Shown here: positions 1 to 64,000 of the stretch, one piece after another
How the letters are laid out: each line of letters opens with the position of its first letter
Numbering within the stretch: the first letter of the stretch is position 1
Assembly (NCBI GenBank): GCA_964452355.1
Contig: CAYVKV010000003.1
Span: forward strand, 31,152 to 95,151
Direction: 5' to 3'
DNA: 64,000 nt
DNA from: an uncultured Gammaproteobacteria bacterium
GTDB lineage: Bacteria > Patescibacteriota > Microgenomatia > UBA1406 > GWC2-37-13
Made by a program: the position numbers and the translations under genes
Notes under the pieces: model-generated
Told to the model about the DNA's origin: nothing
The model's input: the letters and a program-made list of their open reading frames with translations, nothing else
Database searches by the model: none

Positions 1-1
1 T

Positions 2-175
2 TTTGATGCAGCACACAAACTTCTTGGACTCAGTGAAGATTGGCAAGTCGATGTGATGCTTGCAATCGGTGTATTTGACAAAGCAAAGTCTGAGGAAATG
101 AACGAAGAAATATCTGATCGCAAACCTCTTTCTGAGCTTGCCTTTGAGGGAGTGCTGCCGGTAGATTTTGAATAA
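2..175 (+). CDS. 3' end of a CDS starting upstream of the window (nitroreductase-family-like C-terminus)
   Basis: Open frame from the window edge to TAA at 173-175. Translation ...DVMLAIGVFDKAKSEEMNEEISDRKPLSELAFEGVLPVDFE resembles the conserved tail of FMN nitroreductases. Absent from the ORF track because there is no start codon in the window. Confidence 0.35.
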   Translation, partial: FDAAHKLLGLSEDWQVDVMLAIGVFDKAKSEEMNEEISDRKPLSELAFEGVLPVDFE

Positions 176-209
176 CTATTTTTTGTCATGATAAAATTTA
201 TGCGATGAT

Positions 210-686
210 ATGGCTGATTTAAAACTGACAAAACAACATGTTCTTGATTTTTTGAAAAAGCACAAACTCATGTCGATTGCGACATACGGCGATCATCCGT
301 GGATTGCATCGGTGTACTATTCGAACGACGACGACATGAATATTTATTTTTTAAGCAGCCCAGAGACGCTTCATGCACGACATATTGCCAAAAATGAACG
401 TGTCGCTATTTCAATCGCTGCTTCTGATCAAAAACCTTCAGATACCAAGCGCGGCTTGCAGCTTTATGGAGAAGCACAACAAATCTCAGACGGCGCAAAG
501 ATTCAACACGCGCTGAGACTCTGGAAAGAAACCTTGAATATCTCCGATCCCCTTCTCACCTATCAAAACATGATGAAGAAAGTGGTGAAGGGGAGAATGT
601 ATCGTATCACACCGAAAAAGATAAAGTTGTTTGACCAGCATTTATTTGATGTCGATGATGGACAGGAACCGGTGTTATTGGTATAA
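210..686 (+). CDS. Pyridoxamine 5'-phosphate oxidase-like FMN-binding split-barrel protein
   Basis: 158 aa. The HKLMSIATYGDHPWIASVYY...IYFLSSPETLHARHI pattern and the size are typical of the PNPOx-like family. Confidence 0.6.
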   Translation: MADLKLTKQHVLDFLKKHKLMSIATYGDHPWIASVYYSNDDDMNIYFLSSPETLHARHIAKNERVAISIAASDQKPSDTKRGLQLYGEAQQISDGAKIQHALRLWKETLNISDPLLTYQNMMKKVVKGRMYRITPKKIKLFDQHLFDVDDGQEPVLLV

Positions 687-692
687 ATAAGT

Positions 693-1247
693 ATGAGCTA
701 TCGATTCGGATTTACTCTCGTTGAGATGATTGTGGTAATTGCCATCATTGGAACATTGAGCACCATGGGTTTTGCCGCATATACCAATATCCAAGAGGAC
801 TCCCGCGCTTCTCGGATTGCTGCAGATTTTCAACAAATAAAACTTGCTATGAAAGTATGGAGGAGTAGTGGCAATACAGGACAGTACCCCAGAGAAACAA
901 CTTTATCTCCTGCAGTAAATTTTTGCACCTACAATTTTTATCCAATCAGGTTAACGGGCGCACAAACATATCTCGAAAACACCATGAGAGATCCATGGGG
1001 TCAAGAATATTTTTATGATAATGATGGCGATACCTATATCAGTGGCAATGGCGCAACACTTACCAGAGGTGTTAATGTAAACATCTGGGGATGTGGCAAC
1101 AATGCACAACGATATCGAGATGTCGTAGATCAAATTGATCGAACGATTGATGGTTCTGATGGAGCAAATAGTGGGCTTGTGCGTTGGGCAAATTCTGGAT
1201 CTGATTTTTATATTATGTTTTTGATCGTAAACAATGAGCTTCAATAG
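693..1247 (+). CDS. Prepilin-type N-terminal cleavage/methylation domain protein (type IV pilin / pseudopilin-like)
   Basis: The N-terminus MSYRFG|FTLVEMIVVIAIIGTLSTMGFAAY has a class III signal: Gly-1, Phe+1, Glu+5 and a hydrophobic helix. Two Cys in the C-terminal globular part. Confidence 0.8.
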   Translation: MSYRFGFTLVEMIVVIAIIGTLSTMGFAAYTNIQEDSRASRIAADFQQIKLAMKVWRSSGNTGQYPRETTLSPAVNFCTYNFYPIRLTGAQTYLENTMRDPWGQEYFYDNDGDTYISGNGATLTRGVNVNIWGCGNNAQRYRDVVDQIDRTIDGSDGANSGLVRWANSGSDFYIMFLIVNNELQ

Positions 1248-1315
1248 ACTTCATCCCGCCTCATGCCTCCCACATGCACCTCAATACAACTCTGCCATGT
1301 TCCGGACTGAATCTG

Positions 1316-1321
1316 TATAAT
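1316..1321 (+). promoter_or_regulatory. Candidate -10 box (TATAAT) 7 nt upstream of the cysS ATG
   Basis: Perfect TATAAT at 1316-1321; ATG at 1329. The spacing implies a leaderless or near-leaderless transcript. Confidence 0.3.
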
Positions 1322-1328
1322 AAGAATC

Positions 1329-2753
1329 ATGAAACTCTACAACACGCTCACTCGTGAGAAAGATGAACTCCCCGAACCAATTTTACAAAAAATATTAACG
1401 ATGTATTCGTGTGGACCGACCGTATACGATGAAACTCACATTGGACACATGAGAAAGTTTACGATGGACGATGTATTAAAACGGTCATTGCGCTTTCTTG
1501 GATATGAAGTGACACATGTCATGAATATAACCGATGTCGGCCACCTCACCGGAGATGATGACAGTGGGGAGGACAAGCTTGAAAAAGGTGCAAAGAAACA
1601 CGGAAAGACGGTCTGGGATGTTGCAAAAGAATACGAGGAAAAATTTTGGGAGACCCTGAAAGCGCTTGGAATTGATCAGCACGATATCAAAGTGATGCAT
1701 GCGACCAAATGTATTCCGGATATGATCGCTTTGAATAAACGGCTGGAAGAGAAAGGTTTTACGTATCAGACGGATGAAGCGTTATATTTTGACGTAACAA
1801 AATTTCCCTCCTATGGAAAGCTTTCGGGACAAAAAATGGAGGACAAGAAACAAGCCGCTCGGTCAGAGGTAACTATTGATCCCGAAAAAAAACATCCTGC
1901 TGATTTTGCACTCTGGTTCAAACGGGTGGGGCGCTTTGCAGATCACACCATGCACTGGGAAAGCCCGTGGGGAGATGGATTTCCCGGCTGGCACATCGAA
2001 TGTTCGGCGATGGCTATGAAAGGACTAAACGCCGAAACCATCGATATTCATACCGGTGGCATTGATCATATCCCCGTCCATCATGAAAATGAGATCGCCC
2101 AGTCTGAAGCTGCGACGGGAAAACCGTTTGTAAAGTGGTGGGTACATCATGCATTTTTGCAGGTTGATGGGGAAAAAATGAGCAAATCAAAAGAAAATTT
2201 TTATACGCTTAAAGACATTCATGATCGAAATGTCGATCCGCTCACCTTGAAATATCTGTTTCTCCAAACGCATTACCGAAAACCGATGAACTTTACATGG
2301 GAAGCAGCACATGCTGCGGCAACGGCTTACGGACAACTGCAATCAATATATCAAGATCTAAAAAAGCAAGCCGCTGGGACAAAGATCACTCATGAACAGA
2401 ATCTTTCAGGTACTGCACAATTTATGCTCAATACGTTTAAGAAGGATATTTCTGACGACCTAAACACTGCTCGACTTCTTGGGAATGTTTGGTACATGCT
2501 TAAAGAAGAGCATTTGAAACCGGAGGATCAGCTCTTTTTACTTGATCAAGTGAATATGATTTTTGGATTTAATCTTGATGGTAAAAAGCAAAATGAGTCA
2601 ATACCCGTTGAAGTTCAGTCACTCGCAAAACAAAGACTCCAAGCACGTACTGACAAGAATTTTCAAAAATCAGATGATCTCCGGATGCAGATTGAAGATC
2701 ATGGATACACGATTGAGGATGCGGATGGTACGTACGTGATTAAGAAAAAATAA
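1329..2753 (+). CDS. cysS: Cysteine--tRNA ligase
   Basis: 474 aa. Class I signatures HIGHMR and KMSKSKENF; N-terminus MKLYNTLTREK...YSCGPTVYD is typical of CysRS. Confidence 0.95.
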   Translation: MKLYNTLTREKDELPEPILQKILTMYSCGPTVYDETHIGHMRKFTMDDVLKRSLRFLGYEVTHVMNITDVGHLTGDDDSGEDKLEKGAKKHGKTVWDVAKEYEEKFWETLKALGIDQHDIKVMHATKCIPDMIALNKRLEEKGFTYQTDEALYFDVTKFPSYGKLSGQKMEDKKQAARSEVTIDPEKKHPADFALWFKRVGRFADHTMHWESPWGDGFPGWHIECSAMAMKGLNAETIDIHTGGIDHIPVHHENEIAQSEAATGKPFVKWWVHHAFLQVDGEKMSKSKENFYTLKDIHDRNVDPLTLKYLFLQTHYRKPMNFTWEAAHAAATAYGQLQSIYQDLKKQAAGTKITHEQNLSGTAQFMLNTFKKDISDDLNTARLLGNVWYMLKEEHLKPEDQLFLLDQVNMIFGFNLDGKKQNESIPVEVQSLAKQRLQARTDKNFQKSDDLRMQIEDHGYTIEDADGTYVIKKK

Positions 2754-2760
2754 GTACCTT

Positions 2761-3984
2761 ATGTCTATCTATACCCCACAGGGTGCGAAAAAATACTTTC
2801 ACGTCATAAAACGTTTTCTTGCCATAAACTGGCTTTCTCTCTGGAATCCCACTCAACTTGCCATAACCGGCAGTCAGGGAAAAACGAATGTGACCCATAT
2901 GCTTTCCGGGATTCTTGCTCAATTTGGTTCTACTGTTTGCACCGATCTTACGCTTGATACAACCTTTAACGTACCCATTACCGCCCTGAAAGTACGCCCG
3001 TGGACAAAATTTTTAGTATGGGAGCTTGGAATCGATCATCCTGAGGAAATGGAAGATCATCTTGAGATCGCACGTCCAAATATCGCATGCGTGACTGGAA
3101 TCTCACCAGTGCACACGGACCAAGAGCACATGGGATCGCTTGATGTACTGATTCAAGAAAAAAGAAAACTTATTGAGGCGCTTCCCGAAAATGGTACTGC
3201 AGTGCTCAATCATGATGATGAGTTGGTACGAAAAATGGCTCCATATACAAAAGCGCACATCAAATGGTATGGGTCAACGAACGAATGTGATATTTCTGTT
3301 GATAAAAAATCAATCAAGGTGGCGCTTGTTGGAACATCTGCACATTTTTCTATAAACGGAAAAACTCAAAACATTAAAACCGGCTTGATAGGTGTCCATC
3401 ATATCGAGACGATCATGGCATCCTATCTTCTTGCGCAGTCGGCAATACAATCAGATATTCTTGATACTTTTTGCAAATCTGTTGCAACAACAATGCCCCT
3501 TCGGGGCAGGATGAGTGTGGAGAAGGGACCAATGAATACGATATTACTCAATGATTCATTAAGGGCTAACCCACAAAGTACGAATGCCGGTTTGAAAACA
3601 CTTGAAATGATTGAGCACTCAATAGGCAAAAAGATTGCAGTTATCGGTGAAATGGGGGAACTCGAACATCCCGAACAAGAACACAAAAAAACCGGAGAAC
3701 TTCTCGCAAAGCTCACTATTGATTTTGTGATCGGAATCGGACCCCTCAGAAAATACACCATAGACGAAGCAATAAAACAAGGTTTTCCCAAAGAAAAAAC
3801 AGCATATGCCCAAGATGTGTTTCAGGCGACAGAACTTCTCAAATCAACGCTCAAATCGGGTGATTTATGGTATCTCAAGGGGTCGCTTCTCAGAAACTAT
3901 AAACGAATCGTACAGCTTCTGAATAATGAGGAAGTTTGCTGCAGCCAAGTCATGTGTCCGTATGAACATTGTGGGTATAAATAA
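2761..3984 (+). CDS. murF: Mur ligase family, MurF-like (UDP-MurNAc-tripeptide--D-Ala-D-Ala ligase) with a short N-terminal domain
   Basis: P-loop ITGSQGKTNVTHML, ELGIDHPEEM, ISPVHTDQEHMGS, LLNDSLRANPQST and VIGEMGELEHPEQEH match MurF motifs. Only ~35 aa precede the P-loop. Confidence 0.7.
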   Translation: MSIYTPQGAKKYFHVIKRFLAINWLSLWNPTQLAITGSQGKTNVTHMLSGILAQFGSTVCTDLTLDTTFNVPITALKVRPWTKFLVWELGIDHPEEMEDHLEIARPNIACVTGISPVHTDQEHMGSLDVLIQEKRKLIEALPENGTAVLNHDDELVRKMAPYTKAHIKWYGSTNECDISVDKKSIKVALVGTSAHFSINGKTQNIKTGLIGVHHIETIMASYLLAQSAIQSDILDTFCKSVATTMPLRGRMSVEKGPMNTILLNDSLRANPQSTNAGLKTLEMIEHSIGKKIAVIGEMGELEHPEQEHKKTGELLAKLTIDFVIGIGPLRKYTIDEAIKQGFPKEKTAYAQDVFQATELLKSTLKSGDLWYLKGSLLRNYKRIVQLLNNEEVCCSQVMCPYEHCGYK

Positions 3985-6064
3985 TCCTCCCATCCACCGC
4001 AGTCAGCACTTCTCCTGACACAATTAATGGATTTATATCGATCTCCGCAATCTGTTTATGACGGTCAAAGAGCGCTCCAACAGACAGTGCAACTTCATAA
4101 AGTTTTCGCGCATTTAGAGGAGGAGATCCTCTGAATGGTTTGGTTAATGCATCCAACTTACTGTTTTTGATCTCATGCATAAATTGAGCGTAAGTAAACG
4201 GATATACAAACTGCATTGTTTCGTGTAAAAGCTCTGCATATACGCCACCAATGCCGACCAGAGCAACGGTTCCAAATGTTGTGTCTTTTTTTGCTCCCAC
4301 AATCAGTTCATGCCCTGCATATTCCTTTTGAACATAACACCCCGATCCTTTCCCTCCCACGCGTTCCAATGTTTTGAATGCATTAACAAGCTCTTCCATA
4401 ACCGTGATACCGGTGATCACTCCTTTTATTTCTGTCTTGTGTGTTATTTTGTCAGTTGCTATTTTAGCAACCAGTGGAAACCCTTCTTGCTCAACGATCG
4501 TATCGAGATCCGAAACTGAAGTTGCATGAAAGATCTTTCCGGTTGCAATACCTGACCACTCAAGGAGTTTCAAAGAATCATATTGATTTAAGAACGGTTT
4601 CATACTATTTTCATTAAGAACTGCCTCAATGTCATACTTATGAGTGGAAAGCGGGATCGACAAATCAGATATGACCTTTTCTGTAATCCTTTGAGTTTTA
4701 ATTTCCTGGGCATCGATCATTTTAGAAAGTGCCCGAGGAAGCGCTGCAAAATATCTAAAACTTGCAATTCCTTCTTTTTCAAAAAATGTATGCGCCTCAG
4801 TTACTGATTTTTTGCCCATGAATATCGGGTAGAGCGGTTTAAATTTAAGTGAACGATATATTTTTTGAAGCACATGCGCCGTCTCGATAATCTCGGTATT
4901 TGCCTGTGGCGTCAGAAGGACAATGACACCGCCAATATCCTTTTCCTTCATCGTAAGATCAATCGCCTTTTTATAATCAAATGCACTCGCATCACCCAAG
5001 AGATCAATGGGATTGTGTATGCTAATTTTTTTGGTGTCTTCAAACGCTTGCTTCAGCTCTTCTGAGGTTGACTCTGAAACCGTGACCAGCTGAAGTTTCT
5101 GCTTCACAATCTCATCAGCAAGAAGCACTCCCATGCCACCGGCGTTTGAAAGGACAAGCATTCTGCGATTACTGGGTACCGCACCCAAACTATAGAGCGA
5201 AAGAAGCATCTGAAACTCAGCAAAAGAATCTGCGCGAATCGCCCCGGCTTGCTGAATGACGGCAGAAAACACCTCATCATCACCGACCATACTGCCCGTG
5301 TGAGACATTGCAGCCTTCGAGCCTTCAGCAGTTCGTCCTGATTTGAGCACAATTACTGGTTTTATTTTGGTAACTTGAGATATTATTTCTGAAAATGTAT
5401 CCCCATCAACAACATCTTCTAAATACATACCAATAACCTCAGTAGATTTGTCTGTGAGTAAATACTCAAGACAGTCCGATTCATTGATCACGCTTTTGTT
5501 GCCCAGGCTCACAAAATGAGAAATCCCGAGATGGGTCTTTGCCGCTGAATAATCAAGCATTGCACTTCCAAGTGCGCCTGATTGAGATATGATGCTGATA
5601 TTTCCCTTCTTCGGTACCGTATTAAAAAACGTGGCGTTCAAACTATTGTTTGTATTGATACACCCAATACAATTCGGCCCAAGAAGTGAAAGATTGTATC
5701 TTTTCGCTTTCTCAAGAAGTTGCTTTTCCAACTCATCTCCGTCAGTGGTCTTCGTCTCACCAAAACCGGCTGCAAACATGACCACATTGGTACATCCGAC
5801 CTGGTGAACGGAATCAAGATAGGAAACGGCGACTTTTGCCGGAACCGCCAGAACGACTAAATCAATTGATCTTCCTATGGAGTTCATGTCTTTGTACGTC
5901 TGTTTTCCAAGAATTGTTGCGCCTGAGGGATTGACGAAATAAAGTTCTTTGTCATATCCTTGGTCGATCATATTTTTTGCAACCAGATATCCGACTTTTT
6001 TTGGATTTTCTGAAACACCCACGATCGCAATAGAGCGGGGATTGAAGAATCTATTTAAGAGCAT
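3950..6064 (-). CDS. ADP-forming acetyl-CoA synthetase (acetate--CoA ligase), fused alpha/beta
   Basis: 704 aa. The N-terminus FFNPRSIAIVGVSENPKKVGY is a CoA-binding domain; this is followed by a succinyl-CoA-synthetase-like flavodoxin domain and a C-terminal ATP-grasp domain. The convergent 35-nt overlap with murF is seen directly. Confidence 0.8.
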   Translation of the reverse strand: MLLNRFFNPRSIAIVGVSENPKKVGYLVAKNMIDQGYDKELYFVNPSGATILGKQTYKDMNSIGRSIDLVVLAVPAKVAVSYLDSVHQVGCTNVVMFAAGFGETKTTDGDELEKQLLEKAKRYNLSLLGPNCIGCINTNNSLNATFFNTVPKKGNISIISQSGALGSAMLDYSAAKTHLGISHFVSLGNKSVINESDCLEYLLTDKSTEVIGMYLEDVVDGDTFSEIISQVTKIKPVIVLKSGRTAEGSKAAMSHTGSMVGDDEVFSAVIQQAGAIRADSFAEFQMLLSLYSLGAVPSNRRMLVLSNAGGMGVLLADEIVKQKLQLVTVSESTSEELKQAFEDTKKISIHNPIDLLGDASAFDYKKAIDLTMKEKDIGGVIVLLTPQANTEIIETAHVLQKIYRSLKFKPLYPIFMGKKSVTEAHTFFEKEGIASFRYFAALPRALSKMIDAQEIKTQRITEKVISDLSIPLSTHKYDIEAVLNENSMKPFLNQYDSLKLLEWSGIATGKIFHATSVSDLDTIVEQEGFPLVAKIATDKITHKTEIKGVITGITVMEELVNAFKTLERVGGKGSGCYVQKEYAGHELIVGAKKDTTFGTVALVGIGGVYAELLHETMQFVYPFTYAQFMHEIKNSKLDALTKPFRGSPPLNARKLYEVALSVGALFDRHKQIAEIDINPLIVSGEVLTAVDGRIIYTHNVHTDT

Positions 6065-6104
6065 ATCTCCTAAGTATATACAAATGAAAGATATTTGAGC
6101 AATA

Positions 6105-7844
6105 CTACTTTCGCTGATATATCCGTATCACCGGATGATCAAATACGGTCCACGTCTCCTCAGCTTCCTCATCGGGAAATTCAAAGAGTATTTGACCGAA
6201 TAGCTCGATGCGGGGATATGAACGAAACTCTGCAACCTTTTCAAATCCAAGATTTCCAGAAAAGAGATCTTGATAATACGCATTCACCAGAGGATATTCT
6301 TTTTCCAAAGATTCACATCTTTTTTCTTCATACGTATTTTTCATTTGCTGCAGAGTGCCCGAACTTTGAAGACAGGTATGATTCCAAAAAATACGACGAG
6401 AAGGAACGAAAATGTACTCAGCTTCCTCAATATGATCTTTCAATTCACTTTCGAGAATCTCATTTTTTTCTACTTCATAAAAATCAAAAGATATGGGTCT
6501 GAGATTCTTTTGAAAAACAATCTCATTATCAACAAGAGGATTTTGCATCGGAATATCTACCACATTCGCCGTTTCTGACAATATATATGCATCCGTAGGG
6601 ATATTGTTATATATCCATTCAGAAGCTTTAAATCGGACATCCGGAAACCGATAAATTGACACATATGCCGCTCCATATATCATGATCGCAATCACAATGA
6701 GTGACAGGGCGATCGAATGGAGCGTGTGCAGAATCTTGATTTTGACCCGAAGATTCATATCAATGAGTTGAATCAATACCAAACACCCGATAAGAATCAT
6801 GACCGGAAATACCGGTGAGTAGAACCGAGACCATTTCGCATACATAAATGCATTTGGAATGAATAATGCTATTGCAGCAAGTCGCAACAGGATATGAGAC
6901 TTATTCCACGGAAGAGAAAAGAACCCAAAAATCGAAAGAATAAAGAGGGGAATGCCAAGGGTGTAGGGAAAGACATGCAAAAACTGAAAAGCCAAAGGCA
7001 TCGTATACTCAAACTGTCGGGTGTAAAAAGCTTTATAAGTACCCAAGCCAACAGAAGATTCATAATTCATCGAATGAACAAAAGCCTCCCAATCAAGCAG
7101 ATTGTAGGGAGAGGTGATCACAAAAACGATAACGGAAAGAAGGCCAATTTTTATCAGTGAAAAAAACAGCGTAAAAATTGAACTGTTTTTTTCACTTCTA
7201 AACGAAGCAATAAAAATACTGAGAATAGGGATCACTGCAAAAAACATAGATGATACTTTCGTGCTTACGGCAAGACCAAAAATTACACCGGTCCATAAAA
7301 TATATCGAGTAAGCGGAAGATCCATTTGGAGAAACATAACCGCAAGATAGATCAGTATCGATACAAATAACATGAGCAGCGATTCGGTGGTTCCAAAATG
7401 TGCAAACTGGATAAAAACCGGTGAAAAAATAAACGTAATCAGTGCAATAAACACATTGCGAGTTGCTTTTTTAGAAAGTAATACCGCCACCTTTGTCATG
7501 ACAAATACGGTCAAAACCGATGAAATGGCTGATAGCACGCGAAGAGAAAGAACGGTTTCAACAAAATCTATGCGAAAAGTCTGCGTCCAAACGCTTGCTA
7601 TAGTCGTTAAGAAGTATCCAATAAAGAGCGGAATCTGACCATAGGCATAAAAACGGGGATTTAAACAATCAATATTCCACCCTTGGTGACAGGTCATGCC
7701 TAAAATGGCAACAACCATGTTTCGCTCATCGGGATGCATGGGATACGGAAGGCCCCAATCAAGTCCAATAAAGCGAGTATAGATGAGTGTGACAATGAGT
7801 GCTATCCAAAGTCCAAACTTCAATAGTGATTTTTTTACAATCAT
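6105..7844 (-). CDS. GT-C fold glycosyltransferase, family 39 / PMT_2-like (polyprenol-phosphate-sugar dependent)
   Basis: 579 aa and polytopic. The first loop carries GLPYPMHPDERN (an Asp-Glu motif typical of PMT/ArnT-like enzymes). About 150 aa soluble C-terminal domain. Confidence 0.65.
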   Translation of the reverse strand: MIVKKSLLKFGLWIALIVTLIYTRFIGLDWGLPYPMHPDERNMVVAILGMTCHQGWNIDCLNPRFYAYGQIPLFIGYFLTTIASVWTQTFRIDFVETVLSLRVLSAISSVLTVFVMTKVAVLLSKKATRNVFIALITFIFSPVFIQFAHFGTTESLLMLFVSILIYLAVMFLQMDLPLTRYILWTGVIFGLAVSTKVSSMFFAVIPILSIFIASFRSEKNSSIFTLFFSLIKIGLLSVIVFVITSPYNLLDWEAFVHSMNYESSVGLGTYKAFYTRQFEYTMPLAFQFLHVFPYTLGIPLFILSIFGFFSLPWNKSHILLRLAAIALFIPNAFMYAKWSRFYSPVFPVMILIGCLVLIQLIDMNLRVKIKILHTLHSIALSLIVIAIMIYGAAYVSIYRFPDVRFKASEWIYNNIPTDAYILSETANVVDIPMQNPLVDNEIVFQKNLRPISFDFYEVEKNEILESELKDHIEEAEYIFVPSRRIFWNHTCLQSSGTLQQMKNTYEEKRCESLEKEYPLVNAYYQDLFSGNLGFEKVAEFRSYPRIELFGQILFEFPDEEAEETWTVFDHPVIRIYQRK

Positions 7845-7862
7845 TGTATTTTCTTACTGCAA

Positions 7863-7871
7863 TGGTATAAT
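7863..7871 (+). promoter_or_regulatory. Candidate extended -10 promoter (TGGTATAAT) upstream of rpsF-ssb-rpsR
   Basis: Exact TGnTATAAT in the divergent intergenic region between the GT39 gene and rpsF. Confidence 0.3.
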
Positions 7872-7983
7872 AAAGCTTGATTTTCGCAATCGTACTTACT
7901 ATTATATGATCTGCGATCGTCAATTGTTAATCAATTTACCGCGTTTGTTACCAACAAATATAGTATACGCGAACCCATGACCT

Positions 7984-8262
7984 ATGAGCACATTTGAGTT
8001 TACATTCTTAGTGAATGACAAGAAATCCGTTACAAATCTTGAGGCAGTATTAAAATCGTATAACGGTAAAAAGATCAATGAAGAATCTCTGGGAAAAAGA
8101 CTTCTTGCGTACCCTATTGATAAAAATGAATCTGCCGAATATTTGGTTTGGCAAATTGAACTTGAAAAAAATGTGGTAAAGGATTTCAAACAAAAGCTCA
8201 ATTTTGATAAAGTCGTCATGAGATATCTCATGCTTTTAAAAGAGGACAAAAAAAAGAAATAA
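7984..8262 (+). CDS. rpsF: 30S ribosomal protein S6
   Basis: 92 aa. FEFTFLV...EESLGKRLLAYPIDKNESAEYLVWQIE is the S6 pattern. Classic rpsF-ssb-rpsR gene order. Confidence 0.9.
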   Translation: MSTFEFTFLVNDKKSVTNLEAVLKSYNGKKINEESLGKRLLAYPIDKNESAEYLVWQIELEKNVVKDFKQKLNFDKVVMRYLMLLKEDKKKK

Positions 8263-8286
8263 ACTATTAATTTGTACCGTTCATGT

Positions 8287-8778
8287 ATGTCAAGTAGGTC
8301 GATCAATAAAATTACGCTTCTTGGAAATCTCACCCGAGATCCGGAGCTTAAATATACGCCAACCGGTACTGCAGTATGTACTTTTGGCTTAGCAACAAAT
8401 CGATCATGGACCACGCAAGAAGGTAAGACACGCGAAGAAGCGCAGTATCATCGAATTGTTGCATGGCAAAAATTAGCTGAGCTTTGCAATAAACTGTTGT
8501 CAAAAGGTCGAAAAGCATATCTTGAAGGAAGAATCACCTATCGAGAATATGTCGATAAAAATGGTCAGCAAAGGAATATTACCGAGATTGTGCTTGACGA
8601 CTTTATTGTGTTTTACGACGGAAAACACGAAGACGAAAACACAGCACCCGCAGAAGAATCGGCACCAGTAACTCATGAAGAAGGTCATGACAATAAAAAA
8701 GAAGATACTACCAATGATCCGGTAGAAGCCAAAGAACAAAATGATGAAGACGTTAATCCTGATGATATTCCATTCTAA
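8287..8778 (+). CDS. ssb: Single-stranded DNA-binding protein
   Basis: OB fold INKITLLGNLTRDPELKYTPTGTAVCTFGLATNRSW, an acidic tail and a terminal DDIPF. The second in-frame ATG (8287) is preferred over 8272. Confidence 0.9.
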   Translation: MSSRSINKITLLGNLTRDPELKYTPTGTAVCTFGLATNRSWTTQEGKTREEAQYHRIVAWQKLAELCNKLLSKGRKAYLEGRITYREYVDKNGQQRNITEIVLDDFIVFYDGKHEDENTAPAEESAPVTHEEGHDNKKEDTTNDPVEAKEQNDEDVNPDDIPF

Positions 8779-8792
8779 ATTATTTAATACTT

Positions 8793-8996
8793 ATGAAATG
8801 TTTTTTTTGTAAATACAGTGTTGCTCCCGACTTCAAAGATATTGAAAATATCGAAAAATTTGTAACACCTCGAAAGAAAATTTTGAGTAGAGACAAAAGC
8901 AATGTATGTGCAAAGCATCAACGTGCACTCTCAAAACAGATAAAGCACGCACGGTATCTTGCCATACTTCCATACACTTCTTATCAAGGAGCCTAA
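8793..8996 (+). CDS. rpsR: 30S ribosomal protein S18
   Basis: 67 aa. CFFCK...FVTPRKKILSRDKSNVCAKHQRALSKQIKHARYLAILPYT is the S18 pattern. Confidence 0.9.
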   Translation: MKCFFCKYSVAPDFKDIENIEKFVTPRKKILSRDKSNVCAKHQRALSKQIKHARYLAILPYTSYQGA

Positions 8997-9106
8997 CCGA
9001 CAGGTTTCCTTATACCTTCGAAGAAGAAATCATGCTCCCTCTTAAGCTGAATAATATTCTCGCACGATGCAGAATATATTGGTACAATGAATGTCACTAT
9101 TGTTAG

Positions 9107-9835
9107 ATGTCGGAAGAAATTATGAAAATTAAAGCAAAAATTCCCGAAAAAGCAAAGATCGTGGTGAAACCCGGTCAAAAAGTTGACTTCACAACGCCCC
9201 TTGCAGAAACAGCAGAGAAACAAATGATCTATATTCCCATTGCAGAAATGATGGGTTTTGATTCCAAAAATATATTCCATTATCTCAAGCGGATGATCGG
9301 TGAACAGATTCAAAAGGGAGACGTCTTGGCTGAGATCAAATCGCTTTTCACCACGCGACAGTACTTAAGTGAGGTTTCAGGCATTCTTCGAGAAATCAAG
9401 CATGATACCGGCATCATCGCCATTGAACAGGAAATGAATAACAATCAGATGCTCAACTGTTTCTTTATTGGTGAAATCGCTGAAGTTTATGACGGTTATT
9501 TGGAACTGATCGTTGAAGACGTACACGCCGTAAAACTTCAAGAGGCAACACCGTATTTTGGAGCGTCAATGTACTATCTGAATCCATCAGGAAAATATAG
9601 CGATGCGGACCTTGAAGGCGCATGCGTATTTGCCCCGGAGTTTGATCCCATGGACACCGTCAAAATGGAGACGCTCGGAGCTCAAGGACTTATCACAAAA
9701 ACAAAAATCCCAATGAAAACCATGATTCATCAGATCGTTCTTCAAGATAAAGAGGATTTTGATCACATCCAAAAAAAAGAATATCCATACGTTCTCATTG
9801 GGCATGAGCCAATGACTATTTTATTTTATAAATAA
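9107..9835 (+). CDS. Hypothetical protein (two barrel-sandwich/lipoyl-like hairpin motifs)
   Basis: 242 aa ORF with no competing frame. Motifs VVKPGQKVDFTTPLAE and QIQKGDVLAEIKS resemble biotinyl/lipoyl-like hybrid motifs. Function unknown. Confidence 0.5.
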   Translation: MSEEIMKIKAKIPEKAKIVVKPGQKVDFTTPLAETAEKQMIYIPIAEMMGFDSKNIFHYLKRMIGEQIQKGDVLAEIKSLFTTRQYLSEVSGILREIKHDTGIIAIEQEMNNNQMLNCFFIGEIAEVYDGYLELIVEDVHAVKLQEATPYFGASMYYLNPSGKYSDADLEGACVFAPEFDPMDTVKMETLGAQGLITKTKIPMKTMIHQIVLQDKEDFDHIQKKEYPYVLIGHEPMTILFYK

Positions 9836-9887
9836 CATCTGAGATTGATTTTTGATTAAATATCAGTCACTATAAACAAATCAGCCT

Positions 9888-11150
9888 ATGAAATTACCCG
9901 CAAAAAAAATCACCGACATACTCCTTTATGTATCAATTGGTATTTTTTTGTTTGGGTCAGGATATAAACTTGCCGAGTGGAAGATAAAAAATTCCTCTCG
10001 AGACCAGCTTACCTACACTGTATTCAATGCGCAAAACAATTTACCAAAAGGTACGAAGGCTGAAAATGTCGATTTTAGTCTTTTTTGGGACACTTGGGAA
10101 AAAGTAGAGCAAAAATATGTTGATCGGGGAAAGATTGATCCACAAAAAATGTTTTACGGATCAATAAAAGGTATGGTTGCGTCTGTCGAGGATCCCTATA
10201 CTTTTTTCCTCACTCCGGAAGAAAACAAACAGTCAAAGGCTGATCTTGGAGGAAAATTTGAGGGCATTGGGGCCCAGTTGGGTCTTAAAGAAAATCGTAT
10301 CGTCATAATCGCCCCCCTCAAAGATTCACCGGCTGAAAGTGCTGGCGTGCTGTCGGGTGACATTATCACCAAAGTTGATGGGGAATCAACAGAAAAATGG
10401 ACCCTTCTCCAAACCGTTTCAAAAATTCGCGGAGATAATGGAACGGAAGTAATATTGACAGTCGCTCGCGCAAGTGGTGAAAAAGACATTCCAATCATTC
10501 GTCAAGAAATCAAAGTTCCATCGGTAGAACTAACATATGAGAAAAAGAATGGAAAAACAGTTGCATATCTTCGACTCAGTCAATTTGGGGACTCGACAAA
10601 TAATGAATGGGAGACTGCTGCAACTGAAATTGCAGACAAGTGGAGTAACAAAGAAATCGCCGGACTCGTACTTGATGTACGCGGCAATCCGGGCGGATAT
10701 CTTGAAAGTTCGGTATTTATTGCATCGGAATTTTTGGAACAAGGAAAAATGGTAGTAAAACAAGAAACAACCAATTCAGATGACCGGGTATATTCGGTGA
10801 AAAGAAATGGATTACTGCTTGATATCCCCTTGACCGTACTGATAAATCAAGGATCGGCATCTGCATCAGAAATTCTTTCTGGAGCATTGCGAGATCACAA
10901 ACGTGCGACGCTTGTGGGACAAAAAAGCTTTGGAAAAGGATCTGTTCAGGAAGCGCTTGATCTTCAGGATGGGGCCGGACTGCATGTCACGATTGCAAAA
11001 TGGCTTTTGCCAAATGGCGAATGGATCAATGGAAAAGGAATAGAGCCGGAAGTTTTGGTAGAAAATGAGGTAAATGAAGAAAGTACCCTTACCAATGAAC
11101 AGGATGCTCAACTTCAGAAAGCCCTTGAACTGGTGATAAATGGCAAATAA
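9888..11150 (+). CDS. Carboxyl-terminal processing peptidase (S41 family) with PDZ domain
   Basis: N-terminal TM. GGKFEGIGAQLG, PDZ segment SPAESAGVLSGDIITKVDG, DVRGNPGGYL, GSASASEI and FGKGSVQ are S41 signatures. Confidence 0.88.
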   Translation: MKLPAKKITDILLYVSIGIFLFGSGYKLAEWKIKNSSRDQLTYTVFNAQNNLPKGTKAENVDFSLFWDTWEKVEQKYVDRGKIDPQKMFYGSIKGMVASVEDPYTFFLTPEENKQSKADLGGKFEGIGAQLGLKENRIVIIAPLKDSPAESAGVLSGDIITKVDGESTEKWTLLQTVSKIRGDNGTEVILTVARASGEKDIPIIRQEIKVPSVELTYEKKNGKTVAYLRLSQFGDSTNNEWETAATEIADKWSNKEIAGLVLDVRGNPGGYLESSVFIASEFLEQGKMVVKQETTNSDDRVYSVKRNGLLLDIPLTVLINQGSASASEILSGALRDHKRATLVGQKSFGKGSVQEALDLQDGAGLHVTIAKWLLPNGEWINGKGIEPEVLVENEVNEESTLTNEQDAQLQKALELVINGK

Positions 11151-12357
11151 AATAACGTCTATGCGTATGAAACTGGTGAAATTCATAAACATCAAAGTCA
11201 TAGTATTACTGGTCTCCGCACTCATACTTCTCCTTTCTATTTTTAAAGATACGAAAATCATTCAATCATCTCCGTTTGCAAGAATTTTTGATTTTGGCTC
11301 AAACATGAAAAGCGATCAAGAGCCTGCAGAAACATCAACAACAAAAATTGTATCTGAAGAATCTATCGTCATAGAAGTGGTGGAAAACACGCTTCCATCG
11401 GTGGTCACTATTGGCATATCAAAAAAAACACGGACCCAGGGTACGATCCAAATCGATCCAAGCAATCCCTTTGCGCCATTTAAATCCGTTGAAGGTGAGG
11501 AAAAAACAATTGAACAAAATATAGGAAGTGGATTTATTATTTCAAAAGATGGAATCATTATCACAAATAAGCATGTTGTCCGCGATACTCAAGCCGCATA
11601 TACCGTCATCACCAACGACCAGAAAGAGTACGATGTCACCAAAATCTATCGTGACCCCTTAAACGACCTATCAATACTCAAAATTGAGGCAACTGATCTG
11701 AAACCACTTCCTTTGGGAGATTCTTCAAAACTCAAACTTGGTCAGCTTGCAATAGCAATCGGAACCCCCCTTGGTGAGTTTCAAAACACGATCACAACCG
11801 GCATCGTATCGGGTCTTGGACGAGGAATTACCGCCGGATCACCCTATGAAGGTTTTGTTGAAGAACTCGACAATGTCATACAAACTGATGCGGCAATCAG
11901 CCCGGGAAACTCAGGCGGACCACTCCTAAACTCTTCAGGTCAGGTCATTGGCGTAAATACCGCCATAGCGGGAGAAGGTCAGAATATTGGATTTGCGATT
12001 CCGGTCAACGTGGTCAAAGAACTCATCGCAACATTTGAGTCACAAGGAGGAACATTCGAGCGTCCCTATATCGGCGTACGATACAAAATGATTGATCAGA
12101 AAACGGCGATTCTGAATGAAGTTGTTGAAGGTGCGTTTGTTGAAACCATTATCAAAGATTCTCCCGCTGACACCGCAGGACTCTTGGAACAGGATATAAT
12201 CACCCGAGTTGATGGCAAAAAACTCGATGGTGAAAATGATCAAAGTTTGGCAAAGATTATTCTCAATAAAAAAGTGGGCGACACCATGGATCTTGACGTC
12301 TGGCGAGATGGAAAAGTACTCAACATTACGATCATTCTTGAGGCATTTAGTGAGTAA
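11140..12357 (+). CDS. htrA: HtrA/DegP-family serine protease (S1C) with C-terminal PDZ
   Basis: N-terminal TM. GSGFIISKDGIIITNKHVV (His), DLSILK (Asp), GNSGGPLLN (Ser), and PDZ segment SPADTAGLLEQDIITRVDG. Overlaps the S41 gene by 11 nt. Confidence 0.85.
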   Translation: MANKITSMRMKLVKFINIKVIVLLVSALILLLSIFKDTKIIQSSPFARIFDFGSNMKSDQEPAETSTTKIVSEESIVIEVVENTLPSVVTIGISKKTRTQGTIQIDPSNPFAPFKSVEGEEKTIEQNIGSGFIISKDGIIITNKHVVRDTQAAYTVITNDQKEYDVTKIYRDPLNDLSILKIEATDLKPLPLGDSSKLKLGQLAIAIGTPLGEFQNTITTGIVSGLGRGITAGSPYEGFVEELDNVIQTDAAISPGNSGGPLLNSSGQVIGVNTAIAGEGQNIGFAIPVNVVKELIATFESQGGTFERPYIGVRYKMIDQKTAILNEVVEGAFVETIIKDSPADTAGLLEQDIITRVDGKKLDGENDQSLAKIILNKKVGDTMDLDVWRDGKVLNITIILEAFSE

Positions 12358-12393
12358 TCTGATATACTACGTATTAGTTAAGTAAAAATTGGT

Positions 12394-13638
12394 ATGCAAC
12401 AAAATAAGCTACAAACATTAAAGGGATTTCGTGATTTTTTGCCCGTTGAAAAACGGAAACGGGATTATGTGGCTAAAAAAATCAAAAAATCATTTGAGCT
12501 TTCCGGATTTGAACCGCTTGAGACGCCGACTCTTGAGTATGCAAAGCTTTTACTCGGAAAATATGGAGACGAAGCGGATAAAATGGTCTATACCTTTGAA
12601 GATCGCGGCAAACGAATGATTGGACTCCGCTATGACCAAACCGTACCAACGGCTCGATTTTTATCTCAATACAGCTCAACGCTTCCAAAATATTTTCGAA
12701 GATATCAAATGCAAAACGTATTTCGAGCCGAAAATACACAAAAAGGACGATATCGTGAGTTTGCCCAGTGCGACTGCGACATTTTTGGAACAAACTCCGT
12801 TATTGCTGATGCTGAAATACTTGCCGTATTTTATGCAACGTACCAAGCATTAGGGCTCACCATTTCTCTTCGAATAAATGATCGTCAAACCCTTATCAAT
12901 ACGCTCAAACCGTTTGAAACAAAGGCTGTTTCTGTTTTTTCAATTATTCAATCGATTGACAAACTTGATAAGTTGCAAAAAGTTGATGTCATGCGGGAGT
13001 TAGAAAAAAAAGGAATTGCGCAAGACAAAACACGGGCTATCATTGATGCCATTCTTTCAACAAAACCGACAGATAACCTCAATCAGATCATTGATTATGC
13101 GGAAAATCTTGGCGTCCCCAAGAAGCAAATCGTGTTCACGCCATCTTTGGCGCGAGGACTGGATTATTACACAGGACTCATTTTTGAAGGAGTTGTGCCG
13201 GAATACTCAGGCGGATCAATTGGCGGTGGCGGCAGATACGACAATTTGATCAATCAACTGGGTGGACCGGAAATATCTGCGGTAGGATTTGCCATTGGAT
13301 TTGATCGAACGATTGAAGCGCTTGATGAGCTTAAACTTCTTCCCGCATTTGATTCGACTGCACAGGTACTCGTCACTATATTTGACGAAGACCTTGCTCG
13401 AATTTCAGCTTCCGTTACAAAAACCCTTCGTACAGAAGGAATTCAAACAGAACTGTATCCGACATCAGCTGATACATTTAAAAAACAAATGAAGTATGCC
13501 GATGATAAAAATATTCCATTTGTTATAATATTGGGTCCTGATGAGGCAAAAGAGAATGTCGCAACACTCAAAGACATGAAAAAGGGGATTGAAGTAAAAG
13601 ATACCGTAGCAAATCTCATCAACATTATTAAGCGATAA
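12394..13638 (+). CDS. hisS: Histidine--tRNA ligase
   Basis: 414 aa. LKGFRDFLP, RYDQTVPTARF, YQMQNVFRAENTQKGRYREFAQCD and GGGGRYDNL are HisRS class II motifs. Confidence 0.93.
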   Translation: MQQNKLQTLKGFRDFLPVEKRKRDYVAKKIKKSFELSGFEPLETPTLEYAKLLLGKYGDEADKMVYTFEDRGKRMIGLRYDQTVPTARFLSQYSSTLPKYFRRYQMQNVFRAENTQKGRYREFAQCDCDIFGTNSVIADAEILAVFYATYQALGLTISLRINDRQTLINTLKPFETKAVSVFSIIQSIDKLDKLQKVDVMRELEKKGIAQDKTRAIIDAILSTKPTDNLNQIIDYAENLGVPKKQIVFTPSLARGLDYYTGLIFEGVVPEYSGGSIGGGGRYDNLINQLGGPEISAVGFAIGFDRTIEALDELKLLPAFDSTAQVLVTIFDEDLARISASVTKTLRTEGIQTELYPTSADTFKKQMKYADDKNIPFVIILGPDEAKENVATLKDMKKGIEVKDTVANLINIIKR

Positions 13639-13644
13639 TTTTAT

Positions 13645-14364
13645 ATGAATATAAATCCAAACATTGTGGTGGTAGAAGCTGCACAAGGCGCAGGAGGAGA
13701 TGAATCCAAAATCTGGGGAAAGGACCTGCTTGCGTCTTACGCGAAATTTGCGGATAAAAAAGGATTAAAAGTCCAACAACTTGAAGAGAGTATTTTCCGA
13801 TTTAATGGTCCGAATGCATTCAACTACTTTAAGAATGAAATTGGCGTCCATCGGGTACAAAGAATTCCAACGACTGAAAAACGGGGAAGAATACATACCT
13901 CAACGACGGTCATTATTGTCACCCCCCAAATCTTAGCAAGTGAGATCCAGATTAATAATGCGGATCTCGAATGGCAGTTCTTTCGCTCAAGTGGAGCAGG
14001 TGGACAGAATGTCAATAAGGTGTCATCTGCGGTGCGACTGACCCATAAGCCATCAGGAGTTGTGGTCACGGCAAGCCGAGAACGCACGCAACAAGCAAAT
14101 CGACAGATCGCTCAAGAACTTCTGGCAGGAAAATTGTATCAACTTGAAGAAGAGAAGAAAAAAGGACTTCAATTTTCTTACGTCAAGGATGTCGGTACGG
14201 GAGATCGAGCTGAAAAAATTCGTACCTACAACTACTCCCAAAGCAGGATTACCGACCATCGTATCAATAAAAGCTTTCATAATTTGGAGGATGTAATCGA
14301 GAATGGAAAATGGGATAAAGTCTTTGAAACAGTTCAAACAATGCTTAAAAGTAAATCTACGTGA
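13645..14364 (+). CDS. prfA: Peptide chain release factor 1-type protein lacking N-terminal domain 1
   Basis: 239 aa. GGQ loop [19 protein letters not shown] and a PxT-type tripeptide in [16 protein letters not shown]. The protein begins at the equivalent of the domain 2 start ([12 protein letters not shown]). Confidence 0.75.
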
Positions 14365-14389
14365 CAACCCGACAGTTAATTGTTATAAT
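14361..14389 (+). promoter_or_regulatory. Candidate sigma70-type promoter for rpmE (GTGACA-17 nt-TATAAT with TGn extension)
   Basis: GTGACA at 14361-14366, a 17-nt spacer, then TGTTATAAT at 14381-14389. The rpmE ATG lies 9 nt downstream (14399). Confidence 0.4.
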
Positions 14390-14398
14390 ACTTTTCTT

Positions 14399-14698
14399 AT
14401 GCAGGCAAAAATACATCCACAATTTCATGAAGACGCCATGGTCACCTGTTCTTGTGGAAGCACATTCACCACCGGCTCAACCAAAAAAAATATCATTGTA
14501 GAAGTATGCTCAAAATGCCATCCGTTTTATACCGGTGAGCAGAAATTTTTGGACACAAAAGGAACGGTTGATAAATTCTTACAGAAAGAAAAACAGGCAA
14601 AAGAATATAGAAAGACAGCAGCCTCGAAACGAGACAAAAAACAAAGTTCACAAAACAAAAAGACAAAATCTCTCCGAGAACTTCTGGGAGAAGTGTAA
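14399..14698 (+). CDS. rpmE: 50S ribosomal protein L31 (Zn-ribbon type A) with Lys-rich C-terminal extension
   Basis: MQAKIHPQF...CSCGS...[10 protein letters not shown] is the L31 signature. The internal ATG at 14399 is preferred over the track start 14303, which would overlap prfA. About 30 extra basic residues at the C-terminus. Confidence 0.9.
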
Positions 14699-14771
14699 TT
14701 GCAATAAAGCAAACCATATAGTAAACTGTTTACTCTTGTAATAAATAAACACTATTACGGGAATATTCACC

Positions 14772-14848
14772 AAAACCTGCGGTTTTCCCGATAGACATCG
14801 GGATAGAAAACCAAGTTCCTCAGGTTTGTTCGACAAAAATCGAACAAA
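14772..14848 (+). promoter_or_regulatory. Structured 5' leader upstream of rplJ-rplL (possible L10 autoregulatory leader)
   Basis: Three hairpins in the 160-nt rpmE-rplJ spacer. AAAACC-TGC-GGTTTT at 14772-14786; CCCGAT-AGAC-ATCGGG at 14787-14802; TTTGTTCGA-CAAAAA-TCGAACAAA at 14825-14848, ending 11 nt before the ATG. Confidence 0.35.
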
Positions 14849-14859
14849 GTGAAATAATC

Positions 14860-15399
14860 ATGCCAAACACACAAAAAAAAGACATTGTAGCTTCGGTCAC
14901 CGACTCCATCAAAAATGACGCGAACTTCGCCCTCGTAGAGTTTGATAACATTTCGCATATACAATTTGAGGCTATGCGCCGTGATTTGAAAAAAATCGGT
15001 GCAAAATTACAGGTTATCAAAAATACTCTCTTTGAAAAGGCGGTCAATCAACTTTCCCAAACAAATGATTCTTACAAAAAAATCAGAGAACAGAGTTTTC
15101 CTCTTCAAAATAAATCTGCACTTCTTACGTTTGCGGAAGATTGGATGAATGGACTGAAGAAGTATCAAGAGTTTTCAAAAGAAAATGAACATCTTCTCTT
15201 TAAACTGGGACTTATTGAAAAAGTACCATACAATCAAGAAGGATTGACAAAACTTTCCCTTCTTCCCAGTAAAGGAGAGCTTATTGCAAAGTTTATTGGC
15301 ATTATAAAAAATCCAATGGCACGAACTACTCGATCTTTGAAATCGCCATTGCAAAAATTAGTATACGTTTTGAGTCAACGATCTCAGCAAGCAAATTAA
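14860..15399 (+). CDS. rplJ: 50S ribosomal protein L10
   Basis: 179 aa. KKDIVASVTDSIKNDANFALVEFDNISHIQFEAMRRDLKKIGAKLQVIKNTL is the L10 pattern. Directly upstream of rplL. Confidence 0.9.
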   Translation: MPNTQKKDIVASVTDSIKNDANFALVEFDNISHIQFEAMRRDLKKIGAKLQVIKNTLFEKAVNQLSQTNDSYKKIREQSFPLQNKSALLTFAEDWMNGLKKYQEFSKENEHLLFKLGLIEKVPYNQEGLTKLSLLPSKGELIAKFIGIIKNPMARTTRSLKSPLQKLVYVLSQRSQQAN

Positions 15400-15437
15400 A
15401 TTACTCATTACATTTTTAAAGGGGGTGTCACACAAAT

Positions 15438-15860
15438 ATGGCAGACGAAGAAAATAAAACAGAAATAAAACTTGATGCAAAACTTCAAAAAATTGCAGAG
15501 CAAATCGAAAAGCTTACCGTTTTAGAGGTAGCTGATCTTGCAAAATATCTTGAAGAAAAATTTGGTGTATCTGCAATGCCAATGATGGCAGCAGGTGGAG
15601 TGGCAGGAGCAGCACCAGCAGCAGCCGCAGAACCAGCAGAAGAAAAAACAGCATTTAATGTTGTTATCACTGGCGCAGGGGAACAGAAACTTGCAGTCAT
15701 TAAAGCAGTACGAGAACTTCGACAAGATCTCGGACTCATGGATGCAAAGAAGTTGGTAGAAACACCACCACAAGAACTTATGACCGGCGTTAAAAAAGCA
15801 GAAGCTGAAGAAGCAAAAACAAAGCTTGAAGCAGCAGGTGCAACGGTTGAACTGAAATAA
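15438..15860 (+). CDS. rplL: 50S ribosomal protein L7/L12
   Basis: 140 aa. An Ala-rich hinge is followed by KLAVIKAVRELRQDLGLMDAKKLVE...KLEAAGATVELK. AAGGGGGTG Shine-Dalgarno-like element upstream. Confidence 0.95.
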   Translation: MADEENKTEIKLDAKLQKIAEQIEKLTVLEVADLAKYLEEKFGVSAMPMMAAGGVAGAAPAAAAEPAEEKTAFNVVITGAGEQKLAVIKAVRELRQDLGLMDAKKLVETPPQELMTGVKKAEAEEAKTKLEAAGATVELK

Positions 15861-15889
15861 TAACGAGTCATCATTTGATTCAAAAAAAA

Positions 15890-15920
15890 GAACCTTGTTC
15901 TCACACAAGGTTCTTTTTTT
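15890..15920 (+). terminator. Rho-independent terminator after rplL
   Basis: 9-bp stem GAACCTTGT/ACAAGGTTC (15890-15898 and 15905-15913), a 6-nt loop and a T7 tract at 15914-15920. An upstream A-run makes it potentially bidirectional. Confidence 0.75.
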
Positions 15921-15921
15921 A

Positions 15922-15930
15922 TGTTATAAT
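15922..15930 (+). promoter_or_regulatory. Candidate extended -10 promoter (TGTTATAAT) for gyrB
   Basis: Exact TGnTATAAT immediately after the rplL terminator, 34 nt upstream of the gyrB ATG. Confidence 0.35.
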
Positions 15931-15961
15931 CTTTTTTTAACTTCAATTTGTGCAGTAATAA

Positions 15962-17893
<1,932 letters not shown>

Positions 17894-17934
17894 TATGGTT
17901 AACAACACAAAGATTATTAATTAACTTAACTATT

Positions 17935-18447
17935 ATGAATCTAAAAAAACTAGGCACCGGAGAAAACCCACCAGAATTTATTAATGTTCTTATAGAAATT
18001 CCACAAGGATCACTGATCAAATATGAAATCGATAAGGAATCCGGTTTTATATTTGTTGATCGTTTTCATTATACGTCGATGCCGTATCCGTTCAATTATG
18101 GATTCATTCCCAATACGATGGCAGAGGATGGCGATCCAACGGACGTCATGGTAGTCTCATCTCAACCGATTGCTGTTGGCGTTGTGGTTCCGGTCCGCGT
18201 GATTGGAATGCTTGAAATGGAAGATGAGGCGGGAATTGACACGAAAGTCATTGCAGTACCAACCTCAAAAGTTGATCCATTTTATGCACATATTCAAGAT
18301 ATTTTGGATCTTGATGAACCAACGAGAAATAAGATCAAACACTTTTTTGATCATTACAAGGAGCTCGAACCAAATAAATGGGTGAAAACAAAAGAGTTTT
18401 TAGGAAAAGGGGAAGCGATGAAAAATATTGAAAAATCAATTACCTAA
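17935..18447 (+). CDS. ppa: Inorganic pyrophosphatase (family I)
   Basis: 170 aa. IEIPQGSLIKYEIDKESG, YPFNYGFIPNTMAEDGDPTDV and DEAGIDTKVIAVP are signatures. Confidence 0.93.
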   Translation: MNLKKLGTGENPPEFINVLIEIPQGSLIKYEIDKESGFIFVDRFHYTSMPYPFNYGFIPNTMAEDGDPTDVMVVSSQPIAVGVVVPVRVIGMLEMEDEAGIDTKVIAVPTSKVDPFYAHIQDILDLDEPTRNKIKHFFDHYKELEPNKWVKTKEFLGKGEAMKNIEKSIT

Positions 18448-18468
18448 TTATTCATTTAATACAAATAT

Positions 18469-18849
18469 ATGTCTCAATCAAATCAAAAGGCAGGATTTTG
18501 GGTACGTTTTGTTGCAGCACTTATTGACGGATTAATCTTAATGGCTGTTGGATTTTTGCTTGGGGGCCTTCTTAAGAATAATCAGCTTTTATCAACACTC
18601 ATTGGCGCATCATACTCAATATATTTTTGGGTTAAACAAGACGGTATGACGATTGGAAAAAAAGTAATGAAAATAAAAGTAGTTCGTGTCGATGGGAAGC
18701 CGATTGATTGGATGACTGCTGGACTTCGCTATGTCGGATATTTTGCATCTGCAATACCGCTTTTTGCCGGGTTTATCTGGGTTGCATTTGATAAAGATAG
18801 TCAAGGTTTCCATGACAAAATTGCAGGAACATATGTTGTAAAGGCCTAA
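18469..18849 (+). CDS. RDD family membrane protein
   Basis: 126 aa. FWVRFVAALIDGLIL..., TM helices, then GFHDKIAGTYVV, which is typical of the RDD domain. Confidence 0.7.
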   Translation: MSQSNQKAGFWVRFVAALIDGLILMAVGFLLGGLLKNNQLLSTLIGASYSIYFWVKQDGMTIGKKVMKIKVVRVDGKPIDWMTAGLRYVGYFASAIPLFAGFIWVAFDKDSQGFHDKIAGTYVVKA

Positions 18850-18877
18850 ATAATAATTTTCTTTTAATTGTAGACAC

Positions 18878-21433
18878 ATGACCACCATCCAAATCGCACC
18901 AATCTCTGAGGAAATGAAAAAAGCGTATCTTGATTACGCTATGTCAGTTATCGTGGCACGGGCACTTCCCGATGTTCGCGACGGATTGAAGCCTGTCCAT
19001 AGACGTATATTATTTGCAATGTACAAAATGGGTCTCACGGCAGGGGGACGGTTTTCAAAATCTGCAAAGGTTGTTGGAGAAGTGTTGGGAAAATACCATC
19101 CGCACGGTGATTCACCAGTGTACGATGCATTGGTACGGCTTGCACAAGACTTTTCAATGCGGTATCCATTGGTAAATGGTCAGGGAAACTTTGGATCGAT
19201 TGATGGCGATCCTCCCGCTGCAATGAGATACACCGAGGTCAAGATGACCAAGATCGCTGAGGAACTTCTGTATGATATTGAAAAAGATACCATTACAACT
19301 GTTGATAATTTTGACGGAACTCTTCAAGAACCAATGTATCTTCCGGCAAAACTGCCAAATATGCTTCTGATGGGTGCTGAAGGAATTGCGGTAGGAATGG
19401 CTACGAAAATTCCTCCGCACAATCTTACCGAAGTTGTCGATACGCTCATCACCATGATCGACAATGCAAAATTTCCAGAAATTCAATCAGACAAGACTCA
19501 AGATGCCACCACAGATCAAAAAGTGATTGATGTTTCTCCAGCAAAAAAAACTGTAACAATAAATGATGAACGCCCGGACACCGATCTGGTATTTGGTATT
19601 GATCTTGATCAAATTCTTGAGCACATCAAAGGACCGGATTTCCCAACTGCGGGAAGTATTTATGGGGCGGCAGATATTCGTCAAGCATACCAAACAGGGC
19701 GGGGAAAAATATTAATCAGAGCAAAAGTAAAGGATGAGGATTATGGAAAAGGAAAAACGGCAATTATTGTCAATGAGCTTCCATACCAAGTAAATAAGGC
19801 AAACTTAGTAAAGAAAATCGCACATCTGGTCGTGCATAAGAAAATTAATGGCATTTCAGATCTTCGAGATGAATCAGACAGAGACGGAATTCGCGTCGTT
19901 ATCGAACTCAAACGTGATGCCGTTTACAAGAAAGTAATAAATAATCTTTACAAACACACAGAGCTTCAGACTACATTTCCGGTAAATATGGTTGCACTTG
20001 TTGAGGGAGTTCCCCAAACCCTTTCCCTCAAGTCAATTCTTGAACTCTACATTCATCACCGCGTAAATATCATTCGAAAACGTACTGAATATGAACTTGC
20101 ACAAGCCAAGTATCGCGCACACATCTTGGAAGGATATCTTATCGCACTCGATAATATTGATGAAGTAATTAAAATAATTCGAAACTCCAAAGACGAACCA
20201 ATTGCTCGAGAACAATTAATGAAAAATTTTGGCCTTTCTGAAATTCAGTCGCAAGCAATTCTTGATATGCAACTGAAGCGACTTACCGGACTTGAACGAG
20301 CAAAAATTGAGGATGAGCTGGCAAAGTTAAGAAAATTAATTAGCTATTTGGAAGAGCTTTTGAGAGATGTATTCAAGATATTAAAAGTCATTAAAGATGA
20401 ACTCCTTGAATTAAAAAAGCAATTTGGTGATGCACGCCGCACAAAAGTATTTGTATCAAAACCGGGAGAAATCACTGACGATATGCTTATTGAAAACAAA
20501 GAAGTCATTGTCGTTCTGACCAAAGAAGGATATATAAAACAAGTACCCCGAGAGACATTTAAAGTACAGAAACGAGGAGGCAAGGGAGTTTCAGGAATGA
20601 CAACGAAAGAAAGTGATGATATTTTCTTCATCACGACCGCAATGGCACACGATTACATGCTCTTTTTCAGCAATCAAGGACGAGTATTCAAAACACGCGT
20701 CTGGGAAATTCCACTCGGCGCGCGTACATCAAAAGGGAAGGCAATCGTAAATCTCCTGACCCTTCATCCAAATGAAGTGATCACCTCCGTTCTGTCATTT
20801 AATGAAGAACTCTCTCAGAAAAAGGGAACGAACATTTTGATGGTCACAAAAAACGGATTAATCAAAAAAACAGAATTTAACAAATATGCAAATATTCGAA
20901 GTAACGGACTGATCGCAATCAACCTAAACAATGGAGATGAACTTCTTACTTCTTCTCTTACCGATGGGCACATGAATGTTATGATTATTAGTCGGGGTGG
21001 AAAAGCGATTCTCTTTAAGGAAAAAGAAATTAGAGAAACAGGGAGATCTTCACGAGGCGTTCGAGGAATCAGTTTGGGAGTAGGAGATACGGTAGTTGCC
21101 GCAGATTTCTTCACTGAAGAAGATCTTAAAAAAGCAATAATGGTGATCTTAGAAAAAGGAATTGGAAAACTCGTCAACTTAAAGAACTTCAATGATCAGC
21201 ATCGGGGAGGAAAGGGAGTTAAGATCGCACCAGCAGGCGAGAAAACGGGCAAGGTAGCATTTGCTCAAATTGTTGAACCGGAAGATTCTACTATTATTAT
21301 TACGAGTCAACAAGGTCAAGTGGTTAAAACCGAGATTAATAAAATTCCAAAGTATTCTCGAACCGCAAAAGGAGTTATATTAATGCGATTTTCAAAGTCA
21401 GGTGATAAAGTTGTAAGTGCGACATTTATCTAA
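18878..21433 (+). CDS. gyrA: DNA gyrase subunit A
   Basis: 851 aa. [54 protein letters not shown] and the active-site AMRYTE. C-terminal beta-pinwheel repeats. Confidence 0.97.
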
Positions 21434-21438
21434 ACTCC

Positions 21439-22314
21439 ATGATCATACCGTGTGTAGACATCGTTTCGCACCTTGATGGACTGTTGCGTCAGCAAGTCAT
21501 TCGATTGAAGGAACAAAATATTTCTCCAAAACTGGTGACCATTCTTCTTGGACAAGCCCCGGAGCAACTTTCATTTGTTAATATCAAACAACGAAAAGCC
21601 GAAATGCTCGGCATAGATTTTGAGTTTATAAACCTGAGCAATGTCCCCCCATTTAAAGAATTTTTGAGTCAGTTGCAGCATATTGTGCAGCAACCCGAAA
21701 CTACGGGAGTAATCATCCAGCACCCCCTTCCCGAGCACTACGATCTTGAGAAGATGTACAGCTTCATTCCTTCTTCCAAAGAAATTGAAGGACACATGAC
21801 CAACTCCTATTTTCAATTTCCATTGAGCCTTTCAGTACTTTCAGGACTAAAGTATATTTTTTCTAATGAACACACACCGGAAAATGCAGTAGTCAGTTTT
21901 CAAAATGATATTCCATTTTTTAAACAAGTACTCCAAGGTAAGATTATCGTCATTGTGGGAAAAGGACCAACGGGAGGAAAGCCCATCGGAAAAACGTTCA
22001 CCGAAATGGGTGTCCCATTTATTATGGTAGACTCAAAAACAGTTGATCCGGATAGTATTTTTAAAAAGGCAGACATTATCATCACCGCAACGGGTAGAGA
22101 AGTAATATCCTCCAATAATATTAAATCTGGCGTCATTTTACTCAATGTAGGGCTTCGGAAAGAAAATGGCATGCTCAAAGGTGATCTGAATGAAAAAAGT
22201 GTCGATGGTACCGCCGCTTGGTACAATGTTACGCCTCGAGGATTTGGACCATTGGATGTATCGTATTTATACAAAAATCTTCTTCAATCCGCCAGTCTCA
22301 ATCTTTCACACTAA
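21439..22314 (+). CDS. folD: Bifunctional methylenetetrahydrofolate dehydrogenase/cyclohydrolase (FolD-like)
   Basis: 291 aa. ISPKLVTILLGQAPEQLSFVNIKQRKAEMLGIDFE, VIIQHPLPEH, VIVGKGPTGGKPIG and VTPRGFGPLDVSYL follow the FolD layout. Confidence 0.8.
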   Translation: MIIPCVDIVSHLDGLLRQQVIRLKEQNISPKLVTILLGQAPEQLSFVNIKQRKAEMLGIDFEFINLSNVPPFKEFLSQLQHIVQQPETTGVIIQHPLPEHYDLEKMYSFIPSSKEIEGHMTNSYFQFPLSLSVLSGLKYIFSNEHTPENAVVSFQNDIPFFKQVLQGKIIVIVGKGPTGGKPIGKTFTEMGVPFIMVDSKTVDPDSIFKKADIIITATGREVISSNNIKSGVILLNVGLRKENGMLKGDLNEKSVDGTAAWYNVTPRGFGPLDVSYLYKNLLQSASLNLSH

Positions 22315-22317
22315 GAT

Positions 22318-23244
22318 ATGAAAACAATCTACGTAGTCACCGGTCAAACCGCATCAGGCAAAACTTCATATGCGATAAATCTTGCAAAAGAACTGAATGG
22401 AGAACTGATTAATGCAGACTCGAGACAAATATATAAACATATGGATATCGTCACCGGGAAAGATCTTCATTTGACTCAAGGAGCATTTCAATTGGTTAAT
22501 TTAATTAATGGTTTTGACATTGGGTATTATATGATTCCAATGGTACATTCAAAAATTTGGTTGTATGACATCGGAGAGCCGAACATTCATTTTTCAGCTT
22601 TTGATTATAAAATCTGTGCGCTGAATTGCATCGAAAAAATATTCAACAATCAGAAAGTGCCTATTATTGTTGGCGGAAGCTACCTATATATCAAGAATTT
22701 ACTCTTTAACACCATTGATATCCATGTTCCTCCCGATGTAGGATTGAGAGCTGAACTTTCTGAACTATCGGTTGACGATCTTCAAACAAAACTTAATAAA
22801 ATTAACTCTGCGATTTTGAACACTATGAATGAAAGCGATCGAAAGAATCCCCATCGATTGATCAGAAAAATTGAGATCTTATCAAATGCAAAATCTCAAA
22901 ATAATGATACTTCATCCATTCCTATTGCTGAGAAATATAATATTAAACTGATTGGATTTCGACATAAGGACCCTATTGCCCTTGAAAAGCTCATTGAAAA
23001 AAGAATAAACGAGAGAATTGAAAATGGTGCATTTGACGAAGTGAAAAAACTTCAACAAATGAACTTTACCGATGAAACCCCCGGATTAAATGCAATCGGA
23101 TATAAGCAAATCATCTCATATTTAAATGAAAATATTTCTTATGATGAGTTGATATCGGAATGGAAGACGAAGGAAGTACAATATGCAAAACGTCAATATA
23201 GCTTCATGAAACAAAATGAGAATATTAATTGGATAAACAAATGA
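22318..23244 (+). CDS. miaA: tRNA dimethylallyltransferase
   Basis: 308 aa. P-loop VVTGQTASGKTSYAINLAKELNGELINADSRQIYKHMDIVTGK. Ends with TGA at a normal length. Confidence 0.9.
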   Translation: MKTIYVVTGQTASGKTSYAINLAKELNGELINADSRQIYKHMDIVTGKDLHLTQGAFQLVNLINGFDIGYYMIPMVHSKIWLYDIGEPNIHFSAFDYKICALNCIEKIFNNQKVPIIVGGSYLYIKNLLFNTIDIHVPPDVGLRAELSELSVDDLQTKLNKINSAILNTMNESDRKNPHRLIRKIEILSNAKSQNNDTSSIPIAEKYNIKLIGFRHKDPIALEKLIEKRINERIENGAFDEVKKLQQMNFTDETPGLNAIGYKQIISYLNENISYDELISEWKTKEVQYAKRQYSFMKQNENINWINK

Positions 23245-23288
23245 TAATCAGTTGATATAACTATGTTTTCGTGAAATAATCATTGTAT

Positions 23289-23537
23289 ATGGCTCTTTCA
23301 TTTATCACCAAGGTAGATAAACAACCTGAAAAAAACCACACACCGATTGACACTAAAAAGCTATCTGAACCTACAAAAGTTGTAAATACCCATACTGCGG
23401 TGAGCAATAAAAAGGGTCTCTCAAAAATCCATATACCATTTGAATTTGATAAATATATCCTCATAATCATCGTCTCCGTATTGTTTTTCATATCTGGATT
23501 CGGGTTTTGGATATATGTGAATTATTTTATGTCCTAA
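23289..23537 (+). CDS. Hypothetical small membrane-anchored protein
   Basis: ATG at 23289 (the track start 23283 is TTG). Basic/polar N-terminal part and a single C-terminal TM (ILIIIVSVLFFISGFGFWIYV). Lies directly upstream of the surface-protein pair. An antisense ORF competes. Confidence 0.35.
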   Translation: MALSFITKVDKQPEKNHTPIDTKKLSEPTKVVNTHTAVSNKKGLSKIHIPFEFDKYILIIIVSVLFFISGFGFWIYVNYFMS

Positions 23538-23547
23538 ATAGAAACAC

Positions 23548-24861
23548 ATGGCTCTCGTAAAACAAATCCCAAAAAAAAATATCTTTCTCCTGATCTCGAC
23601 TTCCCTCTTTATTTTAGGGGTAATCTTTTTTTCATTAGCAATCCAAAGATACCAGGTACTTACCTCCTCACGAGCCGAAGATTTCGACCATTACTGTAGG
23701 ATTGATCCAAATGATTGTAAAGCAGGAAATGAATGTTCAAAGGATGGGAGAACCTGTGAAATTAAAACATCAACCTGTGCAAATGGGGTGTATAAAGTAA
23801 ATAAATTTATTTGCGGACCAGGAACGGTCGCGCAGAATCAATACATTTGGAAAGCTCTTGATCAAAATAGTACCGCCTCTTCGTATTGTTCTGGTACTTT
23901 TACCTGTGGACAAGCAACAGCTACCCCAACACCCGGCCAAGCAGGGACAGGCACATGGAACCAATGTGATGCAAGTGGATCAAATAAACCATGCGGGAGC
24001 TGTAGTGTTACAGATATTACAGTCGGTGCCGGTGGTGCTGCTTCAACGACCTTTGGCTGCCAGCTCCTTTGTAATCCTGGTAATTGTCCTTCTGGAACAT
24101 ACCAAATTAATGACACTTCATGGTTTTGGTGCTCTAATAAAGATGGTGCCTCATGCACCCAAGGGAATAGTGACTTGATCGCAAATGTTCATAATACATC
24201 AAGTGTCGGTTCTTTGACTATTAGCGATGCCAGTCCCAATGCTACAAACAATGGCTTCAGTTGGAGCTTTACTATTCCTAATTGGACAGGCTGTGGACGA
24301 GTTCAGACTGACGTTCAAATCAACGCACAAGGCGTGAGCGTAGCTGGTTTAACGAAGAGCTTTGGGTCTGACTGTGCAACAGCACCAACAAACACACCTC
24401 CTCCGGGAACTACGAATACTCCCACAACTCCTCCAAATAATACTAACACGCCGACAACTCCTCCGGGAACTACGAATACTCCCACAACTCCTCCAAATAA
24501 TACTAACACGCCGACAACTCCTCCTACAAATACCCCAACTCATACACCGACAGCAGTCCCACCTACAAGTACGCCAACCAAGACTCCAACAAATACTCCC
24601 ACAAGTACCCCAACAAAGACCGCGACTCCGGTACCAACAAATACTCCCGTTCCAACGAACACTCCGGTACCTACAGCAACTCCGGTACCAACAAACACAC
24701 CGATTCCTCCGACACCAACGACGGTGGTGATCGCACAAGCACCAACTGCGACTCCAACACCAGTGAAGCAACTTACGGTTGACAATCAAAAACCGGGAAT
24801 CACTCCATGGGCACTGATATTGGTACCCATTGGATTGCTGCTCCTTGGACTATTGCTATAA
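23548..24861 (+). CDS. Secreted Cys-rich protein with Thr/Pro-rich linker and conserved hydrophobic C-terminal tail
   Basis: 437 aa. Signal anchor plus IQRYQVLTSSRAED, a ~250 aa region with about 20 Cys, a PTNTP/TPTx linker, and the tail [31 protein letters not shown]. Confidence 0.8.
   Translation: MALVKQIPKKNIFLLISTSLFILGVIFFSLAIQRYQVLTSSRAEDFDHYCRIDPNDCKAGNECSKDGRTCEIKTSTCANGVYKVNKFICGPGTVAQNQYIWKALDQNSTASSYCSGTFTCGQATATPTPGQAGTGTWNQCDASGSNKPCGSCSVTDITVGAGGAASTTFGCQLLCNPGNCPSGTYQINDTSWFWCSNKDGASCTQGNSDLIANVHNTSSVGSLTISDASPNATNNGFSWSFTIPNWTGCGRVQTDVQINAQGVSVAGLTKSFGSDCATAPTNTPPPGTTNTPTTPPNNTNTPTTPPGTTNTPTTPPNNTNTPTTPPTNTPTHTPTAVPPTSTPTKTPTNTPTSTPTKTATPVPTNTPVPTNTPVPTATPVPTNTPIPPTPTTVVIAQAPTATPTPVKQLTVDNQKPGITPWALILVPIGLLLLGLLL
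24401..24520 (+). repeat. Perfect 60-nt tandem duplication inside the Thr/Pro linker
   Basis: 24401-24460 is identical to 24461-24520. It encodes PGTTNTPTTPPNNTNTPTTP twice. Confidence 0.95.
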
Positions 24862-24870
24862 TCTAAATAT

Positions 24871-26001
24871 ATGTCGAGAAAAAGCGTAATGGTCTTGTTC
24901 TCGATACTGCTGATTAGTATTGCAGTGGTCTTGATTTCATTTAGCATCCAAAAATATAGAGTTCTTACCAAGTCTCGGGCCGAAGGACAAAAAACCACTG
25001 AAATGGCTTGTAATACCACTGTCCAACTACTCTCGGATAAATGTTCATCGGGAGTTCTCAATCGAGATGTTTGCGAATTCAAAAATAACAACACAGATAC
25101 TGCACAAGGATGGACAAAATATAAAACACAGGGAGATCCAAAATATGAAAATGTGGACTACTCAAGTATGGGTGCTGGAACTATCAAAATGACTCCCAAT
25201 GGAAGCTCGACGTACTCTGCAGGAGCATATACCCAGGCTTCTGTGACACCAGAAAAAGTGTACTGTGCAAGCTGGCGATGGGGTGCACCTGGAGGACCAG
25301 GCGACCATGGTCGTACTCTCGGGATAGATCCTTATGGTGGCACAGATCCAAACTCTCCAAATGTCATCTGGGGAAACACTCATAGGGGGGCTGGTAGACA
25401 CCTTGATTATGTCCCTCCTGATGTAAATGTGGATATTAAAACAATCGCCAAAAGCACATCGATTACGGTATTTTATAAAGTGGATTACACAGGTAACTCG
25501 AATGATAGCTTGATTTATATCGATGGTATCAACCTCTATGATGAAGGAGTACCGCATTCAGCAATAGCTACGTTGACGCCAACGCCAACTCAGGATATCG
25601 GAAATCCAACACCTACTCTCACTCCTACAACGACGCCATCAACAACTCTCACTGCTACTCCTACTACATCTCCCACTGGTACTCCAATACCAACTCCTAC
25701 TCTCACCAAAACTTCGACACCTTCACCAACTCATACGCTTACCCCAACTTTGACACCAACCCTAACTCCAATACCAACTGCCATTCCAACACAAACTTCT
25801 ACACCCACACCGACAGCGACTCCAATCCCAACCAATACGCCTGTTCCAACAAGTACATTAACCCCAACCAATACGCCTGTTCCAATAAATACTCCAACAC
25901 CAATTACTCAACTTACGGTTGACAATCAAAAACCGGGAATCACTCCATGGACTCTGATATTGGTACCCATTGGATTGTTACTGCTTGGATTGCTACTATA
26001 A
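24871..26001 (+). CDS. Secreted protein (possible beta-sandwich/carbohydrate-binding-like domain) with Thr/Pro linker and the same C-terminal tail
   Basis: 376 aa. Signal anchor plus [14 protein letters not shown], a ~190 aa globular part, a TPTxTPT linker, and the tail [31 protein letters not shown]. Confidence 0.8.
25909..26001 (+). repeat. Dispersed ~93-nt repeat (second copy; the first is at 24769-24861) encoding the shared C-terminal tail
   Basis: The copies are offset by exactly 1140 nt. The first 42 nt are identical (caacttacggttgacaatcaaaaaccgggaatcactccatgg); about 9 mismatches overall by eye. Confidence 0.9.
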
Positions 26002-26116
26002 GTAGTATCAATAAACAAAGCGAAAAAAATAAAATTTATTCAAAAGTGGATGTTTGAGTGTTCTCGATATGTTTGAGTTCACTTTTGGATTAATTTTCGT
26101 TTTTGAGCGTAGAATC

Positions 26117-27844
26117 TTATTTGTTGAACAACTTCGTGAAGACTTCTTTCGGCACTTCCACTTTCCCGATCATTTTCATTTTCTTTTTTCCTTCTTTTTG
26201 TTTTTCAAGAACCTTCTTTTTACGACTCACATCACCACCTCCAACGGTCTTACCACCTTTGGTCAAAACATCTTTTCGAAAGGGTGATAACCTCTCTGAT
26301 GCAATGATCTTTCCCTTGTATTGCGCTTGAATTTTTACTTCAAACTGCTGACGAGGAATCAAATCTTTCATGCTTTTTGTCAAATGTGCTGCAATTTTTT
26401 GTGCGTGCTCATGCACAACAATTTGAGAAAATTCTTCAATTTCATCTCCGTTTAAAAGAAGTAACAGGCGTGAGGCATCGACTATTTCATATCGAAGCAT
26501 CTCCCAGTCAAATGAGGCATATCCGGAAGTCACGGATTTTAACTGATCAAAAAAGTCTGAGATCATTTCGGCAAGGGGCATTTCATATTCGATGGAAACT
26601 TGATTTTTATTGTCCATATGTTTAAATGTTGCACGATGATCTTCACACAGCTGCATAACTCCTCCAAGATATTCTTGTGGCGTTATTATAAGAACTTTGA
26701 CAATAGGTTCTTTGATCTGGTCCCCTTCTATTTGATAATCAACTTGTGGAGGAGTCAAGACGAGACTTAAGTCATACTCGCGTTCGAGTCGTTCACGGAT
26801 AACATCAGCGTGGAGCAGTCCTAAAAACCCAACACGATACCCTGCACCAAGCGCCTGACTGTACATTGGTTTAAACTCAAGGGCCGAATCGGTCAGATAG
26901 ATTTTTTCAAGTGCTTTCATAAGTCGCTCGTAATCTGCTGCATCGGTGGGAAACAGTGATGCAAATACCACCGGATTAACTTTTTTATACCCCGGTACGC
27001 CAACACTTTTCCCTTGATCAATTACCGAATCACCGACTCGAACATCCCGGATATCTTTGAGATTGGTGACAATGTATCCGATCTCACCTGCTGAAATTGA
27101 GGTTTGCGCGACAAGGTCGGGAGTAAAGATGCCCACTTCTGTTGATTCAAAAATGCGATTTCCAATGGCAAGCTTCATTTTCATCCCTCGGCGTGCGTGT
27201 CCTTCAAAAATACGAACAAATGCAATCACTCCTTTGTGAGTATCAAAATATGAATCAAAAATGAGCGCTTTTAAAAGATCATCAGATTCAACAAAATCCG
27301 GAAGTGCTGGTGGAGGAGGAATTTTTTCAATAATAGCCGAAAGTACTTTTTCAACATTTTGTCCGGTTTTTGCAGAAATTTGAATAACTTCTTCTGGGTA
27401 AACTCCAAGAAAATCCGAGAGTGCATTGATCGTTTTTTCAACTTCCGCGTTTGGCATATCAATTTTATTGACTACCGGAATGATCACCAAATTTTTATCA
27501 AGTGCTTTGTAGATATTTGAGATTGTCTGAGCTTGAATTCCTTGTGTTGCGTCAACGAGAAGTACCGCACCTTCGACACATGCAAGCGTTCGATCAACTT
27601 CATAGGAAAAATCCACATGCCCCGGAGTATCGATCAAGTTTAATATATATTCTCCATAGTTCATACGTACAGGAGCTAGTTTGATTGTTATGCCACGCTC
27701 ACGAGAGATTGGATTCCGATCCAACATCTGTTCATCATGTTTATTTTTATCGATCGTTCCCGTCATCTCCAAAAGACGATCTGCAAGAGTTGACTTGCCG
27801 TGGTCTACATGAGCGATAATAGCAAAGTTTCGAATTTGTTTCAT
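26117..27844 (-). CDS. lepA: Elongation factor 4 (LepA)
   Basis: MKQIRNFAIIAHVDHGKSTLADRLL, DTPGHVDF and NKID GTPase motifs, plus a LepA-specific C-terminal domain. ATG at 27844 is preferred over 27877. Confidence 0.95.
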   Translation of the reverse strand: MKQIRNFAIIAHVDHGKSTLADRLLEMTGTIDKNKHDEQMLDRNPISRERGITIKLAPVRMNYGEYILNLIDTPGHVDFSYEVDRTLACVEGAVLLVDATQGIQAQTISNIYKALDKNLVIIPVVNKIDMPNAEVEKTINALSDFLGVYPEEVIQISAKTGQNVEKVLSAIIEKIPPPPALPDFVESDDLLKALIFDSYFDTHKGVIAFVRIFEGHARRGMKMKLAIGNRIFESTEVGIFTPDLVAQTSISAGEIGYIVTNLKDIRDVRVGDSVIDQGKSVGVPGYKKVNPVVFASLFPTDAADYERLMKALEKIYLTDSALEFKPMYSQALGAGYRVGFLGLLHADVIRERLEREYDLSLVLTPPQVDYQIEGDQIKEPIVKVLIITPQEYLGGVMQLCEDHRATFKHMDNKNQVSIEYEMPLAEMISDFFDQLKSVTSGYASFDWEMLRYEIVDASRLLLLLNGDEIEEFSQIVVHEHAQKIAAHLTKSMKDLIPRQQFEVKIQAQYKGKIIASERLSPFRKDVLTKGGKTVGGGDVSRKKKVLEKQKEGKKKMKMIGKVEVPKEVFTKLFNK

Positions 27845-27895
27845 AGTACATTCTTTCACAATGATGTATTGTACCAAAATACTGATTTATAAATG

Positions 27896-27904
27896 TGGTA
27901 TAAT
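27896..27904 (+). promoter_or_regulatory. Candidate extended -10 promoter (TGGTATAAT) 6 nt upstream of an ATG
   Basis: Exact TGnTATAAT at 27896-27904. It lies inside the track ORF start (27893), which argues for the ATG at 27911 as the real, leaderless start. Confidence 0.35.
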
Positions 27905-27910
27905 ATTACT

Positions 27911-28600
27911 ATGGGATATAAAGATAAATTACGTAGAGTTACGGATGAGGAAGCTAACATACGAAGAAAAAAAGCAATAGCATTTGCAACGCGTCCTGGA
28001 ATTGAAATTGGATATGATAACCATCCTAAAACTTGGAAAATGACTGGTCACGACAAACCAAATTCCTCATACCAAGAGCGGTTGCCAATATTTTCTAATA
28101 GAGATGACCAGCATGTTAATGCAATAGAACTTGTAGAACATTTAGTTTCTCAGGGGAATAACCCAACTATTCTAGATCTTGGTTGTGGCAAAGAAGCGCG
28201 AGCATTAGAGGAACTCCATCTATTGTATGGCACGTCTATTCAATTATGGGGATTAGATGTGAAGCCAATTGTTCCATCAAATCCTCGCGAAGGCATAGTT
28301 CTATTCCAGGGAAATATCGTGGAACTTTCAGAGTTAGTTCCCCCAAACAGCGTTGATGTTATAGTATCTACAGGAGCCTTATTATATCTTCATCATGAAT
28401 ACCCTAAATCAGTACTACTTGGTCAGATGAGTAGTAGACTAAAGATCGGTGGATTTGGTTTTGTCGAAGGATTAAATGTTAAGGATTATTTTATTGCCCA
28501 CCTAAATGGTATTACACCGTATTTCCCAGACTTTCTTTATGATCAATTTGGCGTTGTATCAGGCGATTCTCAGTGCTCTTCGTTCCAAAGAATACGGTAG
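27911..28600 (+). CDS. Class I SAM-dependent methyltransferase
   Basis: Motif I ILDLGCGKEARALE, post-I LWGLDV and VDVIVSTGALLYL. The start is moved to 27911 because of the -10 box. Confidence 0.65.
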   Translation: MGYKDKLRRVTDEEANIRRKKAIAFATRPGIEIGYDNHPKTWKMTGHDKPNSSYQERLPIFSNRDDQHVNAIELVEHLVSQGNNPTILDLGCGKEARALEELHLLYGTSIQLWGLDVKPIVPSNPREGIVLFQGNIVELSELVPPNSVDVIVSTGALLYLHHEYPKSVLLGQMSSRLKIGGFGFVEGLNVKDYFIAHLNGITPYFPDFLYDQFGVVSGDSQCSSFQRIR

Positions 28601-28602
28601 TT

Positions 28603-30027
28603 TTAAATAATTCTTATCGTAGTAGCACCTTTTCCCTGACCCCACAAATCACCATGAACAACAATAAATTTACTGTTCCGTTTTTGTTCAATTTTATCCT
28701 GTAGAAATCGTACTGCTTGTTTTATTGCAACCATCTCCGCATTGAGCGTACTATCAAACTCGTATAGATATGGTCGAATGCCAAAATTTATGGTAAGAGA
28801 CTCATAAACTCCTTGTGATGGAGTGAATGCATAAATGGGTACTTGAGGTCGATATCGCGAAAGGAGTCGTGCGGTATTGCCGGTTTGCGTAAATACAATA
28901 AACCCACTGATTGACTGTTTAGCAGCGACATACCGTCGATACAGATTGTAAGCTGTATCACAGATCATTGCACCAGTATCTTTTGCTGAATATTGAATAT
29001 AACTTCGGATATCATGTTCTGGCTTTGGTTCATAAAACAGTGCGGTTTTCCTCATGACATCCACCGTTTTTTCCGGATACTTTCCTGAGGCGGTCTCTCC
29101 TGAAAGCATGATTGCATCAGTATAATCGTAGATGGCGTTTGCAATATCCGAAACCTCGGCTCGAGTTGGCAACGGTTGTGCAATCATCGATTGCAGCATT
29201 TGTGTTGCGGTTATGACAAATTTTCCCGCAATAAGACATTTTCGAATCATCATTTTTTGATAAAATGGTACTTGCTCTATAGGAATTTCAACACCAAGGT
29301 CGCCACGGGCAACCATGATTCCATCGGTTGCATCAATAATTTTATCGATATTATCAAGCGATTTCTGTGTTTCAATTTTTGATACAACTAAACCGGTAAC
29401 ACCAAATTTCTTTGCCTCTTTGCGAAGTGTCTGGATGTCAGAGGGCGATCTCACAAATGAAAGCGCAATAAAATCAACCTCATGTTTTGCGGCAAGTTTC
29501 AAACCTTCAAGATCTCGATCAATAAGAGAGGAGAGGGGAATATGTGCGCCGGGTATATTGAGAGATTTATTATTGAGAAGCACTCCTTCAGTATGAGATT
29601 TAAGGAATATATCGTTTCCTTTTTTCACCACCTCAAATGAAAACATACCATCATCTGCAACAAGCACCTGTCCATGTTTTAAATGTTCAATTATTTCCGG
29701 GTGCGTGATGGAGAGTCCTTTCACTCCTTTTTGTGAGTACAATGCAGGTCCAAAGAGTATTTCTTCACCGATCTTAAGTGCAATTTTTTCAAACGGCATG
29801 GTGATTCGAATTTCAGGACCAGCAAGATCTATGAGCGTCCCAATGGGAATTCCAAGTGAACGCGCAATCGAATTGACACGTTTTATTCGATCTGCATGCC
29901 ATTCTACCGTGTTATGTTTAAAATTGAATCGGAATACGTTGACTCCTTTGTTTATGAGTGAAATTATTTTTTCTTCAGTGTCACAAGCGGGACCGATCGT
30001 TGCGATAATTTTCGTTAATTTATCCAT
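28603..30027 (-). CDS. pyk: Pyruvate kinase
   Basis: KLTKIIATIGPACDT, NVFRFNFKHN, IALSFVRSPSDI, VSKIETQKSLDNIDKI, MVARGDLGVEIP and VITATQMLQSM are signatures. Confidence 0.93.
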   Translation of the reverse strand: MDKLTKIIATIGPACDTEEKIISLINKGVNVFRFNFKHNTVEWHADRIKRVNSIARSLGIPIGTLIDLAGPEIRITMPFEKIALKIGEEILFGPALYSQKGVKGLSITHPEIIEHLKHGQVLVADDGMFSFEVVKKGNDIFLKSHTEGVLLNNKSLNIPGAHIPLSSLIDRDLEGLKLAAKHEVDFIALSFVRSPSDIQTLRKEAKKFGVTGLVVSKIETQKSLDNIDKIIDATDGIMVARGDLGVEIPIEQVPFYQKMMIRKCLIAGKFVITATQMLQSMIAQPLPTRAEVSDIANAIYDYTDAIMLSGETASGKYPEKTVDVMRKTALFYEPKPEHDIRSYIQYSAKDTGAMICDTAYNLYRRYVAAKQSISGFIVFTQTGNTARLLSRYRPQVPIYAFTPSQGVYESLTINFGIRPYLYEFDSTLNAEMVAIKQAVRFLQDKIEQKRNSKFIVVHGDLWGQGKGATTIRII

Positions 30028-30083
30028 ATGAAGCAAACATTATACTGTCCAAATGAATAATAAACAATTGCTCTCTTTGGTTT

Positions 30084-31337
30084 TTATGTTCCTTCTTGCC
30101 AGCTATTGAGGTATGTTTTCTGCTCTTGCGTCAATACGTCAATCTGAATTCCCCGACTTTTCAGTTTAAGTCGAGCAATTTCTGTATCAATTTTTGCAGG
30201 AAGCGCATACACTTTATACTCAAGTTTGCTTTTATTTTTCCAAATATACTCGGCAGCCAAAGCCTGTCCTGCAAAACTCGTATCCATGACTGAGGCAGGA
30301 TGTCCATCTGCAGCAGCAAGATTCACAAGTCGCCCCTCTCCAACAAGATAGAGAATCTTCTTTCCGGCAGAATACTCATCAACCATTGGTCTGACTCTTC
30401 GCACTTTTTGAGACATCTTTTCAAGAGACTTTATGTTGATTTCAACATCAAAATGTCCTGATTGTGCAAGAATGATACCATCTTTTGCAACCTTCAAATG
30501 CCGCTCGTCGATTACGTGTTTGTTTCCCGTGACAGATACTGCAAAATCAGCAATGCGAATTGCTTGAGACAGTGTCATCACCTGATACCCATCCATGACC
30601 GCTTCAAGCGCTTTGATTGGATCAATCTCACAAACGATAACCAATGCGCCCATACCTCGTGCCCTCATCGCAATTCCTCGACCACACCATCCATAGCCAC
30701 ATACGACAAACACACTTCCCGCTATGAGTTTATTTGTTGATCGCATAAGTGCATCAATCGTAGACTGTCCCGTCCCATATCGATTGTCAAAAAGATGTTT
30801 GGTAAGATTGTCGTTCACCGCTAACACAGGAATTTTTAACGCATTGTCTTTCTCCATTGCTTTCAGTCGAATAACACCCGTTGTTGTTTCCTCTGTTGAA
30901 CCAGTAACTTCACTTAATTGCTTCATTCGTTCTGAATGCAACATACTTACCAAATCTGCGCCATCATCCATCGTTTGATTTGGACGCACGTCAAGAACTT
31001 GATTTAAGTGTTGATAATACGTTTTATTATTCTCACCCTTGATCGCAAAAACAGGGATTTTATAATCTTTAACAAGTGACGCGGCAACCTCGTCATTGGT
31101 CGAAAGGGGATTACTCGCACACAGATACACATCGGCGCCACCTTCTTTCAAGGTAATCATAAGATTTGCTGTTTCTGAGGTAACATGAAGACAGGCTGAT
31201 AATTTTACCCCGTTAAGAGATTTATTTTTTTTAAAACGTTCTCGAATTTGCCTGAGAACTGGCATGTCTTTTTCCGCCCATTCAATGCGATTTTTCCCCG
31301 CAGCTGCAAGAGAGATATCTTTGATGTCGTATTTCAT
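30084..31337 (-). CDS. ahcY: Adenosylhomocysteinase
   Basis: 417 aa. [47 protein letters not shown] and [12 protein letters not shown] are AhcY motifs. Confidence 0.95.
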
Positions 31338-31358
31338 ACGTTATTTCTTAAATAATAA

Positions 31359-32312
31359 TTATGTGATGACCGTTAATGATTGCGCACGATTTAAGATATC
31401 TTGACTCCTTGGGTTATGATTAATGGTCCCAACATGCTCAATTGCAAAACTTGCGAGTGCGTTTCCTATCTTCAGTGAGTTTTCAAGAGACATTCCTTCA
31501 AGAAGTCCCCCAATAAACCCTCCGCGCCACGCATCACCTGCGCCGGTTGGGTCAATGATAGATTCTATAGGATATCCTCCGATTGCACAATCAAATGAAT
31601 CGGATTGGAAATGAATACCCTTTGAGCCAAGGGTCGTAATGAGTCCCGCTTCCTTTGGGATAATATTCAAAATTGTTCGTTTTAATCTTCGCTCAATCTG
31701 GGCAATCTCATAATCATTGCCAACAACAAATCTCGCCGAGCGAATACCTTCTTCAAGATCTTTATCTGAGATAAACGTGAGTGACATTCCGGGATCATAC
31801 AGATAGGCAATACTGTTTTCAATACAATACTTTTGAACATGGAGAAATGCATCCGCATGATTTGCTGAAATGACAAAAAGGGGAGAGCCTTCAGAATATT
31901 TTTTAAAATCAATATCTTTGCCTCGTACTCCCGCTCCATAATAATATCCCCATATTTGATTACCCGCTTTGTCCGTCATCACTTTTCCCGTTGAAGTATA
32001 CAAATTGCCGTCGATAATTGATCCGGAGTAATCTATCTTTTTTTCTTTAAACATCCGAGTAATATCGTCATGATCTTTGCCCATTGCGCCAAGCACGGAA
32101 ACCTCTGAAGAGGTACAAATTGAGGTGTTGTATGCAATATTGGTAGCCGTGCCACCGAGATGTTTTGCAAGCTTATCAACGACAAACGAAACATTAATTT
32201 GGTGCAGTTTTTCCGGATGAAAATGATCTTTGAAAAATCCCGGAAAATCCATAATTTCATCATAGGCTATGGAGCCGGTGACAATTACTGAAGAATAGGT
32301 ATATTGGTTCAT
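31359..32312 (-). CDS. PfkB-family carbohydrate/nucleoside kinase (adenosine kinase plausible)
   Basis: 317 aa. GGTATNIAY near the N-terminus and the PfkB signature DPTGAGDAWRGGFIGGL. Lies immediately downstream of ahcY on the same strand. Confidence 0.7.
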   Translation of the reverse strand: MNQYTYSSVIVTGSIAYDEIMDFPGFFKDHFHPEKLHQINVSFVVDKLAKHLGGTATNIAYNTSICTSSEVSVLGAMGKDHDDITRMFKEKKIDYSGSIIDGNLYTSTGKVMTDKAGNQIWGYYYGAGVRGKDIDFKKYSEGSPLFVISANHADAFLHVQKYCIENSIAYLYDPGMSLTFISDKDLEEGIRSARFVVGNDYEIAQIERRLKRTILNIIPKEAGLITTLGSKGIHFQSDSFDCAIGGYPIESIIDPTGAGDAWRGGFIGGLLEGMSLENSLKIGNALASFAIEHVGTINHNPRSQDILNRAQSLTVIT

Positions 32313-32348
32313 GATTAGTAAGTGAAAATAAAAATACCATTATACATA

Positions 32349-34169
32349 TTATTGAGAAAGACCTCTCATTCCTTTTAGAGCAGTTTCGTTTGTTGGGTCC
32401 AGTTCAAGAGCCTTTTGATATGATTTCCGAGCTAATTCATTCTCTCCTTTATTCATATATACCGTGCCAAGATTAACATAAAGCTCGGGATATGTTGGAT
32501 ACACTTCAATTGCATGAAGCGTATATTTTTCAGATGTCTCAAAATCTCCCTTTTCAAAATACATTGCAGCTATATTTTGATAGGATTGCCACAATGCAGG
32601 GTTGAGCTCAACTGCTTTCAAATAATATTTTTCTGCTTCCTCATTCTTTCCCGCTTGTCTAAATATATTGGCAAGATTGTGATGTGCATCTGGATAACTG
32701 GGACTCAATTCTATTGCACGGCTAAACTCCTGAGCGGCACTTTGAAGATCGCCGATCCGCGCATAGTAGTCTCCCAGATTATTGTGCGTTTTTGGATCAG
32801 ATGGAGATGCTTTTCCGGTTGCAATCCATAATTTGTCTTCATTTTGCCAGTCTATATTTCGAACAATCGTACGCACAGAAAAAGACAAGAGGAGTATCGT
32901 AAAAATGATGTACCCAACCGACTTGTATGTTTTGCTGTCAATGAGCTTGGAGAGGAGTACCGAAAATACAAAAAAGAGACCGATGGAACCTAAGTAAGAA
33001 TATCTCTCTGCGACTAACCAAGATAAGCCGAATGGATTGAGGGTTGGAAGCAACGTAATGATAAAAAAACTGAGCCAAAAAAATACCGATTTATTTTTTC
33101 GAAAACTGACCATTATCAATCCAAAAAAAAGTAATGTGAGGCTCAGTAGAACTAAAAATTGAAACGGTGAAAAACGAAACTCCGATTGATACAGAGTGAG
33201 GTGTCGTGGCCAAATAAAAAGCTTGATGTAGGTGCCAAGTGCCGCTGGAATTTGAAAAAAGGGATTTTCGACGTTGAACGTTGCGGTTTTACCTTGAGAC
33301 ACTGCCAAGTACTCAATTCGTTCTTGTACCCGCGTCAGAATAATAAGTCCCCAGATAAATGAAACACTAAAGTACGAGCCGAGAAGAATCCAACTTTTTC
33401 GTACCGAACCAAATGTAAATTCGTATAATCCAATAATGAAGGGAAATACGATTACTTTTTCGGACGCAGATAACGAAATAATAAACGCTAAGATCGAATA
33501 AGCAATATACCGTATTAATTTCTGGGATTTAAATCGTAAATAGAAATAAAATGATGTCAAAATGCCAAACCCTGCCTGCGCATAAATACCTCCTGATATC
33601 CATGTCACCGACTCAGTCATCATCGGATGCACTGCGGCAAATGAAGCAACAATGAATGGCAAGAATTTCTTTTTCGAGAAATAGGGAACAATGAGATACG
33701 TCATCCAAACAAATCCCAGATGAAAAAGTATGTTCCAAATGCGAAATGCAAACGGAGTAAGCCCACCAATAGTATAAGAAATCAAATATTGAGCCGCACG
33801 GATTATAAACGTCGGAACCGCAAATAAATAGCCAGGTTCTTTAAATGCATTCTCATTTCTCAATATGGCATACACGTCGTCTGATACAAACTCAGCTCCG
33901 AATCCATTTGCATAGACAATGAGGATAAACACGAAGAAAAGGATAAAGTAAGGAACATGCTCTTTGAAAATAAATTTTGGTTGTTCTTGAATACTCTCTT
34001 CTGATTTTGTGACGAATCTTTTATGATTCGTCACATGTTGAAGAATTAAATCCTCGGGAATTTTTTTTCGTTTTGAAATCATTTCGACCGATTCTTTCGG
34101 ATAGTGTTTTTGGATATATCTTTTTTGAGAGTACGTCAACTTCATAGTATCCATTGTAGCGTTTTGCAT
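32349..34169 (-). CDS. TMTC-like GT-C glycosyltransferase: polytopic N-terminal domain plus C-terminal TPR repeats
   Basis: 606 aa. The first extracytoplasmic loop is GFGAEFVSDDVYAILRNENA (the FVxDDxxAI motif of TMTC/DUF1736 proteins). About 11 TM helices, then 4-5 TPR units (NLGDYYARIGDLQSAAQEFSRAIELSPSYPDAHHNLANIF...). Confidence 0.7.
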   Translation of the reverse strand: MQNATMDTMKLTYSQKRYIQKHYPKESVEMISKRKKIPEDLILQHVTNHKRFVTKSEESIQEQPKFIFKEHVPYFILFFVFILIVYANGFGAEFVSDDVYAILRNENAFKEPGYLFAVPTFIIRAAQYLISYTIGGLTPFAFRIWNILFHLGFVWMTYLIVPYFSKKKFLPFIVASFAAVHPMMTESVTWISGGIYAQAGFGILTSFYFYLRFKSQKLIRYIAYSILAFIISLSASEKVIVFPFIIGLYEFTFGSVRKSWILLGSYFSVSFIWGLIILTRVQERIEYLAVSQGKTATFNVENPFFQIPAALGTYIKLFIWPRHLTLYQSEFRFSPFQFLVLLSLTLLFFGLIMVSFRKNKSVFFWLSFFIITLLPTLNPFGLSWLVAERYSYLGSIGLFFVFSVLLSKLIDSKTYKSVGYIIFTILLLSFSVRTIVRNIDWQNEDKLWIATGKASPSDPKTHNNLGDYYARIGDLQSAAQEFSRAIELSPSYPDAHHNLANIFRQAGKNEEAEKYYLKAVELNPALWQSYQNIAAMYFEKGDFETSEKYTLHAIEVYPTYPELYVNLGTVYMNKGENELARKSYQKALELDPTNETALKGMRGLSQ

Positions 34170-34224
34170 CTAAAATGCAAAATGAACTTTGTATTTACTC
34201 GTAAGCATTTTCAAGTGAGTAGGG

Positions 34225-34230
34225 TATAGT
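34225..34230 (+). promoter_or_regulatory. Candidate -10 box (TATAGT) 7 nt upstream of the first glycan-cluster ATG
   Basis: TATAGT at 34225-34230; ATG at 34238. Located in the divergent intergenic region. Confidence 0.3.
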
Positions 34231-34237
34231 ATATGAT

Positions 34238-35059
34238 ATGCAAACTGTTTCGGTTATCGTTCCTACGCATAATTCGGGTAAAACTCTTACCCGATGTCTT
34301 AAATCAGTTCGATCTCAAACTTTTAAAAATATTGAACTCATTGTTGTTGATAATTTTTCTACAGACAACACCTTGAAGATTGCCAAACGCTTCGCAGACA
34401 AGGTCTTTTCGGTTCCTCCTGAAAGAAGTACCCAACGCAATTATGGAGTTAAAAAAAGTACCGGTGAATATATTATGTTTGCTGATTCAGACATGTACCT
34501 CAGTTCATCTGTTATACGGGAATGCGTGAGTGCCTTGAAAAAGGATATCATTGGAATATATATTCCTGAACAAATTCTTGGCGATTCTTTTTGGGCAGAG
34601 GTACGAAATTTTGAAAGAGGATTTTACAATAGTACCTGCGTCGATGCGATTCGTTTTTTGAGGAAAAAAGATTTTGAAAAAATGGGAGGATTTGACGAGC
34701 AGTTAAGAGTGGCAGAGGACTGGGATTTTGACCGGCGAATACGAAACTATGGAACGACCGCCGAAATTACTGCACATGTATTTCATGACGAATCGGCTTT
34801 TTCGATTGATACATATATTGGGAAGAAAAAATCCTATTTTGATGATCTTCAAATATATCAACAAAAATGGAACGGGCATCCTGAAGTAAATAAACAACTA
34901 GGTTTTATGTACCGAATGATAGGGGTATTTATTGAGAATAATAAATGGAAACGATTGCTGCGGCAGCCAATTTTATCTATGGCAATGATAGTACTTCGAA
35001 CGATGGTTGGTTTTGAGTATCTTATTTCAAAAATCGTATTAAGAAAAGTTACATCATAA
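34238..35059 (+). CDS. Glycosyltransferase family 2
   Basis: VSVIVPTHNSGKTLTRCLKSVRSQTFKNIELIVVDNFSTD and FADSDM are GT-A/GT2 motifs. Confidence 0.88.
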   Translation: MQTVSVIVPTHNSGKTLTRCLKSVRSQTFKNIELIVVDNFSTDNTLKIAKRFADKVFSVPPERSTQRNYGVKKSTGEYIMFADSDMYLSSSVIRECVSALKKDIIGIYIPEQILGDSFWAEVRNFERGFYNSTCVDAIRFLRKKDFEKMGGFDEQLRVAEDWDFDRRIRNYGTTAEITAHVFHDESAFSIDTYIGKKKSYFDDLQIYQQKWNGHPEVNKQLGFMYRMIGVFIENNKWKRLLRQPILSMAMIVLRTMVGFEYLISKIVLRKVTS

Positions 35060-35067
35060 CTTCAACT

Positions 35068-35787
35068 ATGCAAAATAATACAAATCCCCTCAGTTCAACG
35101 TGGAATATTCAATGGCGAAATTATAATAAAGCTCCTTTTTTCAAGCCAAATCATAAAGTTATTCAGGAGATTGTTCGCTGTTTTGATGGAAATGTAAAGA
35201 ATAAGAAAATACTCGAAATCGGTGCCGGTTCCGGTTGTGACGTTCTTTGTTTGTCCAAAATGGGAGCTTACGGATATGCGTTGGATTTCTCTTCCGAATC
35301 AATCAAAACAATGCGATACTGGTCGAAGAAAACAAAAACGAATATCAGTATCAAGCAGGCAGATATTAGAAACTTACCTTATGAAAAGTCACTATTTGAT
35401 ATGATTTATTCGGTAGGACTTATGGAACATTTCGAAAACCCCCTTCCGTTACTGGAAAAGCAATTATCTTCAATAAAAAAGGGAGGATTTCTTCTCATTG
35501 ATCTTCCACAGAAATATTCGTTATACACTATTGCAAAACACGTTCGAATGAGATTGGGTACCCATCCATTTGGCTGGGAAACAGAATATTCCTTGGGAGA
35601 ATTGAGAAAAATGTCTGAAAAATTAAACACAAAGATCGTCAGATGGTATGGAAGAGATCTGGATATTATTCAAAAAATCCCCCTCAGCATTAGACCATAT
35701 GTTGATTCCGTATACAAGAAAACTATTGAAAACACGTGGATTTCTCCCTATATCGGCCTTTCCATTGGAATCATCTTGCAAAAATAA
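35068..35787 (+). CDS. Class I SAM-dependent methyltransferase
   Basis: Motif I ILEIGAGSGCDVLCL, YALDFS, FDMIYSVGLMEHF and KKGGFLLI. Confidence 0.8.
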   Translation: MQNNTNPLSSTWNIQWRNYNKAPFFKPNHKVIQEIVRCFDGNVKNKKILEIGAGSGCDVLCLSKMGAYGYALDFSSESIKTMRYWSKKTKTNISIKQADIRNLPYEKSLFDMIYSVGLMEHFENPLPLLEKQLSSIKKGGFLLIDLPQKYSLYTIAKHVRMRLGTHPFGWETEYSLGELRKMSEKLNTKIVRWYGRDLDIIQKIPLSIRPYVDSVYKKTIENTWISPYIGLSIGIILQK

Positions 35788-35808
35788 TCAGCATTTTTGA
35801 GAATATCC

Positions 35809-36837
35809 ATGAAAAATCAATCAACAAAAAAACAGAAAACAATCTCACTCATTGTCGTAAACTACAATGGTCGAGAACATTTGGATGAATATTTTACCTC
35901 TGTTTTTTCACAAACAAGAGTTCCTGACGAAGTGATCATGTTTGACAACTTGTGCACCGATGGCAGTCGAGCATTTGTAGGAAAAAAATTCCCAACCGTC
36001 AAAATCATCACCGAGGATCGATTTAACACCGGAACAGCACGCGCATACAACACAGCCTTTCAAAAATCTTCAGGAAATTTTGTTGTTTTACAGTCAAATG
36101 ATATTGTTTTGGATTCTAAGTGTATTGAAACCTTATATAAGAAAATAAGCAGTGATGATTCAATAGGCATCGTCTCGAGCATTACAATACGGTATCCCAA
36201 TAAAAAATTGCGAAAATTTATCGTAGATCAAGCGGGGGGACAGATGGATATATATGGATTTGGCATGCAGAACTATCCGCAAGTGCCGGTAATTGATATC
36301 CCTGATGCCGGAGAAGTTTTTTTTGCATATGGTGATTCGATCATTATGAGAAGGGAGGCTTTTCAAAAAGTAAACGGACTTGATGAACGAATGTTTATGC
36401 TTCATGACGATATAGATTTATCCTGGCGCATGAGACTGCTTGGCTACAAAATCATGTATACAAAACATTCCTTTGTATATCACAAGGGAAGTGCAACGAT
36501 TGGATCAAATTACAAACGTCCACAGATACGATTTTTGAGTGAACGAAATGGAATGAGATGCTATTTAAAAAATACTTCATATGCTCATTTCTTCAAAACC
36601 TTTCCCATGTATATGATACTCTTATGCGGAGAAATGGGATATTTTTTATTCCGAGGAAAATTTCAATTATTTTTTGCAGATGTACGAGCCATACTTTGGA
36701 ATCTGTACTATCTTCCCGAAACACTCCTCCTGAAAATTCAAATTCAGTCTCATGCAAAAATGGATAATACAAACAAACTTTTCCACCACAAAAGCTTCAA
36801 ACTCATGCTCTTCAAAAATTTTAGCAAATCACTTTGA
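35809..36837 (+). CDS. Glycosyltransferase family 2 (rhamnosyltransferase-like)
   Basis: ISLIVVNYNGREHLDEYFTSVFSQT...MFDNLCTDGS and a later HDDIDLSWR. ATG at 35809 is preferred over the TTG at 35797. Confidence 0.85.
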   Translation: MKNQSTKKQKTISLIVVNYNGREHLDEYFTSVFSQTRVPDEVIMFDNLCTDGSRAFVGKKFPTVKIITEDRFNTGTARAYNTAFQKSSGNFVVLQSNDIVLDSKCIETLYKKISSDDSIGIVSSITIRYPNKKLRKFIVDQAGGQMDIYGFGMQNYPQVPVIDIPDAGEVFFAYGDSIIMRREAFQKVNGLDERMFMLHDDIDLSWRMRLLGYKIMYTKHSFVYHKGSATIGSNYKRPQIRFLSERNGMRCYLKNTSYAHFFKTFPMYMILLCGEMGYFLFRGKFQLFFADVRAILWNLYYLPETLLLKIQIQSHAKMDNTNKLFHHKSFKLMLFKNFSKSL

Positions 36838-36887
36838 AATCTCCTCAAAATTATTATGGTACTATTTAGTACAATGGTGCTACTTTT

Positions 36888-38675
36888 ATGAAAGTTTCAG
36901 ATTACATCGTTTCCTATCTTGAATCAATCAAAGTTACGACCGTGTTTGGTATAACCGGATCGGTGATCGCCGATATTCTCGACTCCTTCCACGGTAAGAA
37001 AAAAATTCATCTTTATCATCCTATTCACGAACAAACGGCTGCAATGTCAGCACATGCATACACCATGGCCAGTGGAAAAATCGGTGTCGCAATCTCTACA
37101 TCCGGCCCGGGAGCCACGAATCTTTTGACCGGTCTCACGTGTGCATGGTATGACTCGATTCCCGCACTCTATATCAGTGGTCAAGTAAATAGCAACTTCA
37201 CCAGGGGCAAAAAGGCAGTCCGCCAGATTGGATTTCAAGAAACTGACGTGGTCGGCATCGTCAAATGTGTTACAAAATATACGACGATGGTGACCGATCC
37301 TTCCCTGATTCGGTATGAACTTGAAAAGGCAGTTCACCTTGCCACTACTGGACGGCCAGGTCCGGTACTTCTTGATATTCCCATCGATGTACAAAGAGCC
37401 GATATCGACCCGTCAAAATTAAAACGGTTTATTCCAGAAATACAATCGAAAACAAAAAATAGTACATTAATACAAGAAAAAATAAAAGAATATATCACTG
37501 ATCTAAAAAAAGCCAAACATCCTGTGGCGCTTGTTGGTGGGGGAGTAACACACGCAAACGCGATCAAAGAGGCAGAATCACTCTTTCACTATCTGAAGGT
37601 TCCGACGGTACTGACATGGGTCGGCATCGATACGCTCCCCAAGGCGCACCCACTCTATCGTGGACGGATTGGTACCTATGGCCAACGAGGAGCAAATTTT
37701 ACCATTCAAAATGCAGATCTATTACTATCTCTCGGGTCTCGTCATGATGGAAGACAGACCGGCGGTCGACTTGATAGCTTTGCCCGAGAAGCAAAGAGAT
37801 ATATTGTTGATGTTGACGAAGGAGAACTCAAGGATCAGCCAATTCATGGTCATGTCAATATTCATGCAGATCTGAAGGAGTTTATTCCACTCCTTACTCA
37901 GAAAATTCAATCAGAAAACATTCCTTCGTTTACTCATTGGCTCAAAGAGACAAAAGAGTGGCAATTGGAGTTCCCAACGGTTCTCCCCAATTATGAAAAG
38001 CCAAATCGAAGAGTAAACACCTATTCGTTTATGAAAAAACTATCCCATATTTTGGAAGTGGGGGATATTATCGTTGGAGATTGCGGCGGGAATATCGTAC
38101 CGCTTGCACAGGCTTTTGAGGTCAAGAAACATCAAAAGCTCATCACGTCTTGGTCTCATAGCCCGATGGGATATGCATTTGCGGCAAGCATAGGAGCGTA
38201 CCTTGGGAAAAGTAAAGAGACAAAACATGTCGTTTGTACCATTGGAGATGGGGGTATGCAAGTGAATATTCAAGAACTTCAGACGTATAAGATGTACAAC
38301 ATTCCGGTAAAAGTTTTTGTACTCAACAATCAGTCATACGGAATTATCATGCAGTACCAAGACACCTATCTGAACTCGCGATATGTTGGCGCAGCTCCAA
38401 AATGGGGATATACCTACCCGGATTTCAGAAAAGTAGCTGAGGCATTTGGTATCAAGACTGAACTCATACGTACAAATGGAGAAGTTGAGTCAAAGATCAA
38501 AAAAGTACTTGCAATGAAAGGACCCGTGATATGTGAGGTCAATCTTGAGAAAAAAACAGTCCTCGAACCGAGACTCGGATGGAATGCCGGTATTGAAGAT
38601 CAGTTTCCAAAAATTGATCAGGATGTTTTGAAGCGTCACTTGTACGTAAAACAGTTTAACCCTGATAAGAAGTAG
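36888..38675 (+). CDS. Thiamine-diphosphate-dependent enzyme, acetolactate-synthase-large-subunit-like (YerE-like context)
   Basis: 595 aa. GPGATNLLTGLTCAWYDSIPALYISGQV, and the C-terminal TPP motif GDGGMQVNIQELQT...VLNNQSYG. Confidence 0.85.
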   Translation: MKVSDYIVSYLESIKVTTVFGITGSVIADILDSFHGKKKIHLYHPIHEQTAAMSAHAYTMASGKIGVAISTSGPGATNLLTGLTCAWYDSIPALYISGQVNSNFTRGKKAVRQIGFQETDVVGIVKCVTKYTTMVTDPSLIRYELEKAVHLATTGRPGPVLLDIPIDVQRADIDPSKLKRFIPEIQSKTKNSTLIQEKIKEYITDLKKAKHPVALVGGGVTHANAIKEAESLFHYLKVPTVLTWVGIDTLPKAHPLYRGRIGTYGQRGANFTIQNADLLLSLGSRHDGRQTGGRLDSFAREAKRYIVDVDEGELKDQPIHGHVNIHADLKEFIPLLTQKIQSENIPSFTHWLKETKEWQLEFPTVLPNYEKPNRRVNTYSFMKKLSHILEVGDIIVGDCGGNIVPLAQAFEVKKHQKLITSWSHSPMGYAFAASIGAYLGKSKETKHVVCTIGDGGMQVNIQELQTYKMYNIPVKVFVLNNQSYGIIMQYQDTYLNSRYVGAAPKWGYTYPDFRKVAEAFGIKTELIRTNGEVESKIKKVLAMKGPVICEVNLEKKTVLEPRLGWNAGIEDQFPKIDQDVLKRHLYVKQFNPDKK

Positions 38676-38676
38676 T

Positions 38677-39717
38677 ATGAACTCCACCATTACCCATGAT
38701 ATCGAACAGATTGTCGATCGATTAGATCTCAGTCCATTGAAAGGAAAGAGCGTTCTTCTTACCGGCTCAAATGGTTTTCTTGGAAGATACATCGCGATGG
38801 TCGTTTCGATGTTGAATCAAAAATATGATTATGGAACCACGTTGTACTGTTGGAGCCTCCACGCGCCAAATGATGATATAAAAAACCTTGCAAAAAATGA
38901 CCCAAACATCATCCCTCAATCCGTAAATCTTTCAAAACCAATTACCTTTACAAAAGAAGTTGATTTCATTCTTCATGCGGCAGGTTATGCGCAGCCAAAA
39001 AAATTTATTGAGAATATATTTGAAACCATTGAGCTAAATATTCACGCAACTCACTCCCTTCTCGAAATTGCAAAAAAGAATAATGCCCGTTTCTTATTTT
39101 TCAGTTCCGCAGAGGTGTATGGCGATATTCCAAAAAATCTTATTTCCGTATCTGAGAAATACAACGGTTGTATCGACACCTCAAATATTAGATCAATGTA
39201 TGCTGAATCGAAACGTCTTGGCGAGACTATCTGCTCAATGTACCGACAAAATGAAGACGTAAATGCATTTGTCGCACGTATTTCTCATGTATACGGACCG
39301 GGTATCTCAACAACTGACAAAAGGGTGATTGGAGAATGTATACGAAAAGCATTTGAAGAAAAAGTCATAACTCTTGAGGATCAGGGCACCGCAATAAAAA
39401 CGTGGGGATATATCGCAGATATCATACAAATGATTCTCAATATACTCACTCATGGAACTGAATTGATATATAACGTAGGAGGTATTGATACCATGAGCAT
39501 CAAAGAATTAGCTGAAGAAATCGGTCGCCAAACAAATGCGGATGTGGTCACTCCTCAATCAAATGGAAAAAAAGACAATAGCATACATGATCCTCAATTT
39601 GTAAAATTGAATATCACAAAATATTCGAAAGAATTCGGCGATCCAACATTTATATCATTTTCAGAAGGGATACGACGAACAATAGAATGGAATAGAAACA
39701 TTAGTCAACTCGTATGA
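38677..39717 (+). CDS. Extended SDR NAD-dependent nucleotide-sugar epimerase/dehydratase/reductase
   Basis: Rossmann fold LLTGSNGFLGRYI, SSAEVYG and catalytic YAESK. The start is 1 nt after the TPP-enzyme stop. Confidence 0.8.
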   Translation: MNSTITHDIEQIVDRLDLSPLKGKSVLLTGSNGFLGRYIAMVVSMLNQKYDYGTTLYCWSLHAPNDDIKNLAKNDPNIIPQSVNLSKPITFTKEVDFILHAAGYAQPKKFIENIFETIELNIHATHSLLEIAKKNNARFLFFSSAEVYGDIPKNLISVSEKYNGCIDTSNIRSMYAESKRLGETICSMYRQNEDVNAFVARISHVYGPGISTTDKRVIGECIRKAFEEKVITLEDQGTAIKTWGYIADIIQMILNILTHGTELIYNVGGIDTMSIKELAEEIGRQTNADVVTPQSNGKKDNSIHDPQFVKLNITKYSKEFGDPTFISFSEGIRRTIEWNRNISQLV

Positions 39718-40910
39718 ATAAAGACAGATTATTTTGGAAACTCCAAGACAACATTCTTGATACAGAAAATAAACAAACCCTCATCAAATTCATAAAATCT
39801 ACCGATCGCTTTACTCAGTTTGAGGAGGTGAAAAAATTTGAAAGAGAATGGTCGACATGGCAAGGGAGAAGGCATAGTGTTTTTGTAAATTCAGGGAGTT
39901 CTGCAATCCTGGTCATTATTTCTGCACTGAAAGAATATTACAAATGGGGTAAAGGCGCTGAAATAATGGTACCCGCGGTAACATGGATTACTGATATTTC
40001 AGTACTTCTTCAGCTTGATTTAAAACCGGTATTTGTCGATGTGAATCTTGAAGATTTTTCATTTGATTATGAAGATTTAGCATCAAAGATTACTTCAAAA
40101 ACAAAAGCGATATTTCTCACTCATCTCATTGGGTTTCCAGCAGATATTAATAAAGTGAAGCAAATGATTGGTAAGAAAAAAATCCATCTCATTGAAGATT
40201 GCTGTGAATCACATGGAGCAAAAATTTCAAATACAAAAGTCGGCAATCACGGATTGGTAAGTTTGTTTAGTTTTTACTGGGGTCACCATATTACGACTGT
40301 TGAGGGTGGAATGATCTGCACCGATAATAAAAAACTATATCATCTCTTTCTGCTCAAACGCTCTCACGGCCTGGCTCGGGAACTTCCCAAAAAACTGCAT
40401 CAATATTACAAAAACAAACACAAAGACATTGATTTTAATTTTCTCTTTCTTACCAATGGGTTCAATGTTCGAAATACAGAACTCAATGCAGTACTGGGAA
40501 GTTCACAATTAAAAAAACTGGATAAATACATTGAACATAGGAATAAAGTACATGAAAAATTCCTGAAAATTATCAGTCATTATCCGGAATATTTATTTGC
40601 ACCCTACAAAGACGGTATCTCCTCATTCTCACTGCCATTCATCATGAAGAAACAATATATCAAAAATCGACTCCAAAAGTTTCTGACAAAAAATGGCGTA
40701 GAAACGCGACCTATTATTGGAGGAAATTTACTTCGCCAACCATTTTTAAAAGCTGAATTTAAAAATAAAGGTTTTCCCAATGCAGATTTTCTTCATAAGA
40801 ATGCATTTTATATTGGAAATAATCAATTCGTGGATTCTCAGAAACTCAACCGACTCAAAGAACTACTGGATATATTTTTTACCAATCCAAAAAATATCAC
40901 CCATGAATAA
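39714..40910 (+). CDS. DegT/DnrJ/EryC1/StrS-family PLP/PMP enzyme with His in place of the Schiff-base Lys (nucleotide-sugar 3-dehydratase, ColD/E1-like)
   Basis: 398 aa. SFYWGHHITTVEGG (40269-40310) aligns with SFHxxKxITxxEGG of family aminotransferases, with K replaced by H191. ATGA-type overlap with the SDR gene. Confidence 0.7.
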   Translation: MNKDRLFWKLQDNILDTENKQTLIKFIKSTDRFTQFEEVKKFEREWSTWQGRRHSVFVNSGSSAILVIISALKEYYKWGKGAEIMVPAVTWITDISVLLQLDLKPVFVDVNLEDFSFDYEDLASKITSKTKAIFLTHLIGFPADINKVKQMIGKKKIHLIEDCCESHGAKISNTKVGNHGLVSLFSFYWGHHITTVEGGMICTDNKKLYHLFLLKRSHGLARELPKKLHQYYKNKHKDIDFNFLFLTNGFNVRNTELNAVLGSSQLKKLDKYIEHRNKVHEKFLKIISHYPEYLFAPYKDGISSFSLPFIMKKQYIKNRLQKFLTKNGVETRPIIGGNLLRQPFLKAEFKNKGFPNADFLHKNAFYIGNNQFVDSQKLNRLKELLDIFFTNPKNITHE

Positions 40911-41835
40911 ATCATCAAAAATATACATTGCCGGACATACGGGACTTATCGGAAGCGCCCTTGTTCGCAAATACACCCGAGAAGGATACCCGAATATTCT
41001 GACCAAAACTCATCACGAACTTGATTTAACCGACAACACAAAAGTCAATCAATTTTTTTTAAAGAAGCAGCCTGATTATGTGATTTTGGCTGCAGCAAAA
41101 GTTGGGGGAATACAAGCAAATATTGCGCGTCCTGCACGTTTTTTGATTGAAAATATGCTCATTCAAAATAATGTCATTCTGTCAGCCCTTGAATATGGGG
41201 TAAAAAAGTTGTTATTTATCTCCTGTGGATGTGCATACCCGACACAATCTCCGCAACCGATAAAAGAAGAGTACCTCCTGTCGGGGAAGCTTGAACAAAC
41301 AAATGAAGGTTTTGCGATTGCAAAAATTGCAGGAATGAAACTCTGTGAAAAAATCAACCTTGAATATAAGAAAGAGTTTCTTACATGCATCGCAGCAAAT
41401 ACCTACGGAGAACATGACCATTTTGATGAAGAAAGATCGCACGTCATATCGGCCCTCATAAAGAAGTTTCATCAGGCAAAAGTCGAAAATCTATCTAATG
41501 TAACAATCTGGGGAACGGGAACGGCTCAGCGAGAATTTATCTACGTTGATGATCTTGCTGATGGTTTGCATCTTCTTATGGAGGAATATTCCAGTTCCGA
41601 ACCGATTAATATCGGCAGTGGTCAAGAATTCACTATCAAAAAATTGAGTGAAATTATTCAAAGAGTAGTAAAATATGAAGGAAAAGTCACATTTGATTCC
41701 TCAAAACCTGACGGGATGAAACGAAGAATATTTGATAGTAATAAAATCATGGATCTTGGATTTAAGCCACAAATATCATTTGAAGAAGGAATAAAACGAG
41801 CGTATCAGTTTTATTGCGTGTCATCCCGCACTTGA
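40903..41835 (+). CDS. GDP-L-fucose synthase family (Fcl / GDP-L-colitose synthase ColC-like 3,5-epimerase-4-reductase)
   Basis: KIYIAGHTGLIGSALVRKY and ELDLTDNTKVNQFFLKKQPDYVILAAAKVGGIQAN match Fcl closely. ATG at 40903 overlaps the upstream stop by 8 nt. The track start 40780 is rejected. Confidence 0.85.
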   Translation: MNKSSKIYIAGHTGLIGSALVRKYTREGYPNILTKTHHELDLTDNTKVNQFFLKKQPDYVILAAAKVGGIQANIARPARFLIENMLIQNNVILSALEYGVKKLLFISCGCAYPTQSPQPIKEEYLLSGKLEQTNEGFAIAKIAGMKLCEKINLEYKKEFLTCIAANTYGEHDHFDEERSHVISALIKKFHQAKVENLSNVTIWGTGTAQREFIYVDDLADGLHLLMEEYSSSEPINIGSGQEFTIKKLSEIIQRVVKYEGKVTFDSSKPDGMKRRIFDSNKIMDLGFKPQISFEEGIKRAYQFYCVSSRT

Positions 41836-41843
41836 TGCGGGAT
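41823..41843 (+). other. Small hairpin spanning the fcl-like stop codon
   Basis: ATCCCGCA-CTTGA-TGCGGGAT (8-bp stem, 5-nt loop) covers the TGA at 41833-41835. No T tract, so it is not a canonical terminator. Confidence 0.3.
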
Positions 41844-41868
41844 CCACTCTTAATTCACAACAAACATC

Positions 41869-42411
41869 ATGAGCATTTTTTCAAAATTAATTTGTTATTT
41901 ACTGAGGATTCCCGCACAACTCAAGGGAATGCGGTTTGGAAAAAATAGTTTTATCGGCCCAGGGTATGATTTTCTCTTTTTAAATCTGAGAAATGTAGAA
42001 GTCAAAAACAATGTTATGATCGGGTCTCGGGCATGGTTTCAGACCGTTGACTCTGGAAAAATAACGATTGGATCGGGGACACATATCGGACGAGATGCTG
42101 TTCTTTCTGCACGGGATGAAATAACAATCGGTGAAAATTGTTTACTGTCATATCGTGTGTCCATTCTTGACCACGATCATAAACTTGATCGTTCAATAAA
42201 ATCTCCTATGAGGAGCGGTCTCACGAAAGGACAAAAAGTGACAATTGGCAATAACTGCTTTATCGGAGCAAATGTTTGTATTATAAAAGGAGTTACTCTT
42301 GGAAATCATTGTGTCGTTGGTGCAAATAGCGTCGTGACAAAATCCTATCCGGCATTTTCAATGTTGGGTGGAAATCCTGCAAAACGTATTAAAAAACTTC
42401 CCTTAAAATAA
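41869..42411 (+). CDS. Left-handed beta-helix (hexapeptide repeat) O-acetyltransferase
   Basis: Hexapeptide repeats IGNNCFIGANVCIIKGVTLGNHCVVGANSVV. About 180 aa, like WbbJ/MAT-type sugar acetyltransferases. Confidence 0.85.
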   Translation: MSIFSKLICYLLRIPAQLKGMRFGKNSFIGPGYDFLFLNLRNVEVKNNVMIGSRAWFQTVDSGKITIGSGTHIGRDAVLSARDEITIGENCLLSYRVSILDHDHKLDRSIKSPMRSGLTKGQKVTIGNNCFIGANVCIIKGVTLGNHCVVGANSVVTKSYPAFSMLGGNPAKRIKKLPLK

Positions 42412-43680
42412 TTACACAATCTTCAAATAGGGGATCGTAATGATAAACTGCCCACCACGTTCTCGATATTCTTTATTTTTTTCGATAATCTCTTTGGCAA
42501 AATTCCACGACATGAGAAGTGCATAGTCGGGAGTATCTGTTTTTAATTTAGTTTCTGAATAAATGGGAATATGAGTTCCCGGTGTATATTTTCCTTGTTT
42601 ATAGGGAGTTGAGTCGACAATATAATCGAGAATGTCTGTTGAAATATTGCAATAATTAGTAAGGACATTACCTTTTGCAGAAGCGCCATACCCAATGATT
42701 GATCGATTCTCCTTTTTTATTCGTTTTAAGAAATGAAGTAAATCCCGTTTGATCACTTTGACTCTCCGTGCAAACTCATCATAGGTGGATCTTACATGTA
42801 ATTTTTTGAGATTTTCCTCTGCGACAAATTTTCCAACCCGTGGGTGGATTGAATACGAACCATCAACATGAGCAGCAAAAATACGTACCGTCCCACCATG
42901 AATACTTTGTTTTTTGATATCAACAATTTTGAGTTTATATTTTTCAAATAACTTCATGAGTGGTCGAATGGAAATGTAGCTCAGATGTTCATGATAGATT
43001 GTGTCAAATTCATTATTGTCCAATAAATCAATGAGATATGGCGCCTCAATCACAAATAAACCTTTTGAATGAAGGAGTATTTTTACTCCCTTCATGACGC
43101 TGTGAAGATCATCAATATGCGCAAAAACATTCGTTGCGGTGATCGCTTTAGCAGTGCCAAATTTTTGGTAAACTTTTTGGGCCGTTTTTTCATTGAAATA
43201 ATCGGCTATTGTTGCGATGCCACGGGCGTTTGTGTCTTTGGCAATATTTTCTGCAGGATCAATACCGAGAACGTTCAGTTTTTTCTTTTTGAAAAATGAC
43301 AAGAGTGTCCCGTCATTACTTCCAATATCAATAACCAGTTCATTTTTGAGGGGGTTTATCGCGGCGATCACATCGGTTGCTAATTTTTGAAAATGTTCAA
43401 CCATTGTTTTGGATGCTGAAGGAATATAGAGATAATTCTTAAACATAATTTCTGCGGGTATTGTATGCGTAAGTTGCACAAGCCAACATGATTCACATAC
43501 GCAGATTTTCAAAGGGTAATGGAGTTCTTGCTTTTTCAGATCTTTCTTCCCAAGAAACCCATTGGGTATCGGCATAGATCCGAGAGAGAGGAAGGAATAT
43601 AGTTTTGAAGACCCACACATCCGACAGGTGGTGCGTCGATATTCGCTTGCAGAAACCTTCTTTTTTTGGCGCTTTCTCAT
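42412..43680 (-). CDS. NDP-hexose C-methyltransferase family (TylC3/EvaC-like: Zn-ribbon + class I MT + C-terminal domain)
   Basis: 422 aa. CRMCGSSKL...PLKICVCESCWLVQL...FKNYLYIPSASKTMVEHF, then VIDIGSNDGTLL. Its stop codon abuts the acetyltransferase stop with 0 nt between them. Confidence 0.75.
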   Translation of the reverse strand: MRKRQKKKVSASEYRRTTCRMCGSSKLYSFLSLGSMPIPNGFLGKKDLKKQELHYPLKICVCESCWLVQLTHTIPAEIMFKNYLYIPSASKTMVEHFQKLATDVIAAINPLKNELVIDIGSNDGTLLSFFKKKKLNVLGIDPAENIAKDTNARGIATIADYFNEKTAQKVYQKFGTAKAITATNVFAHIDDLHSVMKGVKILLHSKGLFVIEAPYLIDLLDNNEFDTIYHEHLSYISIRPLMKLFEKYKLKIVDIKKQSIHGGTVRIFAAHVDGSYSIHPRVGKFVAEENLKKLHVRSTYDEFARRVKVIKRDLLHFLKRIKKENRSIIGYGASAKGNVLTNYCNISTDILDYIVDSTPYKQGKYTPGTHIPIYSETKLKTDTPDYALLMSWNFAKEIIEKNKEYRERGGQFIITIPYLKIV

Positions 43681-43712
43681 AGTACAATTATACTGAAAAA
43701 AGAATTCACACT

Positions 43713-44630
43713 ATGAGCACTTCAAAAAAACCAATGGTCAGCGTTGGCATTCCCGTTTGCAATGGGGAACAGTACATTCAAGAATCTCTTGTTTGCATTT
43801 TGAATCAGACATACTCAAACCTTGAGATTATCATTTCTGACGATAACTCAAAAGATAAATCGTACAAAATTCTTAAATCGTATGCTACCACTGACTCACG
43901 AATCACATTGGTTCAGCAAAAAAAACGAATTGGACCAATCAACAATTTCAATTATGTACTGGAGAAAGCACGGGGAGAATATTTTGTTTGGGTAGCACAA
44001 GATGATCTGCATGATAAGGAGTTTATAAAAGCACTGCTTGATCACATGCAAAAAGATAAGAATGTAACCCTTGCAATGAGTGATTATCGAAATCTATACA
44101 AGGACAAAACGTATAAAGTCTATGAAGCGCCGTCTCATAGCATAAAGTCACCGACTGATTCCCTAAATTACTTTCTCAAAACACATAATCTTTCACTGTT
44201 TTATGGTCTCCACCTGACGAATGTTCTTAAGAAAATTGGAGGATATCATACGGATATGAGACCATACTTTGGAAGCAGTGATTTTTTGATGATCTTTAAA
44301 ACGCTTCTTCTTGGAAATCTGAGTTTTGTTGACAAAGTGTTGTTTTACAAACGTGACACAGGAATGTATACCGATGAATTTTCAAATTTACGAAACCGTC
44401 CAATGAACATTTTGAGTAATAAAATAGTAAGATATGCATTATTTCCCATTCATTATGTCTTTGATTGTATTTTTGGAATAAATTATTTATTGCGATCCGA
44501 TCTAAAAATTGTTGACAAAATGCAAGTTGCCCTGTGGCTTACCAAATGCACGTTTCGACTTTTTGGAGGATATATTGTCAAATCAACAAAAGGGAGCATG
44601 ATATTATTTCGAAGAATGATAGGGGTATGA
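43713..44630 (+). CDS. Glycosyltransferase family 2
   Basis: VSVGIPVCNGEQYIQESLVCILNQTYSNLEIIISDDNSKDKS and WVAQDD. Confidence 0.9.
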   Translation: MSTSKKPMVSVGIPVCNGEQYIQESLVCILNQTYSNLEIIISDDNSKDKSYKILKSYATTDSRITLVQQKKRIGPINNFNYVLEKARGEYFVWVAQDDLHDKEFIKALLDHMQKDKNVTLAMSDYRNLYKDKTYKVYEAPSHSIKSPTDSLNYFLKTHNLSLFYGLHLTNVLKKIGGYHTDMRPYFGSSDFLMIFKTLLLGNLSFVDKVLFYKRDTGMYTDEFSNLRNRPMNILSNKIVRYALFPIHYVFDCIFGINYLLRSDLKIVDKMQVALWLTKCTFRLFGGYIVKSTKGSMILFRRMIGV

Positions 44631-45724
44631 AAAAAATTATCGTATTCTTAAATGCATATAGTCAGGGAATAAGTGGTGCAGACAAAATTTGTATTGAAAC
44701 GTGGAAGCATTTTGATGAGAAGCATGTCACGGTCATGACATCGCGTGAAGGAAAGAACGTATGCGAAAATTTTAAACTCAAAGCGCGCTTTATCATCACC
44801 ACATCCGAACAGACTTTTCATAATCCACTCAATACCTATCTTAAACGAATCATTATTGGCATTTGGAGAGCGATTACCGCTTCAAATCAAGATGTATTGT
44901 ATTCATCATCTGACCAACTGCCTGATATTCTTCCGGCTCTGATTTTCAAACTCAGAAACAGAGATGCTCAATGGATTGTGCGTAGCTATCATATCATTCC
45001 AAAAAAACGACTCATATCCTATCTTGCTCAAAGATTTAGCTTTTTTATCATAAATATTCTTGAAGCGACAATGATCACTGCAAGCACATTGATGAAGAAT
45101 GAGTTGCTTCGGAATGGATTTCCATCAGAGCATGTTCATATTGTTTATCCGGGAATTACGATATCTAAAATGCTAAAGAGAAGAACAACAAATAAATACG
45201 AGGCAGTGTTTATGTCGAGACTTCACGAGTCGAAAGGTATTTTTGACCTTATTGATATCTGGAAAAAAGTTATAAAAAAAATGCCGAATGCTTCACTCAA
45301 AATCATAGGAACTGGTGAAAAACAGACAATTCAGAAACTAAATAATTTAATTAAGATAAATAATCTTGAAAGTACTATTACGCTTCTCGGACACCAGTCT
45401 GATGAAAAAGCAAAGTTAATTATTTCTAATTGTCATTTATTCGTATTTCCCAGTCATGAAGAAGGGTTTAGCCTGACAATCGCCGAGGTACTGCTCATGG
45501 AGATACCAATCATAACCTATGATCTGCCGATTTATCAGGATGTATTTCCCAATGCATTATCTAAGGTACCCAATGCGGATATCAATGCGTTTGCAGATCG
45601 GATTATTGATGTATTTCACAACAAACACAAGTATGATAAGAAAGTTAATCTTGGAAGAGATATGGTAAAAAAATATACATGGAAACATGCAATTGCAAAT
45701 GAACTTAGATTATTAGATTTATGA
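44627..45724 (+). CDS. Glycosyltransferase family 4 (GT-B, Glycos_transf_1)
   Basis: The ATG at 44627 forms an ATGA overlap with the upstream stop. C-terminal FVFPSHEEGFSLTIAEVLLMEIPIITYD is the EX7E motif. Confidence 0.85.
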   Translation: MKKIIVFLNAYSQGISGADKICIETWKHFDEKHVTVMTSREGKNVCENFKLKARFIITTSEQTFHNPLNTYLKRIIIGIWRAITASNQDVLYSSSDQLPDILPALIFKLRNRDAQWIVRSYHIIPKKRLISYLAQRFSFFIINILEATMITASTLMKNELLRNGFPSEHVHIVYPGITISKMLKRRTTNKYEAVFMSRLHESKGIFDLIDIWKKVIKKMPNASLKIIGTGEKQTIQKLNNLIKINNLESTITLLGHQSDEKAKLIISNCHLFVFPSHEEGFSLTIAEVLLMEIPIITYDLPIYQDVFPNALSKVPNADINAFADRIIDVFHNKHKYDKKVNLGRDMVKKYTWKHAIANELRLLDL

Positions 45725-46815
45725 GTATCATAAATAACATTCGATATACAATTCAATACATCCGAGTCACAATTATTGAATATACTTTATATGCAATAGA
45801 TGATCCGAAGCTTATTTGGAATATTCCCCGACGATTTTTTGAAGAAATCTCATTGTACGTCAAATATTGGATTGCAAAAAGTACTCATTCGAGCAAAAAT
45901 ACTCACGTCCGACAGGAGCTTTTTAAGCTTAACGCAGAGATGGAAAAAGGAGATGATCTTTATAAGCCATCTCTTATTTGGAAAGATATTTATGAGCAGT
46001 TTGATCGCGTTCTTCATGTTGAACATTTATCAAACTTTAAATCACAACGATACAATTCGCGATTTGCAGATCTGCCGCCGACTTCTCAGGATATTTACCC
46101 CCGATTTCTTTGGATCTATTGGAACAGTATTAAACAGAGAGACACATTAAACTTACTAAACACTATCCATGAGCCAAAGCTTGGAGGAGCAAAAACGTAT
46201 AAAATCGATGGGAAAGAAATAACTCACGACTTACTTCAATCTTTCGATGAATTTTATCAAATGTATCCCCACTTAAATTCTTTAAAGAATCATACTGTTA
46301 TTGCAGAGCTGGGAGCAGGGTATGGTCGACTGGGGTACGTTTTTCTCAAAGCAATGACAAATAACACCTATGTTGTCATTGATCTTCCAGGAACCTTGGT
46401 TATTGCCCAATATTACCTTTCAAAAGTCTTCTCAAATGAAAAAATATTGACGTACCAAAAAAGCAAAAAGCTCAAAAAAATAACTAAAAAAATACTCTCT
46501 CAGTATAGAATTGTATTTCTTGCCCCGTGGCAACTTCCCGATGTCGATGAAAAAGTCTTTGACTTATTTATAAATATTTATTCATTTCAAGAAATGACCG
46601 TTGACCAAATTCAAAACTACTTTCGCTTAATTGATTTAACATGTTGTCGTTTATTCTTTACCAAACAATTTACTCGTTCATACAATCCAAAAGATGAGAT
46701 TGTTATTCTGAAAAAACAGTACCCTGTCTATTCAACATGGAAAAAAATCTATGACCGTCCCTCGACAATAAGTCAAGATATTTTTGAAGCGCTCTATAAA
46801 ATTCCATCTCATTAA
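45721..46815 (+). CDS. Putative SAM-dependent (sugar O-) methyltransferase-like protein
   Basis: 364 aa with an ATGA overlap upstream. The glycine-rich IAELGAGYGRLGYVFLK...VVIDLP resembles the motif I/post-I arrangement. The family assignment is tentative. Confidence 0.45.
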   Translation: MSIINNIRYTIQYIRVTIIEYTLYAIDDPKLIWNIPRRFFEEISLYVKYWIAKSTHSSKNTHVRQELFKLNAEMEKGDDLYKPSLIWKDIYEQFDRVLHVEHLSNFKSQRYNSRFADLPPTSQDIYPRFLWIYWNSIKQRDTLNLLNTIHEPKLGGAKTYKIDGKEITHDLLQSFDEFYQMYPHLNSLKNHTVIAELGAGYGRLGYVFLKAMTNNTYVVIDLPGTLVIAQYYLSKVFSNEKILTYQKSKKLKKITKKILSQYRIVFLAPWQLPDVDEKVFDLFINIYSFQEMTVDQIQNYFRLIDLTCCRLFFTKQFTRSYNPKDEIVILKKQYPVYSTWKKIYDRPSTISQDIFEALYKIPSH

Positions 46816-46828
46816 CGTGCAAAAAAAT

Positions 46829-48544
46829 ATGAAGCAACATATCCAGAAATCCGTTTCTCTCCTCATTCCCGTTTACAAAGGATCGCAAACTCTTGACGCA
46901 GCTCTCAACAGCGTATTAGATCAAACAACACCTCCTGATGAAGTCATTATCGGAGATGATACGCCACTATCTGATAAACGAGAGGTTCAAAAGATTAGAA
47001 AAATGGTCGAACGCTTTCAAAAAAAAACATCGTATCCTGTTCTCTTTATCAAAAATAAAATCAATCTTGGTTGTCAGGGAAACTTTCAAAAATTGACTGA
47101 TCGCGCAACTAAAGATATTGTATTTTACCTTGCACATGATGATATTTTATCGACAGATGCAATCGCAATTGTTAAGAACGTTTTTCAAAAAAATCCAACC
47201 GTTGGGTTCATGACCCGTCCCTATTTCTGGTTTTATGAAAATATCAATAAGCCCATTCGTCATGTTCCACCGCCAAATCTTGAAGCTCATACTATCATTC
47301 CTTCAGTAACTGAACTTATCAAAAAGAATAATGACCGTGAAATTCAAAAAGCAATCCATGCCGTTTTTGGTTCAATTGGTCAAATCTCCGGACTTGGCTT
47401 AAGAAGAAAATGGATTAAGGAATCATTTCATGAAGATATTTTTCCCGGTCATATGTATCCGATTGCAGATATGTGGAAGACGCGCCGTGGAATATTTATT
47501 AAAGAATATATTCTCGCGCTCGGCACTGCGACAAGTCAAAGTCGCACTCTTTCCGGAATATACGATGATTCGCCAACTGAACAATGGATGCGAATGTTTC
47601 GATATACCTTTGAAAAAAGAATGTACCGAAAAATACTCTATGAATGTACAGAGCATATCGCAACAAATTACCTCGGACTCATTCAAATCAAAAATTTTAG
47701 CTCCTTGAGAAATGTTTTCAAAGAAATAATGATTCTTTTAAAGTATCGATTCAATAACATCCTCGAAATCAATTTCTGGTTCTATGTCGCACTGTCCCTT
47801 CTTATTCCCCGAAAAATCTTGTCGTTTGGTACTGATTGGTATAAAAATACCATTCTGTCCCGAACAATTCCCTGCATAGCATTTGTACGGGCAGATCATG
47901 TTCTGCCCCCTTCACACAACATTAATTATGATAGCTGTGCCCGAGCATACAAGCAAAAAATCGAGTCGTTTGCAAAAAATACAAAAAATAAAAAAGTATT
48001 GGATTTTGGATGTGGATTTGGCAATTACACATCGCTTTTTACCCATTCAAAAAACTCGGTAATCGGACTTGATATCCATGATATCCGCTCAAAGCAATAC
48101 CGCGATTTTAAAATCAAACTGTACGATGGATTTACCATTCCTTTTAAAGCAAATACGTTTGATGTTGTCGTTTCATTTGATGTTATTGAACATATTGAAC
48201 ATGACGTACATTCAATAAAAGAAATGTATCGAGTATTAAAACCGGGGGGTGTGATTTTTATAGCCACCCCAAATAGGCACCGACTCGCAAGTCTCATCAA
48301 AATGGTTATTGGAAAAAAAGATATATTTCCTAAAGTTATGCAATATGATGGAATCGGTGGCAAATCAACTCATATCACTGAGTACACAACTCAAGAACTA
48401 AGCAAACTCCTTAAAGGTGCGGGATTTACAAATGTACAGCCATCACCCATTTGGCTTGGATTACGTGGTCGGATTAATTTTGGCTTTAACCAGAACATCA
48501 TTCCATTCTTAAATCACTCGTTGTTTATCCTGGCTTCAAAATAG
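46829..48544 (+). CDS. Fusion protein: N-terminal GT2 glycosyltransferase + C-terminal class I SAM methyltransferase
   Basis: VSLLIPVYKGSQTLDAALNSVLDQTTPPDEVIIGDD and AHDD form the N-terminal part. The C-terminal part is VLDFGCGFGNYTSLF...FDVVVSFDVIEHIEHD...LKPGGVIFIATPN. ATG at 46829 is preferred over 46784. Confidence 0.8.
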   Translation: MKQHIQKSVSLLIPVYKGSQTLDAALNSVLDQTTPPDEVIIGDDTPLSDKREVQKIRKMVERFQKKTSYPVLFIKNKINLGCQGNFQKLTDRATKDIVFYLAHDDILSTDAIAIVKNVFQKNPTVGFMTRPYFWFYENINKPIRHVPPPNLEAHTIIPSVTELIKKNNDREIQKAIHAVFGSIGQISGLGLRRKWIKESFHEDIFPGHMYPIADMWKTRRGIFIKEYILALGTATSQSRTLSGIYDDSPTEQWMRMFRYTFEKRMYRKILYECTEHIATNYLGLIQIKNFSSLRNVFKEIMILLKYRFNNILEINFWFYVALSLLIPRKILSFGTDWYKNTILSRTIPCIAFVRADHVLPPSHNINYDSCARAYKQKIESFAKNTKNKKVLDFGCGFGNYTSLFTHSKNSVIGLDIHDIRSKQYRDFKIKLYDGFTIPFKANTFDVVVSFDVIEHIEHDVHSIKEMYRVLKPGGVIFIATPNRHRLASLIKMVIGKKDIFPKVMQYDGIGGKSTHITEYTTQELSKLLKGAGFTNVQPSPIWLGLRGRINFGFNQNIIPFLNHSLFILASK

Positions 48545-48625
48545 TACAAATAAACGAGTTTAAGCGTTGTCATTTGTACAAAAGAGTTTAAAATGAGATA
48601 TGCGCAAAAATTTCGTTAAACCAAT

Positions 48626-49888
48626 ATGAAGCCGAAACTTCTCAAGTTTGCAAAAAACACTTTTATTCAGGGAGGATTCCTCATAACCGCCTCAAGTTTT
48701 ATTGGAGGTTTTTTGAATTATCTTTTTAATATTTTTGCCGGTCGCGCACTTGGCCCTGAAGGGTATGGTGAGATTGCAGCGCTCTTTGCTTATATGGCTG
48801 TTTTATCGATTCCTATGGGGACGATCACCTCGCTTCTCATTCAAAAAATAGGAAGCGCCGAAAATCCAAATGAATATGCGGTTGCCGTTCATACGTGGAT
48901 TTTAGATAAATCAAAAAAATGGTGGTTCTTGCTATTGGGAACTGTTGCAATAACCCCATTCATTCCTGCACTCACCAATCTGACTCCACTCAGTGGATAT
49001 ATACTTCCAGTAATAATGGTTCTGTCGTTTGCCGGCTCCTACTACACGGGAGCGCTACAAGGACTTCATATATTCTTTTGGTTTGCAATAATTTCAATTG
49101 GAAGTGTCGCGTTAAAACTTGCCGGTTCTCTCCTGGCATTATACGGATTTGGCGGGCTTGAAATGGTTCTCATATTTCTGGTTGTTTCTGGGGTGGCGAG
49201 CCTTCTGATGAGTCATATTGTTTTTGTGCGGCAAATTCAGAAAAAAGGGGACACAACAATCATCAAATCAAAACGAATCAGAGATATTTTCAAGGATCGT
49301 CAACTGTGGTTGACCACTGGAGTGACCGGGGCGCTCGCGCTTATCAATAATGTTGATATCATGTTTGTTAAAAAAGTTTTTGATGCAGAGCAGGCGGGGA
49401 TTTATAGTTCATGGTCATTATTTGCCAAAATTATCTTTTATATACTGGGTCCGATCTTGACAATGGCCTTCATATTCTTTTCAAGCAAAAAACACGAAAT
49501 CAAACATCAAATTGTGTTTATCGGCTCATTTATATTCCTTGCAGCAATTGGGGTTATTGCCAATTTGGGATATGGCGCGTTTGGCAGACAAATTGTAGAC
49601 AATCTCTTTGGGCAAAAATTTTGGAGCGTCATTCCGTACCTTGAATGGGCTGCATATTTTGGTACCGGATACACCATGATGACGTTTATGACATTTTACT
49701 ATTTGGCAAAAAAAAGCAAACTTTCGCTTCTACCGGTTGCACTGTTTCCCGTGTATTTAGTAATTCTTTTACTGTTTTCCAAAATTCTTCCTGATGTCAT
49801 GTACATAAGCACCATATATACGTACGTAGTCATTACCATCTTTCTTTTAGTATTTTTCAAAGACCGATTGTTATTTTTAATTCGGTAA
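48626..49888 (+). CDS. Wzx-like oligosaccharide flippase (MOP superfamily)
   Basis: 420 aa with ~12 predicted TM helices. The N-terminus KNTFIQGGFLITASSFIGGFLNYLFNIFAGRALGPEGYGEIAALFA is typical of polysaccharide-biosynthesis flippases. Confidence 0.75.
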   Translation: MKPKLLKFAKNTFIQGGFLITASSFIGGFLNYLFNIFAGRALGPEGYGEIAALFAYMAVLSIPMGTITSLLIQKIGSAENPNEYAVAVHTWILDKSKKWWFLLLGTVAITPFIPALTNLTPLSGYILPVIMVLSFAGSYYTGALQGLHIFFWFAIISIGSVALKLAGSLLALYGFGGLEMVLIFLVVSGVASLLMSHIVFVRQIQKKGDTTIIKSKRIRDIFKDRQLWLTTGVTGALALINNVDIMFVKKVFDAEQAGIYSSWSLFAKIIFYILGPILTMAFIFFSSKKHEIKHQIVFIGSFIFLAAIGVIANLGYGAFGRQIVDNLFGQKFWSVIPYLEWAAYFGTGYTMMTFMTFYYLAKKSKLSLLPVALFPVYLVILLLFSKILPDVMYISTIYTYVVITIFLLVFFKDRLLFLIR

Positions 49889-49895
49889 ATTTGGT

Positions 49896-50564
49896 ATGCA
49901 AAATGTTGGATTTAATTCATTGAGAATACGCAGCCTCTTCTTGATTGCAGTGCTCTTATTAAGCTTATTGCTGCCATCAATGAATAGATCAATCATCCAA
50001 GCAGCAGATACACCAACGCCGTCGCCAATAACTCCAACAGTGACTCCAATTACTCCAACCGCAACGCCAATAACTCCAACAGTGACTCCAATTACTCCAA
50101 CCGCAACGCCAATAACTCCAACAGAAACGCCAACAAATACTCCAACACATTCTCCAACCCCTACCAATCAACCGGCAAATGTTGCCGTTGCTACAGCAAC
50201 TCCAACCGAAACCCCAACGCCATCTCCAACTCCTAAAGAAAAATCGACAGATATAACGCCCCCTGACTTGATCGATTCTGAATTACCGGAAAATACAATG
50301 ATTGGCCCACCAGCACCGCGTCAGATGATGAGACAACCGGGACAACAAAATCCTCAGGGACAAGTAAAATCTTCATTTGATGAAGGGGGTCCCGACAATA
50401 TTTTGGATAGTAAGCCAAAAGGTGGTAGTAGTGGGGTAATAAAAATCTTTGTCACGGTAATCGCGCTTACCATAGCAGGAGTAGTCGGCTGGATTGCCAT
50501 TCAATCAAATAAACCTATGGACATTGCAAAAGATAATGACGAGAGCGAGCAACCCATAGAATAG
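49896..50564 (+). CDS. Secreted Thr/Pro-repeat protein with QGQVKS motif and C-terminal TM anchor
   Basis: 222 aa. Signal peptide (..SIIQA|AD), (PITPTVTPITPTAT)n repeats, NPQGQVKSSF, and the TM VIKIFVTVIALTIAGVVGWIAI plus an acidic tail. Starts 8 nt after the flippase stop. Confidence 0.75.
   Translation: MQNVGFNSLRIRSLFLIAVLLLSLLLPSMNRSIIQAADTPTPSPITPTVTPITPTATPITPTVTPITPTATPITPTETPTNTPTHSPTPTNQPANVAVATATPTETPTPSPTPKEKSTDITPPDLIDSELPENTMIGPPAPRQMMRQPGQQNPQGQVKSSFDEGGPDNILDSKPKGGSSGVIKIFVTVIALTIAGVVGWIAIQSNKPMDIAKDNDESEQPIE
50024..50125 (+). repeat. 42-nt tandem repeat (~2.4 units) in the Thr/Pro linker
   Basis: 50024-50065 is identical to 50066-50107, and a partial third unit begins at 50108. 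Each unit encodes PITPTVTPITPTAT. Confidence 0.9.
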
Positions 50565-50656
50565 ATTTTATCCTATAAAAATTCATTCAAAGGAAGTCAA
50601 CTCATCGTCTTTTCGATCAAATATTGTTATTCCTATACAAATCTTGTATCCTATTT

Positions 50657-53049
50657 ATGATGACTACAAGTGTAAAAATTATTTTTAAGATATTCCTTAT
50701 TGGTCTATTCTTCCTTTTTATACCAAGAGAGATATATATGGCGGTGAAATAAAATGGTATCCGATCACAGAGCATAAAGAAATACAAATTAAGCAGAGTA
50801 CCGATAAATCCTTCTTTACCAAAACGGTGAAGCTGCCTTGGAAATCAGGAAAGATTGTATTAAGTGGAAGCAAGGACGGGACTATGCCAGCAAATATCGG
50901 ATGGCACATTGAAATAAAAAATGCAGCAAGTACTTTTTTATACTCAAATTCGGGCGGTTTAAATGGGTGCGAATATGTTCTTATGGAACCACTTCCCATA
51001 ACTCACCTCCTCCATCGAGGGGAAAATACGATCATCATTACATTCTTAAATCCATGCAATCATGCATTAACCGCTCAGGATATTGGACCGCTCTATATTG
51101 TTCATTTTGACGATTACATTCCCGCAGATAAACCCTTTTTGGACCTCCCGTGGGATTACACCGCAGATGGTAAAAAATTTGAAGACGTCGCGTATCGATT
51201 GAGTTCAAATATCGACCATCAACAACCGCTTCTTGGATCAGAGTTTTATGAATCAGAGATTTATTCTCAGTCAGCGATTCTTTCTCAACAAAGAATAAAA
51301 CAGTCTCGTATCTATTCATCTCATGATGGGTATGACTGGTCGACGGATGCGGGCGTACATTATCTGGACCCAGTACTTGCAGCGGCTCCCGGATGGGCTT
51401 CATATCATTATGAAAAAAGCACCGCAAATGCTATTTTTATCGATCATGAAAACGGATATCAAACACGCTATTACTTTCTTTCACCTGAAGATCTTGTTAC
51501 GCATTCGGCAGAAAAGGTCTGGGTTCAGGATCGCCAACCGATAGGAAGAGTGGGAATTTCCAGCGACGACATTGCTGAGGAAAATTCAGGTGCGCATATC
51601 CATTTCACCGTTATCAAAGACAAAAATGGTGATGGGAACTTTGATGATAATATCGTCGATGGGATCGTCGACCCCTTTGGAGATGAGATGGTATCAGAAG
51701 ACGCAGAGATTTCACCGCTATTATTTCAAAATACTGATCGGACGGGACGAAGAAGTGATTACCTCTGGAAAAAATCTTTAAAAAACAATACCCAGACAAT
51801 CTCATCAGAAAGGGTTGGCGATAGCACGTTTTTCAATAGTGCTTCAAATAGTAGCTTTACCTTTCCCAAGAAGCTCATTTCAAAAGATGTCATCCTTGAA
51901 ACTCTTGCAAAACCCGAAGTGGAAAATCCGGTCATTGAAAACAACTCAGATGAATCATTTCAGATGGTCGGCAATCGGGTTGCGGTGACCATTTCCGATG
52001 CTTACGGAAACCATATCACCGGATTCAACAAGCCATTTACCATTTCCTTCCAACTGAATGACGATGACATTGCTCGATATGACAAACAAACGCTTTCCAT
52101 TTACTCAAGTAATGACGGAGCTATTTGGAAACAAGAAGATACAAATATTGACTTTGAGAGAAATACAGCCTCAATAACCATAGCACATCTTACTGAATTT
52201 GCACTGATTGGCGAACAACTTGATACCACACCTCCCGTCACAACGGTTAATATCAGCGGGACACTTGATGGAGTAAATTATATCGCGCCCATAGAAATTA
52301 CAATGGGAGCCTCAGATGAACCTTCTGGGCAAAGCCTTGGAGTCGCTTTTATAGCCTACAAACTAAACGACGGACCATGGACGCACTATTCAATACCGCT
52401 ATCCCTTTCTGAAGCGGGGAATTATGTACTGGAATATTACTCTGAAGATGGCGATGGCAATGTCGAAACGACCAAACAAATGTCTTTTTCAATGATTAAC
52501 TCAACTCCAACAAATACACCGACACCGACGCTCACTTTCACACCGACAGCTACCCCAGTGACACCAGCTGCGCCGACGCATACGCCGATACCGACGGTCA
52601 CACCGATAACGCCGGGCGCACCTACCCATACGCCGACAGTGACGCTCACTTTCACACCGACACCGACGCTTAGTAATACACCAACTCCAACTCAGACCCT
52701 CACTCCAACACTGACGCTAACTGCTACTCCTACCAAATCGCCAACACCAACGCTTACACCGACAAGAACTCCAACCACTGCGCGCTTTTCAAATACGCCG
52801 ACACCCACGCCAACAAGTACCCCAGAACCCGTGAAAACGTTGGGGACATCTTCAATAGAAACAAATACAACTGATCCAACCAATCAAGGAGAGGTTAAGT
52901 CGATTTTTTTTGAAAATGACCCTGCTTCAAACTCTTCCAGTGATTTAACAAGACAAAAAAAACATATCGACTCGCTTATTTTTGCACTCATCATATGGAG
53001 TGTTACGGGTACGGGAGCATGTATCTATGTGATTAAGTATATTGAGTAA
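50657..53049 (+). pseudogene. M23-peptidase surface protein, paralog 1, split by a 2-nt frameshift between the signal peptide and the mature part
   Basis: ATG 50657..TAA 50752 encodes MMTTSVKIIFKIFLIGLFFLFIPREIYMAVK*. The frame open from 50689 continues ..YGGEIKWYPITEH.., homologous to the paralog N-termini. Deleting one AT from (AT)4 at 50732-50739 fuses the two frames with exact alignment length. Confidence 0.7.
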
Positions 53050-53115
53050 CTGCATTTCTCTTTCTGTTTTGAAATGTAGTTACAAAATGGTCGATTTAAT
53101 TGGTAGGATAAGGAT

Positions 53116-55368
53116 ATGAATCGTTCTCAGATAGTGAGTGCTATTCTTATTTGCCTTACTGTTTTGTCTACTGCACCAATCATATTTGGGATAGAAACGC
53201 GTTCATATCTTGTGACCGATTATCAGGTAGTCACTAAAAATCCACGTCTCGACAAAGTTGTGTACCACAAAAGCATGATGATTCCCTGGAAATCGGGAAA
53301 AGTGATCATCAGTGGCAATCCGGAGGGCACCGCATCAGCAAATATTGGATGGGAAATCCAACTGTCTAACAATCAAAAAAGCTCATCTGCTTTTATCTAC
53401 AACAATGCAGGAAATTCCTTTTCCTGTCTTGACAAAGAAATGCCGCCACTTACGATGACACATCTCATGAATGAGGGAGATAACTCAATTCTTGTCCGTT
53501 TCTACCGTCCATGTAATAGTTCATACACTTCGCTCGATATCGGACCCGTATACATTGTCCACTTTGATGATTCTGAACCATCAGATGAACCATTTTTAGA
53601 TCTTCCCTGGGATTATGCGGCTGATTCTAAGAGGTTTGAGGAAGTGGCACTCCGGGCAATTTCAACCTTTGATCATGCATATCCATTGTCAAGCACGCTC
53701 ATAAGTGAACCTGATGAATATGAAAACGGCACGGTATTTTTTGATGGAAGCGTTGAGATCAAAAAGAATACTTCTTCCCATGATGGCTATGACTGGGCAG
53801 CTCATGCCGGAGTCATGTTGAATGATTCAGTACTTGCAGCAGCTCCGGGTTTTGCGACTTATCACTCGGATAAAAAGAGTGGAAATGCGATATTTATCGA
53901 TCACGACAATGGATACCAGACCCGATACTATCATCTGTCTGCAGAAAATCTCGTGACCATCTCTGCAACTCCGATTTGGGTTCTTGACCGTCAAAAGATT
54001 GGTGAGGTGGGATTTACCGGTTCAATCAATACATATGAACCACCGGGCGCACATATCCATTTCATGGTCGTGAAAGACAAAAATGGAAATGGATCATTTG
54101 ATGACAATATTCCCGATGGAATTGTGGATCCTTTTGGATGGCAGGGGAGTGGGGAAGACCCATGGAGATCATATTCATTTACACTCAATGGAAAGGAACA
54201 GACTGGAATACGAAGTACATATTTGTGGAAAAAATCTCTGAAACCAAGCTTGCAGTCAGTGACTTCCGGAGGAGCAAAGATCAAAAATAGTGCGACAAAT
54301 ACTACATTTGAGTTTCCCTCAAACATTGTGTCTCAAGATACCATTTTCTCTTCAAGGGCACGTGCAATGGTACTCAATCCCAAGATCGGTGGTCAAACAT
54401 CGGATACCTTCATATCAATTGGAAGTGTCGCATCAGCAGATATTACAGACGGTTTTGATAAGTTCATTACAACATTCTCCAAAAATTTTATCCTTACCTT
54501 CTCCTTTCAGACCAATGATGTACTCCGCTATAATCCCAACTCCCTCTCTGTATATTCTCAAACAGGTGATGAAGACTGGAAGCTGGAAGAAACAATCCGC
54601 GATGATACAAAAAAGGAAGCGTCAGCGCAGATCAACCATTTTTCAAAGTTTGCCTTATTGGGAGAAAAGCTTGATTCGATTGCCCTGGTTACTACCATTG
54701 AGGTGAGTGGCACAAAAAAAGGAGAGTACTTTACCTCCCCGGTCACCATGACGTTAAGCGCTATCGATACACCGACCGATACCAGTTTGGGGGTACTTTA
54801 TTCAGGGTACAGTATCAATGGGAATACATGGAAAAAATATTTGACTCCCACACCCATATCGGATGAAGGCACCTATTCGGTTGAATATTTTTCTGAAGAT
54901 GGCGATGGCAATGTCGAAGTCACCAAAGCACTTTCATTTGTTATCAATTTTAATCCTCCAACACCCACGTCAACGGTCATGCCAACATCAACAGCAACAC
55001 CGACAGCAACTCCAACCCAGACACCTACACAAACACCCACACCTACCGCTTCATCAAACTCAGGAGGTACAAGCACAACACATACCCCAACTCCTCCTTT
55101 TTCTCCGACAAAAGTACCAACCACTCAGATAGTAAAGAAGGTGAAAAGCCCTATCCCAACAACGCCTCGTGAGTCAGACAACCAAGGAGAAGTGAAGTCT
55201 GCCTATGCTGCCGAAAATGGGGAAGAGGTCCTGCCAGAGGAAGAATTATTTCCATCAATAAGTTTTAGAAACGTATTTGTCATGATTGTCGTACTGATCA
55301 CCGCACTAATACTTGTTTGGTACAAAATACATAAAGAGCATTTTAGACGCGAAAAAACAACTCAATAA
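53116..55368 (+). CDS. M23-peptidase surface protein, paralog 2 (signal peptide, N-domain, M23 domain, Ig-like domain, Thr/Pro linker, QGEVKS motif, TM anchor)
   Basis: 750 aa. M23 motifs SSHDGYDW (HxxxD) and GAHIHF (HxH), YFSEDGDGNVE in the Ig-like module, a TP linker, DNQGEVKS, and the TM VFVMIVVLITALILVWY plus a basic tail. Confidence 0.85.
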   Translation: MNRSQIVSAILICLTVLSTAPIIFGIETRSYLVTDYQVVTKNPRLDKVVYHKSMMIPWKSGKVIISGNPEGTASANIGWEIQLSNNQKSSSAFIYNNAGNSFSCLDKEMPPLTMTHLMNEGDNSILVRFYRPCNSSYTSLDIGPVYIVHFDDSEPSDEPFLDLPWDYAADSKRFEEVALRAISTFDHAYPLSSTLISEPDEYENGTVFFDGSVEIKKNTSSHDGYDWAAHAGVMLNDSVLAAAPGFATYHSDKKSGNAIFIDHDNGYQTRYYHLSAENLVTISATPIWVLDRQKIGEVGFTGSINTYEPPGAHIHFMVVKDKNGNGSFDDNIPDGIVDPFGWQGSGEDPWRSYSFTLNGKEQTGIRSTYLWKKSLKPSLQSVTSGGAKIKNSATNTTFEFPSNIVSQDTIFSSRARAMVLNPKIGGQTSDTFISIGSVASADITDGFDKFITTFSKNFILTFSFQTNDVLRYNPNSLSVYSQTGDEDWKLEETIRDDTKKEASAQINHFSKFALLGEKLDSIALVTTIEVSGTKKGEYFTSPVTMTLSAIDTPTDTSLGVLYSGYSINGNTWKKYLTPTPISDEGTYSVEYFSEDGDGNVEVTKALSFVINFNPPTPTSTVMPTSTATPTATPTQTPTQTPTPTASSNSGGTSTTHTPTPPFSPTKVPTTQIVKKVKSPIPTTPRESDNQGEVKSAYAAENGEEVLPEEELFPSISFRNVFVMIVVLITALILVWYKIHKEHFRREKTTQ

Positions 55369-55438
55369 ATGTAATACATATGTAGTTACATATGAATTAC
55401 TCTTGCATTCAGAGACCGGACTTGCTACCTTATAAATA

Positions 55439-57706
55439 ATGACTTGGTGTCTTTCACACACCATAAAAACTCTCATCATAATTTTAGTATTCTTTTGGTA
55501 TGCTCCAGAAATATATGCCTTTGAAATCCGATCGTATCTGGTGACTGATCATCGAGTAATTACCAAAAACCCCTATCTGGATAAGGTTGTCTTTTATACC
55601 AATGTCTCACTCCCCTGGAAATCAGGAAGGGTCGTCGTGAGTGGAAGTCCCGATGGCACAAAACCGGCAAATATCGGATGGGAGCTCCAGATCTACAATA
55701 GCAAAAGCAGCTCAAAATCATTTCGCTACAACAACGCAGATCAAATATTTACCTGTCTCGACAAAGATATGCCGCCACTCAATATTTCTCACCTGTTCTT
55801 GGAAGGTGACAATACCTTTTTAGTCCGCTTTTACCGACCATGCAACAATGCGTTTTCATCACTTGATATCGGACCCATATACTTTGTACATTTTGATGAC
55901 TATGAGATCTCGGATGAACCATTTTTGGATCTTCCGTGGGATTATGCAGGAGACGACATGAGATTCGAGGAAGCTGCCCTTCGGATGAGCTCGTATTTTG
56001 ATCATGAGTATCCTTTGTTGAGCACGAGTTTGAGAGAGCCAGATGCGACAGATCAAACTACTATAATCTTTGATAATTTATTAAGAGTAAATAAAGAATA
56101 TTCTTCACATGACGGCTATGACTGGGCACGATCTGCAGGGGCAGTTCTGAATGACCCAGTGCTTGTCGCAGCCAGCGGTTGGGCGACGTATCATAGCAAT
56201 AAATATATTGGCAATGCGATCTTCATCGATCACGAAAATGGGTATCAAACGAGATATTATCATCTTTTGGAAAAGAATCTTTTCACCAAATCATCATCAA
56301 AAACATGGGTAAATGACCGTCAAAAAATTGGAGAGGTCGGTTTCTCCGGCAATGTACAACCATCTGGAAGTAAGGGCGCACATATCCATTTCATGGTCGT
56401 GAAGGACAAAGATGGAAATGGATCATTTGATGATAATATCCCCGATGGAATTGTTGATCCCTTTGGATGGCACGGGAGTGGAGAGGATCCATGGAGATCA
56501 TATTCATTTACCCTGGGCGGAGAAGAACGAACAGGTATGAGAAGTACATACCTATGGATTAAATCTCTGAAAGATGGATCCTCAACCCTCACCTCTGACG
56601 GAGGAACGTTTACCAATAGTGGCTCAAATACGACATTTAACTTCCCATTTCAAGTTGTCTCCCACGATGCAGTCTTTGATTCGGTCACCAGACCTCCGGT
56701 CAGCAAACCAATCATAAGTGGCATCGTCGAGGAAACTCTTGCATCAGTCGGAAATACCGTCACCGCAATCGTGCGGGACGGTTTTGACAATCTGATCACT
56801 TTTTTTACCAAAAAATTTACCCTCATTTTTTCATTTGAGGATACGGATATCAAAAGATTTGATCCAAATACGCTATCGATATATTCAAGCTCCGATGGAA
56901 AGACATGGCAAAAAGAAGATACCGTGATAGATACTGCAAAAAAACAAGCAACCGCAAAACTCAACCATATGACAGAGTTTGCACTCATGGGGAAAAAACT
57001 GGACATACTCGCACCCGTCACCACAATTGAAATAAACGGAACAAAAGAAGGAGGCTACTACACCACACCTGTCCAGTTTATTTTAAACGCACAGGATGAA
57101 CCGAAAGATACCAGTCTTGGTATTTTATATACCGGATACCGTATCAATGATGAAGTGTGGACGACGTATTCCAGCCCGGTGACACTATCTGATGAAGGGA
57201 ACTATACCATCGAGTACTACTCAGAAGATGGCGACGGAAATGGAGAGACAGCAAGCCAAGTGAGTATTACTATTGACTTCACCCCTCCTACTCCTACCCT
57301 GACTATCGAACAAACCCAAACATCCACTCCAACGCCAACTCCTATACCTCAATCGACGATAACTCAAACACCGACAATGACTCAAACTCCAACGTATACG
57401 ATTGCTCCTACTCCTACTCATACTCCCACAACGCTACCAACTCCAACACAAACCCCCAAACCTCTCGCGACTCAAACGACTGTCCCAACTCCAAAAGCAT
57501 CCATTCCTGACGATCAAGGAGAAGTGAAATCCGTATTTGCTTCCGAAACAGGAGGAACTGATTCAGACGCAATACAATTACACCCTTCATTCAGTTTCAG
57601 AAACATCTTTGTCATGTTGGTTTTTTTGACAACAGCACTCTTTCTCATATGGTATCGTTTTAGCAAACGATCATGTAATGGTAAACGCCTGATAAAAAAG
57701 ATATAA
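55439..57706 (+). CDS. M23-peptidase surface protein, paralog 3 (same architecture)
   Basis: 755 aa. SSHDGYDW, GAHIHF, YYSEDGDGNGE, a TP linker, DDQGEVKS, and the TM IFVMLVFLTTALFLIWY plus a basic tail. Confidence 0.85.
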   Translation: MTWCLSHTIKTLIIILVFFWYAPEIYAFEIRSYLVTDHRVITKNPYLDKVVFYTNVSLPWKSGRVVVSGSPDGTKPANIGWELQIYNSKSSSKSFRYNNADQIFTCLDKDMPPLNISHLFLEGDNTFLVRFYRPCNNAFSSLDIGPIYFVHFDDYEISDEPFLDLPWDYAGDDMRFEEAALRMSSYFDHEYPLLSTSLREPDATDQTTIIFDNLLRVNKEYSSHDGYDWARSAGAVLNDPVLVAASGWATYHSNKYIGNAIFIDHENGYQTRYYHLLEKNLFTKSSSKTWVNDRQKIGEVGFSGNVQPSGSKGAHIHFMVVKDKDGNGSFDDNIPDGIVDPFGWHGSGEDPWRSYSFTLGGEERTGMRSTYLWIKSLKDGSSTLTSDGGTFTNSGSNTTFNFPFQVVSHDAVFDSVTRPPVSKPIISGIVEETLASVGNTVTAIVRDGFDNLITFFTKKFTLIFSFEDTDIKRFDPNTLSIYSSSDGKTWQKEDTVIDTAKKQATAKLNHMTEFALMGKKLDILAPVTTIEINGTKEGGYYTTPVQFILNAQDEPKDTSLGILYTGYRINDEVWTTYSSPVTLSDEGNYTIEYYSEDGDGNGETASQVSITIDFTPPTPTLTIEQTQTSTPTPTPIPQSTITQTPTMTQTPTYTIAPTPTHTPTTLPTPTQTPKPLATQTTVPTPKASIPDDQGEVKSVFASETGGTDSDAIQLHPSFSFRNIFVMLVFLTTALFLIWYRFSKRSCNGKRLIKKI

Positions 57707-57726
57707 ATAAATTATTGAACAAAAAT

Positions 57727-58254
57727 ATGAAATATAGAAAAATAACTAAAAAACACCATATCATTTTTCTCATTGCACTGACAGCAATATTTATGCTTGC
57801 ATGGGGTATTTTTTACCAAAATTCATTGTCTGCAAAAAGAAAAATTCAGATAGAAAAGACTCAGGATTTTTACAAGTCAAAAATTTTAAAATATCAATTT
57901 GCTTATCCTGAAAAATATAAGCTATCAGAAACGACAAATACTATAACAATTCGTGATGATAGCAAATCTATAGTTATTGATAAAATATACGGCTATTCAA
58001 ATTCTACAAAAGAGTATATAGAAGACTTGGTTTTAAAAAATAAACTAGAAATATCTCAACTCAACAATGAATCGGAATATGGATTTGATGTATACACGAT
58101 CAATTTTGAAATTAATGAATCTCAAGAAATTCTTTTCATAAAAAACATAGACACGGATACATTCGTCTCCATCTCCACCTCCTCGCCCGAGCTCTATGAT
58201 GAGCTTGAGCAGATCGCTGCTTCATTTGAGTACCTTGGCAATAGCGAAAACTAG
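57727..58254 (+). CDS. Hypothetical membrane-anchored protein
   Basis: ATG at 57727 (the track start 57715 is TTG). N-terminal TM IIFLIALTAIFMLAWGIFY and a ~140 aa extracytoplasmic domain with no recognisable motifs. Confidence 0.5.
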   Translation: MKYRKITKKHHIIFLIALTAIFMLAWGIFYQNSLSAKRKIQIEKTQDFYKSKILKYQFAYPEKYKLSETTNTITIRDDSKSIVIDKIYGYSNSTKEYIEDLVLKNKLEISQLNNESEYGFDVYTINFEINESQEILFIKNIDTDTFVSISTSSPELYDELEQIAASFEYLGNSEN

Positions 58255-58263
58255 TTTTCTTTG

Positions 58264-58269
58264 TATAAT
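58264..58269 (+). promoter_or_regulatory. Candidate -10 box (TATAAT) 10 nt upstream of the GT2 ATG at 58280
   Basis: Perfect TATAAT. It overlaps the in-frame ATG at 58268, which favours 58280 as the start. Confidence 0.3.
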
Positions 58270-58279
58270 GAGTATTGCA

Positions 58280-59092
58280 ATGAGCGTACAAAAAACACAC
58301 TTCCTCAGTTTGATAATACCCGCATATAAACAAGAAAGGACAATTGTTGAGAATATTGTTCACATTCAAGATGCACTCGCAGCAATCCGATATGACCATG
58401 AGATTATTGTTGTCGTGGATGGGAAAGTAGATCAGACCGTAGAAAAGCTAAAAAAAGCACAGCTTTCTAAAGTCAAAATTGTATCCTACACCGAAAACCA
58501 GGGCAAAAGCTATGCAATTCGAGTGGGCATGCATGAGGCAATCGGAGACTATGTCATGTTTATGGATTCGGGTCTTGAGATAGATCCAAATGGCATATCA
58601 ATGCTCTTGGAACACATGGAATGGTATGAGGCTGACATTATTGTGGGATCCAAACGACACCCAGCATCACTCATCAGCTATTCTCTTTCTCGAAAAATTC
58701 TCAGTTATGGGTATTATTATTTTGTGAAACTGTTGTTTGGCGTTAATGTGCGAGACACCCAAGCGGGGATAAAAATTTACAAGAAAAAAGTATTGGAAAA
58801 AGTCCTTCCGAGACTTATTGAAAAAAAATTTGCAGGTGATTTGGAAATACTCGTTGTTGCAAAACAACTCGGATACAACCGTATTTTTGAGGCGCCGATC
58901 AAACTTGATTATCACCTAAGCGATCTCACTTCCGCTGCAACCTGGCAGTCAATACAAAATATATTTATGGATACACTTGGTATTTTTTATCGAAAAAATA
59001 TACTTCACTATTATGACCATCCAAAAAACAAAATGGCATATCCCGAAGATTTGAATATTTTTGAGTCTTCAGTTTCAACGAATACGAAATGA
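58280..59092 (+). CDS. GT2 polyprenol-phosphate sugar synthase-like glycosyltransferase (Ppm1/DPM1/CsbB/GtrB-like)
   Basis: LSLIIPAYKQERTIVENI...IIVVVDGKVDQT...ENQGKSYAIRVGMHEAIGDYVMFMDSGLEIDP. Soluble GT2 of ~270 aa. Alternative starts at 58268 and 58196. Confidence 0.8.
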   Translation: MSVQKTHFLSLIIPAYKQERTIVENIVHIQDALAAIRYDHEIIVVVDGKVDQTVEKLKKAQLSKVKIVSYTENQGKSYAIRVGMHEAIGDYVMFMDSGLEIDPNGISMLLEHMEWYEADIIVGSKRHPASLISYSLSRKILSYGYYYFVKLLFGVNVRDTQAGIKIYKKKVLEKVLPRLIEKKFAGDLEILVVAKQLGYNRIFEAPIKLDYHLSDLTSAATWQSIQNIFMDTLGIFYRKNILHYYDHPKNKMAYPEDLNIFESSVSTNTK

Positions 59093-60111
59093 AAGAGCCA
59101 CTGATAAGTGTGATCATCCCCGTCAAAGAAATTGGGGCATTTTCTATCGATGAAGGTTTACCAGGATTAGACAAACTTGATTATCCCTGTTTTGAGGTGC
59201 TTCTTCTTCCCAATAAACGTCAAGATTCGGATCATGCTCTCTTAAAAAAATATCCCTGGCTTCGAATCATTCCAACAGATGAAATCACCCGTCCGGCACA
59301 AAAACGTAATATTGGCGCACGAGCTTCAAAAGGAGATATTATCGCGTTCATTGACGATGATGCCTATCCGTCAACTCAGTGGCTCAAAAAAGCATCAAAC
59401 CTTTTTCAAGAAAAAAAAGTCGAAGCAGTGTGTGGCCCAGGTGTTCTTCCTAAAAAAACGAATGAATGGGAGCGCATATTTGACTTACTCTTGAAATCTC
59501 CAATCGGCTCTGGTGGATACTCGTATCGCTTTACTCCTGAAAAAGAGCGATACGTTGACGACTTCCCCTCAATGAATCTTCTGATCAAGAAAAAAATATT
59601 TCTTGAGCTGGGGGGATTTGACAATGATTTTTGGCCAGGAGAGGACAGTAAATTATGCGAGGAATTAGTGTATAAAAAGAAAGGTAACATTTTTTATCAT
59701 CCTGATGTGTTGATTTATCATCATCGCAGAGACAACCTTCAAGATTTTCTCAAACAACATAGTCAATATGGGTATCATCGAGGAGCCTTTTTTGCTCATG
59801 GAGACAAGAATTCTCGACGATTTTCATACCTCATCCCTTCGCTATTTGTTTTGTACTTGACTGCAGTTTTGTTATTCAATATTTTCATCCCACCCATGGT
59901 GAAAGCGCTTTTAATTCCAATTCTGTCCATTCCCCTTAAACTGTATATGATCGGCGTTATCATTCAAGGAATATTCTTTACGACCAAAACGAAAGATTTT
60001 ATACTGAGTATGCAAGCAATCATTTCCCTGATGTTGACTCATATTGTTTACGGAATATTTTTTATCAAAGGCTTTTATGTAGGGTGGCAAAAAAAAGATA
60101 AAATATATTAG
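59089..60111 (+). CDS. Glycosyltransferase family 2 with C-terminal TM helices
   Basis: ISVIIPVKE..., RNIGARASKGDIIAFIDDDAYP and GEDSKLCEE, with about 3 C-terminal TM segments. ATGA overlap with the upstream gene. Confidence 0.85.
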   Translation: MKEPLISVIIPVKEIGAFSIDEGLPGLDKLDYPCFEVLLLPNKRQDSDHALLKKYPWLRIIPTDEITRPAQKRNIGARASKGDIIAFIDDDAYPSTQWLKKASNLFQEKKVEAVCGPGVLPKKTNEWERIFDLLLKSPIGSGGYSYRFTPEKERYVDDFPSMNLLIKKKIFLELGGFDNDFWPGEDSKLCEELVYKKKGNIFYHPDVLIYHHRRDNLQDFLKQHSQYGYHRGAFFAHGDKNSRRFSYLIPSLFVLYLTAVLLFNIFIPPMVKALLIPILSIPLKLYMIGVIIQGIFFTTKTKDFILSMQAIISLMLTHIVYGIFFIKGFYVGWQKKDKIY

Positions 60112-60141
60112 GGAATCTGTGTTATATTTTCTGCATACCCT

Positions 60142-60390
60142 ATGATTAAAGATAATATTGATGTTGTCAAAAAAGACGATATAGAAATCAAGATAATCCG
60201 TGGACTGTGCATTAGTGCTGCAACATGCGTAGTGTACGCCCCAAGCACCTTTGATCTTGATGAAGAAAATATTGCAATCATCAAAAATGAAGAATGGGAC
60301 AAGCTTGAAAAAATAATTGCTGCAGCACAATCCTGTCCGGTTGCTGCAATCGAGATATATGTCAAAGGAAAAAAAGTCTGGCCGAAATAA
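60142..60390 (+). CDS. Single-cluster ferredoxin (CxxAxxC...CP, 3Fe-4S-type pattern)
   Basis: 82 aa. GLCISAATCVVYAP...AAAQSCPVAAIEIY is the spacing of mono-cluster ferredoxins. Confidence 0.7.
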   Translation: MIKDNIDVVKKDDIEIKIIRGLCISAATCVVYAPSTFDLDEENIAIIKNEEWDKLEKIIAAAQSCPVAAIEIYVKGKKVWPK

Positions 60391-60419
60391 TTGACATCCC
60401 GTTAATCTAATGTCATACT
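60391..60419 (+). promoter_or_regulatory. Candidate sigma70-type promoter for the radical SAM gene
   Basis: TTGACA (60391-60396), a 17-nt spacer, then TGTCATACT (60411-60419). ATG at 60429, 9 nt downstream. Confidence 0.4.
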
Positions 60420-60428
60420 TACCCTGAC

Positions 60429-62147
60429 ATGGTGAAGCATACTAAAACTATCAAAACAGATACAAAAGGCGTGAAAATAAAATCTCCTTCTGAAATCACC
60501 ATTGTCGTTGGTTATGCACCGATTGAATCAAAAAAAGGAGTGGCGCTTCTTTCCCAAAATAGACAGTTTCAATACTTCAACGCAAAAACATACATTTATC
60601 CAATGGTTCCGGCATATGCCGCCTCAAACCTCAAAAAACATGGATACAACACCTATTGGATGGACGGAATTGCAGAGGAGAAGACCTTTGACCAATGGTT
60701 TGATGAACTTTCTGCAACCAGTCCTGATTATCTGATGGTTGAGACAAAGTCTCCAATCGTAAAAACACATTGGAAACAGATTAAAGATCTCAAGAAAAAA
60801 CTACCACACCTCAAGCTCATCTGGGTGGGCGATCACATCAGCTATCTTCCAATGGAACTATTTGAAAATAGCCCGGTTGATTATGCCATCACCGGAGGAG
60901 ATTATGATTTTGTCGTGGTGAATTTGCTCAATCATATTTATAAAGGCGAACCACTTGAGAGCGGTGTCTATTGGCGAGAAGACAATAAAGATATCAATGT
61001 TCCAAAAGAACAAAGAAGAGCAAAGAAAATAGAATCAGGAGAAACTATTTATAACTCAGGACCTGCATCGCTCAAACACAAACTTGACGATCTTCCGTTT
61101 GTCGACCGAGATCTCACCAAATGGGAGCTCTATGCATATGACAATGGAAACTACAAATATACCCCCGGAACATATATGTATAGCGGCCGAGACTGTTGGT
61201 GGAATCGTTGCACCTTTTGCGTATGGGACCATACCATAAATCCAATCGGATCATATCGCAGCTTTTCCCCTGAGCGACTCTTCGCAGAAGTCAAACACGT
61301 GGTAGATAACTATGGTATCAAAGAAATATTTGATGATGCAGGAACCATGTTTATCGGTCCAAAACTCAAAAAATTCTGCAATTTGCTTATTGACAGTGGC
61401 TATAACAAAAAAGTGGTGTATGGCTGTAATATGCGATTCAATGCCTTAAATCAAGAATATTACAATCTTATGGGCAAGGCAAACTTCCGATTCATTCTGT
61501 ATGGCATGGAGTCAGGCAACCAAAAAACGCTCGACAAGCTCGACAAGGGCACAAAGGAAGCAGATGCCATAAACGGTCCGAAGATGGCAAGTAAGGCGGG
61601 CCTTGACCCTCACATCACGATCATGTTGGGATATCCATGGGAGACCTATGAAGAAGCGAAAAGAACCATTAATATCGCAAAGTATGCATTCAAAAAAGGG
61701 TACTACGAGACAATGCAGGCAACGATTGTGATTCCGTATCCTGGCACGCCACTGTACAAGGAGTGTAAAGAAAAGGGATGGCTTCTCACCGACGATTATG
61801 ATGATTTTGATATGCGACGACCCGTTATGAAGACGCCCTTTCCTCAAGAGAAGATACTGGAACTCGAACAAGACCTCTATTCAGTATTTATGACTCCGCA
61901 ATATATAACGAGAAAAGTTCTTGAAATTCGCAGCTTTCATGATTTCAAATACCTCTTTTACATGGGATGGAAGCTGATCGGACATCTTCTGGACTTTGAT
62001 CCAAATCAGACCAAAGTAAACTTCTTTTCATTTGCTTTTATCAAAAATGCAGGAAAAGCTTTGTTTGGTCATTTCTTCCGACCAAACACTTCAGTAGATC
62101 GTGAGAAGGATGCAATAAAACTCGAAGAGAGTGCGATGAATTTGTAG
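60429..62147 (+). CDS. B12-binding-domain radical SAM protein (class B-like)
   Basis: 572 aa. N-terminal Rossmann-like B12-binding-type domain (LKLIWVGDHISYLP...YAITGGDYD), then the radical SAM core with GRDCWWNRCTFCVW. Confidence 0.85.
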   Translation: MVKHTKTIKTDTKGVKIKSPSEITIVVGYAPIESKKGVALLSQNRQFQYFNAKTYIYPMVPAYAASNLKKHGYNTYWMDGIAEEKTFDQWFDELSATSPDYLMVETKSPIVKTHWKQIKDLKKKLPHLKLIWVGDHISYLPMELFENSPVDYAITGGDYDFVVVNLLNHIYKGEPLESGVYWREDNKDINVPKEQRRAKKIESGETIYNSGPASLKHKLDDLPFVDRDLTKWELYAYDNGNYKYTPGTYMYSGRDCWWNRCTFCVWDHTINPIGSYRSFSPERLFAEVKHVVDNYGIKEIFDDAGTMFIGPKLKKFCNLLIDSGYNKKVVYGCNMRFNALNQEYYNLMGKANFRFILYGMESGNQKTLDKLDKGTKEADAINGPKMASKAGLDPHITIMLGYPWETYEEAKRTINIAKYAFKKGYYETMQATIVIPYPGTPLYKECKEKGWLLTDDYDDFDMRRPVMKTPFPQEKILELEQDLYSVFMTPQYITRKVLEIRSFHDFKYLFYMGWKLIGHLLDFDPNQTKVNFFSFAFIKNAGKALFGHFFRPNTSVDREKDAIKLEESAMNL

Positions 62148-62371
62148 CTATTTTTGAAATGCTTCAGGGTATTTTTCACGAATCCAATTTTTTTGTTTAT
62201 TTTCTACAAGTTCGCCCAATCCCTGTAAAATATCATGAACATTTACATTTTTTTTGAATAAATGGAATTAAATCAATCAAATACTCTTTCCTACTTGTTA
62301 GTATGAAATCGTACGATATGAATCTGATAACTAAGAAGTTTGATCAGCAAAAGAGCCAAAATTATGGAGTG

Positions 62372-63163
62372 CTAGAGGTGAGTAGAAGGGGACGAGGAGC
62401 TTTGATTGTAAACTGATTCGTAGATGAGTTCAGCAAGTTTTTTATACCCTTCCTTTGATAAATGTACTCCATCAGGTCCGTAATATGCCTTGTTTAGAGA
62501 AGTACTATCATTTGGATCAAAAAAATAGGGATAAGCATTAACAAACATCGTAACGCTCTCTGCTTTTACCCGTATCCATTCATTCAACGTCTGGACTGCA
62601 GTATAGCCCTGATCAGCTGAACAGTTACAGCCCCTATATGGCAATACGGATATTGCAATCACACGCATTTTAGAGTCATTTATCTTCTTATACAGAGCTT
62701 GCAGATTATCCTCAGTAGTTTTGAGAGGTATGCCAGTATTTATATCATTGAATCCTCCAAAAACAATAACGTCATCATATTTTTTTCCAGGTTTTAATAT
62801 GAAAGTATCGAACTGATAATTAAAACCCCGAGCATTTCCTACGCTACTTCCTTCATACCACCCTGTTTGGCCTGAAGGCGAACCATATGTTTCTATGATG
62901 AAACCATTCTTTTTATCTAAATCTGAAACATATGTCCCAGGAACAGAAAGAGAGTCTCCAATTACGGCAACTCTTCGTTCACCTGGGACAAGAGGTTTGA
63001 TACTTTGGGTGTTCGTGTTTTCTCTTTGAGTAAATCGACACGTACCATCAGCACATATAAACGAAGGATTAAGTGTAGTTAATGCTTTGTTTTTGAATAT
63101 GGAAAAAACCGCAATACTACTTACCACAATTAGTGTTGATATTATGAAAATGACTGTCTTCAT
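62372..63163 (-). CDS. Secreted SGNH/GDSL-family hydrolase
   Basis: Signal anchor MKTVIFIISTLIVVSSIAVF. Block I VAVIGDSLS, block III VIVFGGFNDI and block V DGVHLSKEGY. ATG at 63163 is preferred over 63304. Confidence 0.8.
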   Translation of the reverse strand: MKTVIFIISTLIVVSSIAVFSIFKNKALTTLNPSFICADGTCRFTQRENTNTQSIKPLVPGERRVAVIGDSLSVPGTYVSDLDKKNGFIIETYGSPSGQTGWYEGSSVGNARGFNYQFDTFILKPGKKYDDVIVFGGFNDINTGIPLKTTEDNLQALYKKINDSKMRVIAISVLPYRGCNCSADQGYTAVQTLNEWIRVKAESVTMFVNAYPYFFDPNDSTSLNKAYYGPDGVHLSKEGYKKLAELIYESVYNQSSSSPSTHL

Positions 63164-63445
63164 ATTAATAGTCCGCTTGTGAAGTTGCAATAAAACCAAA
63201 CCACGAGATATTATAAATCTTTTTAACAATAACGGAGAAAAATATATCATATCATAGAAACAGCAAATCAATTTAAACAACACTTGGGACTCATATACCT
63301 GCATATGAACTCCTTGGACTTAGAGCTGATCAAATTGAGCAGTTGTGAGTGTGATGTCAATAATATAATAACCCATTTATGTTAGCTTTATAAAGACCAT
63401 TAATTTTTTGATTATTCTGGGGAATCTAATCATCCTGTAGATTCC

Positions 63446-63532
63446 TTGTTTGGTCATTTCTTCCGACCAAACACTTCTGTTGATCGGGAAAAGGATGCGA
63501 TAAAACTCGAAGAGAGTGCGATGAATTTGTGA
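63446..63532 (+). pseudogene. Orphan duplicate of the last 28 codons (plus stop codon) of the radical SAM gene
   Basis: 87 nt aligning to 62061-62147. It encodes the identical LFGHFFRPNTSVDREKDAIKLEESAMNL*. All differences are third-position synonymous changes plus TAG to TGA. No start codon; homology stops at LFGH. Confidence 0.75.
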
Positions 63533-63556
63533 GGAATTTGCTCAATTTAGAATTAT

Positions 63557-64000
63557 CTATTTAGTAATCTTCTTAGATATTTTTTTTACTCTTGCTACCT
63601 TCACTATTACAAGGAATAGCCAAAGTAATAGTGATGCAAAAAAGTATACGATTCCAATTTTTAATCCCATGGGGAAAAAGCTAAATTCGACAATATGTTC
63701 ACCCGATGGAACATACGTTCCCATCATGAACCAGTTTGTTTGAATTGGTTTACTGGAAACCCCATCGATCTTTACCGTCCATCCTGGATAATATGCAGTC
63801 GAGTTTGCAAGATACCCAACGTTTTGAGAGAGTACCTTCGCTCTAATATAGTTTCGCTTATATTCCTCAATTACTACCGTACCTCCGACTGGCTCTACAT
63901 CGTCTCTGAACTGGGCTGGGTTAATAAAAACGTCTCGTGATTCTGCTGAATCAAATTCATTCAGTATATCTGCTGTTTGATTTTTTGAACGAATATTTTT
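63557..64000 (-). CDS. 3' end of a membrane protein gene running off the window (YfhO-like / GT-C C-terminal domain)
   Basis: The minus-strand frame is open from 64000 to the TAG at 63557-63559. Translation ...VVIEEYKRNYIRAKV...ANSTAYYPGWTVKIDGVSSKPIQTNWFMMGTYVPSGEHIVEFSFFPMGLKIGIVYFFASLLLWLF... matches the YYPGW..DG....G.H.v.f.Y.P tail of YfhO-type proteins. Not in the ORF track because there is no start codon in the window. Confidence 0.55.
   Translation of the reverse strand, partial: KNIRSKNQTADILNEFDSAESRDVFINPAQFRDDVEPVGGTVVIEEYKRNYIRAKVLSQNVGYLANSTAYYPGWTVKIDGVSSKPIQTNWFMMGTYVPSGEHIVEFSFFPMGLKIGIVYFFASLLLWLFLVIVKVARVKKISKKITK

What the first reader, a model, noticed from the sequence alone, without database searches (positions are those of the whole stretch)
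49896..57706. Array of four anchored stalk proteins sharing a TP-linker/QGEVKS/TM module, three carrying M23 peptidoglycan-hydrolase domains
Four consecutive co-oriented genes end with the same module. It comprises a Thr/Pro linker, (D/N)QG(E/Q)VKS(x)(F/Y) (50355-50372, 52885-52902, 55183-55200, 57515-57532), 15-30 acidic/polar residues, one TM helix and a short cytoplasmic tail. Three are ~750 aa paralogs with several parts in order. First comes a signal peptide, then a conserved two-Cys N-domain (PWKSGK..SG.P.GT..ANIGWE..RPCN..LDIGP.YIVHFDD). A LytM/M23 metallopeptidase core follows (SSHDGYDW = HxxxD; GAHIHF = HxH), then middle beta-rich regions and an Ig-like module (..YYSEDGDGNVE..). A C-terminal anchor holds a wall-cutting enzyme on a long, probably glycosylated stalk pointing outward. 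If the organism is an episymbiont, this suggests enzymes aimed at a host cell wall rather than its own septum. The QGEVKS motif is not a sorting signal known to me.
Basis: partly seen in the sequence, partly recalled or inferred. Interest (0 to 1): 0.8.

Follow-up and report, generated by a model that had tools for sequence, protein, structure and literature searches.

The report
Self-cleaving tethered wall-cutting enzymes, CPR
A candidate-phyla-radiation bacterium (closest to Roizmanbacteria) carries a tandem set of membrane-tethered peptidoglycan-cutting enzymes that also contain a previously unnoticed self-cleaving "release" domain like the one in animal adhesion receptors, and they sit beside a conserved partner gene, so they are probably enzymes the cell can display and then let go.

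Summary
The four co-oriented genes and their shared C-terminal module are real. The module is a Thr/Pro linker, G(E/Q)VKS, a 23-24 residue spacer and one TM helix. Genes g3 and g4 are complete M23 endopeptidases with all catalytic residues. As assembled, g2 has lost its signal peptide to a 2-bp frameshift and has Phe in place of one catalytic His.

First, the "middle beta-rich region" carries an invariant H-x-(S/T)-x-F-A-L-M motif at a predicted beta-turn. It is present in 111/111 aligned homologues and 78/78 genome loci, and the region has ZU5-like fold hits. This is the signature of the ZU5/GPS (GAIN, "MAIN") cis-autoproteolytic domain, recently shown to release surface-anchored bacterial enzymes. 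Second, the next gene (57715-58254) lies directly downstream of the M23 gene in 55 of 81 related loci. It encodes a membrane-anchored protein with a PsbP/Tsi3-like fold.

The exact QGEVKS module is narrow: 12 clusters among 1.84 billion representatives, all either this M23 family or small companion proteins. It matches no curated sorting signal. More distant relatives have xVLGx in its place.

The best reading is a stalk-tethered, self-nicked, releasable M23 hydrolase with a partner protein. Whether it targets the cell's own wall or a host wall is unresolved. I rate it a new variant of a known kind, of moderately high interest.

The parts
48626..49888 (+). MOP/Wzx-like flippase gene directly upstream of the array
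   Evidence: Pfam Polysacc_synt, 33 bits against a cut-off of 28.2. A homologue lies within 300 bp upstream of the M23 gene or array in 12 related loci.
49896..50564 (+). g1: small stalk-only protein. It has a signal peptide, a Thr/Pro linker (49995-50267), QGQVKS (50355-50372), a 24-aa spacer, a TM helix (50445-50501) and an acidic tail.
   Evidence: It has orthologues upstream of the M23 genes in L002, L003 and L005. Relatives P0125 and P0129 add an OmpL47-type domain before the linker. A perfect 42-bp x 2.4 tandem repeat lies at 50023-50124.
50657..50739 (+). Orphaned signal-peptide ORF of g2 (MMTTSVKIIFKIFLIGLFFLFIPREIY), ending in an (AG)3(AT)4 tract (50726-50739) that carries a 2-bp frameshift
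   Evidence: Sequence read. The intact orthologue P0012 starts MMTTRVNVIFKIFLIGLFFLFVPTEIYGDEIKWYP. DNA alignment with L003 shows two extra bases in the window.
50827..53049 (+). g2: divergent M23 paralogue, 43-46% identical to g3 and g4. Its parts are M23 (51319-51624), HLTEFALI (52186-52209), an OmpL47-type domain (52294-52491), a linker (52480-52881), QGEVKS (52885-52902) and a TM helix (52972-53034). It is probably inactive or a pseudogene.
   Evidence: Pfam M23 at 42 bits. It has RYYFL instead of RYYHL. It has no in-frame signal peptide. The g2-type orthologue in L003 also has the Phe.
53116..55368 (+). g3: complete M23 protein. Its parts are M23 (53776-54081), HFSKFALL (54637-54660), an OmpL47-type domain (54745-54945), QGEVKS (55183-55200) and a TM helix (55273-55323).
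   Evidence: It is identical to P0007.
55439..57706 (+). g4: complete M23 protein. Its parts are a signal peptide, a two-Cys beta-sandwich N-domain (55520-55918), M23 (56105-56410), a ZU5/GPS-like domain ending in HMTEFALM (56966-56989), an OmpL47-type domain (57104-57274), a Thr/Pro linker (57254-57496), QGEVKS (57515-57532) and a TM helix (57605-57655).
   Evidence: AF2 model with pLDDT 85.6. The ectodomain (residues 28-620) is confident, residues 625-719 are disordered and a TM helix spans 720-753. Foldseek returns M23 and ZU5-UPA hits. Motif conservation is shown.
57715..58254 (+). ds179: conserved downstream partner. It is a type-II membrane protein with an extracytoplasmic PsbP/Mog1-like domain and an invariant C-terminal SISTSSPELYDELEQIAASFEYLG.
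   Evidence: It is adjacent (<=300 bp, nearly always on the same strand) to the M23 gene in 55/81 loci. It is the top neighbour family, found in 43 loci with a median gap of 22 nt. AF2 pLDDT is 80. Foldseek hits include PsbP, BT_1490, Tsi3, DUF1795 proteins and DcrB. It has no significant Pfam or NCBIfam match.

Best explanation
**What the genes encode.** g3 and g4 encode Sec-exported, type-I membrane-tethered M23 (LytM-type) peptidoglycan endopeptidases. g2 would too if its frameshift were repaired, but it probably lacks catalytic activity.

**Domain order, from N to C terminus**
- signal peptide
- lineage-variable two-Cys beta-sandwich, a presumed targeting domain
- complete M23 catalytic domain
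- ZU5/GPS-superfamily (GAIN-like, "MAIN") domain
- OmpL47-type Ig-like domain
- Thr/Pro stalk of about 80-130 residues
- G(E/Q)VKS juxtamembrane motif
- 23-24 residue spacer
- TM helix

**Proposed mechanism (inferred).**
1. The ZU5/GPS-like domain cuts its own chain between H-[L/M/F] and [T/S], at M511|T512 in g4.
2. The N-terminal enzyme fragment then stays on the stalk only through the non-covalent beta-sheet.
3. It can be shed by force or on substrate binding.

**Companion genes.**
- The downstream membrane-anchored PsbP/Tsi3-fold protein ds179 is a dedicated partner, either an inhibitor/immunity protein or a regulator/chaperone.
- The small g1 protein is a stalk-plus-anchor derivative of the same family.

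**What is shown and what is inferred.** The domain content, the residues, the conservation and the synteny are shown. Self-cleavage, release, stalk glycosylation, the role of ds179 and the target are inferred.

**Target.** My estimate is about 50% own envelope (remodelling or cell separation), about 35% a host or neighbour wall, and the remainder other.
For: **M23 domain**
- Pfam scores are above the cut-off.
- HxxxD, Y-x-H-L and HxH align with ShyA.
- Foldseek hits ShyA, Csd1/2/3, DipM, EnpA and zoocin with probability 1.0.

**Autoproteolytic domain**
- [N/D]-H-[L/M/F]-[T/S]-x-F-A-[L/V]-[M/F] is conserved: H in 110/111, S/T in 111/111 and F in 110/111.
- H-x-[S/T]-x-F is present in 78/78 full-length family ORFs from GTDB loci.
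- In the AF2 model the motif lies in the turn between strands 503-510 and 513-520.
- Foldseek hits ZU5-UPA structures (3g5b, 4d8o) with probability 1.0.
- The best PDB sequence hit for the domain profile is the GAIN domain of ADGRB2, with its HLS-TFAVL site aligned in register. This hit is weak (E 0.47).

**Literature**
- Microbial GAIN ("MAIN") domains cleave at HX(S/T) and release surface-anchored enzymes. Their architecture is signal peptide, payload, MAIN, anchor. Peptidase_M23 is among the co-occurring domains, and DPAM labels these domains ZU5 or GPS (bioRxiv 10.64898/2026.05.12.724683).
- ZU5, GPS and Nup98 autopeptidases form one superfamily that is also seen in bacterial surface enzymes (PMC3482391).

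**Tether**
- The linker, motif and spacer are disordered in the model and are followed by a TM helix.
- The motif-to-TM spacing is constant.

**Partner and context**
- ds179 adjacency is shown, and its fold.
- The same four-gene order occurs in L003, and a three-gene version in L002.
Against: **Autoproteolysis**
- It has not been shown experimentally.
- No Pfam ZU5 or GPS hit appears at E<=1.
- Foldseek TM-scores to ZU5 structures are low for the whole-protein query.
- No GAIN structure is among the top 50 Foldseek hits.
- The GAIN sequence hit is not significant on its own (E 0.47).
- 10 of 78 homologues have Ala or Thr at P1, which is atypical.

**ds179.** Its fold is a generic protein-binding fold. 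The Tsi3 similarity (E 2.4e-3) is weaker than the PsbP similarity.

**Other gaps**
- g2 is frameshifted and lacks a catalytic His, so the "three enzymes" may be two.
- No evidence bears on glycosylation.
- No evidence places the enzyme at host contacts.
Confidence: 0.65

Rival explanations
1. The Thr/Pro-linker, QGEVKS and TM module is a new protein-sorting signal. A dedicated sortase-, exosortase- or rhomboid-like enzyme cleaves it and transfers the ectodomain to the wall or S-layer.
For: - The motif is invariant while the flanking linkers are unalignable.
- It is shared by an otherwise unrelated small protein family.
- The motif-to-TM distance is fixed at 23-24 residues.
- An analogous xVLGx / xVLAx motif precedes C-terminal TM helices in distant family members and in unrelated secreted proteins of Curtissbacteria loci.
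Against: - No curated CTERM or LPXTG model matches.
- Known sorting motifs abut the TM helix, but this one is 23-24 residues away.
- g1 has an acidic tail, not a basic one.
- No sortase, exosortase or rhombosortase family appears among the roughly 45 window ORFs scanned.
- The exact module occurs in only 12 clusters of 1.84 billion, confined to this family and its small companion.
Confidence: 0.15
2. The proteins are non-catalytic LytM-type regulators of the EnvC/NlpD/SpoIIQ type. They would activate or scaffold other hydrolases rather than cut peptidoglycan.
For: - g2 and its orthologues replace the catalytic His of Y-x-H-L with Phe.
- Degenerate LytM proteins such as DipM and SpoIIQ are among the fold hits.
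Against: - g3 and g4 keep HxxxD, Y-x-H-L and HxH.
- All 71 of 78 full-length homologues in which that motif could be read keep His there, apart from the one g2-type gene.
- No FtsEX or amidase genes recur in the neighbourhood.
Confidence: 0.08
3. The array is a host-directed weapon-plus-immunity system. The M23 head is delivered to a host cell wall at episymbiotic contacts and released there by MAIN cleavage. ds179 protects the producer's own wall.
For: - The inferred architecture is releasable, as in the best explanation.
- Stalks are about 80-130 residues long.
- The N-terminal domain is lineage-variable and is replaced in many homologues, whose HMM matches begin at about position 160.
- The gene has expanded into paralogues in Roizmanbacteria-like genomes.
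- The downstream co-directional partner has fold similarity to the T6SS immunity protein Tsi3.
Against: - The family is usually single-copy: 68 of 83 sequences examined (82 fetched loci plus the window) hold one family ORF. It is widely conserved at about 40-45% identity, like a core gene.
- It is embedded in glycan-biosynthesis clusters, not conflict loci.
- One ds179 serves three paralogues.
- The host is unknown.
- The PsbP-like fold is generic.
Confidence: 0.3

Closest known systems
MAIN (microbial GAIN-like) domain surface proteins, e.g. B. subtilis YfkN (Brogan & Rudner, bioRxiv 10.64898/2026.05.12.724683)
   Same: - The order is the same: signal peptide, enzymatic or adhesion payload, autoproteolytic beta-sandwich with HX(S/T) in a beta-turn, then a surface anchor.
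- Peptidase_M23 is listed among payloads (31 occurrences among ~15,000 proteins).
- DPAM labels the domain ZU5 or GPS, matching the fold hits obtained here.
   Different: - The anchor here is a TM helix after a Thr/Pro stalk and a G(E/Q)VKS motif. It is not LPXTG, SLH or a cell-wall-binding domain.
- The organism is a CPR bacterium. That survey used RefSeq Select and does not mention Patescibacteria in its text or in the supplements held.
- These proteins are small (about 750 aa against a mean of 158 kDa).
- A dedicated downstream partner gene is conserved.
- Cleavage is untested here.
GAIN/GPS domain of adhesion GPCRs and polycystin-1; ZU5 domains of PIDD/UNC5 (ZU5 superfamily, PMC3482391)
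   Same: - The site consensus H-L-(T/S)-x-F-A-(V/L)-(L/M) is nearly identical to the GPS/Stachel sequence.
- A conserved Trp lies upstream of the site.
- The site sits in a beta-hairpin turn.
- Foldseek gives ZU5-UPA hits.
   Different: - The GPS disulfide cysteines are absent.
- No helical GAIN_A subdomain is evident.
- Sequence similarity is not significant (E 0.47).
- What follows is an Ig domain and a single TM helix rather than a 7TM receptor.
Active M23/LytM endopeptidases (ShyA, LytM, lysostaphin, zoocin A, EnpA)
   Same: - The catalytic HxxxD, Y-x-H-L and HxH set is present.
- The fold matches.
- The Pfam score is above the cut-off.
   Different: - The N-terminal two-Cys beta-sandwich is new.
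- The conserved PFLDLPWDY...FDHEYPLL extension has no counterpart.
- No SH3b, LysM or OapA targeting domains are present.
- The enzyme is C-terminally membrane-tethered.
Sortase / exosortase / archaeosortase C-terminal sorting signals
   Same: A conserved short motif is followed by a C-terminal TM helix and a short tail, and it is placed after a low-complexity linker.
   Different: - The motif is 23-24 residues from the TM helix.
- No curated model matches.
- No cognate enzyme was found.
- The tail is acidic in g1.
Hydrolase plus membrane-partner pairs (Tse3-Tsi3, SleB-YpeB, lysostaphin-Lif)
   Same: A co-directional, immediately downstream, extracytoplasmic partner gene is conserved with the hydrolase.
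   Different: - The partner has a PsbP/Mog1-like fold with no sequence family assigned.
- Its function is untested.
- One partner serves three paralogues.

Membership tests
Peptidase M23 (PF01551), catalytically active LytM-type | Profile score above Pfam gathering threshold | tested here: met
   g2, g3 and g4 score 42.1, 48.7 and 49.7 bits against a cut-off of 28.7.
Peptidase M23 (PF01551), catalytically active LytM-type | Zn ligands HxxxD and the second His of HxH; catalytic His of HxH | tested here: met
   SHDGYD and GAHIHF are present in g2-g4 and align with ShyA HNGTD and GPHLHY. H224, D228, H315 and H317 are >=90% conserved in 111 sequences.
Peptidase M23 (PF01551), catalytically active LytM-type | Catalytic His of the Y-x-H-L motif (LytM His260 equivalent) | tested here: met
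   Met in g3 and g4 (RYYHL). Not met in g2, which has RYYFL, as do its orthologues P0012 and L003 5176-7587.
Peptidase M23 (PF01551), catalytically active LytM-type | Muralytic activity | not testable with these tools
   This needs zymography or muropeptide analysis.
ZU5/GPS superfamily autoproteolytic domain (GAIN / MAIN) | Conserved H-X-(S/T) with hydrophobic X | tested here: met
   H in 110/111, L/M/F in 111/111 and S/T in 111/111. H-x-[S/T]-x-F is found in 78/78 genome loci, 10 of them with Ala or Thr at X.
ZU5/GPS superfamily autoproteolytic domain (GAIN / MAIN) | Site lies in a tight turn between two strands of a beta-sandwich | tested here: met
   In the AF2 model (pLDDT >95 here), strands span 503-510 and 513-520, with M511 and T512 in the turn.
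ZU5/GPS superfamily autoproteolytic domain (GAIN / MAIN) | Fold or sequence similarity to solved ZU5 / GAIN_B domains | tested here: inconclusive
   Foldseek probability is 1.0 to ZU5-UPA (3g5b, 4d8o), but TM-scores are low for the multidomain query and no GAIN entry is in the top 50. The top profile hit is ADGRB2 GAIN with the site in register, but E is 0.47. No Pfam ZU5 or GPS hit was found.
ZU5/GPS superfamily autoproteolytic domain (GAIN / MAIN) | Architecture: signal peptide, payload, autoproteolytic domain, surface anchor | tested here: met
   compared with the description.
ZU5/GPS superfamily autoproteolytic domain (GAIN / MAIN) | Actual self-cleavage with fragments remaining associated | not testable with these tools
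   This needs expression of the wild type against T512A, followed by Edman sequencing or mass spectrometry.
Known C-terminal sorting signals (LPXTG, PEP-CTERM, PGF-CTERM, GlyGly-CTERM and relatives) | Match to a curated sorting-domain model | tested here: not met
   An NCBIfam scan at E<=1 returns no CTERM or LPXTG model for any of the four proteins.
Known C-terminal sorting signals (LPXTG, PEP-CTERM, PGF-CTERM, GlyGly-CTERM and relatives) | Signature motif immediately precedes the TM helix, followed by a basic tail | tested here: not met
   The spacer is 23-24 residues in all four. The tails of g3 and g4 are basic, g1's is acidic and g2's is 4 residues long.
Known C-terminal sorting signals (LPXTG, PEP-CTERM, PGF-CTERM, GlyGly-CTERM and relatives) | Cognate sorting enzyme encoded in the genome or neighbourhood | tested here: not met
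   None was found among the window ORFs scanned. Only 64 kb of the genome is visible.
OmpL47-type beta-barrel/Ig-like domain (NF047446) | Score at or above the curated cut-off (40 bits) | tested here: met
   g2, g3 and g4 score 47.9, 40.0 and 44.5 bits.
Effector-immunity pair (Tsi3-like immunity) for ds179 | Immunity-protein fold and direct inhibition of the adjacent hydrolase | tested here: inconclusive
   Foldseek hits Tsi3 at E 2.4e-3 (TMt 0.44), but PsbP and BT_1490 score better at E ~1e-4. Binding and inhibition are untested. Adjacency is strong.

The most novel reading that the evidence does not exclude
Microgenomates (CPR) bacteria share a conserved two-gene device. One gene encodes a GAIN-like, self-nicked, force-releasable M23 endopeptidase with an exchangeable targeting head. 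It is displayed on a stalk, possibly glycosylated, that is long enough to clear the cell's own wall. The other gene encodes a membrane-bound immunity or control protein. Together they would breach the host's peptidoglycan at episymbiotic contact sites. The Roizmanbacteria-type tandem array would then be a diversified arsenal, and the small stalk-only protein an accessory. This would be the first candidate host-wall-opening machinery common to a large CPR class. It would also be a prokaryotic use of the adhesion-GPCR release principle in cell-cell parasitism.
Probability: 0.25. Interest if true: 0.85.

Novelty: new variant of a known kind. Interest (0 to 1): 0.6.

Why it matters
CPR/Patescibacteria are mostly uncultured episymbionts, and how they remodel their own envelope or open a host's is largely unknown. 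This family is widespread in Microgenomates and is annotated only as "M23 family metallopeptidase" or hypothetical.

Recognising an adhesion-GPCR-like self-cleavage site in it, together with a dedicated partner gene, gives a concrete and cheaply testable model. The tests are a T512A mutation, Edman sequencing, zymography and a pull-down.

It would also extend the newly described microbial GAIN (MAIN) release mechanism in three ways:
- to CPR bacteria
- to membrane-anchored Thr/Pro-stalk proteins
- to peptidoglycan hydrolases with a cognate partner

The juxtamembrane G(E/Q)VKS / xVLGx motif at a fixed distance from the membrane remains unexplained.

Tried and rejected
- **Word-index search with the C-terminal module profile.** It returned only one fragment, P0121. 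The exhaustive HMMER search replaced it.
- **Source record.** P0011 is not on record, and P0007 is found only on a 5-kb Logan contig. Cluster look-up gave no names. The organism is therefore inferred from the best loci, which are Roizmanbacteria.
- **Exact 27-mer search of metagenome contigs.** This was meant to check the g2 frameshift in other assemblies and gave 0 hits. Alignment to L003 was used instead.
- **N-domain.** It has no Pfam or NCBIfam hit. Its profile against PDB gives only a weak, probably spurious NisI match at E 0.027. The fold affiliation is left open.
- **ds179.** It has no Pfam or NCBIfam family.
- **Promoter and terminator scan of the array.** Counts equal the shuffled expectation, so it is uninformative.
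- **Rfam scan of the window.** It found nothing.
- **Docking of the motif onto a folded domain.** I considered that QGEVKS might dock as a beta-strand. AF2 gives pLDDT 31-41 there and no docking, so this is rejected for lack of support.
- **EnvC-like regulators.** This reading is rejected for g3 and g4 because their catalytic residues are intact.

Full report
**Observation**

The region holds four co-oriented ORFs:
- g1, 49896-50564, 222 aa
- g2, 50827-53049, 740 aa
- g3, 53116-55368, 750 aa
- g4, 55439-57706, 755 aa

A six-frame scan finds QG(E/Q)VKS at exactly the four reported positions and nowhere else in the 64 kb. Each motif follows a Thr/Pro/Ser-rich linker, whose Thr+Pro+Ser fraction is 0.50-0.66. 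Each is followed by a 23-24 residue polar spacer and one C-terminal hydrophobic helix. The spacer length is the same in all four genes even though the spacer sequences differ.

The three long proteins are 43-57% identical to one another. They score above the Pfam cut-off for Peptidase_M23. Their YYSEDGDGNVE module is an OmpL47-type domain, NF047446, at or above its cut-off. No NCBIfam sorting-signal model matches any of the four.

**Catalytic competence**

Alignment with Vibrio ShyA puts SHDGYD on HNGTD, RYYHL on RYLHL and GAHIHF on GPHLHY. g3 and g4 therefore have the full M23 set, and these positions are at least 90% conserved in 111 family members.

g2 differs in two ways.
- It has RYYFL, and so do its orthologues P0012 and the g2-type gene of L003.
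- Its signal peptide, MMTTSVKIIFKIFLIGLFFLFIPREIY starting at 50657, is in another frame. Compared with the intact L003 orthologue, the window has two extra bases inside an (AG)3(AT)4 tract at 50726-50739.

As assembled, g2 is therefore unexported and probably inactive. The frameshift could reflect a pseudogene, phase variation or an assembly error, and I cannot tell which.

**Organism and family**

Window genes include a Mur ligase, gyrase, tRNA synthetases, a type IV pilin-like protein and a large glycan-biosynthesis cluster from about 34.2 to 62.1 kb.

More than 337 homologues exist, and where named they are Microgenomates. The names include Woese-, Levy-, Curtiss-, Gottesman-, Davies- and Roizmanbacteria, usually labelled "M23 family metallopeptidase" or hypothetical. 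In one genome per GTDB species, the best loci are Candidatus Roizmanbacteria, at 71% identity.

Most loci hold one copy: 68 of the 83 sequences examined (82 fetched loci plus the window). Tandem arrays occur only in close relatives.
- L003 has the same order as the window: small protein, g2-type, g3-type, g4-type, all after the same Wzx-like gene.
- L002 has the small protein plus the g3- and g4-types.

The conserved core runs from PFLDLPWDY through the OmpL47-type domain. Both ends vary between lineages:
- The two-Cys N-domain is present in about half of the members.
- Members also end differently: in a TM helix, in ...LEYSY, or in ...VPHDQ.

**The missed domain**

AF2 with a 111-sequence alignment gives a confident ectodomain (mean pLDDT 85.6, residues 28-620 mostly above 90). 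The linker, motif and spacer (625-719) are disordered, and a TM helix spans 720-753.

Foldseek returns the expected M23 structures. It also returns ZU5-UPA structures (UNC5b 3g5b, ankyrin-B 4d8o) at probability 1.0.

In that region the family has an almost invariant [N/D]-H-[L/M/F]-[T/S]-x-F-A-[L/V]-[M/F]-[G/A]:
- H is present in 110/111.
- The hydrophobic P1 residue is present in 111/111.
- S/T is present in 111/111.
- F is present in 110/111.

In the window this reads HLT in g2, HFS in g3 and HMT in g4. All 78 full-length family ORFs from the genome loci keep H-x-[S/T]-x-F. In the model the motif lies in the turn between strands 503-510 and 513-520.

From established knowledge, this is the GPS/Stachel consensus of adhesion GPCRs (HL|T-x-FAVLM) and the HFS site of ZU5 and Nup98 autopeptidases. 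A profile of residues 346-526 searched against all PDB sequences gives the GAIN domain of ADGRB2 as its best hit, with HLS-TFAVL and the upstream Trp aligned in register. At E 0.47 this is suggestive only.

**What is known about this kind of domain**

Zhang et al. 2012 united ZU5, GPS and Nup98 autopeptidases. They noted them in large bacterial surface proteins that carry enzymatic domains (PMC3482391).

A May 2026 preprint (Brogan & Rudner, 10.64898/2026.05.12.724683) reports the following:
- Microbial GAIN-like "MAIN" domains cleave at HX(S/T), and the fragments stay associated.
- The proteins have the order signal peptide, payload, MAIN, anchor.
- The authors propose that force releases the payload.
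- Peptidase_M23 is among the co-occurring Pfam domains (31 among ~15,000 proteins).
- DPAM labels the domain ZU5 or GPS.
- The survey used RefSeq Select and mentions neither Patescibacteria nor TM-helix anchors.

The window proteins fit that architecture. They differ in their anchor, in their host lineage and in having a conserved partner gene.

**The partner**

The next gene (57715-58254, 179 aa) has a homologue within 300 bp of the M23 gene, nearly always on the same strand, in 55 of 81 related loci. It is by far the most recurrent neighbour, found in 43 loci with a median gap of 22 nt. This holds whatever C-terminus the M23 protein has, so the link is to the conserved core rather than to the QGEVKS module.

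It has an N-terminal TM helix with a basic N-terminus, which makes it a type-II membrane protein. Its extracytoplasmic alpha/beta domain is modelled at pLDDT 80. Its nearest folds are PsbP/Mog1-like proteins (BT_1490 and PsbP, E ~1e-4). More weakly, it resembles the T6SS immunity protein Tsi3, DUF1795 chaperones and DcrB.

Its invariant residues cluster in the last strand and the C-terminal helix, which suggests a conserved interface. It has no significant Pfam or NCBIfam match.

The other recurrent neighbours are glycan-biosynthesis genes (GT2, GT4, a methyltransferase, a Wzx-like flippase and a dehydratase). No FtsEX or division genes recur.

**The C-terminal module**

An exhaustive HMMER search of 1.84 billion representatives with the module profile finds 12 clusters. 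They are this M23 family plus small companion proteins of 79-290 aa.

Some of the companions (P0125, P0129) consist of a signal peptide, an OmpL47-type domain, a Thr/Pro linker and the module. g1 is therefore a reduced stalk-and-anchor relative of the C-terminal part of the M23 proteins.

More distant family members have xVLGx in the same place, for example GEVLGT in P0027 and KVLGEVKSV in P0013. Unrelated secreted proteins in Curtissbacteria loci have xVLG/xVLA, a spacer, a TM helix and then WYRK.

The motif is thus a lineage variant of a broader, undescribed juxtamembrane feature of Microgenomates. Its distance from the membrane, the lack of model matches and the absence of a sorting enzyme in view argue against a sortase-type signal. 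Its function remains unexplained.

**Mechanism and rivals**

The best-supported model is a Sec-exported M23 endopeptidase displayed on a flexible stalk of about 80-130 residues. A ZU5/GPS-type domain nicks the chain, so the catalytic head is held non-covalently and can be shed. A dedicated membrane partner accompanies it.

Domains, residues, conservation and synteny are shown. Cleavage, release, glycosylation, the partner's role and the target are inferred.

The choice between self-wall and host-wall targets is not resolved.
- Single-copy, class-wide conservation and the glycan-cluster context favour a housekeeping envelope role.
- Four features favour an outward-directed role: the exchangeable N-terminal head, the paralogue expansion, the releasable design and an immunity-like downstream gene.

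Three rival readings are scored separately in the report: a sorting signal, non-catalytic regulators, and a weapon-plus-immunity system.

**Verdict**

The system is a new variant of a known kind, namely MAIN/GAIN-type releasable surface enzymes combined with M23 hydrolases. It is of moderately high interest and easy to test.

Noticed in passing
window 57715-58254: The gene just outside the finding's end encodes a type-II membrane protein with a PsbP/Mog1/Tsi3-like ectodomain and an invariant C-terminal ...STSSPELYDELEQIAASFEYLG. It is the most conserved neighbour of the M23 family, adjacent in 55/81 loci.
   Followed up: yes
window 50657-50826: g2's signal peptide is out of frame because of two extra bases in an (AG)3(AT)4 tract (50726-50739), as seen against intact orthologues. 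This could be a pseudogene, slipped-strand phase variation or an assembly error.
   Followed up: partly
window 23548-24861 and 24871-26001: Two adjacent secreted proteins carry long Thr/Pro linkers but a different C-terminal module: [14 protein letters not shown] followed directly by a TM helix that ends the protein (...[15 protein letters not shown]). They also share an N-terminal anchor motif, Q(R/K)Y(Q/R)VLT(S/K)SRAE. They have no Pfam or NCBIfam hit. This looks more like a classical motif-adjacent sorting signal than QGEVKS does.
   Followed up: partly
window 50023-50124: A perfect 42-bp tandem repeat (2.4 copies, 100% match) lies inside g1's Thr/Pro linker and encodes TPITPTVTPITPTA units. 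It suggests recent or ongoing variation in stalk length.
   Followed up: no
window ~34238-62147: A large surface-glycan cluster surrounds the array. It includes several GT2 and GT4 glycosyltransferases, a GT2-methyltransferase fusion and a NanM-like sugar O-methyltransferase (45721-46815). It also includes a C-methyltransferase, a DegT aminotransferase, epimerases/dehydratases, a hexapeptide acyltransferase, a TPP enzyme, a B12-binding radical SAM protein (60429-62147) and a Wzx-like flippase. Similar genes recur near the M23 gene in other Microgenomates loci.
   Followed up: partly
P0125, P0129 (relatives of g1); L003 4256-5122; L008 9890-10768; L010 416-1291: Relatives of the small companion protein keep an OmpL47-type domain. 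Their mature N-terminus (...TFAIDTTAPVTT...) resembles the sequence just after the predicted cleavage site of the M23 proteins (T-x-FALMGExxDTxAPxTT). They therefore look like free copies of the post-cleavage stalk fragment.
   Followed up: no
L020 1359-2195, L023 4708-5511, L030 5670-6503: Non-M23 secreted proteins in Curtissbacteria loci end with a Ser/Pro-rich linker, (P/S)(E/K/Q)VL(A/G)(E/Q)(K/Q)D, a polar spacer, a TM helix and then LWY(R/S)K. This points to a wider, undescribed juxtamembrane motif in Microgenomates.
   Followed up: partly
window 6105-7844 (- strand): A 579-aa polytopic membrane protein has no Pfam or NCBIfam match. Its N-terminal region resembles GT-C/ArnT-like glycosyltransferases only by eye. 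It could be a candidate protein or glycan transferase.
   Followed up: no
window 693-1247: A type IV pilin-like protein with an N-terminal methylation motif (PF07963) lies near the start of the window.
   Followed up: no

Follow-up and report, generated by a model that had tools for sequence, protein, structure and literature searches.

Within the 64,000 nt of DNA analysed here (the window), a radical SAM gene has its terminal 87 nt, stop codon included, in two copies, which bracket a 1298-nt mosaic of gene fragments, an intact SGNH hydrolase gene and sequence without relative. The explanation that we favour, with moderate confidence, is that recombination anchored by homology on one side and closed by an illegitimate second joint ('insertion-duplication') left the duplication as a scar, and that such events recur at what is a hypervariable junction.

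Results

The duplicated gene end

The radical SAM gene (Table 1) belongs to a large family, with 4962 relatives at E<=1e-100, and its product has 95% protein identity to that of contigs L001 and L081; no entry identical to the exact protein of the window is on record. A direct repeat at 62061-62145 and 63446-63530 (85 nt, 94% identity, starts 1385 nt apart) becomes 87 nt when the stop codons are included, and its 32-nt core has two occurrences in the window against none expected from 100 shuffles. The copy within the gene (copy A) and the orphan copy downstream (copy B) encode one peptide, LFGHFFRPNTSVDREKDAIKLEESAMNL. All five coding differences between them lie at third-codon positions and all five are synonymous, while the stop is TAG in A and TGA in B. 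An earlier note on this DNA had described an 87-nt duplication of the 3' end with synonymous changes only and a difference in the stop codon, and the repeat alignment and translation bear this out. It was also right that homology ends abruptly at LFGH and that the orphan lies 24 nt from the YfhO-like gene: the likeness of the orphan to the radical SAM gene breaks off at the Leu codon of LFGH, and 24 nt separate its end from the stop of that convergent gene.

If one copy had drifted as junk, the synonymous-only pattern between A and B would have a probability of about 0.004-0.013. Copy B differs from the last tail copy (t3) of contigs L081 and L082 at 4 of 36 nt, and again all four differences are synonymous (P 0.001-0.004). 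Since A and B differ at synonymous sites only, both would have been working gene ends during their divergence. At a resolution of 60 nt, no recombination breakpoint is visible within the radical SAM gene of the window. Exceptional conservation of the tail at the nucleotide level was considered and rejected, identity to L001 being approximately 85-90% over the entire radical SAM gene and the tail ordinary.

Table 1. Coordinates of the radical SAM gene, its duplicated tail, the insert and the neighbouring gene within the window.
Feature	Position	Strand	Evidence and remarks
Radical SAM gene, B12-domain type, 572 aa, intact, conserved in CPR bacteria	60429..62147	+	PF04055, E 1.2e-13
Tail copy A, in-gene, last 28 codons and TAG	62061..62147	+	Stop immediately abuts RmlC-like gene end; junction type J1, also at t2 of L081 and t2 of L118
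Perfect hairpin at tail start, 9-bp stem, 9-nt loop	62062..62088; second copy 63447-63473	.	1 nt from duplication edge
RmlC-like (dTDP-4-dehydrorhamnose 3,5-epimerase) C-terminal remnant, ..YPEAFQK*	62148..62182	-	85% over 34 nt to end of full 221-aa gene of L118
Segment recently common to another lineage: gene fragment of unassigned type, AbiEi remnant, SGNH gene and 30 nt upstream	62171..63196	.	96.4% identity to L081 2006-982 and to L082
AbiEi-like antitoxin remnant: promoter region and first 12 codons, MKSYDMNLITKK	62280..62338	+	92% over 36 nt to complete gene start in L001/L081; 86% to L003
SGNH/GDSL hydrolase gene, intact, 263 aa, N-terminal membrane anchor or signal sequence	62372..63163	-	PF13472 (Lipase_GDSL_2), E 1.1e-12
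Tail-like decamer gcaataaaac	63187..63196	+	L081 continues here directly into 36-nt tail copy t3
Stretch without relative, 249 nt	63197..63445	.	Nothing similar in any sequence fetched; 3' end is a perfect hairpin
Perfect hairpin, 8-bp stem, 9-nt loop	63421-63445	.	Terminates exactly at edge of tail copy B
Tail copy B, orphan, 28 codons and TGA, upstream gene body absent	63446..63532	+	Junction J2 with YfhO, common to copy t3 of L081/L082
YfhO-like membrane glycosyltransferase gene, 3' end, convergent with radical SAM gene, runs off window	63557..64000	-	PF09586, E 2.5e-12

A mosaic between the copies

The insert is a mosaic of the end of an RmlC-like gene, the start of an AbiEi gene, an SGNH gene and 249 nt without relative. 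Its description in the earlier note as one minus-strand SGNH hydrolase within 1298 nt stands, but the flanks that were called non-coding are not devoid of features: remnants of two further genes were found there. The full 221-aa RmlC-like gene of L118, with which the first of these remnants was aligned, matches PF00908 (E 1.3e-28). The SGNH protein scores 49.2 bits against PF13472 (cut-off 32.9), and its translation holds the GDS, GGFND and DGVH blocks of the SGNH/GDSL family (as VIGDSLS, GGFNDIN and PDGVHLS); its relatives in the PDB are GDSL-like acylhydrolases, and only three relatives were found among 5.8 billion proteins. Judging by its family and its neighbours, it is probably a membrane-anchored extracytoplasmic esterase that acts on the cell-surface glycan of this locus.

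The 300 nt from decamer to decamer were either lost in L081 or gained in the window, and gcaataaaac (63187) with gcgataaaac (63497) is the only candidate for microhomology at the illegitimate joint. Neither phages nor plasmids gave a match to the stretch 63197-63445, and the SGNH cassette had no match among viral contigs, phages and plasmids. Rfam returned no match in 61800-64000, terminator prediction gave none there, and promoter-like sites were present only at chance level.

Arrays of gene ends in related bacteria

The host of the window is an uncultured groundwater bacterium (Roizmanbacteria). Contigs of related Roizmanbacteria, of which about five are informative and represent two or three species-level lineages, have the radical SAM gene followed by two to four tail copies, and these separate small modules without an integrase: two AbiE toxin-antitoxin pairs, RmlC or a remnant of it, and SGNH. 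The independent assemblies L081 and L082 share one layout, in which the radical SAM gene with its own end (t0) is followed by AbiEi201/AbiEii256, t1, AbiEii278/AbiEi211, t2, a segment running from the RmlC remnant to SGNH, t3 and YfhO. L003, L118 and L211 carry variants of the array, with the two AbiE modules in reversed order or with different downstream genes. Copy t1 in these arrays is open, its diverged tail still readable as NPKTPVDREKNAIRLEESVVNL*. The left edges of the orphan copies vary by event, lying at about -87, -66, -47 and -36 nt from the stop, and the stop codon and 3' end of each tail go along with the sequence that follows, giving junction types J1-J6. L081 and L211, for example, are 100% identical as far as base two of the stop codon of t2, beyond which they are unrelated.

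The cargo of the relatives is predicted to be AbiE type IV toxin-antitoxin pairs, each with an AbiEii toxin beside an AbiEi antitoxin. The AbiEii matches reach E 8.9e-29 and 2.4e-20, and gene order and overlaps are AbiE-like; among the partners, the 201-aa protein scores 22.9 bits as AbiEi_4, just below the cut-off of 25, and those of 211 and 217 aa are without a Pfam match.

Between the window and the lineage of L081 and L082, dS for the SGNH gene is 0.059 (the segment being 96% identical), compared with 1.05 for the radical SAM gene, 0.90 for ferredoxin, 1.6-2.0 for the GT2 genes and 0.58 for the YfhO-like gene, the last having 84-86% nucleotide identity to its counterparts in L081 and L082. 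A value of 0.059 within flanks of 0.58-2.0 implies that the segment was exchanged recently between the two lineages.

No empty radical SAM/YfhO site was found, and the 6 kb around other radical SAM loci contain no YfhO. The nearest YfhO relatives with usable context are at most 46% identical, in a ranking that leaves out a partial protein on a 1.6-kb contig, and neither of the two examined adjoins the radical SAM gene in question. An 18-nt degenerate tail pattern proved unspecific against metagenome and genome collections, returning chance matches; L118 and L211 were the useful ones among the matches listed. Five of the six contigs with one allele, which are metagenome assemblies, break directly after the radical SAM gene. 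The 287-aa gene call for SGNH in L081 has its start within a tail copy.

The same scar at other genes

Tail duplications around small inserts were found at three other genes in CPR glycan loci (L326, L001/L325 and L038). An AbiE pair lies between a GT4 gene and an orphan GT4 end, still open, in L326, and in L038 a GT2 gene and its intact orphan end are separated by an AAA_14/DUF4143 gene. The third case, in L001 and L325, where an MNT/HepT pair has a 179-aa gene on one side and an orphan of 71 nt on the other, provides one filled/empty pair, for L081, which is otherwise 99.9% identical to L001, is without the MNT/HepT insert and so represents the empty site. The orphan of L001/L325 equals the in-gene end of L081 with 1 mismatch, whereas the in-gene end of L001 differs; furthermore, the middle portion of the 179-aa gene in L001 has been swapped for diverged sequence, which fits the expectation for homology-anchored import of linear DNA. 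The junctions at the three genes have no common motif. When 955 ORF ends were scanned for a same-strand downstream copy of at least 35 bits, 8 had one, and three control placements gave 1, 1 and 0.

Discussion

Proposed mechanism

At the radical SAM locus foreign DNA is flanked by a duplicated piece of its target, the copy beside the gene body being putatively of donor type, and the joints are without sequence specificity, since different joints occur at one target and the targets are unrelated to one another. The variety of orphan edges and the repetition of the scar at three unrelated genes speak for general recombination and against a site-specific enzyme. We infer both the recombination pathway and the route of DNA uptake. 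DNA from a related Roizmanbacterium would pair with the chromosome via the conserved radical SAM gene, which provides the homologous side, and the other side would be sealed by an illegitimate joint within the terminal 87 nt of the resident gene. The substrate may have been a linear fragment, as in homology-facilitated illegitimate recombination, or a fragment that had been circularised and came in through one crossover, a Campbell-type 'insertion-duplication'. In either case a complete gene end would be kept, followed by the foreign RmlC end, the AbiEi start, SGNH and the 249 nt, and the second copy of the gene end would be stranded beside its original neighbour, YfhO. An insertion of DNA into this 3' end, with the gene left whole by the presence of another, diverged copy of the end, had been proposed before, and is supported by the synonymous-only divergence and by the sharing of SGNH. 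We lean towards the orphan as the native copy, a mirror-image event with import from the YfhO side fitting equally well. Each tail copy could then serve as portable homology for later crossovers, by which modules would accumulate and reshuffle, as in the relatives with up to four copies.

Alternative explanations

A possible, if unlikely, alternative is a site-specific integrative element, now without its integrase, that a related element moves in trans; it would be like the CIMEs accreted at a gene's 3' end, with the tail repeat as attL and attR. Direct repeats of the gene's 3' end do flank the inserts and leave the gene intact, tandem arrays have three or four copies, the SGNH segment has moved between lineages, and several orphan edges cluster at one hairpin. 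However, orphan lengths are not constant across events, independent insertions share no att core or constant boundaries, and the insert contains truncated pieces of other genes and is not a bounded element; moreover, the scar is repeated at three other genes of unrelated sequence, and searches of phages, plasmids and viral contigs yielded no relative. Neither the 1298-nt insert nor the arrays of L081 (11.7 kb), L003, L118, L211 and L326 encode a tyrosine or serine recombinase, and there is no recombinase among the ORFs of at least 150 aa in positions 1-34 kb of the window, the remainder of which holds glycan and wall genes. The earlier note's observation that integrase and transposase are absent thus extends to the insert, the related arrays and the annotated genes of the window. 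Its suggestion of a discrete integrative element, decayed or trans-mobilised, is not supported; against it speak the patchwork of gene fragments, the absence of a recombinase, the varied orphan edges and the occurrence of the scar at unrelated genes. Joints of an empty or excised circular form were absent from the assembly contigs of two runs, in which rare forms would be missed. A chromosomal dif/Xer site or replication terminus was also considered and rejected: there is no switch in GC skew, and nothing 3' of the stop is conserved as a second Xer arm. In a complete relative the radical SAM gene is not opposite the start of the record.

We rate as rather doubtful a structure-directed capture, in which the hairpin at the tail start would be recognised or cut by a nuclease or recombinase, or would take part in a hairpin-linked replication process, in a manner loosely like the integron platform. 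The 9-bp hairpin lies 1 nt from the edge of the duplication and the 8-bp hairpin ends at that same edge; stems of at least 9 bp number only 8 in the 64-kb window, and the sequence of the 8-bp hairpin is not that of a repeated element. Older orphans begin at the 3' arm of the tail-start hairpin, the 9-bp hairpin is confined to the closest relatives, which form the clade with arrays, with one compensated pair in L003, and the L001 orphan of another gene begins exactly at a 6-bp hairpin. Such a coincidence of hairpin and breakpoint is not predicted by a purely random illegitimate joint and could point to a structure-specific enzyme. On the other hand, the edges in L038 and L326 have only 4-bp stems nearby, folding energies are ordinary (z -1.1 to -2.1), the hairpin lies within codons and may be no more than a by-product of the encoded peptide LFGHFFRPN, and the analysis was post hoc, made with the data already seen. 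We know of no candidate enzyme. If true, it would be a new cassette-capture system in the CPR, whose genomes are small and contain few classical mobile elements, with the duplicated gene end standing in for attC or att in the capture of toxin-antitoxin and glycan accessory cassettes.

An ancient tandem duplication, which would make the orphan all that is left of a second radical SAM paralogue, is very improbable and indeed close to refuted: additional tail copies are present in the relatives too, but no resemblance to the gene is seen upstream of the orphan, the relatives' orphans vary in length and neighbours, the cargo between copies varies, and the synonymous-only differences imply that the orphan has not been long in decay. 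That the assembly fused two strain variants is hardly credible, because, even though k=31 graphs show the repeat as a bubble and each public run kept only one variant in its contigs, the copies are separated by 1.3 kb of unique sequence at a depth equal to that of the flanks, each junction is covered by contigs in at least one of the two runs, and L081 and L082, assembled independently from other samples, have the same layout of SGNH, tail and YfhO. Across the two public groundwater runs, assembly graph contigs support all junctions at even depth (7.7-10.9 in run X1), and in run X2 a single contig runs from the gene body through copy A into the first part of the insert.

Comparison with known systems

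Homology-facilitated illegitimate recombination reportedly occurs during natural transformation in Acinetobacter baylyi, Streptococcus pneumoniae and Pseudomonas stutzeri, in studies said to be those of de Vries and Wackernagel in 2002 and Prudhomme et al. in 2002. It resembles the proposed insertion-duplication in having one homologous anchor, a second joint without homology and no element-encoded enzyme, and the pair of L001 and L081 likewise suggests that diverged sequence was imported through the gene body along with the insert. Laboratory recipients usually lose sequence, whereas here part of the recipient gene is present twice, because the joint sits upstream of the end of homology; the events here also recur at one junction to form arrays. 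A literature search for natural scars of this type around toxin-antitoxin genes found nothing pertinent. Campbell-type integration produces the same order of target fragment, insert and target fragment, with direct repeats and chimeric copies, but is mainly a laboratory tool for plasmids; it would require natural circularisation of chromosomal fragments here, and leaves the replaced gene middle in L001 unexplained.

In Streptococcus thermophilus, ICEs and CIMEs accrete at the fda 3' end, and integrase-driven islands occupy the ends of tRNA, tmRNA or protein genes. Replacement gene ends, flanking direct repeats and tandem arrays with several repeat copies are common to these systems and the present scars; however, those systems have an att core that is fixed and rely on a recombinase of the tyrosine or serine type from at least one element of the array, and neither was found here. 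Minimal mobile elements of Neisseria and O-antigen or capsule loci also place alternative cassettes between conserved genes, in a surface-glycan context and through homologous recombination in the flanks, but they duplicate no flank, whereas each event here leaves a copy of the gene end. The pdif modules of Acinetobacter plasmids and integron cassettes are, again, small modules without an integrase, often toxin-antitoxin, bounded by repeated sites. Those sites are XerC/D sites (pdif) or attC sites acted on by IntI (integrons), in contrast to a repeat that is the coding sequence of a neighbouring gene and is without attC architecture or a dif-like second arm. attC sites are imperfect palindromes of 57-141 nt with the form RYYYAAC...GTTRRRY; the repeat has only a 27-nt hairpin, in which attC core-like motifs occur in reverse order with one mismatch each, and no IntI was found.

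Implications

Members of the CPR/Patescibacteria have small genomes with few recognisable mobile elements and cannot be grown alone, and the route by which they acquire genes has therefore been largely inferred. The practical consequence of repeats such as these is that they break metagenome assemblies at the most variable spots and that gene callers can err. If the association with hairpins holds, it would be a pointer to a specific and hitherto undescribed capture mechanism. The scars described here provide direct sequence evidence for one way in which CPR bacteria may gain genes: defence-type modules (AbiE, MNT/HepT, AAA ATPase) and a glycan-modifying esterase would enter at conserved gene ends and leave the host gene intact, entry would need homology on one side only, and the duplicated ends would let modules stack and reshuffle.

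The duplicated gene end and its insert

The last 87 nt of the radical SAM gene, stop codon included, occur twice in the window as direct repeats, once within the gene (copy A) and once as an orphan (copy B) beside the YfhO-like gene. A repeat search of the window aligned 62061-62145 with 63446-63530 at 94% identity, and a 32-nt core of the repeat has exactly two occurrences, against none in 100 shuffles. Both copies encode the peptide LFGHFFRPNTSVDREKDAIKLEESAMNL; they differ at five coding positions, every one a third position and synonymous, and in the stop codon, which is TAG in copy A and TGA in copy B. Hence the ORF listing and the repeat search bear out the duplicated end as it was described in the earlier note, and the minus-strand SGNH hydrolase gene that it placed between the copies is likewise present. 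Upstream of the radical SAM gene lie a ferredoxin gene and two GT2 glycosyltransferase genes, and its best relatives belong to Candidatus Roizmanbacteria MAGs (amino acid identity 95% in L001, 93% in L003 and 89% in L002).

Contigs from two public groundwater sequencing runs of one study, X1 and X2, cover 61500-64000 without mismatch and at even depth (7.7-10.9 in X1), and the junctions body-copy A-insert, insert-copy B and copy B-YfhO are each spanned by contigs of one run or of both. Alternative joints were not seen in these contigs, where one arm of a graph bubble is dropped and rare variants could be missed. The SGNH-tail-YfhO layout is also found in L081, an 11.7-kb ENA contig, and in L082, from a second sample, both of them independent assemblies of other samples. 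Because the junctions are crossed by contigs and the layout recurs, the structure is taken as real and not as an artefact joining two strain variants, an alternative that had been raised beforehand. Five of six metagenome contigs with radical SAM allele P0006 (L327-L331) end within ~130 nt past the stop codon, as is expected of a strain-variable, repeat-bounded junction.

The 1298-nt insert is a mosaic, in which the flanks of the SGNH gene are debris of former neighbours, since the end of an RmlC-like gene and the start of an AbiEi-like gene can be identified there. In L118, a related contig, a complete 221-aa RmlC-like gene (PF00908) abuts a tail copy in the same manner. These flanks had been called non-coding; the SGNH gene is indeed the sole intact gene, but with two gene remnants the flanks are not featureless. 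The final 249 nt of the insert had no relative among the sequences fetched. The SGNH protein family is very small, a word-based search of 5.8 billion proteins giving three relatives.

Features of the window and of comparable scars in related contigs
Feature	Location	Strand	Remarks
Radical SAM gene			572 aa; PF04055; copy A is its true end
Copy A	62061-62147		tail within the gene
RmlC-like gene end	directly 3' of copy A TAG	minus	last 11 codons, ending YPEAFQK and stop
AbiEi-like antitoxin gene start	62280-62338		promoter region and first 12 codons; complete gene in L001, L081, L003
SGNH/GDSL hydrolase gene	62372-63163	minus	intact; N-terminal hydrophobic anchor; GDS, GGFND and DGVH blocks
Tail-like decamer	63187-63196		gcaataaaac; ends the 30 nt past the SGNH gene
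Copy B	63446-63532		nothing gene-like 5' of it; ends 24 nt from the YfhO-like stop
YfhO-like gene			PF09586; convergent with radical SAM gene
Tail-start hairpin	62062-62088, 63447-63473		first 28 nt of tail; perfect 9-bp stem, 9-nt loop
Second hairpin	63421-63445		25 nt just 5' of copy B; perfect 8-bp stem, 9-nt loop; ends exactly at edge
L326 scar	4057-7010		AbiEii/AbiEi pair between GT4 gene and orphan, still-open GT4 C-terminal end
L001/L325 scar	L001 92-1440; L325 2-1320		MNT/HepT pair between 179-aa gene and 71-nt orphan of its end
L038 scar (Moraniibacteria MAG)	951-3650		AAA_14/DUF4143 ATPase gene between GT2 gene and intact orphan end
TTAA overlaps	L003 2431-2434; L081 3766-3769; L326 5142-5145		at radical SAM tail and at GT4 gene

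Arrays of gene ends in related genomes

In relatives the tail copies (t0-t3) form arrays. Read in the direction of radical SAM transcription, L081 comprises the gene ending in t0, an AbiEi(201 aa)/AbiEii(256 aa) pair, t1, an AbiEii(278)/AbiEi(211) pair on the opposite strand to the first, t2, an RmlC remnant, a further fragment, an AbiEi remnant, SGNH, t3 and YfhO. In L003 the order of the AbiE modules is the reverse of that in L081, and after them come a decayed tail and then other genes. L118 and L211 have both modules with t1 and t2, after which comes the full RmlC gene in L118 and an epimerase gene in L211. L211 and L001 come from one MAG; L211 matches L081 perfectly (100%) as far as the second base of the stop codon of t2, after which the two sequences are unrelated. 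In an alignment of all copies, each stop codon and 3' end goes with the sequence that comes next, which gives six junction types; copy A is of the 'tail-TAG-RmlC' type and copy B of the 'tail-TGA-YfhO' type, which is common to L081 t3. Orphans begin on the left at different points, about 87, 66, 47 and 36 nt short of the stop, and a recombinase gene is absent from all of these arrays.

Between a tail copy and the epimerase gene, L211 has GC-rich nested inverted repeats (2040-2190) that look like a small palindromic repeat element. The AbiEii toxin genes and the convergent gene upstream of each share a 4-nt overlap, the palindrome TTAA, at the stop of the latter. The public SGNH gene call in L081 (943-1806, 287 aa) starts within the antisense tail copy t3; the ATG at 1015, which corresponds to the start used in the window, is likely its true start.

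Age and direction of exchange

An orphan drifting as junk should accumulate changes at all codon positions. Five synonymous differences out of five between copies A and B have a probability of about 0.004-0.013, even when one copy is allowed to be constrained; copy B differs from L081 t3 at four of 36 nt, all synonymous (P 0.001-0.004), and t1 is a clearly diverged version of the tail that is still open (NPKTPVDREKNAIRLEESVVNL, then stop). Given these synonymous-only differences and the open frame of t1, the tail copies look like working gene ends of different lineages that were recently brought together, and not like old decaying duplicates. This argues against the remnant of an ancient tandem duplication that the earlier note had considered, and supports its core idea, an insertion that supplied a replacement gene end from a diverged donor.

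Nei-Gojobori estimates of dS between the window and L081 are 1.05 for the radical SAM gene, 0.90 for ferredoxin, 1.6 and 2.0 for the GT2 genes and 0.58 for the YfhO end; for SGNH the value is 0.059 (dN/dS about 0.5), and the non-coding debris beside it is likewise 96% identical. The low SGNH divergence and the similarity of this debris indicate that a 1026-nt segment (62171-63196) was exchanged between the two lineages long after their split. The right edge of this segment coincides with a tail copy. Either copy may be the one native to the lineage of the window, as an import of leftward origin bringing copy A, and one of rightward origin bringing copy B and YfhO, both fit the same picture.

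Comparable scars at other genes

For 955 ORFs in the window and in some 95 CPR loci, the terminal 120 nt were compared with their own surroundings at a threshold of at least 35 bits. Eight ORF ends had a downstream copy on the same strand, one of them being an adjacent paralogue pair; the control placements gave one in each of two upstream positions and none downstream on the opposite strand. Besides the radical SAM tails there are three informative scars, of which that in L326 came from a repeat search of that contig and not from the scan, and the four target sequences are mutually unrelated. The GT4 copies of L326 share 58 nt around the conserved motif GTPxIVYDVDGLRDSV and then diverge completely; the in-gene end after GLRDSV is unrelated to the orphan, which makes this a heterologous end replacement. 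L081 (reverse strand 11619-10950) is without the MNT/HepT pair and 99.9% identical to L001 downstream, and the L001 orphan equals the L081 in-gene end but for one mismatch, so that L001/L325 and L081 form a filled/empty pair. The middle of the 179-aa gene in L001 has given way to sequence strongly diverged from that of L081, and a gene body co-imported in this way is the expected trace of linear DNA with a homologous anchor at just one end. In L038, the orphan is an intact copy of the last ~24 codons of the GT2 gene.

Two adjacent paralogues in the window without Pfam match (23548-24861 and 24871-26001) are 93% identical over 87 nt close to the 3' end of each, which may reflect gene conversion or recent tandem duplication.

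Formation of the junction

We lean towards a naturally arising insertion-duplication scar, of a kind that recurs, at a hypervariable junction of a CPR bacterium; one side of the incoming DNA would have paired by homology and the other would have been sealed by an illegitimate joint. This reading draws on the lack of a recombinase, the variable joints at one target and the unrelated targets, together with the truncated bystander genes, the donor-type gene ends and the one replaced gene body; the pathway, and DNA uptake as its route, are what we infer from these.

The illegitimate joints may be related to hairpins. The 64 kb of the window contain only eight 9-bp stems, the tail copies accounting for two of these, and the edge of copy B is 1 nt from such a stem; the tail hairpin occurs only in the four closest genomes, with one compensated pair in L003, and the L001 orphan starts exactly at a 6-bp hairpin. 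Action of a structure-specific enzyme would suit the perfect hairpins at the duplication edges and the older orphans of relatives, which have their left ends at the tail hairpin's 3' arm, but it is improbable, as L038 and L326 have no comparable hairpin at their orphan edges and the folding energies are unremarkable. More simply, illegitimate joints may be seeded at the hairpins because these act as break or pause sites.

In layout the scar is similar to integrase-driven islands and to ICE/CIME accretion at gene ends, but it has neither a recombinase nor a fixed att core, both of which define those systems, and the earlier label of 'integrative element' is therefore unsupported. O-antigen loci and Neisseria minimal mobile elements are alike in cassette exchange and glycan-locus setting, but leave no duplication. 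An integron is ruled out by the lack of IntI and attC architecture, and a Xer/dif module by the lack of a second arm and of anything conserved past the stop codon.

The recurrent insertion-duplication that we favour works like homology-facilitated illegitimate recombination (HFIR) or insertion-duplication, except that part of the recipient is here duplicated instead of deleted and that recurrence builds arrays. It could proceed by HFIR of linear DNA, or by entry of a circularised fragment through a single crossover, and the surviving products would be those that leave the host gene intact. Once in place, tail copies would serve as additional homology, and this would account for the swapped module order of L003 and L081, the change of downstream genes between L081 and L211, which falls exactly on a stop codon, and the step in identity from 96% to 86% at the tail between the window and L081. 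The cargo consists mostly of toxin-antitoxin or defence-type genes, which persist well after insertion.
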